Origin: Kiloniellales bacterium
Lineage (GTDB): Bacteria > Pseudomonadota > Alphaproteobacteria > Kiloniellales > JAKSBE01
Length of the DNA stretch: 57,611 nt
Direction of reading: 5' to 3'
NCBI GenBank assembly: GCA_022361275.1
Contig: JAKSBE010000589.1
Span: forward strand, 1-57,611
A program made the position numbers and the translations under genes. The notes beneath the pieces were generated by a model. The model was not told the DNA's origin, searched no databases, and saw nothing but the letters and a program-made list of their open reading frames with translations. Shown piece after piece: positions 1 to 57,611 of this stretch (its first letter is position 1; each line of letters begins with the position of its first letter).

Positions 1-38
1 CGCCAGCTCCAGCAGAGCCGCGTCCGGCAGGTGGTGCA

Positions 39-1115
39 ATGAGCCGGACACGCCGACAGCTCGGCCTCTACGCCGCGGTCCTGGTCGCCGGGGTCGTGGC
101 GCCGCTGGTCTTTCCCGCCTACACCAACCAGCTCTCGGTGCTCTGGGTCATGATCCTCTTCGCCCTGACCTGGGACGTCATGGGCGGGCAGATGGGCTAC
201 AACTCGCTGGGCAACATCTTCTTCTTCGGCGCCGGGATGTACATCTGCGCCGTGGTGCAGATCGGCCTCTACTACGACGTCGGCGCCTACACCTCCGCCT
301 TCGGCGCGATCAAGGTCGACTTCACCTTCGACCAGTACTTCACCGGGCTGGCCGTGGGACTGGTCGTGGCCGCGTTTCTCTCCGCGCTCTTCGCCGTGGT
401 CTTCGGCTGGATCGTCTTCGGCCTGAGGGGGCCCTACTTCGCCATCGGCACCCTGGGCGTCGCGATCGCCGCCGGCGAGCTGGTCGGGGCCTGGACCTGG
501 GTCGGCGGCGGCGGCGGCATCTCCATGCCGACCTATCCCGGCGAGCCCGACACCCGCTCGCTGCTCTACTACTTCCTCTCGATGGCCGCCGCGATCGCCA
601 CCTTCTCCTTCCTGCGCTGGCTCTATGGCAAGCGTTTCAAACTGGCGATCAACGCGATCCGCGACGACGAGGAGAAGGCCGAGGCCATGGGGCTGCACAC
701 CGTGCGCCACAAGACCGTGGCCTGGGCCATAGCGGCTTTCTTCCTGGGCATTTCCGGCGGCATCTTCGGCAACATGATCGGCTTCATCGAGCCTCTGGAA
801 GTCGCCTTCCCGACGGTCACCTTCGGCATCTTCATGGTCGTCATGGCCCTGCTCGGCGGCAAGGGCACGCTTTGGGGACCCGTCCTGGGCGCGACCCTGT
901 TCCACGCGATCAAGGAGGTCACCTGGACCCATCTGGAAGGCTGGCAGTGGGTCGCCCTGGGCCTGATCCTGATCGTCAGCGTGGTCTATTTCCAGCAGGG
1001 CATCCTGGGCTGGGCCCAGGACCGCTGGCCGGAGTTCTTCGGCATCCGGGTCGAGGCCGCGCCGGCCGAGGAGAGCGAAGGGCCCGCCGGCATGCCGCAG
1101 AGGGCGGGCGAATGA
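39..1115 (+). CDS. livM: Branched-chain amino acid-type ABC transporter permease
   Basis: Multi-TM protein with GQMGYNSLG, LRGPYFAIGTL, AIRDDEEKAEAMG and GGKGTLWGPVLGA LivM motifs. Confidence 0.88.
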   Translation: MSRTRRQLGLYAAVLVAGVVAPLVFPAYTNQLSVLWVMILFALTWDVMGGQMGYNSLGNIFFFGAGMYICAVVQIGLYYDVGAYTSAFGAIKVDFTFDQYFTGLAVGLVVAAFLSALFAVVFGWIVFGLRGPYFAIGTLGVAIAAGELVGAWTWVGGGGGISMPTYPGEPDTRSLLYYFLSMAAAIATFSFLRWLYGKRFKLAINAIRDDEEKAEAMGLHTVRHKTVAWAIAAFFLGISGGIFGNMIGFIEPLEVAFPTVTFGIFMVVMALLGGKGTLWGPVLGATLFHAIKEVTWTHLEGWQWVALGLILIVSVVYFQQGILGWAQDRWPEFFGIRVEAAPAEESEGPAGMPQRAGE

Positions 1116-1855
1116 CGCCGCAGATCGAGGTCGAGAACGTCTCCAAGGCCTTCGGCGGCGTCCAGGCCAACCGCGACATCTCGCTTGCCGTGCCCCAGGG
1201 CCGCATCACCGGCTTGATCGGCCCCAACGGCTCGGGCAAGACGACACTGTTCAACTCGGTGGTCGGCTACCATCCCATCGACAGCGGCTCGATCCGCTTC
1301 GAGGGCCGGGAGATCTCCAAGCTGCGGGTGCCGCAGATCGCCCGTCTGGGCCTGCTGCGCACCTTCCAGCAGACCCGCATCTATTCCAAGATGAACTGCG
1401 TGGAGAACATGCTGATCTCGGTGCCGCACCGCAGCGGCGACTGGTCGACCATGTTCGGCGTGTTTCCAGCGGAGCTGACCGACAAGGCCGAGCACCTGCT
1501 TGAGTTCGTCGGCCTCTACAGCAAGCGCAAGCTGAACTCCGGTGATCTCTCCTTCGGCCAGCAGAAGCTGCTGGAGTTCGCCATGGCCCTGATGAACGAG
1601 CCCAAGACGCTGCTGCTCGACGAGCCGACGGCCGGGATCAACCCGACCCTGATCAACGGGCTGATCGACCGTCTGAAGCGGGCCAACGAGGAGTTCGGCA
1701 TCACGCTTTTCGTCATCGAGCACAATATGCGCGTCATCATGAACCTCGCCGAGCGCATCTACTGCCTGGCGCACGGCGAACTGCTGGCCGAGGGCACGCC
1801 CGAGGAGATCCGCAGCGACCAGCGGGTCGTCGACGCCTACCTGGGAGCGCATTGA
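1112..1855 (+). CDS. livG: ABC transporter ATP-binding protein (LivG-like)
   Basis: ATG at 1112 in an ATGA overlap with livM; Walker A GPNGSGKT, LSFGQQK signature, LLLDEP, C-terminal VVDAYLG. Confidence 0.9.
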   Translation: MTPQIEVENVSKAFGGVQANRDISLAVPQGRITGLIGPNGSGKTTLFNSVVGYHPIDSGSIRFEGREISKLRVPQIARLGLLRTFQQTRIYSKMNCVENMLISVPHRSGDWSTMFGVFPAELTDKAEHLLEFVGLYSKRKLNSGDLSFGQQKLLEFAMALMNEPKTLLLDEPTAGINPTLINGLIDRLKRANEEFGITLFVIEHNMRVIMNLAERIYCLAHGELLAEGTPEEIRSDQRVVDAYLGAH

Positions 1856-2736
1856 TGCCCGAATCCGAAGACCCGCAGAGGAGTGGCGACCAGCGGGTCA
1901 CCGGCTATGGCGGCGGCTCGGTCGGGACGGTGATCTCGGTCGAGGACGTCAACCGCCAGGCCGCGGCCATCGCCGAGGCCGGCGTCTCCGCAGGGCGGGT
2001 CGCCGAACTGGCCGGGCCCGAGCCCTTCGTCAAGATCGAGCGGCTGCGCGCCGGCTACGGCAAGATGGAGATCCTGCACGGCTTCAACCTGCAGGTCGCG
2101 CGCCGGCAATCGCTCTGCCTGATCGGCCCCAACGGCGCCGGCAAGTCGACCGTGCTGCATTCGATTTTCGGCTTCACCGACATCTTCGACGGCCGTATCT
2201 CCGTCGGCGGCAAGGACGTCACGCGGCTGTCCGCCAAGGACAAGCTCAAGACCGCGGGGATCGCCTACATCCTGCAGGACAAGTCGGTCTTCCCCGGCAT
2301 GACCGTCGAGGAGAACCTCTGGATGGGCGGCTATCTGATGGACAAGCCCCAGCGGGCCAAGGAGAAGGCCGAGGAGATTTTCGGCAAGTATCCGCGCCTG
2401 GCCGAACGGCGCGCGCACCCGGCCAAGGTGCTCTCCGGCGGCGAGCGCCGCCTGCTGGAGATTTCCCGTGCGCTGGTGATGGACCCCGAGGTCCTGCTGG
2501 TCGACGAGCCCTCGATCGGCCTCGAGCCGCGCTTCATCGACATGGTCTTCGAGATCCTTGACGATCTCCAGAGGGGCGAAGGCAAGACGATCATCATGGT
2601 CGAGCAGAACGCCAAGAAGGGGCTGGAGTTCGCCGACATCGGCTATGTCCTGGTCTCCGGCCAGCTTGCCATGGCGGGCCCGGGCAAGGCGCTGCTCGAG
2701 GACCCCGAGGTCGGCCGCCTGTTCCTCGGCGGCTGA
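1855..2736 (+). CDS. livF: ABC transporter ATP-binding protein (LivF-like) with N-terminal extension
   Basis: GPNGAGKST, LSGGE, LLVDEPS, VEQN; TGATG overlap with livG. Confidence 0.88.
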   Translation: MPESEDPQRSGDQRVTGYGGGSVGTVISVEDVNRQAAAIAEAGVSAGRVAELAGPEPFVKIERLRAGYGKMEILHGFNLQVARRQSLCLIGPNGAGKSTVLHSIFGFTDIFDGRISVGGKDVTRLSAKDKLKTAGIAYILQDKSVFPGMTVEENLWMGGYLMDKPQRAKEKAEEIFGKYPRLAERRAHPAKVLSGGERRLLEISRALVMDPEVLLVDEPSIGLEPRFIDMVFEILDDLQRGEGKTIIMVEQNAKKGLEFADIGYVLVSGQLAMAGPGKALLEDPEVGRLFLGG

Positions 2737-2775
2737 CGATGCCGAACAGCCAGGCATTCCGGCGCAGCCCGCCGA

Positions 2776-2808
2776 ATGTCATGCCCGGACCTGATCCGGC
2801 CATGACAT
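2776..2808. repeat. REP-like palindrome (GTCATGCCCGGA..TCCGG.CATGAC type)
   Basis: atgtcatg-c-ccgga-cctga-tccgg-c-catgacat hairpin just after livF. Confidence 0.5.
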
Positions 2809-2926
2809 AGCGGGTAACCTCGGGGCAGAATCGGAGCCGCCGGCATCAGCCAATCTTGTTCGCCTGCCGCCGGCCGAGCTAGGTTGGCAGCCTTGGACGG
2901 GTTTTCGACTTGGGAGGGTTTCAAGA

Positions 2927-3511
2927 ATGGAGATGTCCGGCGAATACCGCATCGCGGCGGCGCGGGAGAAAGTCTGGGCGGCCCTCAACGATCCGGCGGT
3001 GCTGAAACAGGCGATTCCCGGCTGCCAGGAGCTCGAGCGGACCGCGGACAACGAGTTCACCGCCAAGGTCCGTGCCAAGGTCGGCCCGGTCTCGGCCACC
3101 TTTACCGGCAAGGTCAACCTCGCCGACATGAACCCGCCGGAGAGCTACACCATCGCCGGCGAGGGCCAAGGCGGCGCCGCCGGCTTCGCCAAGGGCAGCG
3201 CGGCGATCCGGCTGAGCGAGGATGGCGTGGCGACCATTCTGAACTACGACGCCAAGGCGCAGGTGGGCGGCAAGCTGGCGCAGATCGGCTCGCGCCTGAT
3301 CGGCGGCACCGCGAAGAAGCTGGCCGACGAGTTCTTCGGTAACTTCAGCGACCTCGTGGCACCGGCCGCGGAAGAAGCCCCGGCCGAAGTGGTCGCTGCC
3401 CCGGAGGCTGCCCCTGCCGCCGAAAAGCGCGGACTGTCGCCGGCGATGTGGATCCTCGGCGTGGTCGTGGTCGTGGGCTTGCTTCTGATCCTCTTCAGCG
3501 GCGCCTTCTAA
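2927..3511 (+). CDS. coxG: CoxG family protein (SRPBCC domain with C-terminal membrane anchor)
   Basis: VWAALNDPAVLKQAIPGC, VGGKLAQIGSRLI; hydrophobic C-terminal tail. Confidence 0.9.
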   Translation: MEMSGEYRIAAAREKVWAALNDPAVLKQAIPGCQELERTADNEFTAKVRAKVGPVSATFTGKVNLADMNPPESYTIAGEGQGGAAGFAKGSAAIRLSEDGVATILNYDAKAQVGGKLAQIGSRLIGGTAKKLADEFFGNFSDLVAPAAEEAPAEVVAAPEAAPAAEKRGLSPAMWILGVVVVVGLLLILFSGAF

Positions 3512-3574
3512 AGCCGGATTCAGTCTTCTCAGAGGGGCCGCGCGCCGGCGCCGTCTGTTCAAGCGGATCGTGAG

Positions 3575-3604
3575 GAGATCGGCCGAGAGGCCGATTTCTT
3601 CTTT
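3575..3604 (+). terminator. Probable intrinsic terminator after coxG
   Basis: gagatcggcc-GAGA-ggccgatttc stem with a GNRA loop, followed by ttcttt. Confidence 0.6.
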
Positions 3605-3716
3605 GCGTTAACCAATTCTTTCATCCTCCGGCGCTCGATTCTCCTTGGCGCGCGGGACGTCGCACCGGCATGGCGGCGCCTCCGCGGGATCCGGTCCTGG
3701 GCGGCTGAAGTGCTGT

Positions 3717-6293
3717 ATGTTCCAGCTCCTTAGATACTTCTCCATCACGAGCGCGCTGGCGATCATCTGTATGACGCTGATCGCCGTCGTGCTGTACAGG
3801 AACAGCGCCATCGAGGAGGTCGTGGTCGCCGCGGAATCCCACAACGCCGCCCTCGCCCGCGCCCTCGCCAACACGCTCCTGCCGGACTTCGGCCGCCATG
3901 CCTCGACAATCGAAGAACAGGACGGCGACCGGCTCCGCGGCCGGCTGGAGACCGCCGAGTTGGACCGGCGGGTGAAGGCGCTGACCCGCGGCCTTCCCGT
4001 ATTGAGGATCCGGGTCTTCCGGACCGACGGCTTCACCGTCTATTCCTCGCAGGCCGACCAGATCGGCGAGCGGAAGGACAACGCAGGCTTCCGACGCGCC
4101 GCCGAGGACGGCAAGCCGGCCAGCCGGCACGGCTACCGGAGCAGGCTCAGCGCTTTCTCGGGCGAGTTGCAGAACCGGGACCTGGTCGAGAGTTACATCC
4201 CGATCGTCGGGCCGGACGGCGCTGTCGAAGCTGTCGTGGAGATCTACTCCGACGTCACCCTGGCCATGGCCCGGGTGACCAACAACACGATCAGCTACCT
4301 TGGCAGCCTGTTCCTGATCAGCCTTGCCCTCTACTCCCTGCTCTACGTGATCGTCCGGCGGGCGGACCGCATCCTGAACCGGCAGCACATCGAGCTGGAC
4401 GAGGCCAGGACCGGCCTGCAGGCGAAGAGCAGCCTGCTGGAGCAAGAGATCCAGCAGCGCCGCCGCGCGGAAGCCGCGCTCGAGGAAGTACAGCAGGACC
4501 TCGAGGTCCGGGTCGAGGAGCGGATCCGCGAGCTGCGCCGCGAGGTCACCGAGCGCCGTCAGGCGGAAACCGCGTTGCGCAACGCCAAGGAGGACGCCGA
4601 GGCCGCCAACCGCTCCAAGTCCGAGTTCCTGGCCAACATGAGCCATGAAATCCGGACCCCTCTGAACGGGATTATCGGCATGGCCGGCATGCTGCTCGAT
4701 TCCGACCTCGGCGAGGACGAGCACCACTACGCCGAGGTGATCCGCCATTCCGGCGAATCGCTGCTGGCGATCATCAACGATATCCTGGACTTCTCGAAGA
4801 TCGAAGCCGGCCGGCTGCAACTCGAGACCGTCGACTTCGACCTCCCGACCCTGCTCGACGGCGTGGTCCAGATCCTGACCCCCGAGGCCCACGGCAAGGG
4901 CCTGGCCCTGCCGGTCTTCCTCGACCCCGAGGTGCCGGGCCGGCTTTGCGGCGACGAGGCCCGGCTCCGGCAGATCCTGCTCAACCTGGTCGCCAATGCC
5001 ATCAAGTTCACCGGGGCCGGCGGTGTTACGACGCAGATTACGCTGCTGGACGACATCGCCGCCGAAAACAGCGTGGTCCTGAAGTTCGAGGTCATCGATT
5101 CAGGGATCGGGATCGCGACCCAGGCCCAAAACCGGATCTTCGAACAGTTCGCCCAGGTCGACAGCTCCACCTCCCGCCGGCACGGTGGCGCCGGCCTCGG
5201 GCTCGCCATCTGCAAGCGCCTGGTCGGCGCCATGGGGGGCGACCTGGGCGTGGTCAGCCAGCTGGGCGAAGGCAGCCGTTTCTGGTTCACCCTGCCCCTG
5301 GGCCGACAGGGCAGCCGGGCCGACGCGGACTGGCTCGGGAGCCTGCGAGGTATCTGTGCCGGGCTGAAAGTGCTGGTGGTCGACGACAATCCGGTCAACC
5401 GCCGCGCCTTCGAAGACCAACTGACCGTGCTCGGCTGCGCGACCACGGTTCTGCCCGACGCCCTTTCGGCGCTCGAGGCCCTGAAGGCGGCCGCGGAAGG
5501 CGACGCGCGCTTCGACATCGTCATCATCGATCATCTGATGCCCGGTACCGACGGAGGCGCCCTGTGCAAGATGATCCGGGCGGTGCCCGCGCTCGCGGAT
5601 CTCAAACTGGTCATCGCCTCGGTCGCCGGGCTGCGCAACAACGGCAAGGCGGCCCGCGAAATGGGCTTCGACGTGGCGCTGTCCAAGCCGCTGCGACCCA
5701 ACAGCCTCGTCAAGTGCCTGCGGGCGCTGCTGGCCGACGCACCCGCCGGAGCGGGCGAAGGCGTCTTGGTCCAGGCTGAAGCGGAGGCGCAACCCCGCGC
5801 GAAGATCCGGATTCTGCTTGCCGAGGACAACCCGGTCAACCAGCGGGTCATGATCGCCCTGCTCGCGAAGTCCGGCGTGCGGGTCGACGTCGCCGGCAAC
5901 GGGGTGGAGGCGATCGAGGCGGTGCGCAGCCGGCCCTACGACCTGATCCTGATGGATATCCAGATGCCCGAGCTGGACGGCGTGCAGGCCGCCCGCAGAA
6001 TCCGCGAGCTGGAAGGCGAGATGGGACACATCCCGATCATCGCCGTCACCGCCCACGCGATGAAGGGCGATCGCGAGAAGTACCTCCAGGCGGGCATGAA
6101 CGACTATCTGCCCAAGCCGATCAACCGCGCCGAGCTGCTGAGTAAGATCGACTATTGGGCCGAGTGGCGGCGCAACGAGCCCGATCCGGCCGGCACCGCG
6201 CCGGACCGGGCCGTCGAGACCGGCAGGACCGCGGCCCGGAAGAAACGCGGCAGCGGGACACGCAAGACGAAACGCCAACGCGGCACAGTCTGA
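3717..6293 (+). CDS. Membrane hybrid sensor histidine kinase (HisKA, HATPase, two receiver domains)
   Basis: Two TM segments; [16 protein letters not shown]-box; [22 protein letters not shown]; receivers VLVVDDN..IIDHLMP and ILLAEDN..LMDIQMP; start ATG 3717 inferred. Confidence 0.9.
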
Positions 6294-6350
6294 CCGTCGG
6301 ACCGCGCGGCCCTTCTCTTCCCAGCCCGTTCCGGCCGCCCGATTCCCCAG

Positions 6351-6377
6351 GCCCGGCGCCGGTCCCGGGTTTTTCTT
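6351..6377 (+). terminator. Possible intrinsic terminator after the hybrid kinase
   Basis: gcccgg..ccgggt short stem followed by ttttctt. Confidence 0.35.
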
Positions 6378-6525
6378 AGTGACGCGCTGGCGGTGCCTTG
6401 GTACATGATTAACGACGCCATCGGGCGCGGTTGCAGCCGTGATCGCGGCGGCGGTGCGGGAAAGTATCCGTAGCGAGAACGGCCCGGAAAAGGGCCGCGG
6501 ATCAGTCGAATGGGAGGAGATCCGA

Positions 6526-6993
<468 letters not shown>

Positions 6994-6996
6994 GCC

Positions 6997-9363
6997 ATGC
7001 CTGACACAGGAATCGGCGCCAGCGTTCGCCGCAAGGAAGACCAGCGCTTTCTCACCGGCAAGGGCCGCTACACCGACGATCTCAACCGGCCCGGCCAGAT
7101 CCACGCCGTCTTCGTGCGCTCGCCGCACGCCCATGCCACGGTCGCCTCGATCAAGACCGATGCCGCGGCGGCCGCGCCCGGCGTCATCGCCGTCTTCACC
7201 GGCAAGGACATGGAGGCCGACGGCGTCGGCTCCCTGCCTTGCGGCTGGACCGTGACCGACAAGCACGGCGAGGCGCACAAGGCGCCGCCGCACTTCCCCC
7301 TGGTCCGCGACAAGGTGCGCTACGTCGGCGACCACGTCGCCGTGGTCCTGGCCGAGAGCGCGGCCGCGGCGACCGATGCCGCGGAACTGGTCGAGGTCGA
7401 CTACGAGGTCCTGCCGGTCAACGTCGATCCGACCAAGGCCATGGACGAACCGCTGCTGCACGACGAGGCGCCGAGCAACCTCTGCTACGACTGGGAACTG
7501 GGCGACCAGGCCGCGGTCGACGAGGCCATGTCGCGGGCGGCCCACGTCACCAAGCTGGACCTTGTCAACAATCGCCTGATCCCCAACGCCATCGAGCCGC
7601 GGGCGGCGATCGCCGAATACGACACCGGCACCGACAGCTACACGCTCTATTCGACCAGCCAGAACCCGCATCTGCTGCGGCTGATCCTCTGTGCCTTCGT
7701 GCTCGGCATCCCGGAATCGAAGCTGCGGGTCATCGCCCCCGACGTCGGAGGCGGCTTCGGCTCCAAGATCTATTGCTATGCCGAAGAGACGGTCTGCACC
7801 TGGGCCGCGAAGAGGACCGGCCGGCCGGTGAAGTGGACGGGCGATCGCTCGGAAGCCTTCCTGGCCGACGCCCACGGCCGCGACCACGTCACCCAGGTCG
7901 AGCTGGGCATGGATGCCGAGGGCAAGTTCGTCGCCATGAAGGTCGACACCACCGCCAACCTCGGCGCCTACCTCTCGAACTTCGCGACCAGCATTCCGAC
8001 CTATCTCTACGCGACCCTCCTGGCGGGTCAGTACACGACCCCGGTCATCTACTGCAACGTCAAGGCGGTCTTCACCAACACCGCTCCGGTCGATGCCTAT
8101 CGCGGCGCCGGCCGGCCGGAGGCGACCTACGTGATCGAGCGGATCGTCGAGGCCGCCGCGCGTGAGCTGGGGGTCGATCCGGCGGAGCTGCGCAAGCGCA
8201 ACTTCATCCCGCCGGACGCCTTCCCCTATGCCACGCCGGTGGCCCTGACCTACGACTCCGGCCAGTACGAGCTGGCGCTGAACAAGGCGCTGGAGCTGAT
8301 CGACTACGGCGGCTTCCCGGCCCGCCGCGAGGCCTCCAAGGCCAAGGGCAAGCTGCGCGGTATCGGCTTCTCCGCCTATATCGAGGCCTGCGGCATCGCG
8401 CCCTCGGCGGTCGTGGGCTCCCTGGGCGCGGGCGTCGGCCTCTACGAGTCCGGGCAGGTGCGTTTCAACCCGACCGGCACCGTCTCGGTCTTCACCGGGT
8501 CGCACAGCCACGGCCAGGGCCACGAGACCACCTTCTCGCAACTGGTCTCCGACACCCTGGGCGTGCCCATCGAGAACGTCGAGATCGTCCACGGCGACAC
8601 CGGGTCGATCCCCTTCGGCATGGGCACCTACGGCTCGCGCTCGCTGGCCGTCGGCGGCTCGGCGCTCAGCAAGGCCTGCGACAAGATCATCGAGAAGGGC
8701 AAGAAGATCGCCGCGCACCTGATGGAGGCCTCGGTCGACGACATCGAGTTCGACCGGGGCACCTTCCGGGTCGCCGGCACCGACAAGGAGAAGACCATCG
8801 GCGAGATCGCCTTCACCGCCTACGTCCCGCACAACTACCCGGAGGACCTGGAGCCGGGCCTCGACGAGACCTCCTTCTACGATCCGCTGAACTTCACCTA
8901 TCCGGCGGGGACCCATATCTGCGAGCTGGAGATCGACCCTGAGACCGGCGTGATCGAGATCGTGGATTGGGCCGCGGTCGACGACTTCGGCAAGGTGATC
9001 AACCCGATGATCGTCGAAGGCCAGGTCCATGGCGGCATCGCCCAAGGCGTCGGCCAGGCCATGCTCGAGAACTGCGTCTACGACGCCGAGGGCCAGCTCC
9101 TGACCGGCTCCTACATGGACTATTGCATGCCGCGGGCCGACGACCTGCCGTCCTTCAAGGTCGAGACCACCGAGACGCCCTGCCCGCACAATCCCTTGGG
9201 AGTCAAGGGCTGCGGCGAGGCAGGTGCGATCGCGGCGCCCGCGGCCTTCATGAACGCGGTGACCGACGCCCTGGGGACCGAGGACATCGCCATGCCGGCC
9301 AGCCCGGAGAAGGTCTGGCGGATCGCAGCACAGGCGGCCCAGGCGGCCCAGGGCGCCGAGTAA
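6997..9363 (+). CDS. coxL: Form II CoxL / xanthine dehydrogenase family molybdopterin subunit
   Basis: VGGGFGSK, active-site loop AYRGAGR (form II), GQGHET, TYGSRS, KGCGEAG; S-L-M gene order. Confidence 0.9.
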
Positions 9364-9376
9364 GGGAGGACGTGCC

Positions 9377-10171
9377 ATGTATGAGTTCAACTACCATCGT
9401 CCCGCCAGCCTCGATGCGGCCGCCAGCGCGCTGAGCGGCGCCGGCGAAGGCAAGCTCGTCGCCGGCGGCATGACGCTGATCCCGACGCTGAAGCAGCGCC
9501 TGGCCCAGCCCTCGGACCTGATCGACCTCAGTGCGGTCGCCGACCTCAAGGGCATCTTCGAGGACGGCGGCGGCATCGTGATCGGGGCCATGACCACCCA
9601 TGCCGAGGTGGCAGGCGACGCCACCGTCAGGGCCAAGATCCCGGCCCTCGCCGATCTGGCCGAAGGCATCGGCGACGTCCAGGTGCGCAACCGCGGCACG
9701 ATCGGCGGCTCGATCGCCAACGCCGATCCGGCGGCCGACTACCCGGGCGGCCTGGTCGGCCTGGGCGCGACGGTCCGGACAAACAAGCGCGAGATCGCCG
9801 CCGACGACTTCTTCACCGGGATGTTCGAGACCGCGCTGGCCGAGGACGAAATCGTCACCGCCGTGGCCTTCCCGGTGCCGGACAAGGCGGCCTACGTCAA
9901 GTTCGCCAACCCGGCCTCGCGATACGCCGTCGTCGGCGTCATGGTCAGCCAGGGCACGGCCGGGGTCCGCGTCGCGGTGACCGGCGCCGGGCCCTCGGTC
10001 TTCCGGGTCGCCGAGATGGAATCGGCCCTGGCCTCGAACTTCTCGGCCGCCGCCATCGAAAGCATCTCGGTGCCGGCCGATGGCCTCAACAGCGACATCC
10101 ATGCCAGCGCCGAGTACCGCGCCCACCTGGTGGGAGTCATGGCCCGTCGGGCGACCGCTGCCGCGGGCTGA
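9377..10171 (+). CDS. coxM: Molybdenum hydroxylase FAD-binding medium subunit
   Basis: AGGMTLIP, QVRNRGTIGGSIANADP, SDIHASAEYR. Confidence 0.92.
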   Translation: MYEFNYHRPASLDAAASALSGAGEGKLVAGGMTLIPTLKQRLAQPSDLIDLSAVADLKGIFEDGGGIVIGAMTTHAEVAGDATVRAKIPALADLAEGIGDVQVRNRGTIGGSIANADPAADYPGGLVGLGATVRTNKREIAADDFFTGMFETALAEDEIVTAVAFPVPDKAAYVKFANPASRYAVVGVMVSQGTAGVRVAVTGAGPSVFRVAEMESALASNFSAAAIESISVPADGLNSDIHASAEYRAHLVGVMARRATAAAG

Positions 10172-10198
10172 CGACAGGAGGTCCTTGCTTCGCTTGCA

Positions 10199-10241
10199 AG
10201 ACCCGGTGGTCCTGCGCAGGGACCGCCGGGTCTCGGCTTTT
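10199..10241 (+). terminator. Stem-loop / probable terminator after coxM
   Basis: agacccggtggtcc...ggaccgccgggtct 14-bp stem, then cggctttt. Confidence 0.45.
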
Positions 10242-10289
10242 CGGCGCTGCCAACACGGGCCGCCTTTCGCGGCTCAGGGCTAGAGGATC

Positions 10290-13097
10290 ATGCGGGTCTG
10301 GCGCCGCACCGCCGTCATCTGTCTTGCCGCCCTCGCCCTTCTGGCGCTGGGCGCCTACACCGCGCGGCGGGCAATCGTCACCCAGATCGCCGAGGTGCTG
10401 CTGTCCCGCCAGGGCCATCCGGAGGCCGTCCTCGAGGTGGTCGAGGTCACGCCCTGGCGCATCCGCCTGGCCAAGATCGCTGTGCCGGGGCTGCAGGCGG
10501 AGGCGGTCACCCTGCACTACGATCCCTTGGCGCTCCTCGCCGGCAAGATCTCCAGGGTCGAGATCGACGGCGCCCGGATCGAGCTCGACCTGACCCGGCC
10601 CGGGGACGCCGGCCGCATCGAGATCCCGAAGCTGCCGCCAATCCGGCTCACGGCGGGAGAGCTCTATGCCGTCCTGCCCGCCGGCCGCATCGGGCTCGAC
10701 GTCACGGCGGCGCTCGAGACCGCGCCCGGCGGGCAGCTCCAAGGGGAGGCCAGCTTCGAAGGCGGGTCGAAGCTCGGCCGCCTAAGCGGCCGGTTGCGCC
10801 TCGAAAGCGGCGGAGGGCTGTCGCTGGAGCTTGCGGCCGGCCTGGGCCCGGAGAGTCCGCTCTGGGCCGAACTGGGATTGCCGGCTCCGGCGGCGGGCGT
10901 GCTGCAGGGCGAGGTGCGCCTAACCACGACGTCACTTGCCTTGGACCGGCTTCCCGAGACCCCCACCGCGTGGCTGCACCTCGCAGCGGACCGTGGTCTG
11001 GCCGGCGACCTTCGGCTGCAGCTCGCAGGCTTGCGCTGGCCCGCCCTGGAGCAGCCGGTTTCCCTGCAAGCCCCCCTCTCCTTTCGCAGCGAAGCGAAGG
11101 CCCTGGAGATCGCCCTGCCGTCCGAGATCGACCTGACTGGCCTCCCGGCCCTGGACGACGTCCTTGCCGGCGACCGGGCGACGGCGGCGGATCTCCTCCG
11201 TCTCTTGGAGGGCACGACGAAGCTCACCTTCGGAAAGGATGCCGAGGCACCGCCGGTGCTGCGGCTGAGCCTCGGCGAGACCGATGGCGGCGCCCTCTCC
11301 TTCGCCGGAGGGATCGGCATCGAGGCGGCCGGCCGCCAGCGCTTGGCCGTCTCCGGCTCTGCCCGCGTGGACCTGGATCCCGCACTGGTTCCGGTTTCCT
11401 TTCGGGTCGAAGCCTTGCAAGCAGCGCTCCAGGACCTGACCGTGAACGGCCATTCCGTGGAGACGGCAGGCTTCACCGGCTCGCTCCAGGGCGATGCGCG
11501 GAGCCTCAAGGCCCAAGGCGCGCTGCGGGCAGCCCTGCGCGACCTTGAAATCGACGCCTTCCGCTTCGGAAAGGCCCGCTTCGAAGGGCCCGTCGCGGTC
11601 GACGCAGGACCGGAGGGCGCGACCGCCGAGCTGAACGGCGCGGCAACCCTATCCTGGGAGGCTGCGCGCTCGTCCCTGGGCTTTGCCCTGCCCGAGGCGC
11701 ATCGCCTGCGCCTGGCGGCGCTGAGGGCCCGGCGGCACGGCGGCGAGCTGTCCTACGAAGCCGAGGTCGATCCCGGCGAGGTGACCCTGCGCATCGAGGA
11801 TCCGGACAAGCCGCTCGACCTGCGCGCGGTCTTTCAGCCCCTGCGGATCGCCGGTCGATGGTCCGAAGCGCAGGGCCTCGATCTCCGGGCCCGCATCCCC
11901 TTGCGGCGGCTCGCGGTGCCGCAGCTCGAGCTGGAGGCCCGTGACATCCTGGCGACCGAGACCCTGCGGCCGGCCGATGGTGTCGCGCACGTGACCCTGA
12001 CCGTTGCGGAACTGCGCCAGACCGGCGCTGAGCCGGCCTTCACGCCATTCCGGCTGCAGGGCCGGCTGGACCACGCCGACGGGCCGCTCACCTTCACCGC
12101 AGCCGGGCGCACGGCCGCAGGCGTCAGGCTCTTCGAGCTGGAAGGCCGCCACGACATCGAAGAAGGCAACGGGAGCGCCGAGGTCTTCCTGGCCGAGGAC
12201 CTCTTCGGTCCCGGGCCGCGGCACCTGCCGGAGCTGGCGCCGGTCGCGCCGGACCTCACCGTCACCGGGGGGCGGGTCACAGGGAACGCCGAGATCGCCT
12301 GGCGCGGCGGCGACCTGCGCGGCTCGGGGAGGCTCAGCCTCAACGAAGTGGGACTGAAAGGTCCGGCGCTGACGCTGGAAGGCCTGACCGGAGAGCTGGC
12401 CTTCGCCGAGCTCTTCCCGCCGCGGAGCACGCCGGGTCAGCGCCTGACCGCAAGGCGGCTGGATCTTGGCGAGACGCTGAGGGATCTCTCCGCACGCTTT
12501 GCGATCTCGGCGCAGGGGCCGGAGCAGACTCTGGTCATCGATATCGAGCGCGCCGAGGCCCAATCCATCTTCGGGCCGCTGTCGATGACAGAGGGACGCG
12601 CCGAGCCGCAGTCCGGACGTTACCGGCTGCCCTTGCAGTTCGCCGACCTGGATCTGGGCAAGCTGAGCGAGACCGCGGCGATCGAGGGCCTGGCCGGCGA
12701 AGGCCACTTGAGCGGCTTGATTCCCTTAGAGATTTCGGATTCTCGGCTCCGCCTCGCCGGCGCCGGCTTGTCGAACCGCGGCGCCGGGATCCTCCGCTTC
12801 CGCTCGGAAGCGGCATTGCGGGCCCTGGCCGCCGGTGGCGAGCCCGTGGAGCTGATGCTCAAGGCCCTGGAGGACTTTCGCTACGAGGAGCTGAAGCTCA
12901 GCGCCGACACGAGCGACGGCGAGGAGCTGGAGCTCTTCATCACCACCCTGGGCCAGAATCCTGCGGTCTTGGAAGGCCACCCCTTCCGCTTTAACATCCG
13001 TCTGACGAGCAACCTTCCACAACTGGTCGAGGTCCTGCGGCAAGGAAGCGGCCTGACCCGGGGCGTTCTGGGCAGGTTGTGGAGGTTTCAGCCCTAG
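10290..13097 (+). CDS. ydbH: YdbH-family AsmA-like intermembrane lipid-transport protein
   Basis: N-terminal TM anchor, long beta-rich body, C-terminal G.LSG.IPL / ALEDFRYEEL / GQNP...GHPFRFNIRL; followed by ynbE- and ydbL-like genes. Confidence 0.78.
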   Translation: MRVWRRTAVICLAALALLALGAYTARRAIVTQIAEVLLSRQGHPEAVLEVVEVTPWRIRLAKIAVPGLQAEAVTLHYDPLALLAGKISRVEIDGARIELDLTRPGDAGRIEIPKLPPIRLTAGELYAVLPAGRIGLDVTAALETAPGGQLQGEASFEGGSKLGRLSGRLRLESGGGLSLELAAGLGPESPLWAELGLPAPAAGVLQGEVRLTTTSLALDRLPETPTAWLHLAADRGLAGDLRLQLAGLRWPALEQPVSLQAPLSFRSEAKALEIALPSEIDLTGLPALDDVLAGDRATAADLLRLLEGTTKLTFGKDAEAPPVLRLSLGETDGGALSFAGGIGIEAAGRQRLAVSGSARVDLDPALVPVSFRVEALQAALQDLTVNGHSVETAGFTGSLQGDARSLKAQGALRAALRDLEIDAFRFGKARFEGPVAVDAGPEGATAELNGAATLSWEAARSSLGFALPEAHRLRLAALRARRHGGELSYEAEVDPGEVTLRIEDPDKPLDLRAVFQPLRIAGRWSEAQGLDLRARIPLRRLAVPQLELEARDILATETLRPADGVAHVTLTVAELRQTGAEPAFTPFRLQGRLDHADGPLTFTAAGRTAAGVRLFELEGRHDIEEGNGSAEVFLAEDLFGPGPRHLPELAPVAPDLTVTGGRVTGNAEIAWRGGDLRGSGRLSLNEVGLKGPALTLEGLTGELAFAELFPPRSTPGQRLTARRLDLGETLRDLSARFAISAQGPEQTLVIDIERAEAQSIFGPLSMTEGRAEPQSGRYRLPLQFADLDLGKLSETAAIEGLAGEGHLSGLIPLEISDSRLRLAGAGLSNRGAGILRFRSEAALRALAAGGEPVELMLKALEDFRYEELKLSADTSDGEELELFITTLGQNPAVLEGHPFRFNIRLTSNLPQLVEVLRQGSGLTRGVLGRLWRFQP

Positions 13098-13184
13098 TCT
13101 GCGTATCGCAATGAAGGGCGCGGAGTTCCGGGACGACCGGCGCTTCGGCCCGAGGCAAGCATGGGAAAAGGGGGACAGCGCGCC

Positions 13185-13400
13185 GTGACTCACGGTCGAG
13201 CCGAGAGAGGGCCGGGACCTGCGGCCATGACGGTTTTGCTGGCCGGCCTGGTGCTGGCCGCCTGCCAGCCGACGGTCAGGGTCGAGGCACCGAAGGAGCC
13301 GATCACGATCAACCTCAACATCAAGCTGGATGCCGAGGTGCGGGTGAAGCTCGAAGAACAGGCGGACCAGGACATCGCCGCCAATCCGGACATCTTCTAG
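13185..13400 (+). CDS. ynbE: YnbE family lipoprotein
   Basis: Lipobox LAAC, then QPTVRVEAPKEPITINLNIKLD...NPDIF; start uncertain (GTG 13185 or ATG 13227). Confidence 0.85.
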   Translation: MTHGRAERGPGPAAMTVLLAGLVLAACQPTVRVEAPKEPITINLNIKLDAEVRVKLEEQADQDIAANPDIF

Positions 13401-13529
13401 TGTCCCGATTCTGAAATTCGCGAGAGCGAATTGCAGAATCAAAGGGACACTAACTTGTTGAATCTCGTGTGATTCAGCTTCCAAATCTCGGCATATGAAA
13501 TGTGCCGAACTTTGAAACCATCACACTAG
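13397..13529. repeat. CTAG-bounded double-hairpin intergenic element (CIR/MITE-like), copy 1
   Basis: CTAG at both ends, two imperfect hairpins, four GANTC sites; near-identical to 50718..50837. Confidence 0.8.
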
Positions 13530-13544
13530 GCGGGGTCAAGGACG

Positions 13545-13889
13545 ATGAAGCCAATCCATTCCCTGAGGATCTTTCTGTTGGCGCTGGCGCTCCTTCTCGT
13601 GCCCGCCGCGCCGCAGCCGGCCGCGGCGGACCCGCTCGACGACCTGCGGGCGCAGGGTCAGATCGGCGAACGCTTCGACGGCTTTGCCGAGGCCCGGAGC
13701 GGCGCCTCCCCGGCCGCGCGCGACCTGGTCGAGAAGGTCAACGCGCAGCGCCGGCAGATCTACGAGACACAGGCCAAGAAACAGAACGTCGGCATCGATC
13801 AGGTCGGCCGCGTCTACGCCGAGCGGATCATCCAGAAGCTGCCCAGCGGGGCCTGGATTCGGACCGAGGCCGGCTGGCGGCAGAAATAG
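13545..13889 (+). CDS. ydbL: YdbL family protein (DUF1318-like)
   Basis: Signal peptide; GQIGERFDGF, VEKVNAQRRQIY, terminal GW..K; third gene of the ydbH-ynbE-ydbL triplet. Confidence 0.82.
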   Translation: MKPIHSLRIFLLALALLLVPAAPQPAAADPLDDLRAQGQIGERFDGFAEARSGASPAARDLVEKVNAQRRQIYETQAKKQNVGIDQVGRVYAERIIQKLPSGAWIRTEAGWRQK

Positions 13890-13976
13890 ATCCTCGCGGG
13901 CCTTGATCTTGCGCATTGCCAGGGTCGTCGGGGCCCTGCTACCAGATTAAGACAGCAAAGCAAGAACGGCCCGACG

Positions 13977-14912
13977 ATGGTTGATGTTCCCGCGATTCCG
14001 AGCTCGGTCGACGAGACCCTGACGCTGCTGGCGAAGGGCAACTACGTCGCCGACCGCAGCCTCGCCACCGCCCTTCACCTGGCGCTGTCGTTGAGACGAC
14101 CGCTGTTCCTGGAAGGCGAGGCCGGGGTCGGCAAGACCGAGATCGCCAAGGTCCTCTCGGAGACCCTGAAGCGCCGCCTGATCCGGCTGCAGTGCTACGA
14201 GGGCCTGGACGTGGCCTCGGCGGTCTACGAGTGGAACTACCCGCGCCAGATGGTGGAGATCCGGCTGGCCGAGGCCACCGGCGAGGCCCAGCGCGAGACC
14301 CTGGACGAGGACATCTTTTCGGAGAAGTTCCTGATCGAGCGGCCCCTGCTCCAGGCGCTGCGGCCACAGGTCGGCGGCGCGCCGGTGCTGCTGATCGACG
14401 AGCTGGACCGCACCGACGAGCCTTTCGAGGCCTTCCTCCTGGAGGTCCTCTCGGACTACCAGATCACCATCCCCGAGCTCGGCACGATCCGCGCGCCCGC
14501 GTCGCCGATCGTGGTCATCACCTCCAACCGGACCCGGGAGATCCACGACGCCCTCAAGCGGCGCTGCTTCTACTACTGGGTCGACTATCCCAGCGCCGAG
14601 CGCGAGTTGGAGATCCTGCGGGTCAAGGCGCCCCGGGCGGCCGAGCGCCTGTCCCGCGAGGTCGTCCTCTTCGTCCAGGAGCTGCGCGGCACCGATCTCT
14701 TCAAGCTGCCCGGCGTGGCCGAGACCATCGACTGGGTCGAGGCCCTGACCCAGCTCGACAAGGTCTCGCTCGATCCGGAGACCGTGGACTCCACCCTGGG
14801 CGTCCTGCTGAAGTACCAGGACGACATCGCCAAGATCCAGGGCAGCGAGGCGCAGCGGATCCTCGACCAGATGAAGCAGGAGATGCGCGCGCTCCAGCCC
14901 GCCGGCGATTGA
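13977..14912 (+). CDS. coxD: MoxR-family AAA+ ATPase (CoxD-like)
   Basis: LEGEAGVGKTE, LLIDELDR, ITSNRTREIHDALKRRC. Confidence 0.9.
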   Translation: MVDVPAIPSSVDETLTLLAKGNYVADRSLATALHLALSLRRPLFLEGEAGVGKTEIAKVLSETLKRRLIRLQCYEGLDVASAVYEWNYPRQMVEIRLAEATGEAQRETLDEDIFSEKFLIERPLLQALRPQVGGAPVLLIDELDRTDEPFEAFLLEVLSDYQITIPELGTIRAPASPIVVITSNRTREIHDALKRRCFYYWVDYPSAERELEILRVKAPRAAERLSREVVLFVQELRGTDLFKLPGVAETIDWVEALTQLDKVSLDPETVDSTLGVLLKYQDDIAKIQGSEAQRILDQMKQEMRALQPAGD

Positions 14913-14931
14913 CGGAGAAATCGTGCGAGCC

Positions 14932-15033
14932 GCGCCCTCGCCCTTCGACAGGCTCAGGACGAGGCAGCGGAACTCCGGCCCTCATGCTGCGTCTGCGAAG
15001 CCTCATGCTGAGCCTGTCGAAGTATGAGGGCGC
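14932..15033. repeat. REP-like inverted pair (CTTCGACAGGCTCAG / CTGAGCCTGTCGAAG)
   Basis: gcgccctc..cttcgacaggctcag ... ctgagcctgtcgaag..gagggcgc; degenerate half copy near 19046..19074. Confidence 0.65.
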
Positions 15034-15063
15034 ACTGGCTAGAAGAGGTGTAGCGCCAAGGCC

Positions 15064-16332
15064 ATGTCGGACGATCGTCCTCCTACCCTCGCCGCACTGG
15101 CCGGGGCGCCCTTGCAGAGCGGTCGCCTGGTCGAGAACATCCTGCACTTCGCGCGCACCCTCCGCGCGGCCGGCCTGCCGGTCGGGCCGGGCAAGGTGCT
15201 GCAGGCGATCCGTGCCGTCGAGGTCGCCGGCATCCGGCGGCGCGAGGACTTCTACTGGGCCCTGCACGCGGTCCTGGTCAACCGCCGGGACCAGCGGGAG
15301 ATCTTCGACCAGGCCTTCCACGTCTTCTGGCGCAATCCCAAGATCCTGGAAAAGATGATGAGCCTGCTGCTGCCGGACGTCCGGCCCAGCGCCACAGCCA
15401 GCCCCGAGGAGGAGCTGGAGCTGAGCCGCCGGGTGGCCGAGGCCCTGAAGCCGATCGCCCCGGGCCGGGAGCCGAGCGGCGACGGCGAGCAGGAGGAGAT
15501 CGAGGTCGACGCGACCATGACCTGGTCGAGCCGCGAGGTTCTGCAGAAGATGGACTTCGAGAAGATGTCGGCCGAGGAGCTCTCGGCCGCGAAGACGGCG
15601 ATCTCCCGCCTGCGCTTCTCCCTCCGCCAGGTTCCGACCCGACGCTTCGTCCCCCACCCCCGCGGCCGCCGCGCCGACCTGCGCCGCACCCTCCGTGCCG
15701 CCCTGCGCTCCGGCAGCGACACGATTCCGCTGAGGTGGCGCCGCCGACGCCGACGGCACCCGCCGCTGGTCGTGCTCTGCGACATCTCGGGTTCCATGGA
15801 CCGCTATTCGCGCATGGCCCTGCACTTCATGCACGCGGTGACCAACGACCGCGACCGGGTCCACACCTTCCTCTTCGGCACCCGGCTGAGCAACATCACC
15901 CGCTTCCTGCGCCACAAGGACGTCGACGTGGCGTTGCAGCTGGTTTCAGACCACGTCCTCGACTGGTCCGGCGGAACCCGGATCGGCGCCTGCCTGCACG
16001 ACTTCAACAAGACCTGGGCCCGCCGGGTCCTCGGCCAGGGCGCCATCCTGCTGTTCATCTCCGACGGCCTGGACCGGGACAACGCCGAGGACCTGGCCGG
16101 CGAGATGGAGCGCCTGCACAAATCCTGCCGGCGGCTGATCTGGCTCAATCCCCTCTTGCGCTACGAGGGCTACGAGCCAAGGTCTTTGGGAGCCCGGGCG
16201 ATCATGCCGCATGTCGACGAGTTCCGCCCGGTGTACAATCTCGACAGCCTGGCCGAGCTCGCGGAGGTGCTGAGCCGGCCGATCATCCGGCGCGAGGAGG
16301 GCGTGAGCGAATGGCTGGACAGCATCCCCTAG
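15064..16332 (+). CDS. coxE: VWA-domain CoxE-like protein
   Basis: MIDAS CDISGSM, DWSGGTRIG, ISDGLD, LIWLNPLL. Confidence 0.9.
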   Translation: MSDDRPPTLAALAGAPLQSGRLVENILHFARTLRAAGLPVGPGKVLQAIRAVEVAGIRRREDFYWALHAVLVNRRDQREIFDQAFHVFWRNPKILEKMMSLLLPDVRPSATASPEEELELSRRVAEALKPIAPGREPSGDGEQEEIEVDATMTWSSREVLQKMDFEKMSAEELSAAKTAISRLRFSLRQVPTRRFVPHPRGRRADLRRTLRAALRSGSDTIPLRWRRRRRRHPPLVVLCDISGSMDRYSRMALHFMHAVTNDRDRVHTFLFGTRLSNITRFLRHKDVDVALQLVSDHVLDWSGGTRIGACLHDFNKTWARRVLGQGAILLFISDGLDRDNAEDLAGEMERLHKSCRRLIWLNPLLRYEGYEPRSLGARAIMPHVDEFRPVYNLDSLAELAEVLSRPIIRREEGVSEWLDSIP

Positions 16333-16658
16333 GTACACAGGAGCCGGCGGACGACGTCCTGGCCCAGGCCGGCCGCTGGCTGGACGAAGGCCGCAAGGTC
16401 GCCCTGGCGACGGTGGTCTCGACCTGGGGCTCTTCGCCCCGCCCCGTGGGCAGCCAGCTCGCCGTCGACGAGGCGGGCAATATGACCGGTTCGGTCTCCG
16501 GCGGCTGCATCGAGGGCAGCGTGGTCGAGGAGTCCCTGAGGGTCATGGCCGGCGCGCCGCCGAAGCTCCTGGAGTACGGCGTCAGCGACGAGGACGCCTG
16601 GGCGGTCGGCCTGGCTTGTGGTGGTCGTGTAGAGGTTTATGTCGAGACCTTGACATGA
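16311..16658 (+). CDS. XdhC/CoxF family protein, N-terminal module
   Basis: ALATVVSTWGSSPRPVGS, GSVSGGCIEG, VGLACGG; start ATG 16311 inferred. Confidence 0.85.
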   Translation: MAGQHPLGTQEPADDVLAQAGRWLDEGRKVALATVVSTWGSSPRPVGSQLAVDEAGNMTGSVSGGCIEGSVVEESLRVMAGAPPKLLEYGVSDEDAWAVGLACGGRVEVYVETLT

Positions 16659-17379
16659 AACGCGAAGTCTTCGATGCCCTGCAAGAGGCCCGCGCGGCGA
16701 AGCGGGCGACGGCCCTCCTCACCGAGCTCGACAGCGGCCGCCAGGCCGTCATGGTCGAAGGCGGCCGCCTCGCGGGCGATCTGGAGATTAGCCAGGAGGT
16801 CCTGAGCGCCGTCGCGGCGGCGGTCCGGCACGACCGCAGCGGCCGCCTGCCCGAGCCGCTGGACGGTCACTTCGCGGCCGTCTTCAACCCGCCGCTGCGC
16901 CTGGCGGTCGTCGGCGCCGTCCACATCGCGCAGCTCCTGGCGCCCATGGCGGGGCTGGCCGGCTACGAGGTCACCCTGATCGACCCGCGCCAAGCCTGGG
17001 CCAGTCCGGAGCGCTTTCCGGGCCTGACCCTCGTCGACGACTGGCCGGACGAGGCCCTGGCGAAGCTGGCGCCCGACAGCCGGACCGCGGTGGTCACCCT
17101 GACCCACGATCCCAAGCTGGACGATCCCGCGCTGGTCGCCGCCCTGAACAGCGAGGCTTTCTACCTGGGCGCGCTGGGCAGCCGCAGGACCCACGCCAAG
17201 CGCCTGGAGCGCCTGCGCACGCAGGGCTGCGAGGAGGCCGCGCTGGCGCGCATCCACGGCCCGATCGGCCTGCCCCTGGGCGGGCGCTCGCCGGCGGAGA
17301 TCGCGATCGCCGTGCTGGCCCAGATGACCCAGGTCCTGCACGATGCCGGGCCAGCGGGCGGGCGCCGCGAGGCCACGGC

Positions 17380-17383
<4 letters not shown>
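16655..17383 (+). CDS. XdhC/CoxF family protein, Rossmann module
   Basis: VVGAVHIAQ, LTHDPKLDD, YLGALGSRRT, PIGLPLGGRSPAEIA; ATGA overlap. Confidence 0.87.
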
Positions 17384-19020
<1,637 letters not shown>

Positions 19021-19099
19021 GAGACGCGAGCCGGACCAGCCTTCGCCCTCACCCTGGGCTTGTCGGAGGGTGGGTTGGCTGCCCGGATGCCATCCCATC

Positions 19100-19206
19100 C
19101 TAGATCAAACTGCGCTTAATTGGAATCAATTAAGCGCAGATAATTTGATCTATTTCATAGGGTTAGAGCAGCTTATCCGCGTTCGATTGAACGCGGGCTG
19201 CTCTAG
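19100..19206. repeat. CTAG-bounded double-hairpin element (second CIR/RIME-like family)
   Basis: tagatcaaa-ctgcgcttaattg-gaat-caattaagcgcag..tttgatcta and tagagcagc..ccgcgttc-gatt-gaacgcgg-gctgctcta hairpins. Confidence 0.75.
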
Positions 19207-20024
19207 TCCAGCCGTCGGCCAGCGGCGGCCAGACTACCGAGGAAGGTCTCGATCCGCCGGGCGACCCGCGGGAAAGTCAGGAGGTCGTTGTGGCCCGCCT
19301 CCGGGTGCAGCAGCAGCTCCTTGGGCTCCTTGGCGGCGGCGAAGAGGCGCTTGCCGAAGCGGGCCGGGATCACCTTGTCCCGCTCGCCGTGGAGGACGAG
19401 GATCGGCACGGAGACCTCCTCGACTCGCGCGAGCGAATTCCACTTGTCGAGGATCAACCACTTGGCCGGCAGGTACCAGTAGTGGTGCTGGGCGACCTCG
19501 GCGACGGAGCTGTAGGGCGCCTCCAGCACGACCCCGCCGACCGGCCGCTCCGCCGCGAGATGCACGGCCACGCCGGAGCCGAGGGACTCGCCGTAAAGCA
19601 CCACCCGCTCCGGACCGATCCCCTGCCCGGCCAGCCAATCCAGCACCGAGCGGCCGTCGGCGAGCAGCCCGTCCTGGTGCGGCTTGCCGGGATTGCCGCC
19701 ATAGCCCCTGTAGCCCACGAAGAAGACCCCGAGGCCCTGGCCGGCCAGGCCGACGAACTTGGGCACCCGATGCGACAGGTTCCCGGCATTGCCCTGGAAG
19801 ACCACGACCACCGGCGCGGCCTCCCGCGCAGGCGGCCGGTACCAATGGCGCAGGTCGAGACCGTCGGCGGTCCGGGTCTCCACCAGGGTCATGCCGTCGC
19901 TCAGAGGCGGGATCTCGCCCATCGGGTAGTAGAGGAAGCTTCGCTGCAGCAGGAACATAAGGGCGAGCAATGCGCCGTAGCCGATCACTGCGGTGCCGAG
20001 AATGGTCATGACTCGCTGTCGCAC
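19203..20024 (-). CDS. Alpha/beta hydrolase (Bem46/ABHD13-like)
   Basis: N-terminal TM; GNAGN, YRGYG, nucleophile GESLG, HGERD, AGHND. Confidence 0.88.
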   Translation of the reverse strand: MRQRVMTILGTAVIGYGALLALMFLLQRSFLYYPMGEIPPLSDGMTLVETRTADGLDLRHWYRPPAREAAPVVVVFQGNAGNLSHRVPKFVGLAGQGLGVFFVGYRGYGGNPGKPHQDGLLADGRSVLDWLAGQGIGPERVVLYGESLGSGVAVHLAAERPVGGVVLEAPYSSVAEVAQHHYWYLPAKWLILDKWNSLARVEEVSVPILVLHGERDKVIPARFGKRLFAAAKEPKELLLHPEAGHNDLLTFPRVARRIETFLGSLAAAGRRLD

Positions 20025-20180
20025 GCCTCGCGCTCCCGGGTGAAGGCCGCCGAACCGGACCTAGCCTTCCTTAACATAGGCCGGATGAGACGCCGGTTAA
20101 TCCCTTGAAAGATGGTAAAAGGGTCCATATTCTCTTTTGCACAAGTAATTCAAAATATTTTACATTAGTATATGGGTTTT

Positions 20181-21146
20181 ATGATGGCCAAGATCCATGT
20201 CCTGCACGAGAACGGCGCCTGGCTCGGCCCGCTGCGCGCCGCGCTCGGCGAGCTCGACCTGCCCTACGAGGAATGGTTCCTGGATCAGGGCCGCGTTCCC
20301 TTCGACCAGGCACCGCCCGCGGGCGTGTTCTACAACCGAATGAGCGCCTCCTCCCATACACGCGGCCACCGCTTCGCGCCGGAGCTCACCCACGCCACCC
20401 TCAACTGGCTGGAGACCCACGGCCGCCGGGTCGTCAACTCCAGCCGGGCGCTCTACCTCGAGGTCAGCAAGATCGCACAGTACGCCGCGCTGAATCGGGC
20501 CGGCATCCGGACCCCGCGCAGCGTCGCGGCGGTGGGCCGCGCGGAGGTGCTGCAGGCGGCGCGCGACTTCGACGAGGCGCCCTTCATCGTCAAGCCCAAC
20601 CGGGGCGGCAAGGGCCTGGGTGTGCACCTTTTCCAGAACGTCGAGGCGCTCGCAACCCGGCTCGATGCGGCGCCCGAGGAAGCGCCGATCGACGGTATCT
20701 GGCTGGTCCAATCCTACATCCGCGCAACCAAGCCGGTCATCACCCGCTGCGAGTTCGTCGGCGGCCGCTTCCTCTACGCGGTCGAGGTCGACACGCGAGA
20801 CGGCTTCGAGCTCTGCCCGTCCGACGTCTGCGCCGTCGAGGGAGGCCCTGGGGATGGCGAGACGCGGCGAGGCCCGATGTTCCGGATCCTCGAAGGCTTC
20901 GACGATCCGATCCTGGAGCGCTATGCCCGCTTCCTCGCCGACAACGGGATCGAGATCTCTGGAATCGAATTCGTCCGAGATGCCTCCGGCACAATCTTCA
21001 CCTACGACGTGAACACCAACACCAACTACAATCCGGAGGCCGAGGCGGCCGCTGGCGGGCCTTACGGCATGAAGGCCATCGCCCGCTTCCTCGGGGACGA
21101 ACTCGGCCGTCTGCGAAGCGCCGTCCCGGGCATCGCCGCCGAGTGA
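20181..21146 (+). CDS. RimK/glutathione-synthetase-like ATP-grasp ligase
   Basis: NRMSASSHTRGH, IVKPNRGGKGLGV, GIEF, YDVNTNTNYN. Confidence 0.82.
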   Translation: MMAKIHVLHENGAWLGPLRAALGELDLPYEEWFLDQGRVPFDQAPPAGVFYNRMSASSHTRGHRFAPELTHATLNWLETHGRRVVNSSRALYLEVSKIAQYAALNRAGIRTPRSVAAVGRAEVLQAARDFDEAPFIVKPNRGGKGLGVHLFQNVEALATRLDAAPEEAPIDGIWLVQSYIRATKPVITRCEFVGGRFLYAVEVDTRDGFELCPSDVCAVEGGPGDGETRRGPMFRILEGFDDPILERYARFLADNGIEISGIEFVRDASGTIFTYDVNTNTNYNPEAEAAAGGPYGMKAIARFLGDELGRLRSAVPGIAAE

Positions 21147-21162
21147 CCCGCGGTCGCGCGGG

Positions 21163-21894
21163 TCACTCGGCGTAGCGCGAGCCCTTTTCGGCGAGGACGG
21201 CCTTGAGCGCTTCGAAGTGGCCGCGGGCATAGCTGCCGTCGCCGCCCTTCCAGAGGCCGAAGGCGGTGGCCGCCATGTTGTCGCCGATGCGCTTCAGCGG
21301 CCGCCCGGTCGACATGGCCAGGACCTGAACCTGGCAGGCGCGTTCCAGGTAGTAGAGGTCGTCGAAGGCCTGGGCGACGTCTGGTCCGACGACGATGACT
21401 CCGTGGTTGGCCATGAAGAGGATGCGCTTGTCCGCCAGGGCTTCGGCCAAGCGGTCGCCCTCTTCCAGGGTCTCGGCCAGGCCGTTGTAGTCGCGGTCGT
21501 AGGCGATGTCGTTGTAGAAGCGCAGTGAGTTCTGGTGCACCGGCTCCAGTCGGCCGCCCTCGAGCACCGTCAGGGCGGTTGCGTGAGGCATGTGCGTGTG
21601 CAGGACGCAGGCCGCCTTGGGATGGCGGGCATGGATGCGCGAGTGAATGCAGAAGGCGGTGCTCTCGAGCTGCCCCTCGCCTTCCAGCACCCGTCCCTGG
21701 TCGTCCACGACCATGAGGTCGCTGGCGCGCAGCAGCGACCAGTGGACGCCGTGGGGGTTGAGCAGGAAGCGCCCAGGCTCCCCGGGCACGGCGTAGCTGA
21801 AGTGGTTGCAGATGCCTTCGTGCAGGCCGAAGTGGGCGGCCAACTGAAGGGCCGCCGCAAGATCCACCCTGGCCTGCGTCAATGCGTCGCTCAT
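21163..21894 (-). CDS. Class II aldolase/adducin family protein
   Basis: EGICNHFS, FCIHSRIH, VLHTHMP, MANHGVIV, LERACQVQ; GGAG RBS before ATG 21894. Confidence 0.9.
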   Translation of the reverse strand: MSDALTQARVDLAAALQLAAHFGLHEGICNHFSYAVPGEPGRFLLNPHGVHWSLLRASDLMVVDDQGRVLEGEGQLESTAFCIHSRIHARHPKAACVLHTHMPHATALTVLEGGRLEPVHQNSLRFYNDIAYDRDYNGLAETLEEGDRLAEALADKRILFMANHGVIVVGPDVAQAFDDLYYLERACQVQVLAMSTGRPLKRIGDNMAATAFGLWKGGDGSYARGHFEALKAVLAEKGSRYAE

Positions 21895-22116
21895 GGCTTC
21901 GCTCCTTCGGGCAAACTCCGTCGTTAGGCTGACCAAGGGCCTCGGCGAGGTCAAGAAAGCTCTGCCGGCCCTTTCCTGCCGGCGCGACGGGGCTCCGCGT
22001 GCCGTGTCCGCCTGGACCGAAAGACGCATCTGGGCGAAGATGAGCGGAGCGGGAAAATCCCGAACGAAATGCACGCCAGGCGACCGAAGAGAGGTACGCC
22101 GTCAAGGGAGGGAATC

Positions 22117-23727
22117 ATGACCAAGCAGACCGATCCGGTCGCTCGCGGGGAGGCCTCTGATCAGGCCAGGGCCGCTTCGGCGCGCGTGCAGTCCCCACCG
22201 CCCGATTGGGTGCCGCCGAGCACGGTCGTGCCGCCGACGCTGAACGACTTGCGCCGCGCCGCCCGACGCTTCCGCCTGGGCCTGAACGATGCCGATCTCG
22301 ACGACTACGGGGCGCTGATGGAGGGGCTGCTCGCGTCCTACAGGCGACTCGATCTCTACGCCGAGCCGCGGCTGGAGGTGAAGTACCCGCGTGCGCCCGG
22401 CCATCGGCCGACCGCCGAGGAGAACCCGTTGAACGCCTGGTACTGGCGCTGCGCGATCAAGGGCGCGAACACCGGCAGGCTGGCCGGCAAGCGGATCGCC
22501 ATCAAGGACAACGTCTGCGTCGCCGGCGTGCCCATGATGAACGGCGCCAGCATCCTGGAGGGCTTCGTGCCCGATCAGGACGCGACCCTCGTGACCCGCA
22601 TCCTCGACGCCGGCGGCGAGATCCGGGGCAAGGCCGTCTGCGAGCAGTTCTGCTTCTCCGGCTCCAGCCACACCTCCGACAGCGGCTACGTGCTGAACCC
22701 GCACGACCCCAAGCGCTCGGCCGGCGGTTCCTCCTCCGGCAGCGCGGCGCTGGTCGCGGCGGGCGAGGTCGACATGGCGATCGGCGGCGATCAAGGCGGC
22801 TCGATCCGCATACCGAGCTCCTTCAGCGGGACCTACGGTCTCAAGCCGACCTACGGCCTGGTGCCCTATACCGGGGTCTTTCCGATCGAGCTGACGCTCG
22901 ACCATACCGGACCGATCGCGGGCTCGACGGAGGACTGCGCGCTGCTGCTCGAGGCCATCGCCGGTCCCGACGGACTGGACCCACGGCAATGGGGCGGCTG
23001 GCAAGGCCAAGCCTACAGCGAGGCGCTGACCGGTGACGCCAAGGGCCTCAAGGTCGGGATCCTGAAGGAAGGCTTCGGCTGGCCGGAGGTCTCCGAGCCG
23101 GACGTCGACCGTCTGGTGCGCGAGAGCGCCTTGCGGCTTCAAGACGCCGGTGCCGAGGTCCAGGAGATATCGATCCCCATGCACCGCGACGGAATCCACG
23201 TCTGGAACGCGATCGCCGTCGAGGGCGCCCACAGGCTGATGTTCGACGGCAACAGCATGGGCACCAACTGGGCGGGGCACTATACGACGCAGTTGCTCGA
23301 CTTCTACGGCCGGAGCCGGCAGGCCCGGGGCAAGGACTTCTCCGAGACCTGCAAGCTGGTGATGCTGCTCGGCGAATACATGCAGCGGGACTATCACGGG
23401 CGCTACTACGCCAAGGCGCAGAACCTGGGCCGGGTGCTGAGGAACGCCTACACGGCGGCGCTGGACGAGGTCGACCTGCTGGTGATGCCGACGACCCCGC
23501 AGAAGGCCACCCTGCTGCCGCCGGCCGGCGCGGGCCGCGCGGAGATCATCGGCCACGCGCTCAACATGATCCACAACACCTGCCCCTTCGACGTCACCGG
23601 GCACCCGGCCATGAGCCTGCCCTGCGCCGTCTCGGACGGCCTGCCGGTCGGCATGATGCTGGTCGGGCGCCACGGCGAGGACGCCACGGTGCTGCGCGCG
23701 GCCCACGCCTACGAGCAGTTGGGGTGA
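22117..23727 (+). CDS. Amidase-signature family enzyme
   Basis: IAIKDN, GGSSSGS, GGDQGGSIRIPS (Ser-cisSer-Lys triad motifs). Confidence 0.9.
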   Translation: MTKQTDPVARGEASDQARAASARVQSPPPDWVPPSTVVPPTLNDLRRAARRFRLGLNDADLDDYGALMEGLLASYRRLDLYAEPRLEVKYPRAPGHRPTAEENPLNAWYWRCAIKGANTGRLAGKRIAIKDNVCVAGVPMMNGASILEGFVPDQDATLVTRILDAGGEIRGKAVCEQFCFSGSSHTSDSGYVLNPHDPKRSAGGSSSGSAALVAAGEVDMAIGGDQGGSIRIPSSFSGTYGLKPTYGLVPYTGVFPIELTLDHTGPIAGSTEDCALLLEAIAGPDGLDPRQWGGWQGQAYSEALTGDAKGLKVGILKEGFGWPEVSEPDVDRLVRESALRLQDAGAEVQEISIPMHRDGIHVWNAIAVEGAHRLMFDGNSMGTNWAGHYTTQLLDFYGRSRQARGKDFSETCKLVMLLGEYMQRDYHGRYYAKAQNLGRVLRNAYTAALDEVDLLVMPTTPQKATLLPPAGAGRAEIIGHALNMIHNTCPFDVTGHPAMSLPCAVSDGLPVGMMLVGRHGEDATVLRAAHAYEQLG

Positions 23728-23832
23728 GAGCCCCGAGACGGCATCGGAGCCGGAGCCGAGGATTGCGTTGCGCCGCCAAGACTGAAAGGATAACGCAGAT
23801 CAAGAATCCCTGAAGGTACGGAGGGGGAGGCA

Positions 23833-24942
<1,110 letters not shown>

Positions 24943-25005
24943 TACTCACCGCGCAACGAGGCCCGGCCCCGCACCGCCGGGGCCGCGGCCGATCCGGAAG
25001 CCGAC

Positions 25006-25851
25006 ATGAGCGAGATCACGACCGTCAGCGAGAACCGTTGCCACGGCGGCGTCCAGGGGGTCTACCGTCACGAGTCCCGGGTCTGCAACGGCAGCATGCG
25101 CTTCGCCGTCTACCAGCCGCCCAAGGCGCTGGCCGGCGAGGCGGTGCCGGTGCTGACCTACCTCTCGGGCCTGACCTGCACCGAGGAGAACTTCATCACC
25201 AAGGCCGCTGCACAGCGCCTGGCCGGCGAGCTCGGCCTCATGGTGGTGGCCCCGGACACCTCGCCGCGCGGCCAGAACCTGCCGGGCGAGGACGAGGCCT
25301 ACGACTTCGGCAGCGGCGCCGGCTTCTATCTCGACGCGACCGAGGCGCCCTGGAACGCCGCCTACCGCATGTACAGCTACATCACCGAGGAGCTGCCGGC
25401 CGCCCTCGCCGCCGGCTTCCCCCGGGCCGACCTCGGCCGCCAGGGCATCACCGGCCATTCCATGGGCGGCCACGGGGCGCTCACCATCGCGCTCAAGAAC
25501 CCGGAGACCTATCGCTCGGTCTCCGCTTTCTCGCCGATCGTCGCGCCCATGCAGGTGCCCTGGGGGGAGAAGGCGCTGAACGGCTACCTGGGCGAGGATC
25601 GCGCCGCCTGGGCCGATTACGACAGCGTCGAGCTGATCAAGAGCGGCCGCAGGACCGGCAAGATCCTGGTCGACCAGGGCGAGGCCGACAACTTCCTCGA
25701 AGAACAGCTCCGCCCCTGGCTGCTGGAGGCCGCCTGCAAAGAGGCGGGCCAGGAGCTGGAGCTGCGCCTGCAGCCCGGCTACGACCACTCCTACTACTTC
25801 GTCCAGAGCTTCATCGACGATCACCTGCGGCATCACGCGGCGCTGCTTTAG
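25006..25851 (+). CDS. fghA: S-formylglutathione hydrolase
   Basis: LSGLTCTEENF, YDFGSGAGFY, GHSMGGHG, GYDHSYYF. Confidence 0.95.
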   Translation: MSEITTVSENRCHGGVQGVYRHESRVCNGSMRFAVYQPPKALAGEAVPVLTYLSGLTCTEENFITKAAAQRLAGELGLMVVAPDTSPRGQNLPGEDEAYDFGSGAGFYLDATEAPWNAAYRMYSYITEELPAALAAGFPRADLGRQGITGHSMGGHGALTIALKNPETYRSVSAFSPIVAPMQVPWGEKALNGYLGEDRAAWADYDSVELIKSGRRTGKILVDQGEADNFLEEQLRPWLLEAACKEAGQELELRLQPGYDHSYYFVQSFIDDHLRHHAALL

Positions 25852-25877
25852 GTCCGTTTTCGGCTATACTGGGCGGC

Positions 25878-26780
25878 ATGGACGGAGCCGCTCTGACCGC
25901 ATCGGAACATGCCGGCCTCAAGGCGCTGTCGCGCCGCTCGGACGTACGTGGCCTCTTGCGGTTCGGCGAGCACCTCCTCCTGCTGGCCGGAACCACGACC
26001 CTCGTGTTGCTGGCCGAGGGCGGGCCTTGGCTGGTCCCTGCGCTGCTGCTCCAGGGGACCGCGATCGTGTTCCTCTTCTGCGCCGCGCACGAGGCCATCC
26101 ACCGCACGGCCTTCCGGACCCGGGCGCTGAACGATGCGGTGGCCTGGATCTGCGGCCTCGCGATCCTGCTCCCGCCGGCCCACTTCAGGGCCTTTCACCT
26201 GGCGCACCATCGCTACACCCAGGATCCGGCGAGGGATCCGGAGCTGACCGAGCCCAAGCCGCGCAGCCTGGGCGCCTACCTCCGGCACCTGAGCGGCCTC
26301 GCCTACTGGCGCGGCCAGATCGCGGCCCTGCTGCGTCACGCCAGCGGCCGGGTGGAGGAGACTTACGTCCGCCGGCAGGACAGGGGCAAGGTGGTGCGGG
26401 AGGCGCGCCTCTTCCTGGCGGTCTACGCGGGCGTCGCCGGGCTTTCGCTCTGGGCCAGCAGCGCCTTGGCCATGCTGGTCTGGGTTGTGCCGGTCCTGCT
26501 CGGCCAGCCGGTTCTGCGGGCTTTCCTCCTGGCGGAGCACCATGGCTGTCCGGAGAACGGCGACATGATGCTCAACTCACGAACGACCCGGAGCAACGCG
26601 GTCCTGCGTTGGCTGGCCTGGAACATGCCCTTTCACGGCGCCCACCACGCCTATCCGGCCCTGCCCTTCTTCGCCCTGCCCGCCGCCCAGAAGATCCTCT
26701 CGAACCGGGCCCGGACCCAGGCCTCGGGCTATCTGGCCTTCCACCGGGACGTGGTCGCCGGCTATCTCGGCGGGCGCTGA
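25878..26780 (+). CDS. Fatty acid desaturase-family di-iron membrane enzyme (MocD-like)
   Basis: His boxes HEAIH, HLAHH, AEH and WNMPFHGAHH; real start ATG 25878 lies inside the long 24105 ORF. Confidence 0.83.
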   Translation: MDGAALTASEHAGLKALSRRSDVRGLLRFGEHLLLLAGTTTLVLLAEGGPWLVPALLLQGTAIVFLFCAAHEAIHRTAFRTRALNDAVAWICGLAILLPPAHFRAFHLAHHRYTQDPARDPELTEPKPRSLGAYLRHLSGLAYWRGQIAALLRHASGRVEETYVRRQDRGKVVREARLFLAVYAGVAGLSLWASSALAMLVWVVPVLLGQPVLRAFLLAEHHGCPENGDMMLNSRTTRSNAVLRWLAWNMPFHGAHHAYPALPFFALPAAQKILSNRARTQASGYLAFHRDVVAGYLGGR

Positions 26781-26807
26781 GCCGCGCCGGGAACGGAGCC
26801 CTCGGCC

Positions 26808-27305
26808 TCAGGCGCGGACGCGCTCGGCCTCTTCGACCAGGATATCGTCGATCGCCTGGAACTGGATGTCGCCGGAGATCCGCCCGCCCTCGTGGATCAT
26901 GAGCTGGTTGTAGCGGACCCGGCCGGTCACGCGTCCGGTCTCGGTGATCTCCAAACGGCCCCGGACCACGACGTTGCCCGTCAAGGTCCCGGAGATGATC
27001 GCCGTGTTGACCACGACCTCGCCGTTGAAAAGCCCGCCGGTCACGACGTCGATCTCGTCCGCCTGCAGCGTGGCCTCGACCTTGCCCTCGACGATCAGGC
27101 GGTCGCAGCTCTGGATCCGGCCCTTGACCGAGATCCCGGCACCGACCATCAGCAGGCGATCGTTGTGGGCCCGCGCGGCCCGTTCGGCCTGCTCCAGGGG
27201 CAGCGCCGGCAGTTCCGGTGGCCCTCCGGCAGGCGCCGAAGCCTCCGCCCCGCGGTCGGTCTGCCGCGCTGCCCGGTCGGAGGTCTCGCCTTGCTTTGGT
27301 CCCAT
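26808..27305 (-). CDS. Bactofilin (polymer-forming cytoskeletal protein)
   Basis: LMVGAGISVKGRI..CDRLIVEGKVE...LEITETGRVTGRVRYNQLMIHEGGRISGDI beta-helix pattern. Confidence 0.85.
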   Translation of the reverse strand: MGPKQGETSDRAARQTDRGAEASAPAGGPPELPALPLEQAERAARAHNDRLLMVGAGISVKGRIQSCDRLIVEGKVEATLQADEIDVVTGGLFNGEVVVNTAIISGTLTGNVVVRGRLEITETGRVTGRVRYNQLMIHEGGRISGDIQFQAIDDILVEEAERVRA

Positions 27306-27583
27306 CTTGAAAAGCCCGTCTTCGGTCTTGGTCGTGTTTGAGAATTTACTTTAAGCCGGCATGCAAGCCGGCCGCAATGCCTCAGTTTCACTGGCCCTAA
27401 ATCTTCACTTTGGTCGGACAGCGGGTGGATGGGGGCCGCGCGCCGCCAGCGCAGAATGAAACACCTAATGCTAGAGGAGCTTAGGCGCCGAATTCAGGGA
27501 AAAGCTGTGTCATTGCTGTGCGGCGGCGCCCGCAGACCTGGTCCGCTGCGCTCCAAAGGCCCCCGCGCCCCCGGCCGCCAGGA

Positions 27584-27598
27584 TTAAGCACGCATTCA
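27584..27598. promoter_or_regulatory. CtrA-like site TTAA-N7-TTCA in the divergent bactofilin promoter region
   Basis: ttaa-gcacgca-ttca, one mismatch to TTAA-N7-TTAA. Confidence 0.4.
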
Positions 27599-27729
27599 CC
27601 CTTCGGCCTTACACCTGCAACCATGGCAGTTGGATATGACTGCCAGGGGCCCCGCCCCGTACGGCGCCGTCCGTGGCGGTCCGCCTTGCCCCGGGCGGCC
27701 GAGACGCCCCGGCGGGCGCGGGAGATGTG

Positions 27730-28926
27730 ATGCAGGTCCTGGCGTTTCTCTCAAAGCACAGGGGTGTGGGCACCTCGACCCTGGCTTGTCACGTCGCGGT
27801 CCAGGCCCAGTTGACCGGCCATGGGCCTGTTACCCTGACCGGGCTCCGGCACGACCCGATCCTGTCGAACTGGGCCGGCCTGCGGCAGGGCCGGCACCCG
27901 CTCTACGAAGAGACCAATCTGGCCGACTTGGGATCGGTCCTGGAGAAGCAGACCCGCGCCGGGGTCCGGCTTTCGGTCGTCGACTGCGCCTTCGAGGACG
28001 AGGACACGCTGTTCGGCATGGCCGGTGCCGCCGACCTGGTGGTCCTCCCCACCCATGCCGAGACCAGCGCCCTGGAGCAGGCCAGCGGCGGCGCCGCGCT
28101 CGCCGAGCAGCAGCGCAGGCCCTTCATCTTCGTGATCAACGCGGCCGAAGCGGATGCCGACGCGATCGGCGACGCGGCGATGTACCTGGCCCAGCACGGC
28201 ACCGTCTCGCCGGTGATCATGCCGTGCAACGACGACCTCGGCACCAGCATCCGCATGGGCCAGACCATCGTCGAGCTGAACCGGAGCTCGCCGGCCTCCT
28301 CGGAGGTCGCGCGCCTCTGGGACTACCTGCTCTCGCGGCTCGACCGGGTGCCCAGGCAGGCGACGCATTCCTTCCGTGCCTCTTTGCCGAACCTGCCGGT
28401 GGCCGCAGAGCCGGAGCGCCAGGCCTTCTTGCCGGTCCGCGTGCTGCACGGCGCCCTCGCAGCCGGCGCCAGGAGCGTCGGCCGCCTGCCCTTGCCGATC
28501 GAGAGCGGCAAGAGCCTCTGGCGAGACGTCACCACCACGCCCGGCGCCCGCGCCCTCACGCGGACCTTGAAGGCCCAGAGGCCCTCGGTCATCGGCCCCA
28601 GGGCCGAGGTCACCGGCAATCTCGAAAGCACCGGCGACATCCACTTCCACGCGCATTACGAGGGCGAGATCCGGGCCCGCACCCTGCGGGTCTGCCGCGA
28701 GGCTTCGATCCGCGGTCTGATCATCGCCGACGCGGTCACCGTCGAGGGCGCGGTGCGCGGCCGGATCCGGGCGGCCAAGGTGATCCTGGCCAGGGGTGCC
28801 AGCGTTTCCGGCGAGGTGCTTTACGAAAAGCTCGTCGTCCGCAAGGGCGCGATCCTGGACGGCCACTGCCGCCGGGTCGAGCCCGTGCCGGCGCTGGCCC
28901 AGATCAAGGCTCTGGAAAGCGCCTAA
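27730..28926 (+). CDS. Degenerate ParA-like domain fused to a C-terminal bactofilin domain
   Basis: N-terminus VLAFLSKHRGVGTSTLACHVAV..VVD..ADLVVLP..FVIN..GQTIVE..EVARLW follows the ParA layout; C-terminus PSVIG..VTGNL...VSGEVLYEKLVVRKGAILDGHC is bactofilin-like. Confidence 0.75.
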   Translation: MQVLAFLSKHRGVGTSTLACHVAVQAQLTGHGPVTLTGLRHDPILSNWAGLRQGRHPLYEETNLADLGSVLEKQTRAGVRLSVVDCAFEDEDTLFGMAGAADLVVLPTHAETSALEQASGGAALAEQQRRPFIFVINAAEADADAIGDAAMYLAQHGTVSPVIMPCNDDLGTSIRMGQTIVELNRSSPASSEVARLWDYLLSRLDRVPRQATHSFRASLPNLPVAAEPERQAFLPVRVLHGALAAGARSVGRLPLPIESGKSLWRDVTTTPGARALTRTLKAQRPSVIGPRAEVTGNLESTGDIHFHAHYEGEIRARTLRVCREASIRGLIIADAVTVEGAVRGRIRAAKVILARGASVSGEVLYEKLVVRKGAILDGHCRRVEPVPALAQIKALESA

Positions 28927-28958
28927 TACCAAGGAAAGCGGCGCGAGGCCGGGGTCGA

Positions 28959-30488
28959 TCAGCTCGGCAGCGGCAGGGCGATGGAGATGGCGAGCCCGCC
29001 CTCGGGGCGGTTCTCGGCCCGTACGTTGCCGCCGACCGCCTCGATGTTCCGCCGCACCAGCCAAAGGCCGATGCCGAAGTTCTCGCCCTCGCCGATGTGC
29101 TCGCCGGTGTCCTTGGCCGTCCGGAAGGAGAAGTAGCGTTCGAAGATGCGGTCGAGATCGTTGGGATCGACGCCCGGCCCGCGGTCGGCCACGATCAGGG
29201 TCACCATCTTGCGCTGCCGCGCCAGGCCGATGGTCAGCTCGCCGGCCATCGGGGAGAAGTCGATGGCGTTGTCCAGCAGGTTCTCCATCACCGTCTCGAG
29301 CAGGTCCGAGCCGACCATGACGTCGATGCCCGGCTCGATCAGACGGACCACGCGCAGGTGCTTGGCATCGAAGGACTCGGCGTAGGCGTCCAGCATCGCC
29401 TCGACCAGGGTCGAGAGCTCGGTGCGCTCCCGCGGCGGGTCGATCAGCTCGGCGTTGATCTCGTCCATCTGGCGCGCCGCCGAGACCAGGGCGTCGAGCC
29501 GACCGATCGCCCGCTCGATCAGCTCGATCGCGCGCACGGTCCGCTTGTCGTCGCCGTTGATCGAGCGGCGCAGCGGCTCCAGCGACTGCGAGATGATCGC
29601 GATCGGAGTCTTGAAGGCGTGGGCGTTCTCCTCGGCCGCGCGCCGGATCGACAAGGCCGAGGCGTCGAGAGACTCGACCATGCTGTCGAATTCCTGGGCG
29701 ACGGCCGAGAGTTCGGGCAGGCTGTTGAGCGCCGCGAAGGAACGGTCGCCCGGTCCGCCGGTCCGGATGTCCCGGGCCAGGCGGCCGAAGCGCACCAGGC
29801 TGCGCCAGATACCGAGGAAGAGCGACAGCACGATCAGGGCCATCAGGATGTAGATCGCCGCCGCGACCCGGACCTGCGGGGTCTGCCAATAGGGCAGATC
29901 GAGGCTCGCCCCGAGCCATTCGTCGCTGGCGTGGGAGGTGATGACCGCCCAGCAGCCGGCTTCGGTGTTGACCGGAATGATCGAGGTCAGGATCTCCACC
30001 TGACCGGCGGGGTTGACGTACTGCCTGGCGAGGGTCTGGTTGCCCTCGCAGGAATGCTGAAGCGCCCTCAGGATGCCGGTCTCCACCAGCTCGATCCGCT
30101 CCCGGTCCAGGTACTCGTTGGGAACCACGGGCTGCGACGCGACGTAATAGAATCCGGCCGGCTCCGGCTGGCCGGCTGGCCGCAACAGCACTTTGATCTT
30201 GAGGATTTCCCCCGCGCCGAGCCTTACCAGCACCTCGCTGAGCACCCGAACCGAGCTGCCGTCGAAGGACTGCAGCATCGGCTCGAGGCTGCGGGCGATG
30301 AGGCGCCCCTGTGTCTCGAGGCTGTCAAGGAGGATTTCGGTCCGTTGCTTGTCGCCTTCTCGGAACTGGGCATAGAGAATAATCGGAACAGAAAAGAAGA
30401 TCGTGACGAGGAGGGCCAACTTGGTCGCAAAGGATCCCCAAAGGAATCTGGCCCTCTCCGCAGTGTCACGTCGTCTTAGACTTATCAT
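28959..30488 (-). CDS. Membrane sensor histidine kinase (ChvG-like kinase core)
   Basis: Two TMs, HAMP-like linker, ENAHAFKTPI, NLLDNAIDFSP, DRGPG, NFGIGL; start uncertain (30488 or 30506). Confidence 0.88.
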   Translation of the reverse strand: MISLRRRDTAERARFLWGSFATKLALLVTIFFSVPIILYAQFREGDKQRTEILLDSLETQGRLIARSLEPMLQSFDGSSVRVLSEVLVRLGAGEILKIKVLLRPAGQPEPAGFYYVASQPVVPNEYLDRERIELVETGILRALQHSCEGNQTLARQYVNPAGQVEILTSIIPVNTEAGCWAVITSHASDEWLGASLDLPYWQTPQVRVAAAIYILMALIVLSLFLGIWRSLVRFGRLARDIRTGGPGDRSFAALNSLPELSAVAQEFDSMVESLDASALSIRRAAEENAHAFKTPIAIISQSLEPLRRSINGDDKRTVRAIELIERAIGRLDALVSAARQMDEINAELIDPPRERTELSTLVEAMLDAYAESFDAKHLRVVRLIEPGIDVMVGSDLLETVMENLLDNAIDFSPMAGELTIGLARQRKMVTLIVADRGPGVDPNDLDRIFERYFSFRTAKDTGEHIGEGENFGIGLWLVRRNIEAVGGNVRAENRPEGGLAISIALPLPS

Positions 30489-31233
30489 CCCGCCAGCGGT
30501 AGCCATAGCCCGGATAGTTTTCTATCTCTTCGAAGGCCGGATCAAGGTCGCGGAACTTCTGGCGAATGCGCTTGATGAAGGTGCGTACGTTGGCACGGTA
30601 TCCCTCTTTGCCGGCGCCCGCGACGAAGCCCTTGCCGTGAATGAGGTCATAGAGCTCTCGATAGCGGACGTCCCGGCCAGCGTTGGTGGCCATATACTCG
30701 ACGATCTTGAACTCGTTCAGGGTCAAGTCGACCTGACGGCCTTCCCAATAGGCACGGCTTGTGTCCGGCAGGAGCTCGAGCTTGCTGAGACGCACGCTGC
30801 CGTGCTGGTCGGCAAGGTCGCCGCCGCCCCCCGCCCCCCGGCGGGTGCCCAGGGTGATCAGCTCGATCCGCTTCAGCAGGATGGAGAAGCTGCGCGACTT
30901 CTCGACGAAGTCGACGGCACCGTGCAGCAGAGCGGACTCCTCGTAGATCTGGTCGCTCAAGACGGTCAGGAAGATGACCGGGACGTCGTTGTGGCGTTCG
31001 CGCAGCATGCGCAGAACCTCGATGCCGTTGAGCTCGGGCATCTTCCAATCGAGCAGGACCAGGTCGGCAGCGCCACCGTTGTCGAAGTACTCGACCGCGG
31101 AAACGCCATCGCCGAAATCGATCACCGAGAAGCCGGCGTCCGAAAGATTTCGCCCCAGCGATTCTCGGAACAGCGCATCATCGTCAACGACCACTACCAG
31201 GGCCGGGTCCGTCGCCAAGGCCACACTAGCCAT
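30466..31233 (-). CDS. OmpR-family response regulator (ChvI-like)
   Basis: VVDDD, LLDWKMP, IFLT, FVEKS; winged helix IKRIRQKFRDLDPAFEEIENYPGYGYRW. Confidence 0.9.
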   Translation of the reverse strand: MASVALATDPALVVVVDDDALFRESLGRNLSDAGFSVIDFGDGVSAVEYFDNGGAADLVLLDWKMPELNGIEVLRMLRERHNDVPVIFLTVLSDQIYEESALLHGAVDFVEKSRSFSILLKRIELITLGTRRGAGGGGDLADQHGSVRLSKLELLPDTSRAYWEGRQVDLTLNEFKIVEYMATNAGRDVRYRELYDLIHGKGFVAGAGKEGYRANVRTFIKRIRQKFRDLDPAFEEIENYPGYGYRWRDDKSKTT

Positions 31234-31789
31234 GATCACCCTCCGGAGTCAGCAAACGCGTCAGACAGGCTTGCCTTGCCGCCTCAGATGGCTCACCCGC
31301 TTCGAGTTCATAGGTTAAAGAACGCAGGTTGTCACTTTCTAGATCGAGGTAAAAGTAAATCTCCAGCCGGCAGCCGTCCCGCTGGTAAGCCCAGACCTGA
31401 GCCGGCGGATCGTCGCGGATGTCTTCGGGCACTCCCAAAAGGCCCATGGCGTCTACCGGCTCTATGCCAATCAGGTTATCTTCTGTCAACTTCACCGCCT
31501 CGTAGGTCCGCAGAGCTTCCAGCCCCTCGTGGTCTGCCTTGCTCGGAAGCAAGGAGATTCCGACCAGGGGTTTGCGCGGGGGCGGACCCGGTGGCGGTGG
31601 CAGAACGACCAGGAGATCCTCTTCCAGGTTCGGCTGGGCAGCGCTGTCCGCGGGCTCGGACCCGGCATCGGCGATATCGGGCGCGGCGAGACTCGCGTCC
31701 GCATCGGCCGACTCGGCATCGACTCCAAGCAGTTCACAGCCTGGGAGCGCCAGCATCAAGGCTCCCAACATGAACGCCTTGGCCTTCAT
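31226..31789 (-). CDS. Hypothetical lipoprotein
   Basis: Lipobox LPGC, acidic/Pro-rich linker, C-terminal LLGVP..R...PAQVWAY...C domain; overlaps the regulator start. Confidence 0.72.
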   Translation of the reverse strand: MKAKAFMLGALMLALPGCELLGVDAESADADASLAAPDIADAGSEPADSAAQPNLEEDLLVVLPPPPGPPPRKPLVGISLLPSKADHEGLEALRTYEAVKLTEDNLIGIEPVDAMGLLGVPEDIRDDPPAQVWAYQRDGCRLEIYFYLDLESDNLRSLTYELEAGEPSEAARQACLTRLLTPEGDHG

Positions 31790-32197
31790 TTTACTGCCCG
31801 CCGGAAGAAAAGCCCTGCAAATCTGGTCAGCTTACCTAGCTCCTGGGGGTCTTCAGCCCGATTGCCGTAGGTTCTGCGAAGAAATTATTCATATTTCCGC
31901 CTTTAACGCCATCGCTGAACAGCGCCTACCCGTTCCTGGTGCCACCCTCGGTGCGAGCAGAGATTCTTTGCAGGATTTCAGATGGGTGGCCATCCAACCG
32001 TCGCTTTGTGTCGAAAATTCGGCAAGCCCGGACGTACGCTGATCACAGCTTGTATACCTCGTAGTCTCGACGGATGTTATCCTCGCCGAAGATAGCGGAG
32101 AGCGTCCGATTCTGCCAGATTGCAGTACAAGACAGGTCGGGTTGAGAGAGAGGATGAAGGAATTCCACCCCAGCGACTGTGAAATAGATCACTGCGG

Positions 32198-32971
32198 ATG
32201 ACCGCCAGCGATCGAGCCACGCTCTACGTCGTCTGCACGCCGATCGGCAACCTGGCGGACATTTCGCAGCGGGCGCTGGAGGTCCTGGGGCGCGTCGAGG
32301 CCCTGGCCTGCGAGGACACCCGGCACAGCCGGCGGATCCTGGATCACCACGGCCTGGCCCGGCCGCCCGTCGTCCTGTCCTGCCACGAGCACAACGAGGC
32401 GGCTGCCGCCCAGCGGATCCTCGGGCTGCTTCGCGACGGCCGCTCCGTCGCGCTGATCAGCGATGCCGGCGCCCCCGGCATCAACGACCCCGGCTACCGG
32501 GTGATCACCGCGGCGGTCGAGGCCGGACTGCCGGTGCAGGTGATCCCGGGCCCGAGCGCCGTGATCACCGCGCTCCTCTGCTCCGGCCTGCCGACCGCCG
32601 GCTTCGCCTTCAAGGGCTTCCCGCCCCGCAAGTCGGCGCAGCGGCGCAGCCTCCTCTCGGCCGAGGCCGAAAGGGCGGAGACCCTGATCTTCTTCGAATC
32701 GCCGCATCGCCTGGCCGCGCTGCTGGCAGATGCCGCCGCCGTGCTGGGGGACCGGCCCGCGGCGGTCTGCCTCGAGCTGACCAAGCTGCACGAGCGGGTC
32801 GAGCGCGGCGGCCTCGCGGAGCTCGCCGCGGGCTTCGAGGGGCGGAGAATCAAAGGCGAGGCCACGGTGGTGATCGCCGGGCAGAGCCGGAAGGAAGCCC
32901 AGGAAAAGAAGCGCGCCCGCGCCCGCGAGGACCGAAAGGCGCGACAGAAGGACCGGCAGGATCGCTCTTAG
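32198..32971 (+). CDS. rsmI: 16S rRNA C1402 2'-O-methyltransferase
   Basis: LYVVCTPIGNLADIS, ACEDTR, ISDAGAPGINDPG, FESPHRL, ELTKLHE. Confidence 0.93.
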   Translation: MTASDRATLYVVCTPIGNLADISQRALEVLGRVEALACEDTRHSRRILDHHGLARPPVVLSCHEHNEAAAAQRILGLLRDGRSVALISDAGAPGINDPGYRVITAAVEAGLPVQVIPGPSAVITALLCSGLPTAGFAFKGFPPRKSAQRRSLLSAEAERAETLIFFESPHRLAALLADAAAVLGDRPAAVCLELTKLHERVERGGLAELAAGFEGRRIKGEATVVIAGQSRKEAQEKKRARAREDRKARQKDRQDRS

Positions 32972-33109
32972 TATGATGATAGTATGATGATTTCGAAGTT
33001 CGGCGCACTCATCTGCCGGATTTCGAAAGCTGAAGCACACTGGATTCAAAGATGTCGCGCACCGGCGTTAAGCTTAACCGCTTCTCAAGAAAATGTACCT
33101 AGCTTCGGT

Positions 33110-33193
33110 CCCGGGAGCTTACAGCACTTCCCCTCCCATTCTTCTATGCCGTAGCGAGAAGCCCCGCAGCCACGACGTGCGGGGCTTCTTTTT
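33110..33193 (+). ncRNA. Candidate small RNA with a C/U-rich anti-SD-like tract; 5' end approximate
   Basis: cttcccctcccattcttct immediately upstream of a strong terminator in an ORF-free gap. Confidence 0.35.
33157..33193 (+). terminator. Intrinsic terminator
   Basis: agaagccccgca-9nt-tgcggggcttct perfect 12-bp stem plus T tract. Confidence 0.8.
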
Positions 33194-33343
33194 CGTGTGC
33201 CGAAGCCGGGCGCAGAAATGAAATACTGCTCAAACTCAGAGCATGGCTTTTTCCTTTCTATACTCCAAAAGAACTACATTCGCTTTTAACAGTTTTTTTG
33301 GCGCAGGCCGCGATATTGTCTTTGGCAAATTCAAGGTATAGAG

Positions 33344-34228
33344 ATGCTCCAGCACCGGTCCAGGACAGCAGCACGCAACTCTCTCTTGCAACGCTACGGC
33401 GCGGCGCTCGGTCTGCTCGTCGAGCGCCAGAGGTCCGAGGCCGCTTTGCTCGCGGCCCAAAAGGAGGCCGAGCTGGCGGCCGAGCGGGCCCGCGACGCCG
33501 TGCGCAAGGCGCAGGCCGCCGATCGCGCCAAGACCGCCTTCCTGGCCAACATGAGCCACGAGCTCCGGACACCGCTCAATGCCATCATCGGCTTCTCCGA
33601 GATGATGGTGCTGCTGGGCGACGACGGCCCGGCAAAGTATCGCGAGTACGCCAAGGACATCAGCGCCTCCGGGCACCACCTGCTGGAGCTGATCAACGAC
33701 GTCCTGGACCTGGCGAAGGTCGAGTCCGGCAAGCTCGAACTGGAAGACCGGAAGGTCGACGTCGCCGCCGTGGTCGACGCCAGCCTGACCTTCGTCAGGG
33801 AAAGCGCCCTGGAGCGCGGCCTGGAGCTGTCCCACGCCCTCGGCAAGGATCTGCCACCTCTACGCGCAGATGAACGCAAGCTCAAACAGATCCTCACGAA
33901 CCTGTTGTCCAACGCGGTGAAGTTCACGCCGCAGGGCGGCAAGGTCTGTCTCAAGACGTTTCTCGAAGCGGACGGCGCCCTGGTCTTTCAGATCACCGAC
34001 ACCGGGATCGGGATCGCGGTGCAGGACATCCCGCGGGCACTGGCGCCTTTCGAGCAGGTCAGGCGCCAATCCGGACTGGCCGTCGAGGGCACCGGCCTCG
34101 GGTTGCCCCTGACGAAGGGCCTGATCGAACTCCATGGCGGAAAGCTGTCGATCGACAGCCAGCTCGGGCGAGGCACGAAGGTCACGGTCCGCCTGCCGAG
34201 AGAAAGGGTCTTGGCCCTCGCCGCCTGA
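33344..34228 (+). CDS. Soluble histidine kinase without a sensor domain (PleC/DivJ-like core)
   Basis: [43 protein letters not shown]; only ~60 aa of helical N-terminus. Confidence 0.88.
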   Translation: MLQHRSRTAARNSLLQRYGAALGLLVERQRSEAALLAAQKEAELAAERARDAVRKAQAADRAKTAFLANMSHELRTPLNAIIGFSEMMVLLGDDGPAKYREYAKDISASGHHLLELINDVLDLAKVESGKLELEDRKVDVAAVVDASLTFVRESALERGLELSHALGKDLPPLRADERKLKQILTNLLSNAVKFTPQGGKVCLKTFLEADGALVFQITDTGIGIAVQDIPRALAPFEQVRRQSGLAVEGTGLGLPLTKGLIELHGGKLSIDSQLGRGTKVTVRLPRERVLALAA

Positions 34229-34279
34229 GCCCCGTCAGGAGCGACCTCGGCCAGCAACAAGGAAGGCGAAAGAAGAGCG

Positions 34280-36418
34280 ATGGACCGACGGCCAGCCCCC
34301 CAATCATCCGCCCTTCCCCCAGCCGAAGACGCAGCCGATCCAAGCGCGCAGCGGCGCCGGAGTCCGGCGTCCCTTCCGGCGCCCATCCCGGGGGAAGACG
34401 CCGTCCCGGCGCGACCGGCCTCCGGCGCGGCCGCGCGCGCCTCGGTCCCCGCCGCGCCCTATGCGGAAAGCCCGGTACCGCGACCGGCCAGCCCCGCGTC
34501 TTCGGCCGTGTCCGAGGCGATGGCCCAGAATACGGAGGCCCAGAATACGGGCGCCCGGCGTACGGAGATCCAGGGTACGAAGGCGGTCGGTCCGGAGACG
34601 CCACCGGCAAGCGCGCAACCTTGCGCGCCGGCTGCCGCCCCGCGCAACGAGCCCCGCGCGCGCTACGCCCGGCTTCAGGCCGCGGCTAACGAGATGGCCG
34701 CCGCGCTCGGGCGGGCCGAGCCGGCGACCGGCGCGCCCGCCCGCGCTGGCCAGAGCGTCAACGCGCGACCGGCGCCGGGCCCGGCGCCGAGTCAAGTCGC
34801 TGCCGGCCAGCCGCGGCGGGCTGCGGCGCCGGGCGCCAGGATCGGCCGGGTGGTCTCGGTCTCGGGTGCCCAGGCGGTGGCCTTGCTGGAAGGCGACGCC
34901 ACCGAAGGTGCGGGTCAGCCCCGCGGCCTCGAGATCGGCAAGCTGGTCACCATGCGCACGGAGCGCAGCGTGGTCTTCGGTCTGGTCGCCGGGCTTTCGA
35001 TCCCAGTGCCGTCCCAGAACGGCAGGCAGCCCGAGGTGAAGGTCGTCGAACTCGAGCTCCTGGGCGAGACGTGGATCAACGAGCGCGGCCGGCGCCTGGG
35101 CTTCCAGCGCGGCGTCACCTCCTTTCCCTCGCTCGGCGACGGGGTCTTTCACGCCAGCCGGGAAGACCTCGAGATCATCTTCGCCAGCCCGGACGCGAGC
35201 AAGGTTCGGGTCGGCAGCATCCACCAGGACCGTCGCCTGCCGGCCTGCGTCGCGGTCGACGACCTACTGGGCAAGCACTTCGCCATGCTCGGCACGACCG
35301 GCTCCGGGAAGTCCTGCGCCGTTGCGCTGATCCTGCGCCAGATCCTGCAAGAGCACCAGAACGGCCACGTCGTGCTGCTGGACCCGCACAACGAATACCA
35401 TCGCACCTTCGGCGAAACGGCCGAGCTGATCGATCCGGGCACCCTGGAACTGCCTTTCTGGCTCTTCAACTTCGAGGAGTTCGTCGAGGTGGTCCTGGGC
35501 CGCAAGACCAGCCCGGACGCCATCGAGGCTTCGATCCTCAACGAGCTGATCCCGATCGCCAAGCGGCAGTTCCTCGGCAACGCCGAGGACCACCGCTACG
35601 TGACCGCCGACACGCCGGTGCCCTACCGCTTCAACTACCTGATCCAGCTGATCGACGAGATCATCGGCAAGCTCGAGAAGCCCGAGGACCTCGGCCCCTA
35701 CATGCGGCTCAAGGCCCGGCTGAAGGCGCTGCAGGCCGATTCCCGCTTCTCGTTCATGTTCGGCTCGGTCGCCCTGCGCGACAACATGTCGCAGATCATC
35801 TCGCGGATCTTCCGGATCCCGGTGCAGGGCCGGCCGATCACCATCATCGACCTGTCCGGCGTGCCATCGGAGATCCTGAACGTCGTGGTCTCGGTGCTCT
35901 GCCGCATGACCTTCGACTTCGCGATCTGGAGCGACCGGGCCCTGCCGATCCTCTTCGTCTGCGAGGAAGCGCATCGCTACGCACCGCAGGACCCCAGCCT
36001 CGGCTTCGAGCCGACCAAGCGCGCCCTGTCCCGGATCGCCAAGGAAGGGCGGAAGTACGGCGTCTCGCTCTGCGTCATCACCCAGCGACCGTCGGAGCTC
36101 GACACCGACATTCTGTCCCAGTGCAACACGATCTTCGCGCTGAGGATGAGCAACAGCAAGGACCAGGACTTCGTGCGCAGCACGCTGTCGGAATCGGCCG
36201 AGGGCCTGATGTACTTCCTGCCGCTGCTGCGCACCGCGGAGGCGATCGCGGTCGGCGAAGGCGTCCCGGTGCCCGTACGCATCTGCTTCGACGAGCTGCC
36301 GCGCGAGTATCGCCCGCTCAGCGGCACCGCGCCGTTCTCGGACACCTGGAAGATCGACCAGGGCGACAGCGGCTTCATCGACGCCGTGGTCGAGCGCTGG
36401 CGCCGGCAGCAGCGCTGA
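34280..36418 (+). CDS. HerA/FtsK-superfamily ATPase (DUF87-like) with a Pro/Ala-rich N-terminus
   Basis: HAS-barrel-like IGRVVSVSG; GTTGSGKS, LDPHNEY, CEEAHRY, IAKEGRKYG, TQRPSEL; start uncertain. Confidence 0.85.
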   Translation: MDRRPAPQSSALPPAEDAADPSAQRRRSPASLPAPIPGEDAVPARPASGAAARASVPAAPYAESPVPRPASPASSAVSEAMAQNTEAQNTGARRTEIQGTKAVGPETPPASAQPCAPAAAPRNEPRARYARLQAAANEMAAALGRAEPATGAPARAGQSVNARPAPGPAPSQVAAGQPRRAAAPGARIGRVVSVSGAQAVALLEGDATEGAGQPRGLEIGKLVTMRTERSVVFGLVAGLSIPVPSQNGRQPEVKVVELELLGETWINERGRRLGFQRGVTSFPSLGDGVFHASREDLEIIFASPDASKVRVGSIHQDRRLPACVAVDDLLGKHFAMLGTTGSGKSCAVALILRQILQEHQNGHVVLLDPHNEYHRTFGETAELIDPGTLELPFWLFNFEEFVEVVLGRKTSPDAIEASILNELIPIAKRQFLGNAEDHRYVTADTPVPYRFNYLIQLIDEIIGKLEKPEDLGPYMRLKARLKALQADSRFSFMFGSVALRDNMSQIISRIFRIPVQGRPITIIDLSGVPSEILNVVVSVLCRMTFDFAIWSDRALPILFVCEEAHRYAPQDPSLGFEPTKRALSRIAKEGRKYGVSLCVITQRPSELDTDILSQCNTIFALRMSNSKDQDFVRSTLSESAEGLMYFLPLLRTAEAIAVGEGVPVPVRICFDELPREYRPLSGTAPFSDTWKIDQGDSGFIDAVVERWRRQQR
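34523..34582 (+). repeat. Four degenerate 15-bp tandem units (AQNTE/AQNTG/ARRTE/IQGTK)
   Basis: gcccagaatacggag, gcccagaatacgggc, gcccggcgtacggag, atccagggtacgaag. Confidence 0.65.
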
Positions 36419-36431
36419 CGGCCGGCGGGCC

Positions 36432-37526
36432 TCATTCGGACACCCAGGCGTCGAAGCGCTTCTTCAGTTCTTCCTGGTAGTCCGCCCAGAACTCGAAATC
36501 GCTCTGGACGGCGGTCCGGAAGTTCTCCGGCGCCGTGGGTATCAGCGCCCGCATCGGAATGCCGGCCTCGGCGTGGCTGCCGATCAGGGGGATCGAGGAC
36601 TGCCGCACCGGCCCGTAGGAGATCCAGGCCGCCTGATCGGCGAGACGCTGGGTATCCGTGGCGAAACTGATGAAGGCCATGGCGGCGTCCCGGTTCCGGG
36701 CGCCCTTGGGTATGGCCCAGAGGTCGATGTCCCAGATCTGCCCGTCCCAGACGATCACGAAGGGCTCGCGGTTCTGCACCTGGGCATTGAAGATGCGGCC
36801 GTTGTAGGCCGTCGTCATGACCACCTCGCCGTCGGCCAGAAGCTGCGGCGGCTGGGCGCCGGCGATCCACCAGACGATGTCGTCCTCGATCGTGTCGAGC
36901 TTGGCGAAGGCGCGGTCGATGCCTTCCTCCGTGGCCAGGACCTCGTAGACCTTGCCTGGCGGCACGCCATCGGCCATCAGGGCGAACTCCAGATTGCCCC
37001 GGGGCGTCCGGCGCAGGCCACGCTTGCCGGGGAAGCGCACGGTATCGAAGAAGTCGGTGATCCGGGCCGGCTTGGCCCCCGGGAACCTGGTATCGTCGTA
37101 GGCGAAGATCGTCGACCAGATGACGCTTCCGACGCCGCAATTGTGCAGCGTGCCCGCCACGAAGTCGTCGCGCGCCGCCCTGCCGTTCGGCGCCGGCGGC
37201 AGCAGGTCGAGGTCCAGAGGTTCCAGCAGACCCTCCTCGCAGCCGCGCACGATGTCGGAAAGCACCAGATCGACCACGTCCCAGGTGACCTCGCCCGACC
37301 TGACCTGCGCCCTGATCCCGGCCAGGCCGCCCTCGTGGTTCTCGGAGCGGATCCTGATCCCGGTCCTGGCGGTGAAGGGCTTGTGGTGGGCCTCGACCTG
37401 GCTACGGGTGTAGTCCCCGCCCCAGGACACGACGGTCAGGCTGTCCACGGCCAGCGCCGGCGCCGCTGGACAAAGTACCAGGACCAGCAACGCAGCCAGG
37501 CGGCGCGTATTCGGGTCGACCTTCAT
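36432..37526 (-). CDS. Polyamine/opine-type ABC substrate-binding protein (PotD-like)
   Basis: Signal peptide; LTVVSWGGDY, WDVVD, FPGKRGLR, AYNGR; ATG 37526. Confidence 0.88.
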   Translation of the reverse strand: MKVDPNTRRLAALLVLVLCPAAPALAVDSLTVVSWGGDYTRSQVEAHHKPFTARTGIRIRSENHEGGLAGIRAQVRSGEVTWDVVDLVLSDIVRGCEEGLLEPLDLDLLPPAPNGRAARDDFVAGTLHNCGVGSVIWSTIFAYDDTRFPGAKPARITDFFDTVRFPGKRGLRRTPRGNLEFALMADGVPPGKVYEVLATEEGIDRAFAKLDTIEDDIVWWIAGAQPPQLLADGEVVMTTAYNGRIFNAQVQNREPFVIVWDGQIWDIDLWAIPKGARNRDAAMAFISFATDTQRLADQAAWISYGPVRQSSIPLIGSHAEAGIPMRALIPTAPENFRTAVQSDFEFWADYQEELKKRFDAWVSE

Positions 37527-37709
37527 GTGCCGAGAAAACTCCCTGTTCGATCGCTGATACATCCCATACATGAACGGGATGTATAAGACACGGGTCCGAA
37601 GGGCCGCGCCGAGCTGCTCACCCACCGGAATATGGGGCGGCATAGAGCCTTGGGAAGATGTTCAGGCTCATCTTGTTTCGGGCTTATCGTACCGCAAACG
37701 AGGGACCGC

Positions 37710-38479
37710 TCAGCCCGGGCTGACGCCGCGCTGACGCTCGTTATAACGGCGCAGCATCTCGACCGCGATCATGAGCAAGGTGGACAGGCCGATCAGCAGG
37801 GTCGCCACCGCGAGGATGATCGGGCTGATCTCTTCGCGAATGCCGGCCCGCATCTGCCGCGGGATGGTCTGGTACTCGACGCTCCCGACGAAGAGGACCA
37901 CGACGATCTCGTCGAAGGAGGTGGCGAAGGCGAAGAGGGCGCCCGAGATCACCCCCGGCAGGATCAGCGGCAGCACGACCTTGAAGAACGCCCGGGTCGG
38001 CGTCGCGCCGCACATCAGGCCGGCGCGCACCAGCGACCGGTCGAAGCCGATCAGGGTCGCGGTCACGGTGATGACTACGAAGGGCGTGCCGAGAACGGTG
38101 TGTGCCAGGACGATTCCGATAAAGGAACCAGTAAGCTGCGCGAATTCGTTGAGGCTTGCATAGAAGAAGAAGATACCCGCGGCGGTGATGATCAGCGGCA
38201 CGATCATGGGCGAGATCAGCAGCCCCATGATCAGGTTGCGGAAGGGCATCTCCGCCCGGCTCAGGCCCAGCACCGCCAGCGTGCCGAGCACCGCGGCCAG
38301 TAAGGTCGAGCAGAGCGCACCCTCGGTGAAGGTGAAGTAAGGCTCGGCGTTGAAGGACAGCGGCAGGATGACCAGCAGGGGCGCGATCAGGAATCCGAAG
38401 GCCAGCACGCAGATCGGTATGAAGACGTAGTGCCAGATGCGTTCCAGAAGACCGGGGCATGGGGCGGTAGGGAGATCAT
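37710..38479 (-). pseudogene. PotC-like ABC permease, frameshifted and apparently internally deleted
   Basis: ATG 38479 (MISLPPHA) is out of frame with GLLERIWHY...; EAA-like loop and FATSFDEIVV are present; FTFTEG joins directly to ALCSTL. Confidence 0.65.
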
Positions 38480-38485
38480 GCGCGC

Positions 38486-38540
38486 CTACCCGAGCTTGAG
38501 CCGCTCGACGCCGACCAGCCGGTTGTAGAGCAGGCAAAAG
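38486..38540 (-). pseudogene. 3' remnant of a PotB-like permease
   Basis: Reads ..CLLYNRLVGVERLKLG* directly upstream of the potC-like start; no upstream body. Confidence 0.5.
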
Positions 38541-38602
38541 GTGGAGTCTCTTTTAGGTCACTGGATGTCGGCAAAACGACAAAACCGGGCGCGGACCAAC
38601 CC

Positions 38603-38778
38603 TTAACCAAAGGTTACCACCCCTAGGGGAATTACCAATTTACTAATATTATTGCCTGTTGCAGAGTTAGCGTCATGGTGTTCAGCAAAGTCATCAAGCA
38701 GATCCTCTCAGGCTAGGCTGCCGTGCCGCCGCGGCAATCCAGAGGACACACGAGGACACAGCTTTAACACCTTCCTAA
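38603..38778. promoter_or_regulatory. Two CtrA-like sites (38603..38617 and 38764..38778)
   Basis: ttaa-ccaaagg-ttac and ttaa-caccttc-ctaa in an AT-rich gap. Confidence 0.45.
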
Positions 38779-38850
38779 GTTCGAATTTGCAACCTATAAT
38801 GGTGCCTTCAGGAAGCTTTAATGCTCAAAACAGTTCACGATGGAGGTGAC

Positions 38851-39198
38851 ATGACCGCAGTAACGGTCCTGACAGTCCTGGATCCAAACGGCCTTTCTCG
38901 AGAGGACATCGACGCTCTCAAGACTATTTGCCGCCAGCGCCTGAGCCGCGGCATTGCAGGTTACCTGAGCTACCTTCGAAGCGACGGCGGTGATGCCTAT
39001 GCCGAGATCACGGCCGAGCCGGAGGGAGAGACGGTATTCAAGCTGAAACGCCTGGACGGTACCTACGTCCTTTCCTATTGCTGTCCGCTCTATGGCCAGA
39101 ACCTTTTGGCCGAAGGGTCCAGCTTTCCAGAGGTGATCGAGGCGCTGCCGGATTGGCCGCCGGCCGCGAGCGCGCACCAGATGAGCGAGGCGGTCTAA
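38851..39198 (+). CDS. Hypothetical protein
   Basis: GGAGGT RBS before ATG 38851; protein-like composition; no family recognised. Confidence 0.65.
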   Translation: MTAVTVLTVLDPNGLSREDIDALKTICRQRLSRGIAGYLSYLRSDGGDAYAEITAEPEGETVFKLKRLDGTYVLSYCCPLYGQNLLAEGSSFPEVIEALPDWPPAASAHQMSEAV

Positions 39199-39250
39199 CG
39201 TCGAAGCCCGGCTCCGGGAGCCTGCCCCTCCACCGATCCGAACGGCGGCC

Positions 39251-40276
39251 TCAGGGGCTGCTGCCCTCGATTTCCCGAAGGCTTTCCCGATAGCGCATCG
39301 TCTGTGCGCCGCCCAGTGCAACCGCCTGTTGCGCCGCCGAGATCGCTTCCGAGCGCCGGCCTAACGCCTTGAGCGCATAGGCCAGATTGTTCCAGGCGGC
39401 CGCAGCGTCGGGACGCAGTTCGATCGCTTTCCGATAGGCGGCTTCCGCCCCTGAGGCGTTCCCCGCGGCATAGCGTGTGTTTCCCAGGCCCATCAGGGCG
39501 ACATGGCTTTCCGGCCAGCGGCCCAGCAGCGTCGCGTAGGCGGTTTCCGCTTCCACCAGGCGCCCCGCCCGCTCGAGACCGGCGGCCCCCGCGACCACGT
39601 CTCTTCGATTCGCCGTCGCCGGAAGCCGATCGGGCGCCAGCACCGCGAGCGCCCAGAAGTCACCCCGACGCCAGGTCCGCTCGAAAGTCGCCAGGGCGAC
39701 GCGGCGCCTGGCCTCGGTCCCCGAATGGAGGGTGATGGTGCCGGCCGGAAGGTCATAGCCGATCGCGACGGCGAAGTGCCACTGCGGCAGGAGATCGAGG
39801 CCGAGGTTCTGGAAGACCAGGACCGGATGGCCGGCGGCGAGCTCGGCCAGCAAGGCGTCCAGCCGCCTCACTTCGACCGCCAAGCGGCCGTTGCGGCGCG
39901 TCCCGCCCAGGATGTCGCTTCGCAGGGTACCTTCGCGTCCCGGCGTGTAGACCTGGGACACCAGATCCTCCGCGGTCACCGGCAGGCCGGACCAGGCCAG
40001 CACCATGGCCAGGGCCGCCGGGCCGCAGTAGTAGCGCTCCTGCGGAAAGAAGGGCACCTCCGCGATCGCCACCCGTGGCGGCAGCCCGCCCGGCTGCTCC
40101 AGCAGCCGTTCCGTCTGGGTCGCTGCGCAGGCCGCAAGCCCCAAAGCCAGGACCAGGCTGGCCAGGCGGCCCGCCTGCCGGCAAAGCCGGACGCCACGGG
40201 CCGGTCTTGCGCGCGCGGGCCGCGGGCCTCGTCGAGCCCGCGCCCGTCTCGGGATCGGAACCTGGTCCAGGAGCAT
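39251..40276 (-). CDS. PA2778-family C39-like cysteine peptidase lipoprotein with TPR repeats
   Basis: Lipobox LAAC; VPFFPQERYYCGPAALAM, WHFAVAIGYD; C-terminal TPR AAAWNNLAYAL. Confidence 0.82.
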   Translation of the reverse strand: MLLDQVPIPRRARARRGPRPARARPARGVRLCRQAGRLASLVLALGLAACAATQTERLLEQPGGLPPRVAIAEVPFFPQERYYCGPAALAMVLAWSGLPVTAEDLVSQVYTPGREGTLRSDILGGTRRNGRLAVEVRRLDALLAELAAGHPVLVFQNLGLDLLPQWHFAVAIGYDLPAGTITLHSGTEARRRVALATFERTWRRGDFWALAVLAPDRLPATANRRDVVAGAAGLERAGRLVEAETAYATLLGRWPESHVALMGLGNTRYAAGNASGAEAAYRKAIELRPDAAAAWNNLAYALKALGRRSEAISAAQQAVALGGAQTMRYRESLREIEGSSP

Positions 40277-40371
40277 GGCTGCGCACCACGTAAACCGCTA
40301 TCGACCCGGAAGATAGCACGCGGGGACGCCAGCGCTCCCCGCCTGCGACCGCGCGGACAGCGGTGGGACCG

Positions 40372-40791
40372 TCAGGTTCCGCCGAGCGAATCGATGAAGG
40401 GAAAGACGTCGGTCACGCCGAGCAGGTCCGTGATGATCAGAATCAGGAAGATAATCAGAATCGTCGCAACCAGAAACACCACGACGCCTTGGCCCGCCGG
40501 ATCCTGGTCCATCCGATCGACGATCGTCGCGATCTCGGCGTCGGAGAGGCTCTGCACGCGCCGTGCCGCCTCGTCCGGGTTCACCCCCAGGCTCGTGATC
40601 TGCTGTCTTACGTCCTCCCGGGCGAGAAAGGCGAGCACGCGTTCCCGGTCGGCCTCGGCCTGGCTTTCGGCCAGAACCTGATCGGTCGTGACCAGCGCGG
40701 CCTGAGAGACGTTGACCGGCAGGGAAACGAAGAGAACGACCAGGGCCAAAGGCATCGCCAAAGCCCGGCAGAAACGATCGAAGAAGGTCAT
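40372..40791 (-). CDS. PA2779-family protein
   Basis: Signal peptide; FLAREDVRQQ..LGVNPDEA..RV.SLSDAEI; C-terminal hydrophobic ITDLLGVTDVFPF. Confidence 0.8.
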   Translation of the reverse strand: MTFFDRFCRALAMPLALVVLFVSLPVNVSQAALVTTDQVLAESQAEADRERVLAFLAREDVRQQITSLGVNPDEAARRVQSLSDAEIATIVDRMDQDPAGQGVVVFLVATILIIFLILIITDLLGVTDVFPFIDSLGGT

Positions 40792-40980
40792 CTTGGGTTG
40801 CCCCCCTCTGCTACCTCGGCGGAACCGGCAGGCACAGCCGCCGATTCGAGTGCGCAGGATTATTGAGACGTCGCGTCCCGCTGCCAAGTCTGGACAGCAC
40901 GTTGCCACGCTATGGTCACCGCCCAGGAATCGCCGGCGGCGGGCGCGAACCGACCGCAGTGCCTGGCCCGCCGGCTCGCG

Positions 40981-42888
40981 TCACTGTGGCGCCGCGGCGG
41001 CGAGATCGTCGACCTGGTTCAAGAGTTTGCCGTAATCCGGTGAATCTTCAGCGGCATAGTTGAAGTTCTTGAACAAGCCTATGAGCTTGGTGAAGTAGGC
41101 GCGGGCCGCCTCCTTGTCGGCGAAGCCGTAGCTCCGGGTCACCAGGTCGTAGACCTTGTTGAAGGCCAGCTTCTGGCGTTCCAAGGGCGCCGAGGCGTCG
41201 ACCGAATCGAAGGCGTCCTGCTGCAGGTAGACCATGTCCAGGAAGAGCGCCTTCTGCTGGATCACGAAATCCTCGGTCGTGATGCCCTCCTCGCCGGTCA
41301 CCTGCATCATCTGCGACACACCCTCGCCCTTGTGCAGGAGAGCCTGCATCTCTTCGACCCGCCTGGTCCAACCGACGTCGACGTTCTGATCGAACCAGGG
41401 CTCCAGCTGCTTCAGGTAGCGGGACCAGGAGATGAGCGGATCGACCGCCGGGTAGAAGCGCTTGTAGGCGCGGTCGTAGGACAGGCCGAGGAAGTCCTTG
41501 ACCGTCGACAGGGTCGCCTGGGTCACCGGCTCGTCGAAGTTGCCGCCGGCCGGCGAGACGGTGCCGATCATGGTCAGGCTGCCCACCGAGCCGTCGTTGG
41601 TCTTGAGCACGCCCGCCCGCTCGTAGACGCTCTTGATTGAGGATTCGAGATAGGCCGGAAAGCCTTCCTCACCCGGGATCTCCTCGAGCCGCCCCGAGGT
41701 CTCGCGCATGGCCTGCGCCCAGCGGGACGTGGAGTCGGCGATCATCAGAACGTCGAAACCCATTTGCCGGTAGTACTCGCCGATGGTCAGCCCGGTGTAG
41801 ATCGAGGCCTCGCGGGCCGCGACCGGCATCGAGGAGGTGTTGCAGATGATGATGGTGCGGTCCATCAGAGAGCCGCCGGTGCGCGGATCCTTCATCTGGG
41901 GGAACTCGTTGATCGTCTCCACCACCTCGCCGGCCCGCTCGCCGCAAGCCACCACGATGACCACGTCGACCGCCGAGTGGCGCGAGATCATGTTCTGCAG
42001 CACCGTCTTGCCGGCGCCGAAGGGCCCCGGAATGCAGGCCGTGCCGCCGCGCGCCACGGGAAAGAAGGTGTCGATGATACGCTGGGTGGTGACCAAGGGC
42101 TCGTCGGGGTAGAGCCGCTCGGACCTGCGGCTCTGCACCAGTCTGGAGTCGACCGCGCGGCGCACCGGCCATTTCTGCGCCAGACGGATATCCTGTGCGC
42201 GCCCCGCCTTGTCCTCGACCTGGGCGACCGTGTCGCTGACGGTGAAGGTCCCTTCCTGGATCCAGGAGACCTTGAGCTCGCCCGCCCAGCCGAAGGGCAC
42301 CATGATCTTGTGCTTGTAGCGGCCTTCCTGGACGGTGCCGAGGGTGTCGCCCGCAGCGACCGTGGCCCCCTCCTTGACCGTCGGCACAAAGGACCATTTG
42401 TTCTTGGGATCCAGGGGCGCCGCGGTGACGCCGCGCGGCAGGAAGATCCCGTAGCGCGAGGCCAGGTCGTGCAGAGGATTCTGCAGGCCGTCGTAGACCT
42501 GGCCGAGAAGCCCCGGCCCCAGCTCGACGGCCAGCATCTCCCCGCTCTGCTCGACCGCGTCCCCGACGGCGACACCGGCGGTGTCCTCGTAGACCTGCGC
42601 ATCGGCGGTCCGTCCGCGAACCCGCAGAACCTCGGCCTTCAGCTTCTCCGGCTCGCCCAGCTCGTTGGTCCGATCGGGGCAGAGGAAGACCACCTCGTTC
42701 TTGATGAGGGGCGCCGGCTTCCCATCGAGGCCGTCCAAGGCCTCGATCTCGACAAGGTCGTCCTGGACCGCAACGACGCGCGCCGTCGCCTTCAGATTTC
42801 CCTTGGCCGGCTTGCGGGCCGCTTTGCGCGGCCTCGCCGACCTTCCGCCATCGGCGCCGGGGGGCCCTGGCTTGTCGTCACCCGCCAT
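40981..42888 (-). CDS. ntpA: V/A-type ATPase subunit A
   Basis: GPFGAGKT, CGERAGE, NTSSMPVAAREAS, ADSTSRWAQA, SPAGGNFDEPVTQ. Confidence 0.95.
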   Translation of the reverse strand: MAGDDKPGPPGADGGRSARPRKAARKPAKGNLKATARVVAVQDDLVEIEALDGLDGKPAPLIKNEVVFLCPDRTNELGEPEKLKAEVLRVRGRTADAQVYEDTAGVAVGDAVEQSGEMLAVELGPGLLGQVYDGLQNPLHDLASRYGIFLPRGVTAAPLDPKNKWSFVPTVKEGATVAAGDTLGTVQEGRYKHKIMVPFGWAGELKVSWIQEGTFTVSDTVAQVEDKAGRAQDIRLAQKWPVRRAVDSRLVQSRRSERLYPDEPLVTTQRIIDTFFPVARGGTACIPGPFGAGKTVLQNMISRHSAVDVVIVVACGERAGEVVETINEFPQMKDPRTGGSLMDRTIIICNTSSMPVAAREASIYTGLTIGEYYRQMGFDVLMIADSTSRWAQAMRETSGRLEEIPGEEGFPAYLESSIKSVYERAGVLKTNDGSVGSLTMIGTVSPAGGNFDEPVTQATLSTVKDFLGLSYDRAYKRFYPAVDPLISWSRYLKQLEPWFDQNVDVGWTRRVEEMQALLHKGEGVSQMMQVTGEEGITTEDFVIQQKALFLDMVYLQQDAFDSVDASAPLERQKLAFNKVYDLVTRSYGFADKEAARAYFTKLIGLFKNFNYAAEDSPDYGKLLNQVDDLAAAAPQ

Positions 42889-43583
42889 CAGGTTCGTCCT
42901 TCGCCGAAGAGGTCCGCATAGTCGCCGAGCCCGTCCTCGGTCAGCCGATCGAAGCGTTCGGCCGCCTGCTCGCCGTGGTAGCGGCCCCAGCGATCGACGA
43001 TGTTCCACTTGAGCACATAGACGACCACGGCCTCGAAATCGTACTGATGCGCGCCTTTGCGGCGGTTCGCGCTCTTCCAGGCCTGCTGCAGGATCAGCCG
43101 CTGCAGCGACAGGGTTTCGCCCTCCTGCAACAGCTCATCCGCTTCGCGCAGCCAGGGAAAGACCGCGTCCAGGCGAAAGCGCGCCTCGGTCCAGTTGCGC
43201 GCGATGTGCCGCGTCCAGCGGCCGAAGCCCCAGTCGGCCCCGGAGGCCGGGGCCGGCTCGCCGCGATGGCGCCGGCGCAGGGCCGCCACGCAGGTGCGGA
43301 TCTCGAGCCGGTCGCGAATCAGCAGGCGGACGGTCTCGTTGTCGATCTCCCGCACCGCGCGCCGCGCCCGCGCGACGACCTCCGCATCGGTGGTGGCGAG
43401 CGGGATATCGCCCCAGTGCAGGACCATCTCGGTCAGTCCGAGCGCCCGCGCGTGCCCGGGCGCGAGGACGCGCAGGCGGCGGTCGAGCTTAAGGCGGGAG
43501 AGCGGCGGCCGCTTCGCGAGGAAGAGCGCCTCGGGACTGGGCAGGCTCGACATCAGCATGACGTAGACGTTGGGATCGCTCAT
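42888..43583 (-). CDS. DUF2764-like V-ATPase-associated subunit (putative subunit C)
   Basis: Y.MLMSSLP N-terminus, YDFEAVVVYVLKWNIVDRW; lies between E and A with a TGATG overlap. Confidence 0.72.
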   Translation of the reverse strand: MSDPNVYVMLMSSLPSPEALFLAKRPPLSRLKLDRRLRVLAPGHARALGLTEMVLHWGDIPLATTDAEVVARARRAVREIDNETVRLLIRDRLEIRTCVAALRRRHRGEPAPASGADWGFGRWTRHIARNWTEARFRLDAVFPWLREADELLQEGETLSLQRLILQQAWKSANRRKGAHQYDFEAVVVYVLKWNIVDRWGRYHGEQAAERFDRLTEDGLGDYADLFGEGRT

Positions 43584-43600
43584 CGGCTTGCGGCCCGCCG

Positions 43601-44296
43601 CTACTTCACGATGCCTTCGAGCACGGCGCGGAACCTTGGCTGCAGGTGCTGCAGCAGCAAGGCCGCGACCGCCTCGTCGGTGAGGTCGATCGCGATCTCG
43701 CCCTCGACCACGCGGATCCGGACCCCGGAACCGGCCTCCTCGAAGGCCGAGAAGGTCACGCCTTCGCGCAGCATCTCGTCGGTCAGCCCCAGGACGTAGC
43801 GGGTCGCCGCGCCTTTCTGAAGCTCCGCCGGGTTCTTGCGCAGCTCCTCCAGCCCGGCGGCCTTCTCCGGCAGAATGACGTCGACGTCGCCGGCCTCGTC
43901 GAGCGCGGTATCCCGGCGCACACGGCCGACCAGTTCCAGGATCATCTGCTTGAGGGTCTCCTCCTTGCCGAGTTCCTCCGAGGCCAGCCGCTTGACGTCC
44001 GCGCTGAAGCGCTGCATCAGGCGCGACTTCATCTCGAGGATGGCGTCGCGCATCGCGGTCTTGACCGCCTCCTCGCCCGCGGACCGATAGGCGTCTCCTT
44101 CCTTCCGCGCGGCGGCCAGATGCGCCTTGGCCTCGGTTTTCGCCTTGTCGACGATCGCCTTGGACTTGGCGCGGGCCTCGGCGACGATCTTCCCGGCCTC
44201 GTCGCGGCCCGCCGAGACCCCCTCGTCCCGGAGCTTGGCGATCAGCGCGTCGACCCCGCTCGCGGGGGGCAGCTCCTGCTTCGCGGCCTTGGCCAT
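43601..44296 (-). CDS. ntpE: V/A-type ATPase subunit E
   Basis: SGVDALIAKLRDEGV, A/E/K coiled coil, IDLTDEAVAALL..L.PRFR. Confidence 0.85.
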   Translation of the reverse strand: MAKAAKQELPPASGVDALIAKLRDEGVSAGRDEAGKIVAEARAKSKAIVDKAKTEAKAHLAAARKEGDAYRSAGEEAVKTAMRDAILEMKSRLMQRFSADVKRLASEELGKEETLKQMILELVGRVRRDTALDEAGDVDVILPEKAAGLEELRKNPAELQKGAATRYVLGLTDEMLREGVTFSAFEEAGSGVRIRVVEGEIAIDLTDEAVAALLLQHLQPRFRAVLEGIVK

Positions 44297-44754
44297 CAGG
44301 ACGCTCCTCCCGCCGGGATGCCGGCACTGATCACCAGCGCGAAGACGAAGGCGAAGACCGCGAAGCCCTCGATGATCGCGGCCGGCGCGATCGAGAGGCC
44401 GAAGATCTCGGGCTTCTCCTTGGCCGCATTGATCGCGTCCGCGCAGGAGCGGCCCTGGTAGATCCCCGCATAGAGAAAGGCGAGGCCGGCAAAGAAGCCG
44501 ATCCCGAAGAGGGCGCCGGCGTTCTCCGGCGTCACCTCGCGGTTGAGCGTGAACATCACGACGATCCCGTAGATCACGAAGGAGGATGGCAGTGCCGTCA
44601 GGCCGATGAAGCGGCCGTAGCCGCCTTCGGTCTCGAGCATCGCCCCGCAGGCCGCCGCCCCTGCGAGGGCGCAACCGATGGAGCTGCCGATCGCCCCGAT
44701 TGCCATCGGCGAGTAGATGCCGATCCATCCCAGCGCCACGACGAGTTCGTTCAC
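44296..44754 (-). CDS. ntpK: V/A-type ATPase proteolipid subunit K (four helices)
   Basis: GTG start 44754; GSSIG, LPSS..IYG, YQG, IIEGFAVFAFVF. Confidence 0.88.
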   Translation of the reverse strand: MNELVVALGWIGIYSPMAIGAIGSSIGCALAGAAACGAMLETEGGYGRFIGLTALPSSFVIYGIVVMFTLNREVTPENAGALFGIGFFAGLAFLYAGIYQGRSCADAINAAKEKPEIFGLSIAPAAIIEGFAVFAFVFALVISAGIPAGGAS

Positions 44755-46550
44755 GGTTGCACCTCCTTGCGGGCAAACCTCCGGAAGGGACTGCCCTCTC
44801 CCGGCATGCCCCACTTGTAGAATTCGATGAAATTGAGCCTGAGACCGTGGACCACGCCGCTCATGATCGCCAGGCCGAGATTGACGACGTGGCCGCCGGC
44901 CAGGATCAGGATCGCAAAGAGCAGGCCCAGACCCGGCGCGGCGTCCTTGGCCTGCATCGCCAGGTTGTTGAAGGTCAGCGCGAGCGAAGCGCTCGCGAGG
45001 CCCAGCGCGAAGAGGCGCATGTAGCTCAAGACGTCGCCGAAGGCGCCCATGATTCCCGTTAGGGCCTTGAAGCCGTCGAGCACCCGCCAGAGATAGTCGA
45101 CCGGGCGCTTCCCGACCGGGCGGTCGCTGGAGAAGAAGAAGATCGCCGCCACGCCGGCGCCGAGGACGTAGGGGCCGGCCTCGGCAGGAATGCTGCCGGG
45201 CGTGCCGTAGACCAGGAGCGTGGCGCCGAGCAGACCGGCGATCCAGCCCAGGTTCGCGATCGCGGTCGGGCTCCCGCGCTTGGTGTAGGCGACCACGGCA
45301 TTGCCCATCATCAGGTGGAGCACGCCGATGACGATCGAGAGCCGCATCATCGCCGGATAGTCGTGCAGGTCGAGCACCTGGAGGGCGCCGGGCAGCGAAT
45401 CCTGCGGCGGTGCGACACCGAAGTAGCTGCCGGCCATGATCCCGTAGGCCAGGGTACAGCCGAGCATGGACAGGCCGAGCAGGCGATAGGACCGGCCCCG
45501 CGGGCTCCGCCCCAGCCGCTTCCAATAGGCCAAGAGGCCGGCCAGCAGGACCGCGGCATAGCCGGCGTCCGCCACGATCATGGCGAAGAAGACCGAAAAG
45601 GAGAAGAACAGGACCACGCTGGGGTCCCACATGCGGTAGGGCGGGACCGTGTAGAACAGGGCCAGGTCGGCGCCGGCCGTCATCTCGGGCGTCTCTTCGA
45701 TCAAGGTCGGCGGCTGCTCTTCCGGCCTGGGGTCCTCCAGCAGGCAGGCGAGCCCCCTTCCCGCGGCGAAGGTCTCGACCTCGGGGATCGCATCCTCCGG
45801 GACCCAGCCCTGGACAGCGACGATGCCGTCCGCCTCGCGCACCTGCTGATCCGCGTAGGCGAGCGAAGCCAGGTTCTCGGCCTCGGCAAGGTTGACGCTC
45901 AGCAGGTAGATGTAGCGCGTCAGCGCCTGCCGCTGGGCGACGATGTCCTCGATCTCGACCTCGGTCTCTTCCAGGCGGTCCTTCAGCGCCTGAAGCGGCA
46001 GCGCGCCGGTGTGGGTCCGCGGCACCGGCAGGAGGTCGTCCGGGGGCTCCTCCTGAGCGATCACCACGACGTAGGTGAAGCGATAGTCCTTGCGCACGAT
46101 CTGCCAGGGCAGCGCGACCGTCCTGAGCGCGGCGGCCTTGCCCGACGGCAGGATATAGAACCACAAGCGGTAGCCGGAGAGATCGGCCTGCGGCGGAAAG
46201 GCGATGTCGCCCCAGGGCTCGACCTGGCCAATGCGATGCTCGAGGAAGTCCCGGCGGTCGGTCGCATCGCGCAGCCGGTCCTTCACGAGGCGCGCCTCTT
46301 CGACGACCCGTTCGACGTCGAACTTCGGATCCTTGGTGACCTGCTTGCGCTTCTCCGGCATGTCGGTCAGGAAGCGCAGGGCCTTGTAGGCCGCTTCGGC
46401 CCGGGGGCTTGCCACCTTCTCCACCTCGGCCGGCGCCGGCCGCAGCGGCAGGAGATGCATGCAGCCGAGCGCCTGCAAGCCCTTGAGAAGATCCTCCTTC
46501 TCGGTCAGGAGCCCGCAGACGGTGACCCGTTTGACCCTGGCGATGCTCAT
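44751..46550 (-). CDS. ntpI: V/A-type ATPase subunit I (a)
   Basis: QGWVP, PPTL, WDPS, FFAMIVADAGY, DVLSYMRLFALGLAS, VHGLRLNFIEF. Confidence 0.93.
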   Translation of the reverse strand: MSIARVKRVTVCGLLTEKEDLLKGLQALGCMHLLPLRPAPAEVEKVASPRAEAAYKALRFLTDMPEKRKQVTKDPKFDVERVVEEARLVKDRLRDATDRRDFLEHRIGQVEPWGDIAFPPQADLSGYRLWFYILPSGKAAALRTVALPWQIVRKDYRFTYVVVIAQEEPPDDLLPVPRTHTGALPLQALKDRLEETEVEIEDIVAQRQALTRYIYLLSVNLAEAENLASLAYADQQVREADGIVAVQGWVPEDAIPEVETFAAGRGLACLLEDPRPEEQPPTLIEETPEMTAGADLALFYTVPPYRMWDPSVVLFFSFSVFFAMIVADAGYAAVLLAGLLAYWKRLGRSPRGRSYRLLGLSMLGCTLAYGIMAGSYFGVAPPQDSLPGALQVLDLHDYPAMMRLSIVIGVLHLMMGNAVVAYTKRGSPTAIANLGWIAGLLGATLLVYGTPGSIPAEAGPYVLGAGVAAIFFFSSDRPVGKRPVDYLWRVLDGFKALTGIMGAFGDVLSYMRLFALGLASASLALTFNNLAMQAKDAAPGLGLLFAILILAGGHVVNLGLAIMSGVVHGLRLNFIEFYKWGMPGEGSPFRRFARKEVQP

Positions 46551-47152
46551 GCGGACCCCGCCGCGGCGTGCTTCTTCTTGGCGATCTTGGAGCGCACGAC
46601 GGCCGCCGTCTCCATGTCCGACAGGTAGATCTGGATCCGCTTGATCTTGCTCTGAGCCTCGGGGATCAGAACCTTGTCGAAAAGGTTGACGCGTTGGGTG
46701 ACCGTCTTGATCGCCTGCTCCAGCAGCGCGACCCGGCGCGCCTCGACCTGCGCCCGAATGCGCAGCTCGAGCATCTCGCGCAAGATCTCCGCCGTGCGAT
46801 CGACCCAAGGCGGCCGGCCCAGGTAGGCGTAGGGACGCAGCTCCACCTCGATGTCCTCGAGCCTCGGCAGATGCGTGCCGACCACGTTCTCGGTCCCGAT
46901 CCTGACCCCGGCGAGCCTTGCCAGGCCGGTCAGATCGACCTCGCCGAGGGCGAGCATCGGCAGCTTACCGCGAACCGCCTCGCGGCGCCTCTCCATTTCG
47001 CGCCGGGTGTCGGCGAGCGCCCGTTCCGCCTTGGCCCGCTCCGCCATCACCTGCCGGCGCTTGAGGTCGAGCGAGGGCAGAAAGCGCTGATAGGTCCTGA
47101 GGCTCTTCTGCTCGCGGGCGAGCGCGGACTTACTGAGCTGCAGCTTCGCCAT
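46547..47152 (-). CDS. ntpD: V/A-type ATPase subunit D
   Basis: RFLPSLDLKR, TQRVNLFDKVLIP. Confidence 0.92.
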   Translation of the reverse strand: MAKLQLSKSALAREQKSLRTYQRFLPSLDLKRRQVMAERAKAERALADTRREMERRREAVRGKLPMLALGEVDLTGLARLAGVRIGTENVVGTHLPRLEDIEVELRPYAYLGRPPWVDRTAEILREMLELRIRAQVEARRVALLEQAIKTVTQRVNLFDKVLIPEAQSKIKRIQIYLSDMETAAVVRSKIAKKKHAAAGSA

Positions 47153-48551
47153 GGCGCCCTCTCCGCTCCTCCGGCTCGCTTCCGGCCTCGACCGCCTCCG
47201 CCGGCGGGGCGAGCTCCTTCGGGAAGTACTTGTCGATCAGGCCCTGCTTCATCAGGAGCTGCTCGGGCCGGAAGCACTCGGCCAAGGTCCGCCAGCCCAG
47301 ATCCAGCGCATCTTCGAGCGGCAGCGAGACCTCGAGGTTCATGAAGCGCTCGCGGAACAGCCGGTTGAACTTCAGGAGCTGATGGTCGTAGTCCGAGAGG
47401 TCGAAGGCCATGGCCTGCTTCTGCGCGGCGTCCTGTCCCTCGGAGTAGAAGCGGATCATGGTGTTCATGATCTGGCCGTGATCCTCGCGGGTCACCTTGC
47501 CGATGACGTTCTGCTTGAGGCGCGAGAGCGACCCGAAGGGATCGATGACGCCGCTGTGCAAATAGAACTGTCCCTCGGTGATGTAGCCGGTGTTGTCCGG
47601 TACCGGATGGGTCACGTCGTTGCCCGGCATGGTCGTCACGGTCAGGATCGTGACCGAGCCGCCCTTGGCGTAGTCGCAGGCCTTCTCGTAGCGGCGCGCA
47701 AGCTGGGAGTAGAGATCGCCCATGTAGCCGCGGTTCGAGGGCACCCGCTCCATGGAGATGCCGATCTCCTTCAGCGCGTCGGCATAGGCGGTCATGTCGG
47801 TCAGCAGGACCAGAACCCGCTTGCCCTCCTCCACCGCGAAGCGCTCGGCCACCGCCAGGGCCATGTCCGGCACGAGCAGACGCTCGACGATCGGGTCCGA
47901 GGCCTGGTTGACGAACATGACCGTGCGCGAGAACACGCCGGCGTCCTCGAAGGTCTTCCGGAAGGTGTAGTAGTCGTCGAAGATCAGACCCAGGCCGCCG
48001 AAGACCACGATGTCGGCGTCCGCCTGGATGCCGATCCGCGCCAGGAAGGGATTGTAGGGTTCGCCGGAGACCGAGAAGATCGGGATCTTCTGGCTTTCGA
48101 CCAGGCAGTTGAAGACGTCGATCATCGGCACGTCGGTGCGGATCATCTTGGTCGGCACGACCCGCTCGACCGGGTTCACCGAGGGCCCGCCGATGTCGAC
48201 CTTCGGGTCCATGGAGAGGTCGGGGCCCGAGTCCATGGGCTCCCCGGCCCCCGAGAAGACGCGGCCGAGGATGTTCGGGGAATAGGTCGTCTGCATGGGA
48301 TGGCCGAGGAAGGTCACGGTCGCGCCGGTCGAGACGCCCTTGGTTCCGGTGAAGATCTGCAGCGACACCCTGTCGCGGGCGATGTTGATGACCTGGGCCA
48401 GGGACTTTCGGCCGTCAGCCTCCTCGATGACGGCGAGATCCTTGAGACGGACGACGGCTTCCTCACCCGCCGCCGGTTCGGGCACCTGGACCTGCAGGAT
48501 GTCGCCGACGATCGAGAGAATTCTCGAATAACGCACCAGCTCGCGCGTCAT
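47130..48551 (-). CDS. ntpB: V/A-type ATPase subunit B
   Basis: SQKIPIFS, LTDMTAYADAL, RGYMGDLYS, THPVPDNTGYITEGQ, PFGSLSRL; ATG 48551. Confidence 0.94.
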   Translation of the reverse strand: MTRELVRYSRILSIVGDILQVQVPEPAAGEEAVVRLKDLAVIEEADGRKSLAQVINIARDRVSLQIFTGTKGVSTGATVTFLGHPMQTTYSPNILGRVFSGAGEPMDSGPDLSMDPKVDIGGPSVNPVERVVPTKMIRTDVPMIDVFNCLVESQKIPIFSVSGEPYNPFLARIGIQADADIVVFGGLGLIFDDYYTFRKTFEDAGVFSRTVMFVNQASDPIVERLLVPDMALAVAERFAVEEGKRVLVLLTDMTAYADALKEIGISMERVPSNRGYMGDLYSQLARRYEKACDYAKGGSVTILTVTTMPGNDVTHPVPDNTGYITEGQFYLHSGVIDPFGSLSRLKQNVIGKVTREDHGQIMNTMIRFYSEGQDAAQKQAMAFDLSDYDHQLLKFNRLFRERFMNLEVSLPLEDALDLGWRTLAECFRPEQLLMKQGLIDKYFPKELAPPAEAVEAGSEPEERRGRHGEAAAQ

Positions 48552-48651
48552 GCCCGCCGTCTCCCTGCTGCCTGAGCGCCCGCGCGTCCCTTGTACGCGA
48601 TCACCCTCTCTGCGTGCTCGTTTTTCGCCCGGTCTGATACGCGGCCAGGCA

Positions 48652-49590
48652 TCAGGCCGGGCGATGGAACTCGATCCCCTTCGCAGCACCGCTGATGGTC
48701 GTCCCGGCCTCGCCTTCCAGTATAGCCGGAAGGTCGGCCAGCGCACCGATGGCGGCCGCCTTGCCGCTTCGCTCGGCGAACTGGCAAGCGGCCGCGACCT
48801 TCGGGCCCATGGAACCGGCGGCGAACTCGTAGGTCTGCAGGGCGGCCGGCGAGGCTCGCTTGATCCCCCGTGCCTCGGGCTTGCCCCAGTCGAGATAGAC
48901 CGCGTCGGCATCGGTCGCCATGATGAAGAGATCGGCGTCGAGGTCGCGCGCCAGCAGCTCGCTCGCGAGATCCTTGTCGATCACCGCCTCGACGCCGCGC
49001 AGCTTGCCGTCTTCGTCGTAGACCGTCGGGATGCCGCCGCCCCCGGCGCAGATCACGATGGTGTTGCTCTCCATGAGCCACTTGATCGGGCGGATCTCGA
49101 AGATCCGCCTGGGCAAGGGCGAGGGCACCACCCGGCGCCACTTGTCCCCGTCCTGCCTGATCGACCAGCCCTTCTCCGCCGCGAGCCGGCGGGCCTCCGC
49201 CTCGTCGTAGACGGGCCCGATGAACTTGGTCGGGTTTTGGAAAGCCGGGTCCCCGGGGTCGACCTCGATCATCGTCAAGACGGTCGCGAAGGGCACCTCG
49301 AAGGGCAGCAGGTTGCCCATCTCCTGCTCGATCATGTAGCCGATCATGCCCTCGGTCTCGGCCCCCAAAACGTCCAGGGGATAGGTCTCCTCCGGCTTGT
49401 AGGCCGCGCCCTGAAGGGCGAGCAGCCCGACCTGGGGGCCGTTGCCGTGGGAGATGACGAGCTGATGTTCCCCGGCGATCGGCGCCATGGCCCCGGCGGC
49501 GATCCGGACGTTCTCGCGCTGGTTCTCCGCGGTCAGGGCCTGGCCGCGGCGCAGCAGGGCATTGCCGCCAAGGGCGACGACGACACGCAT
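48652..49590 (-). CDS. arcC: Carbamate kinase
   Basis: [46 protein letters not shown]. Confidence 0.96.
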
Positions 49591-49593
49591 GGC

Positions 49594-50595
49594 TCAGCTC
49601 CCGATCGTCGCGACGAGCACCGCCTTGATGGTGTGCATCCGGTTCTCCGCCTGCTCGAACTGGATCCCGGCCGGGGATTCGAAGACCTCGTCGGTCACCT
49701 CCATCTCGGCGATCCCGAACTTCTCGTACATCTCCTCGCCGACCTTGGTCTCGCGGTTGTGGAAGGCCGGCAGGCAGTGCATGAACTTGGTGTTCGGCAG
49801 CCCGCTCGCCGCCATCAGCTCCTTGGTGACCTGGTAGGGCTTCAGCAGCTCGATCCGTTGCGCCCAGACCTCGGCGGGCTCGCCCATCGAGACCCAGACG
49901 TCGGTGTGGATGAAGTCGGCGCCCTTGACCGCCTCCCGGGGGTCCTCGGTGACGGTGAGACGCGCGCCGTAGGTCTCGGCGAGCGCGCGCGCCGGGCCCA
50001 GGTACTCGTCGCTCGGCCAGTTCGCCTTGGGCGCCGCGAGCCGCACGTCCATGCCCAGGATGCAGCCGACGATCATCAGGGAATGGCCCATGTTGCTGCG
50101 CGCGTCGCCGACGAAGGCATAGGCGATGTCGTGCAGCGGCTTGTCGGCATGCTCGCGCATGGTCAGGACGTCGGCGAGCATCTGGGTCGGATGGAACTCG
50201 TCGGTCAGCCCGTTGAAGACCGGAACGCCGGCGTAGGCCGCCAGCTCCTCGACGACCGCCTGACCGAAGCCGCGGTACTCGATGGCGTCGTACATGCGGC
50301 CCAGGACGCGTGCGGTGTCCTTCATCGACTCCTTGTGGCCGATCTGGGAGCCCGAGGGCCCGAGGTAGGTCACCCCGGCGCCCTGATCCATGGCCGCCAC
50401 CTCGAAGGCGCACATCGTCCGGGTCGAGGTCTTCTCGAAGATCAGGCAGATGTTCTTGCCCCGCAGGTGCTGCTGCTCCGTCCCGGCGTACTTGGCCCGC
50501 TTCAGGTCCCGGGACAGGTCGAGCAGGTAACGCAGCTCGCGCTGGTCGAAGTCCATCACCTTGAGGAAACTGCGTCCCTTCAGATTGAATGCCAT
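49594..50595 (-). CDS. arcB: Ornithine carbamoyltransferase (catabolic by context)
   Basis: [31 protein letters not shown]. Confidence 0.95.
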
Positions 50596-50717
50596 CGTCC
50601 TTTTCCTCCCTTGTCTGGCCGCCCGGCCAGTTCGTGAACGCTACGGCCTGCGACGGCTTTCCGCTATCCGATTCAGGCAAGCCGCCGCCGGCCGACGATG
50701 TCGGGCAATCCGTCGGC

Positions 50718-50837
50718 CTAGTGTCCCTTTGATTCTGAAATTCGCGAGAGCGAATTGCAGAATCAAAGGGACACTAACTCGTTGAGTCTCGTGTGATTCA
50801 GCTTCCAAATCTCGGCACATGAAATGTGCTGCTCTAG
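50718..50837. repeat. CTAG-bounded double-hairpin element, copy 2 (right end differs)
   Basis: Matches 13397..13529 over ~105 bp; terminal CTAG contains the arcA stop. Confidence 0.8.
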
Positions 50838-52066
50838 TCCTCGACCGGATCGCGCAGGATCGGGCAGGTCATGCAGTGACCGCCGCCGCGGCCCCGGCCC
50901 AGCTCGTTGCCGGCGATGGTGACGACCTCGATGCCGGCCTTGCGGAGCAGGGTGTTGGTGTAGGTGTTGCGCTCGTAGGCCACGACCACGCCCGGCTCCA
51001 GGGCGACCACGTTGTTACCGTCGTCCCACTGCTCGCGCTCCGCCTCGTAGGCATCGCCGCCGGTGTGCACCGTCCGCAGCTTCTTGATGCCGAGAGCCTC
51101 GGCGACCACCGTCGGGAAGTCCCTGGTCTCCTCCACGACCGAGATCTCGCCCTCCTTGTCCCCGGGCCGCAGCGAGAAAGGCCGGATCGTGTTGACGACA
51201 TCCGGGAACATGTTGACCACGTCGCGGTCGCAGAAGGTGAAGACCGTGTCCAGGTGCATGGCGGCCCGCTCCTTGGGCATGGCGGCCGCGATGATGCGCT
51301 CGGCGCCGCCCTTCGCGAAGAGGCTGCGCGCGACCTGGCCGACCGCCTGCGGCGTGGTGCGCTCGCCCATCCCGATCAGGACGGTCCCCTTGCCGACCGG
51401 CATGACGTCGCCGCCTTCGACATGCGCCATGCCGTGGTCGGTCTCGACGTCGTCGCCCCACCAGAACTCGAAGTCCGCGTCCTTGAACATCGGATGGAAC
51501 TTGTAGATCGCCGCCGTGTTGAGCGTCTCCGCCCGGCGCGCCGGCCAGAACATGGGGTGAAGCGTCACGCCGCCGTAGATCCAGGCCGAGGGGTCGCGCG
51601 TGAAGAGCTGGTTCGGAAGGGGCGCCAGGACGAAGTCCTGCGGCTCGAGCAGCGCCGCGAGCATGCCCTTGGGCTCGAAGGGCAGCTCCGCCCGGCTGAT
51701 CCCGCCGACCAGATGGACCGAGAGCTGGTAGGCTTCCATCTCCATCAGACAGTCGTGCAGGTCCTGCGCCATACCCAGGCCCACGATGTTCTCGGAGATC
51801 CTGAGCTTCAGCAGCCATGCGCGCGCCGCCGGGTCCTTGACCGTCTCTTCGAGCAGCTCGCGGAAGTGATAGACCTCGATCCCGCGATGGCGCATCTCGT
51901 CGACGAAGGCCAGGTGCTCCTGGCGTGCCTGCTTGACCCAAAGGACATCGTCGAAGAGCAGTTCGTGGCAGTTCGTCGGCGTGAGCCGCGCGATCGCCAG
52001 TCCCGGGCGGTGGACGATGACCTTCCTCAGCTTGCCGATCTCGGAATGCACTCCCAGGGTCGTCAT
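50834..52066 (-). CDS. arcA: Arginine deiminase
   Basis: [42 protein letters not shown]; AGGAG RBS. Confidence 0.96.
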
Positions 52067-52208
52067 GTCGTTTCTCCTTGAATGACCACTGTCCTCGCGC
52101 TCGAGGCGCGCTGGCGCCGCCGCGCACACGCAACGCCCGAGCTTCCGAGCCGGCTGCTGTCGAGCGCGACGGCGAGCTGTGGGGCCTCGCACCGCATGCC
52201 CTTCCCTC

Positions 52209-53615
52209 CTACGACATCAGCGCGCCGACGCTGATCACGGCCATGATGATCACGGCCAGGATCACGAGCAGCGGGAACATGAAACGCAGCCAGCGTTCAT
52301 AGGGCACCCGCCCGAGGGCCAAGCCGCCCATCACCACGGCGAAGGTCGGGTTGATCAGGTTCACCAGGCCGCTCGCCGACTGATAGGCGGTCACCACGAG
52401 GTCGCGCTGGACTCCGGCGAAATCGGAGAGCGGCGCCATGATCGGCATGGTCAGCACGGCCAGACCCGAGGACGAGGGCACGAAGAAGGAGAGCGCCGCC
52501 TGCAGCCCGAACATCGCGTTGATGAAGGCGATCTCCGGCAGGCCGCTGACCGCGCCCTCGGCCCAGAACAGGATGGTGTCGGTCATCTTGCCGGCATCCA
52601 TGACGACGACGATGCCGCGCGCGATGCCGATCACCAGCGCGACGCCCAGAAGGTCGCGGGCGCCGTCGACGAAGGTGTTGGTGAAGTCCTCCTCGCTCAT
52701 GCGCGCGATCAGCCCGACCAGGATCGAAGCCACGATGAAGAGGGCCGACATCTTCGCCATCCACCAGCCACCGGCGGAGACGCCCCAGATCATGACCGCG
52801 AAGCTGCCGGCGAAGACCAAGAGGACGATCTTGCGCGTCAGAGTCAGCTCCATGTTGTCCGCCTCCTCGCGCCCCTTGAGGAAGTGCGCCTCGTTCTCGG
52901 CCCGCCGGTCCGCGACGATCGAGCGCTCAGGATCCTGGCGGACCCGTTCCGCGTAGCGCATCACGTAGGCTACGCAGGCGAGCCAGCAGAGGATCAGAAT
53001 GACGAAGCGCAGCAGGATCCCGTCGGTGAAGGGCACGCCGGCGGCGTTGGCCGCGATCACCGTGGCGAAGGGGTTGATGGTCGAGCCCAGGGTGCCGACG
53101 CCGGCCCCCAGCATGATGATCGCGACCCCGGTCACGGCGTCGTAGCGCGCCGCGATCATGACCGGGATGATCAGGGTGTAGAAGGCCAGCGATTCCTCGG
53201 CCATGCCGTAGATCGTGCCGCCCGCGGCAAAGAGCGCCATGAGGATCGGGATCATCCACTTTTCCCGCCCCGCCAGGCTGCGCATGGCGCCCCCGATGCC
53301 GGCGTCGATCGCGCCGGTCTTGGTCACGATGCCGAGGAACCCGCCGATCACCAGCACGAAGAGCGCGACGTCGATGGCCGCCGCCTCGTAGCTGTCGGGA
53401 TCGTAGAAGCCGGCGATGGGCGCGAGCACCACGTCGACGAAGCCTTGCGGGTTCGGCTCGACCTCCTTGTAGGTCCCGGGGACCGGCACCTCCCGGCCCA
53501 GGGCCTCGTTCATCGCGCGGTCGTACTCGCCCGCGGGCACGAACCAAGTCGCGATGGCGACCGCGATGATGAGGCCGAACAGGATCGTATATGCACTCGG
53601 AAACTTCAGCTTCAT
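52209..53615 (-). CDS. YfcC-family basic amino acid antiporter (probable arginine/ornithine)
   Basis: [36 protein letters not shown]; directly upstream of arcA. Confidence 0.87.
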
Positions 53616-53858
53616 GGTGTCACGCTTCCCCTGCGTTTCCTCGCCGAAACCGCCGGAACTCGCCGGCATGGCCCCGGCGCTCTTCGGGCCTGAGCGAGAT
53701 CTCTCCACGGAGTCGCTCCGGATGGGTCGTCATGTAAGGGAGAGCCAAGGCGGACGGACGGCCCCTTCCCGCTCCAGCCGACACCGTCCCGGTCTCCCAC
53801 CGCGTTTGCCCCTCCCCGGGCAATGACGTTCGGCACGTCGGTCGGTCGCTCCGCAGAG

Positions 53859-54116
53859 CTAAGGCTGAGGCGCCTGTCCGGGAGCCCTTTCCTTGCCCGC
53901 CGCGCCGTCCTTGCCGGCTATGCCGTCCCCGGCCGCCTCGTCTTCGCCGGCCTCGCCCTGCAGGCGAAAGATCACCAGCTCCCCCTGCTCGCCGGTCAGA
54001 ATCCCGGGGCCGGGCGGGATCTCGCGGCGGGCATGGGACTTCGTTCCCGGCTTTATCTCGACGCCGGCGCAAGCGACCAAGAGGACGCAGGCGAGACCTG
54101 CCGCCAGGGCCCGCAT
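53859..54116 (-). CDS. Small hypothetical lipoprotein
   Basis: MRALAAGLACVLLVAC lipobox; RREIPPGPGILTGEQGELVI; TGATG coupling to the porin. Confidence 0.68.
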   Translation of the reverse strand: MRALAAGLACVLLVACAGVEIKPGTKSHARREIPPGPGILTGEQGELVIFRLQGEAGEDEAAGDGIAGKDGAAGKERAPGQAPQP

Positions 54117-55468
54117 CAGAACTTGATCCGCGTGCCGACCGTGCCGACGACGATTTCGTCGACGCTGTTGGCGTTGTCGCGGTCGAGGTCGAAGAAGCGG
54201 ATCTGGGCGTAGAGCTCGGTCCCGAAGCCCTCGATCAGCTGGACCGCGGCAAGCCCGACGGAGACGCCCTCGTCCCCCTCGTCGGAGACGTTCTCGCCGT
54301 AGGTGTAGTCGACGCCGAAGCCGGTCGCTCCGAACTGGAAGATCGACGTATCCCAACCCAGCTTGCCGTAGAGGTTGTAAGGGTCGTCGCCCCGGTTCCT
54401 CGAGTCCATGCCGCCCGAGAGCGTCAGGCTGAGGCCGGTCGGGTTGTGCAAGGCCGAGAAGGAGCCGGCGAGACGCCAGCGCACGTTGTCGGCGTTCGGC
54501 TCCTGGAGCGACAGCGCGCCGAGGGTGGTCACGTCGCCGATGTCGACGCCGGTCCAGTCGCCATAGTCGCCGCCCCAGGTCAGCGCCGCGTCGTAGCGCT
54601 GATCCGAGCCGGCCGAGACGGCGAGCTGGACGCCCGGCTCCAGGACCGGCGAGTCGTAGCGCACCCGGTCCTGCCGGTTGCCGTCGAAATTGAAGAAGGC
54701 GTCGCCGACCGAGACGCCGGTCCGATCGCCGTCATCGATGAACTCGAGTCCCCCGACGATGTCGCTCACGCCCGAGTACATGATCGGTCCGGCGACCAGC
54801 GACAGGTCGTACTCGGCCGTGTCGTCCGCGGCTGCGGAGCCCTTGCCGAAGAGCAGCCGTCCATAACGGTCGTTGCGGGCCGAGCCTTCGACCTTGCGCA
54901 GGTCGATGAAGTCGTCGGCCTGCTCGTTGTCCTGGCTGACATCGAAGGAGTTGTTGGGGCTGAAGGCGACCTCGACCGTCGTGCCCAGGGTGGTCTCCTG
55001 GGTGACCCGCCCCGTGCCGACAAAGCGGACCCGCGAGTTCGAGACGTCGTTGTCGACGAAGTAGGCTCTGGTCTTCTCCCCGTCGTCGGCGACGTTCACG
55101 GCCCGGTTCAGTTGTCCCGAGATGGCGAGCTTGATCTTCTCCTGGCCTGAGGTGATGACCCTGTCCGGCAGCCGGCCGGCGCTGGTCTTCTCCGCGGTGT
55201 CGATGGCTTTCTCGGCGGTCGACTGGGCCTCGGTCGCGATGGTCTCGGTCTGGGTCGCTTTCTGTTCGAGCTGGTCGACCCTGGACCTCAGCGCCTCGAT
55301 CGTCTCGGCCTGCGCACCGAGTTGCTCCTGCTGTCGCTGGATGATCTGCTGCAGCTCCTGCAGCAGCACGGCATCTACAGCCACCGTCTCGGCCCTCGCC
55401 GGCGTCGACGGGACCGCCTGTACCATCAGCGCTAGAAAACCCGCGCAGAGCCATGTTCTGGTCGACAT
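54116..55468 (-). CDS. Outer-membrane porin with an N-terminal coiled coil
   Basis: Signal peptide, Q/E coiled coil, beta-strand body (ISGQLNRA, SRVRFVG, RVRYDSP), terminal Phe. Confidence 0.82.
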   Translation of the reverse strand: MSTRTWLCAGFLALMVQAVPSTPARAETVAVDAVLLQELQQIIQRQQEQLGAQAETIEALRSRVDQLEQKATQTETIATEAQSTAEKAIDTAEKTSAGRLPDRVITSGQEKIKLAISGQLNRAVNVADDGEKTRAYFVDNDVSNSRVRFVGTGRVTQETTLGTTVEVAFSPNNSFDVSQDNEQADDFIDLRKVEGSARNDRYGRLLFGKGSAAADDTAEYDLSLVAGPIMYSGVSDIVGGLEFIDDGDRTGVSVGDAFFNFDGNRQDRVRYDSPVLEPGVQLAVSAGSDQRYDAALTWGGDYGDWTGVDIGDVTTLGALSLQEPNADNVRWRLAGSFSALHNPTGLSLTLSGGMDSRNRGDDPYNLYGKLGWDTSIFQFGATGFGVDYTYGENVSDEGDEGVSVGLAAVQLIEGFGTELYAQIRFFDLDRDNANSVDEIVVGTVGTRIKF

Positions 55469-55749
55469 CGTCGCTTTCCTCTCTCCTCTCGCGCATCCGG
55501 GAACAGGATGCCGGATCGTCCGCCACCTGCGGCCGGCCGAAGTACGGCGGCCGCGCTCGATCGAGGCAAAAGCTACTGCGCGTCCCACCCTCGGCTATCA
55601 CCGGACAACCGGCCAAGCCCGCCTCTGCAACTCGAACGGGAAAGCCTCGCGATCAGGATAGGGTGAATGGGACTCCGAAAGCCGTCATAACCTGCAATCC
55701 ATGCAGATGCCTCCCTCCCCTTTTTGTTACGCCAGGCGGCGGGGAACAC

Positions 55750-55763
55750 ATGATCTGGATCAA
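55750..55763 (-). promoter_or_regulatory. FNR/FixK/ANR-like box
   Basis: Minus strand TTGAT-CCAG-ATCAT, 9/10 to TTGAT-N4-ATCAA, ~280 bp upstream of the porin. Confidence 0.6.
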
Positions 55764-56141
55764 TTCCTGCTCAGTTAGCCTCGATCGCACGAGAGGATTC
55801 GGTCGCTTTTGCACAGATGAAGCGCCTTGCCTGCCTTCGGCCGAAGGCAGGCTGCTCTTGGGGCTCAAAAAGCTTAGGGCTGGTATCGAGCAGGCGCTAT
55901 CCGATTCGCGCAGCGCGGTCAGGACCGAACCCGCCTCCGAACCGGACCTGAGGCGCGACACGCATGAAAGCTCGTGCTCGAGGACCACCTTCGGCGCTTC
56001 GCCTGGCGCGGGGAACTGAGCATGGACCGGGCGACCGAGAGCGGCGGCGGCTCGACGAAGGCGCCGACGTGAGTGGTTCGAGCTTCGCGGTCCGCCGCCC
56101 TGCCGAGCGCACGACGGCATCCGCGCCGGCCGAGGTCTCCC

Positions 56142-56417
56142 TCAAGCCCTGAAGCTCTCGTAGAGGGTCCAGCAGCCGATGAGGATGAAGCCGAGGCCGG
56201 CGGTGAGCTTGATCGACTCGGGCGGCAGGGTGCGCAAGGCAACCGACCCGAGCCAGACCGCGAGAGCCGTCGAAATCGCGAGAGCCGCGAGGGCCGCCAG
56301 GAAGACGAGCACCGGATGGCTTTCCTTGTTCGCCGCGAACATCGCGGTCGCGAGCTGGGTTTTGTCCCCGAGTTCCGCGAGAAAGACGATCAGGAAAATC
56401 GGAAGGATTTGCTGCAT
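56142..56417 (-). CDS. TMEM165/GDT1 (UPF0016) family half-size transporter
   Basis: FLAELGDKTQLAT motif; three hydrophobic helices; 91 aa. Confidence 0.87.
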   Translation of the reverse strand: MQQILPIFLIVFLAELGDKTQLATAMFAANKESHPVLVFLAALAALAISTALAVWLGSVALRTLPPESIKLTAGLGFILIGCWTLYESFRA

Positions 56418-56492
56418 GTGTCGCCTCGCTTGGGAGCCGGCCGGACGCTATGGCGACACGGCGACCCAGCTCCCTCAAGCCGACCGTGCTCG

Positions 56493-56610
56493 CCATAGGT
56501 CTCGCCAAGCCTTTCGGGCCACACGCGCCATGGTCTACCTCAGGATCCGGCAGAACCAAGCCTGTTGACGCGCATCCTTCTCGAAGCGGAAGGCGGCTAC
56601 TCCCCTACGG
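56493..56610 (-). ncRNA. yybP-ykoY manganese riboswitch
   Basis: Minus strand ccgtagGGGAGTAGC...CGTCAACA...CCATGGCG...GGCGAGACCtatgg with closing stem; upstream of a GDT1-family gene. Confidence 0.82.
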
Positions 56611-56720
56611 GACCCGGGAGTTCTACGACAGACTGCGGTCCAAGGGAAGCGGTTTCGGCGAGGCATGGCCCCGGTCGTGGATGCAGGGGAAATCTCCTTG
56701 GCCCGGACAGGAGATGCATT

Positions 56721-56739
56721 GCAAATGATAATCATTATT
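56721..56739. promoter_or_regulatory. Fur-like box
   Basis: GCAAATGATAATCATTATT, 16/19 to GATAATGATAATCATTATC. Confidence 0.72.
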
Positions 56740-56826
56740 AATAAGCTGATGCCGGATCGCTGCCGCCAGGGCCTGGGCCGGCAAGGAAAGCCGGTCACAT
56801 TGGCCGCACAGGAAATCGAGACGACG

Positions 56827-57339
56827 ATGCCGGATGACGCATCCCGCAAGCATGGTTTCCAGGATCTGCCCTGGGCCGAGAAGTTTCTGGTCTGGGCCTT
56901 GCGCCAATGGGTGGAGACCAGCCGAAGCAAGGGCGAGTTCCACGTCATGTTGCGCGAGGCCTTCCGCCTCGCCCGGGTCGCGGACGGCTATCTCGCCTTC
57001 GACGCACTCATGACCGTGGTCTCCGTATCGACGACGAAATCCATCACGCTCGGCGCCCCGCGCTGCAGCGGCGTGACACCGGACGAACGGACCTTTCTCG
57101 GCATGATCGCGAGCCTGCAGCGGTCCGACCGCATCGAAGGCTGCCGGCTGCTCGGTCTCTGGCTGGCGCCGGCGGGGGTCCGCCTGGCCCAGCCGCCGGC
57201 CGCCCGGCTCGCCCGCCTCATGCTGCGGGGTGGTTTGCGGCTTCGCCGCCCCGCCATCATTCGTGCCGAGGGTGACGAGGCGGCAACACAGGAACAAACG
57301 CCGACCGCCAGCCGGCCCATACCGCCGGCCGTGCTCTAG
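56827..57339 (+). CDS. Hypothetical protein, probably iron-regulated
   Basis: ORF with AEKFLVWALRQW and PRCSGVTPDE; downstream of the Fur-like box; start uncertain. Confidence 0.65.
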   Translation: MPDDASRKHGFQDLPWAEKFLVWALRQWVETSRSKGEFHVMLREAFRLARVADGYLAFDALMTVVSVSTTKSITLGAPRCSGVTPDERTFLGMIASLQRSDRIEGCRLLGLWLAPAGVRLAQPPAARLARLMLRGGLRLRRPAIIRAEGDEAATQEQTPTASRPIPPAVL

Positions 57340-57611
57340 CCCGCATTTCTCACCGTGGTCATGGTCTGCGTCGGCTCCCGGCGATCCGCCCCGCCAGGAG
57401 AAGGCCAAGACGTCACGGGGGGCGGTCGCCGGGAGCCGACGCAGACCATGACCACGGTGAGAAATGCGGGCTAGTGCACGGCCGGCGGTATGGGCCGGCT
57501 GGCGGTCGGCGTTTGTTCCTGTGTTGCCGCCTCGTCACCCTCGGCACGAATGATGGCGGGGCGGCGAAGCCGCAAACCACCCCGCAGCATGAGGCGGGCG
57601 AGCCGGGCGGC
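57199..57611. repeat. Long inverted duplication reaching the window end
   Basis: 57419..57611 is the reverse complement of 57199..57392 with one substitution and one indel seen; 26-nt spacer. Confidence 0.9.

Follow-up and report, generated by a model that had tools for sequence, protein, structure and literature searches.

Arginine deiminase genes adjoin a seven-gene V-type ATPase operon in marine alphaproteobacteria: a candidate module for ion pumping with fermentation-made ATP

Why do the genes for arginine fermentation run directly into those of a second, V-type rotary ATPase in a bacterium of the Kiloniellales? The locus was analyzed within a contig of 57,611 nt (JAKSBE010000589.1), hereafter the window. 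We consider it probable that it represents a conserved, horizontally mobile energy module, in which ATP made by the arginine deiminase (ADI) pathway drives a V-type ion pump. According to this proposal, the porin, the lipoprotein and an arginine/ornithine exchanger of the ArcE/YfcC type would import arginine; ArcA, ArcB and ArcC would turn it into ornithine, CO2 and ammonia, yielding one ATP via carbamate kinase; and the V-type ATPase, whose seven genes follow directly, would hydrolyze this ATP and expel ions, probably H+, keeping the membrane energized when respiration cannot. Anoxia, arginine or another stress might be the trigger.

The gene content and order proposed by the sequence-only reading of this DNA held for all 13 minus-strand genes, porin-lipoprotein-YfcC/ArcE-arcA-arcB-arcC-ntpB-D-I-K-E-(C/d-like)-A (Table 1). 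The ESM Atlas naming of the porin had a feature score of 0.98 and TM values of 0.71-0.74, and the sole Pfam match was a sub-threshold Alanine_zipper on the N-terminal coiled coil. Its stop codon has one base in common with the ATG of the lipoprotein gene. The porin gene adjoins the module in L014, L015, L026, L031, L042 and L059, and the lipoprotein gene is kept beside it in all of these loci except L059. The carrier scored 312.9 bits, below the cut-off of 500, with the NCBIfam model "putative basic amino acid antiporter YfcC", and is probably an ArcE-type arginine/ornithine exchanger. ArcC also exceeded the cut-off of NF009008 (504.4 bits). Among the ATPase subunits, NtpI (205.9 bits with the NCBIfam subunit I model) and NtpE (84 bits, cut-off 241) stayed below their cut-offs, the position of ntpE being kept in all the loci long enough to include it, and NtpA carries a basic, low-complexity N-terminal extension. 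The product of the gene between ntpE and ntpA had no family match above threshold (DUF2764, E = 0.052). Its AF2 model (pLDDT 85.9) gave, as the best two of 48,161 chains, Thermus V-ATPase subunit C (Z 10.5) and rat V-ATPase subunit d (Z 10.2); the third-ranked chain had a Z of 7.5.

Table 1. Features of the locus in the window, in the direction of transcription.
Feature	Coordinates	Strand	Remarks
Conserved motif GAATCGGATAGCGC, copy 1	55894..55907	-	about 430 nt upstream of porin ATG
FNR-like box TTGATCCAGATCAT	55750..55763	-	282 nt upstream of porin ATG
Porin	54116..55468	-	outer-membrane, with N-terminal coiled coil; ESM Atlas Porin_4
Small lipoprotein	53859..54116	-	signal peptide ending ...LLVAC (lipobox)
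YfcC/DcuC-family carrier	52209..53615	-	Pfam DcuC 417.7 bits
arcA, arginine deiminase	50834..52066	-	TIGR01078 510.6 bits (cut-off 489); Pfam ADI 434.8 bits
Long inverted repeat	50717..50776	-	within an insertion of about 146 nt, arcA-arcB spacer
Conserved motif, copy 2 (GAATCGGATAGCGG)	50661..50674	-	77 nt upstream of arcB ATG, then CGTAGCGTT
arcB, catabolic-type ornithine carbamoyltransferase	49594..50595	-	NF002470 548.9 (cut-off 545); Pfam matches
arcC, carbamate kinase	48652..49590	-	TIGR00746 413.4 (cut-off 358)
arcC-ntpB spacer	48552..48651	-	100 nt
ntpB, V-type ATPase subunit B	47130..48551	-	Pfam ATP-synt_ab, ATP-synt_VA_C, ATP-synt_ab_N
ntpD, central-stalk subunit D	46547..47152	-	Pfam ATP-synt_D 128.9 bits
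ntpI, membrane stator subunit I/a	44751..46550	-	Pfam V_ATPase_I 43.2 bits
ntpK, four-helix proteolipid	44296..44754	-	NF007200 173.5 bits
ntpE, peripheral-stalk subunit E (weak family signal)	43601..44293	-	NCBIfam V-type subunit E, sub-threshold
Short subunit C/d-like protein (DUF2764-like)	42888..43583	-	predicted structure
ntpA, catalytic subunit A	40981..42888	-	Pfam ATP-synt_ab 226.7 bits, ATP-synt_ab_Xtn 97.2 bits

The spacer between arcC and ntpB, previously described as free of a visible terminator, indeed contained none of the terminator-like sites of a 17-kb scan (8 observed vs. 7.3 expected from shuffles). The fold of its RNA was no better than that of shuffles (z = +0.88), and five covarying pairs were found in an alignment of only three sequences. 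Independent Logan contigs of related strains span this junction (X3 record 10, 8544 nt; X1 record 4, 719 nt), implying that the join is not an artefact of this assembly. The gap between the two genes measures 20-200 nt in 15 of the 19 ADI-linked loci; in L038 they overlap by ATGA, and in Tateyamaria omphalii (L059) the overlap reaches 11 nt.

The same adjacency recurs in other genomes. Outside the window, ntpB is immediately preceded by ADI genes in 3 of 12 relatives that have the V-ATPase (G001, G002 and G007) and in 15 of the best 80 NtpB loci of public genomes; for 75 of the 80, the upstream sequence is longer than 1.5 kb. Fourteen of these 15 public loci are recorded under alphaproteobacterial taxa of at least three orders, the linked loci spanning Kiloniellales/Rhodospirillales, Rhodobacterales and Tepidamorphaceae. 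A tree of ArcB+ArcC from 28 clusters placed all 17 V-linked clusters, together with one unlinked cluster, in one clade (SH-aLRT 100). The division of this clade into two subclades, and its inner pairs, agree with the NtpA+B+I tree, which implies that the ADI and V-ATPase gene sets were inherited together. The Denitrobaculum module is of the Roseobacter type, evidence that the block has been transferred as a whole. The link is nonetheless facultative, since 60 of the 75 public loci with sufficient upstream sequence lack ADI genes there, and the genes upstream of the ADI-free V-ATPase in sampled loci were varied (PDH E2, GH65, MatE, HlyD, PGM, GNAT).

In a survey of the order, ArcA was found in 16 of 61 genomes. 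Five of the 16 ADI clusters adjoin this V-ATPase, three adjoin an N-type ATPase operon, and in the remaining eight no rotary ATPase lies within about 7-10 kb. In the three N-type cases (G020, G038 and G053), arcC is followed after 28-135 nt by the beta gene of the alternate F1Fo (N-type) enzyme. In L074 an acetate kinase gene overlaps ntpB, and in L027 and L105 one stands ahead of yfcC-arcABC-ntp.

It could be argued that the two gene sets are mere neighbors that arrived on a single mobile segment and perhaps share a regulator, with a V-ATPase that is not specific to ADI-derived ATP. The V-ATPase operon does stand alone in most loci and in many contexts, the ADI genes are alone in half of the ArcA-bearing genomes of the order, and the Denitrobaculum block moved as one; moreover, with all V-linked ADI clusters in one clade, few independent joins are needed, and one or two ancient ones may account for most of the adjacencies counted. 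Against this, the linkage has outlasted a divergence of NtpI to about 50% identity, arcC and ntpB overlap in two loci, and alternative architectures exist, with the ADI genes 1.6 kb downstream of ntpA (G037) or the porin and lipoprotein genes between arcC and ntpB (L026). The different rotary ATPase following arcC in three further genomes and the acetate kinase genes in the same strings also speak against such a reading, and we regard this explanation as unlikely.

The genome of the window encodes, besides the V-type ATPase, one F-type enzyme and no N-type ATPase operon, together with the zeta inhibitor (PF07345, 146 bits). For the F1Fo of Paracoccus, the consulted portions of two reports describe ATP hydrolysis as far slower than synthesis (PMC5795051, PMC8039183). 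A reason for a separate pump may be that the alphaproteobacterial F1Fo is known as a poor ATPase and that its inhibitor is encoded in this genome. Substrate-level ATP feeding a dedicated rotary pump would fit the adjacency, the phylogenies, the overlaps, and the N-type and acetate kinase links.

While the adjacency put forward by the sequence-only reading proved to be real and recurrent, with matching phylogenies and some overlaps, its proposal that an FNR-like box heads the operon was not sustained. This box has one mismatch to TTGAT-N4-ATCAA, is missing from the orthologous upstream regions of the same-genus loci L014 and L015, and lies downstream of the motif GAATCGGATAGCGC, which is itself conserved in the same-genus genomes. 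The window contains two sites with at most one mismatch to this consensus vs. 0.28 expected, a number reached in 3 of 100 shuffles, and only 3 of the 19 ADI-linked loci have an FNR-type box ahead of the gene that begins the module. In Pseudomonas aeruginosa, the arcDABC operon is ANR-dependent and has an FNR-type box upstream. That operon encodes the same three enzymes and is likewise proposed to serve anaerobic survival, but its exchanger is ArcD instead of a member of the YfcC/ArcE family, its box contrasts with the mismatched, non-conserved one of the window and, to our knowledge, it includes no rotary ATPase.

The motif GAATCGGATAGCGC is identical 5' of the porin gene in both same-genus genomes, with CCTA[AG]G 15 nt later, and this copy is a candidate promoter or operator of the module. 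Allowing one mismatch, only four sites occur in the 5.9-Mb genome, two of them within the module. The three genomes of the genus (with L014 and L015) share the second copy, identical in sequence and 77-78 nt before arcB; therefore, the gene string may contain two or more regulatory or promoter sites and, given also the 100-nt spacer, need not be one transcript. We consider the conserved GAATCGGATAGCG motif, present before both the porin gene and arcB, more likely than the FNR-like box to be the control element in this genus. The arcA-arcB insertion with the inverted repeat is missing from L014, and an X3 contig jumps from 50687 to 50834; a microRNA match at this repeat was spurious and marks the hairpin.

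The lack of a conserved FNR-type box linking the module to oxygen would suit a device for acid stress and pH homeostasis rather than for anoxic energy supply, as would the regulators that adjoin it: instead of an oxygen sensor, L059 has one of the AraC type, and L027 and L105 have a two-component system. Both halves would raise the cytoplasmic pH, ADI by consuming protons and releasing ammonia and the V-ATPase by expelling protons; in oral streptococci, ADI and the F-ATPase serve acid-stress and pH homeostasis in a like manner. The carriers, however, are recorded as seawater and sediment alphaproteobacteria, for which acid stress is no obvious pressure, two Tateyamaria loci have perfect FNR-type boxes upstream of the module, and the acetate kinase genes in the same strings point to fermentation. 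Such a device, which seems to us rather improbable, would share the ATP-to-pump coupling of the explanation we favor and differ only in its trigger.

The direction in which a V/A-type enzyme works cannot be read from sequence. The proteolipid NtpK is of the pump type, with four helices, one carboxylate (E129) and a first hairpin without a carboxylate. Four-helix proteolipids with one carboxylate give a low ion/ATP ratio, as in the E. hirae and eukaryotic V-ATPase pumps. Aligned to E. hirae NtpK (2bl2), the window protein has F in place of Q65 and G in place of T140. This incomplete Na+ site fits an ATP-driven, probably H+, pump, although the choice of ion depends on a single substituted ligand. 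We find it very unlikely that the V-type enzyme is an ATP synthase, or a Na+ pump for salt homeostasis, brought near the ADI genes by a shared stress regulon and not by ATP flow: the Thermus V/A-ATPase is a synthase, a Na+-driven synthase role is proposed for the related B. fragilis seven-gene enzyme in the consulted part of a preprint (bioRxiv 10.1101/2023.05.11.540287), Q is kept at the Q65 position in 18 of 83 NtpK sequences of the family and the carriers are recorded as marine, but the window NtpK lacks both residues, the Thermus synthase proteolipid is a two-helix subunit (structure matches 6qum, 5gar), and ADI makes no usable ion gradient, since ArcE exchange is electroneutral according to the consulted sections of PMC5300872.

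Our literature search found no paper that describes an ADI/V-ATPase linkage. The ArcE-type ADI clusters of Noens and Lolkema (2016, PMC5300872) likewise contain arcA, arcB, arcC and a non-ArcD membrane exchanger, arcE being found in 4 of 7 alphaproteobacterial ADI clusters in the sections consulted; the word "ATPase" has 0 occurrences in the text searched. Here, in contrast, a porin and a lipoprotein are added upstream and a whole V-type ATPase operon downstream. The seven-gene V-type ATPase of Bacteroides/Porphyromonas, as the consulted part of the preprint presents it (bioRxiv 10.1101/2023.05.11.540287), has the same reduced set (A, B, D, E, I, duplicated K and a DUF2764-like protein, without F or G) in the order E-DUF2764-A-B-D-I-K and, in B. 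fragilis, a complete Na+ ligand set. The window enzyme differs in its incomplete ligand set, its DUF2764 match of only E = 0.052, its link to ADI and its order, the cyclic permutation B-D-I-K-E-C-A found in 93 of 93 loci examined. The N-type operons of G020, G038 and G053 resemble the window in having ADI genes directly before a second rotary ATPase, but theirs is of the F-like class and that of the window V-like. The Na+-translocating V-ATPase of Enterococcus hirae (ntp operon), an ATP-driven pump beside an F-type enzyme, shares with the window the four-helix proteolipid with a single glutamate; apart from the two substituted positions, the window enzyme has fewer accessory subunits and another gene order, and we know of no link to ADI in E. 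hirae.

In summary, many relatives of a marine alphaproteobacterium share its pairing of arginine-fermentation genes with a second rotary ATPase of the V type, which suggests that a little-understood pump runs on ATP made by fermentation.

The arginine deiminase (ADI) genes and the V-type ATPase (ntp) genes of this bacterium form one string of thirteen minus-strand genes running from 55468 down to 40981, in the order proposed by the sequence-only reading. The window spans the entire contig C247, which belongs to a metagenome-assembled genome of 5.95 Mb (615 contigs, 99.7% complete, 9.3% contaminated). The porin that opens the string had no above-threshold Pfam match. The YfcC/DcuC-family carrier reached 312.9 bits against the NCBIfam YfcC model, described as a "putative basic amino acid antiporter", which is under the cut-off of 500, and its transport role, as the arginine/ornithine exchanger (ArcD or ArcE) of the pathway, is putative. 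ArcA, ArcB and ArcC all exceeded their NCBIfam equivalog cut-offs. Gaps in the ADI part measure 243, 142 and 241 nt and the arcC-ntpB spacer 100 nt. The V-ATPase genes, in the order ntpB, D, I, K, E, a C/d-like gene and ntpA, complete the string and follow one another closely, either overlapping or separated by no more than about 20 nt.

Coordinates and assignments of features in and around the module of the window
Feature	Position	Strand	Evidence or remark
Porin		minus	First gene of the string; ESM Atlas Porin_4 clusters (features 0.98, structure TM 0.71-0.74)
Lipoprotein, 85 residues		minus	Second gene; ATG has one base in common with the porin stop
YfcC/DcuC-family carrier		minus	Third gene; Pfam DcuC 417.7 bits
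arcA, arginine deiminase		minus	TIGR01078 510.6 bits (cut-off 489.1); NF002381 584.5 (cut-off 414)
arcB, ornithine carbamoyltransferase, putatively catabolic		minus	NF002470 548.9 bits (cut-off 545)
arcC, carbamate kinase		minus	TIGR00746 413.4 bits (cut-off 358.25)
Conserved motif GAATCGGATAGCG	55894-55907	minus	Upstream of porin
Conserved motif GAATCGGATAGCG, second copy	50661-50674	minus	77-78 nt upstream of arcB in three genomes
FNR-like box TTGATCCAGATCAT	55750-55763		TTGAT-CCAG-ATCAT
Insertion, ~146 nt	about 50687-50834		In the arcA-arcB spacer
Hairpin of the insertion	50717-50776		Long perfect inverted repeat
Manganese (yybP-ykoY) riboswitch match	56434-56611	minus	39.7 bits, under gathering score 45; E = 8e-08
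GDT1/UPF0016 gene, 91 residues	56142-56417	minus	Pfam 77.6 bits; riboswitch match directly upstream
Sigma-70-like site	40887-40859		Precedes the DUF6627 and C39-peptidase/TPR genes
DUF6627 protein	40372-40791	minus	Downstream of ntpA
C39-peptidase/TPR protein	39251-40276	minus	Downstream of ntpA

The subunit assignments are those of a V/A-type enzyme: A carries ATP-synt_ab_Xtn and ATP-synt_VA_C domains and B an ATP-synt_VA_C domain, D matched ATP-synt_D (128.9 bits), I matched V_ATPase_I (43.2 bits), and K matched ATP-synt_C (78.1 bits) and NF007200 (173.5 bits). The "E" product had no Pfam match, and its best NCBIfam match, V-type subunit E, was weak (84 bits vs a cut-off of 241); its operon position is conserved among the V-ATPase loci compared. 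The "C" product reached only E = 0.052 and 13.6 bits against DUF2764 (PF10962), below the cut-off of 24.1, and since it had no family match it was modelled with AF2 from a 31-sequence alignment (pLDDT 85.9). Among 48,161 chains searched with VIA-align, the model matched first the Thermus V-ATPase subunit C (1r5z_A, Z 10.5, 201 aligned, rmsd 4.8) and second the rat subunit d (6vq6_d, Z 10.2), the next match scoring 7.5, values that are to be read with caution as a Z below about 13 can reflect a common arrangement among helical proteins; Foldseek found no match in the PDB at E <= 0.001. With that caution on Z, the two leading matches support its assignment as the C/d-like socket subunit between the central stalk and the ring. 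Whereas the Bacteroides-type seven-gene operon reads E-DUF2764-A-B-D-I-K, the order B-D-I-K-E-C-A of the window is a cyclic permutation of it, and this order was found in all 93 loci compared (the window and 92 related ones).

The adjacency of the two gene sets is not unique to this assembly. The arcC-ntpB junction is bridged by Logan contigs from two other studies. A V-ATPase of the window's type occurs in 13 of the 61 genomes compared within the order, and in three of these, besides that of the window, ntpB is immediately preceded by the ADI genes: the two that share the window's genus and one from a different family. Scanning a single genome per species gave at least 520 NtpB relatives, and in 15 of the best 80 loci arcC is directly upstream of ntpB. 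By the titles of their records, these 15 belong to Kiloniellales, Rhodospirillales, Rhodovibrionaceae, Inquilinaceae, Algihabitans, Denitrobaculum, Tepidamorphaceae and several Rhodobacterales (Tateyamaria, Aestuariivita and a Sulfitobacter MAG). The arcC-ntpB gap is mostly 20-200 nt, and the two genes overlap by ATGA in L038 and by 11 nt in Tateyamaria omphalii (L059). Decayed or partial versions account for two of the 15 loci: in Pelagibius litoralis DSM 21314 (L029, 8157-9922) yfcC and arcB fragments and most of arcC persist upstream of ntpB, arcA not being found within the locus, and in Tateyamaria sp. syn59 a carbamate-kinase-like gene is the only ADI gene.

The module also varies in its accessory genes. 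An additional APC-family amino acid permease (ArcD-like) separates yfcC from arcA in many versions; the same-genus locus L015 has extra genes at 2594-3511 and 5060-6457, and gaps of about 1.4 kb are found in L016, L031, L035, L036, L042, L059 and L065. A family-3 solute-binding protein is also present in L015 and L016; the module of the window contains neither this protein nor the permease. Between arcC and ntpB, L030 has a UPF0114-family membrane protein gene (3038-3646, Pfam 93.7 bits), and L016 a gap of about 860 nt with an open frame of about 236 residues.

Phylogenies of the two gene sets agree with each other. In the NtpA+B+I tree, built from the 54 of 93 loci in which each of the three proteins gave one unbroken match that was long enough, the ADI-linked operons form two sister subclades within one well-supported clade, and operons without ADI genes (Ruegeria, Jannaschia, Alteromonadaceae and others) are interspersed among them. 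In the ArcB+ArcC tree of 28 clusters, from which L031 was dropped for a split arcC match and L029 and L055 were left out, all 17 V-linked clusters and one unlinked cluster (genome G034) make up a single clade with an SH-aLRT of 100. The two subclades and the inner pairs of this clade are identical to those of the NtpA+B+I tree; for example, Denitrobaculum is nested with Tateyamaria, L026 and L032 are paired, and the window groups with L014, L015 and L016. The ADI/V-ATPase block has therefore moved as a unit, both by descent and by transfer, the ADI genes having repeatedly been lost or the ATPase having escaped; the two trees come from quick searches and have no outgroup, and the order of gains and losses is not readable from them. 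As to the deiminase, ArcA is 83-93% identical to that of the window in L014, L015, L026 and L032, and 59-62% identical in L016, L027 and L105, whose ArcB is 87-90% identical; it looks as though exchange of the deiminase gene took place separately from arcB and arcC.

Rotary ATPases are joined to substrate-level kinases in other ways too. Inspection of the surroundings of all 16 ArcA genes among the 61 genomes showed that a V-ATPase adjoins five clusters, with the ADI genes upstream in four. In genome G037 the ADI genes are on the same strand 1.6 kb downstream of ntpA; there (L025/L111) two Proton_antipo_M (Mrp/Nuo-type) subunit genes stand upstream of ntpB, the same neighbourhood in a different arrangement. 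Three clusters (G020, G038 and G053) have, 28-135 nt beyond arcC, a gene that among NCBIfam models best matches the beta subunit of the alternate F1Fo (N-type) ATPase, at 884 bits in G038 (cut-off 752) and at 693 and 716, just under it, in G020 and G053, where an alternate alpha subunit lies about 3 kb beyond the beta gene. The remaining eight clusters had no rotary ATPase within the 7-10 kb examined. A further substrate-level kinase, acetate kinase, is joined to the V-ATPase as well. In L074, from an uncultured Caulobacterales MAG, its gene (5432-6667) overlaps the beginning of ntpB and is preceded by that of a DUF3141 protein (3040-5334, 691.8 bits), and it stands directly before yfcC-arcABC-ntp in L027 (3992-5185) and L105 (3993-5186), with a histidine kinase/response regulator pair upstream. 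In other loci, those with the V-ATPase alone, the genes upstream are unrelated.

What the V-type enzyme does with the ATP can be approached through its proteolipid. Aligned to the Enterococcus hirae K subunit (2bl2), NtpK has four helices and one glutamate, located in helix 4; its first hairpin lacks a carboxylate where the two-helix Thermus subunit carries its glutamate. With a single site for every four helices, few ions are moved per ATP, as is the case in known pumps, and for this reason we infer an ATP-driven pump. The Na+ ligands of E. hirae NtpK in 2bl2 are L61, T64, Q65, Q110 and E139, at which the window has L, S, F, Q and E; thus L61, Q110 and E139 are retained, T64 is replaced by S and Q65 by F. 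Unlike the Na+-translocating E. hirae-type enzyme, the NtpK of the window therefore lacks the full ligand set. Among 83 NtpK sequences of its V-ATPase family, 63 have a hydrophobic residue at the Q65 position, 18 a Q and two an N. Judged from these residues, the enzyme is probably a pump of H+, which falls short of proof.

The genome has one F-type enzyme, with a zeta-inhibitor gene, and no N-type ATPase was found in it. The F1Fo of Paracoccus is reported to hydrolyse ATP far more slowly than it synthesizes it, with or without zeta (PMC5795051, PMC8039183, PMC10469736), and the inhibitory strength of zeta is reported to differ among alphaproteobacteria (PMC10469736). A slow F1Fo ATPase, together with the zeta gene, would provide a rationale for a separate pump in alphaproteobacteria. 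Next to the zeta-inhibitor gene (G000:C309:2058-2363) lies a second ornithine carbamoyltransferase gene (856-1848), whose product is 58% identical to ArcB and may be the anabolic copy.

Regulation is where the sequence-only reading fared less well. It had placed an FNR-like box at the head of a single operon. The box has one mismatch to TTGAT-N4-ATCAA; two such sites were observed in the window vs 0.28 expected, and a chance match at that spot is unlikely. A role of the box as the control element is not supported: besides its mismatch, it is absent from both of the orthologous, diverged upstream regions of the same-genus genomes, and a relaxed FNR/FixK-type pattern occurs upstream of the first module gene in only three of 19 ADI-linked loci (the window, L055 and L059), the perfect boxes being those of the two Tateyamaria loci (L055 and L059); that of L059 stands 102 nt upstream of yfcC. 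All three genomes of the genus do conserve another motif, GAATCGGATAGCG followed by C or G and, 15 nt on, by C[CG]TA[AG]G, a candidate promoter or operator. The FNR-like box lies about 130 nt downstream of it and 282 nt from the porin ATG and would therefore, if the motif is a promoter, be inside the 5' leader. Since the motif stands upstream of the porin and again of arcB, the single-operon reading is not upheld; the string may be read from at least two points, and the unit most likely to include the ATPase would be arcB-arcC-ntp. Only four sites with at most one mismatch occur in the whole genome, and no regulon was defined from them, because the other two are about 760-800 nt from the next open frame. 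Compared by eye with consensus sequences, the motif fitted none of sigma-54, EcfG, sigma-32 and the ARG-box consistently; the EcfG consensus, GGAAC-N16-CGTT, was fitted perfectly only in L014.

The neighbouring regulators vary by lineage, with an AraC-type gene in T. omphalii and the two-component pair in L027/L105. In the arcC-ntpB spacer there was no terminator-like site, and its minimum free energy was no better than that of shuffled sequences (z = +0.88; 165 of 200 shuffles folded equally well or better). A spacer consensus showed five pairs with changes on both sides, from only three sequences, too few to claim a structure. An Rfam search of the module leaders and spacers found nothing; two microRNA entries were chance matches on hairpins.

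The insertion in the arcA-arcB spacer is absent from the same-genus locus L014 and skipped by a related-strain contig, and is possibly a miniature mobile element. The riboswitch match and the GDT1/UPF0016 gene, immediately upstream of the string, look like a separate manganese-export unit. No related locus had the DUF6627 or C39-peptidase/TPR genes next to the module, and thus they are not counted as part of it.

Together, these comparisons support the proposed energetic coupling of the ADI pathway and the V-ATPase that was first read from the window, and the recurrent, co-inherited and sometimes overlapping join leads to the hypothesis that fermentative ATP would be spent to keep the membrane energised. 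The components are known; no description of an operon-level link between ADI genes and a V-type ATPase was found in the main texts of the open-access papers searched. A Thermoanaerobacter study reports that unlinked ADI and V-ATPase genes respond together to ethanol (PMC3751872). Seven-gene V-type and N-type ATPases are widespread in bacteria and their physiological role is unsettled; a preprint on Bacteroides fragilis describes the V-type enzyme there as one of unknown function (bioRxiv 10.1101/2023.05.11.540287). A tentative proposal, to which we give less than an even chance, is that the second rotary ATPases of aerobic marine alphaproteobacteria, seven-gene V-type and N-type alike, serve as dedicated pumps that move ions at the cost of ATP from substrate-level phosphorylation by ADI or acetate kinase, needed since the zeta-locked, nearly unidirectional F1Fo of alphaproteobacteria cannot reverse to energise the membrane when respiration stops. 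If this were true, the ADI/V-ATPase block would be a transferable "anoxic survival cassette" and both orphan ATPase classes would gain a physiological role. The cultured type strain T. omphalii KCTC 12333 carries the module and is available for testing it. The proposal is relevant to the survival of strictly respiratory marine alphaproteobacteria through anoxic periods in sediments, on particles and in hosts, and may explain the presence of a second rotary enzyme in a class whose F1Fo is a poor ATPase.
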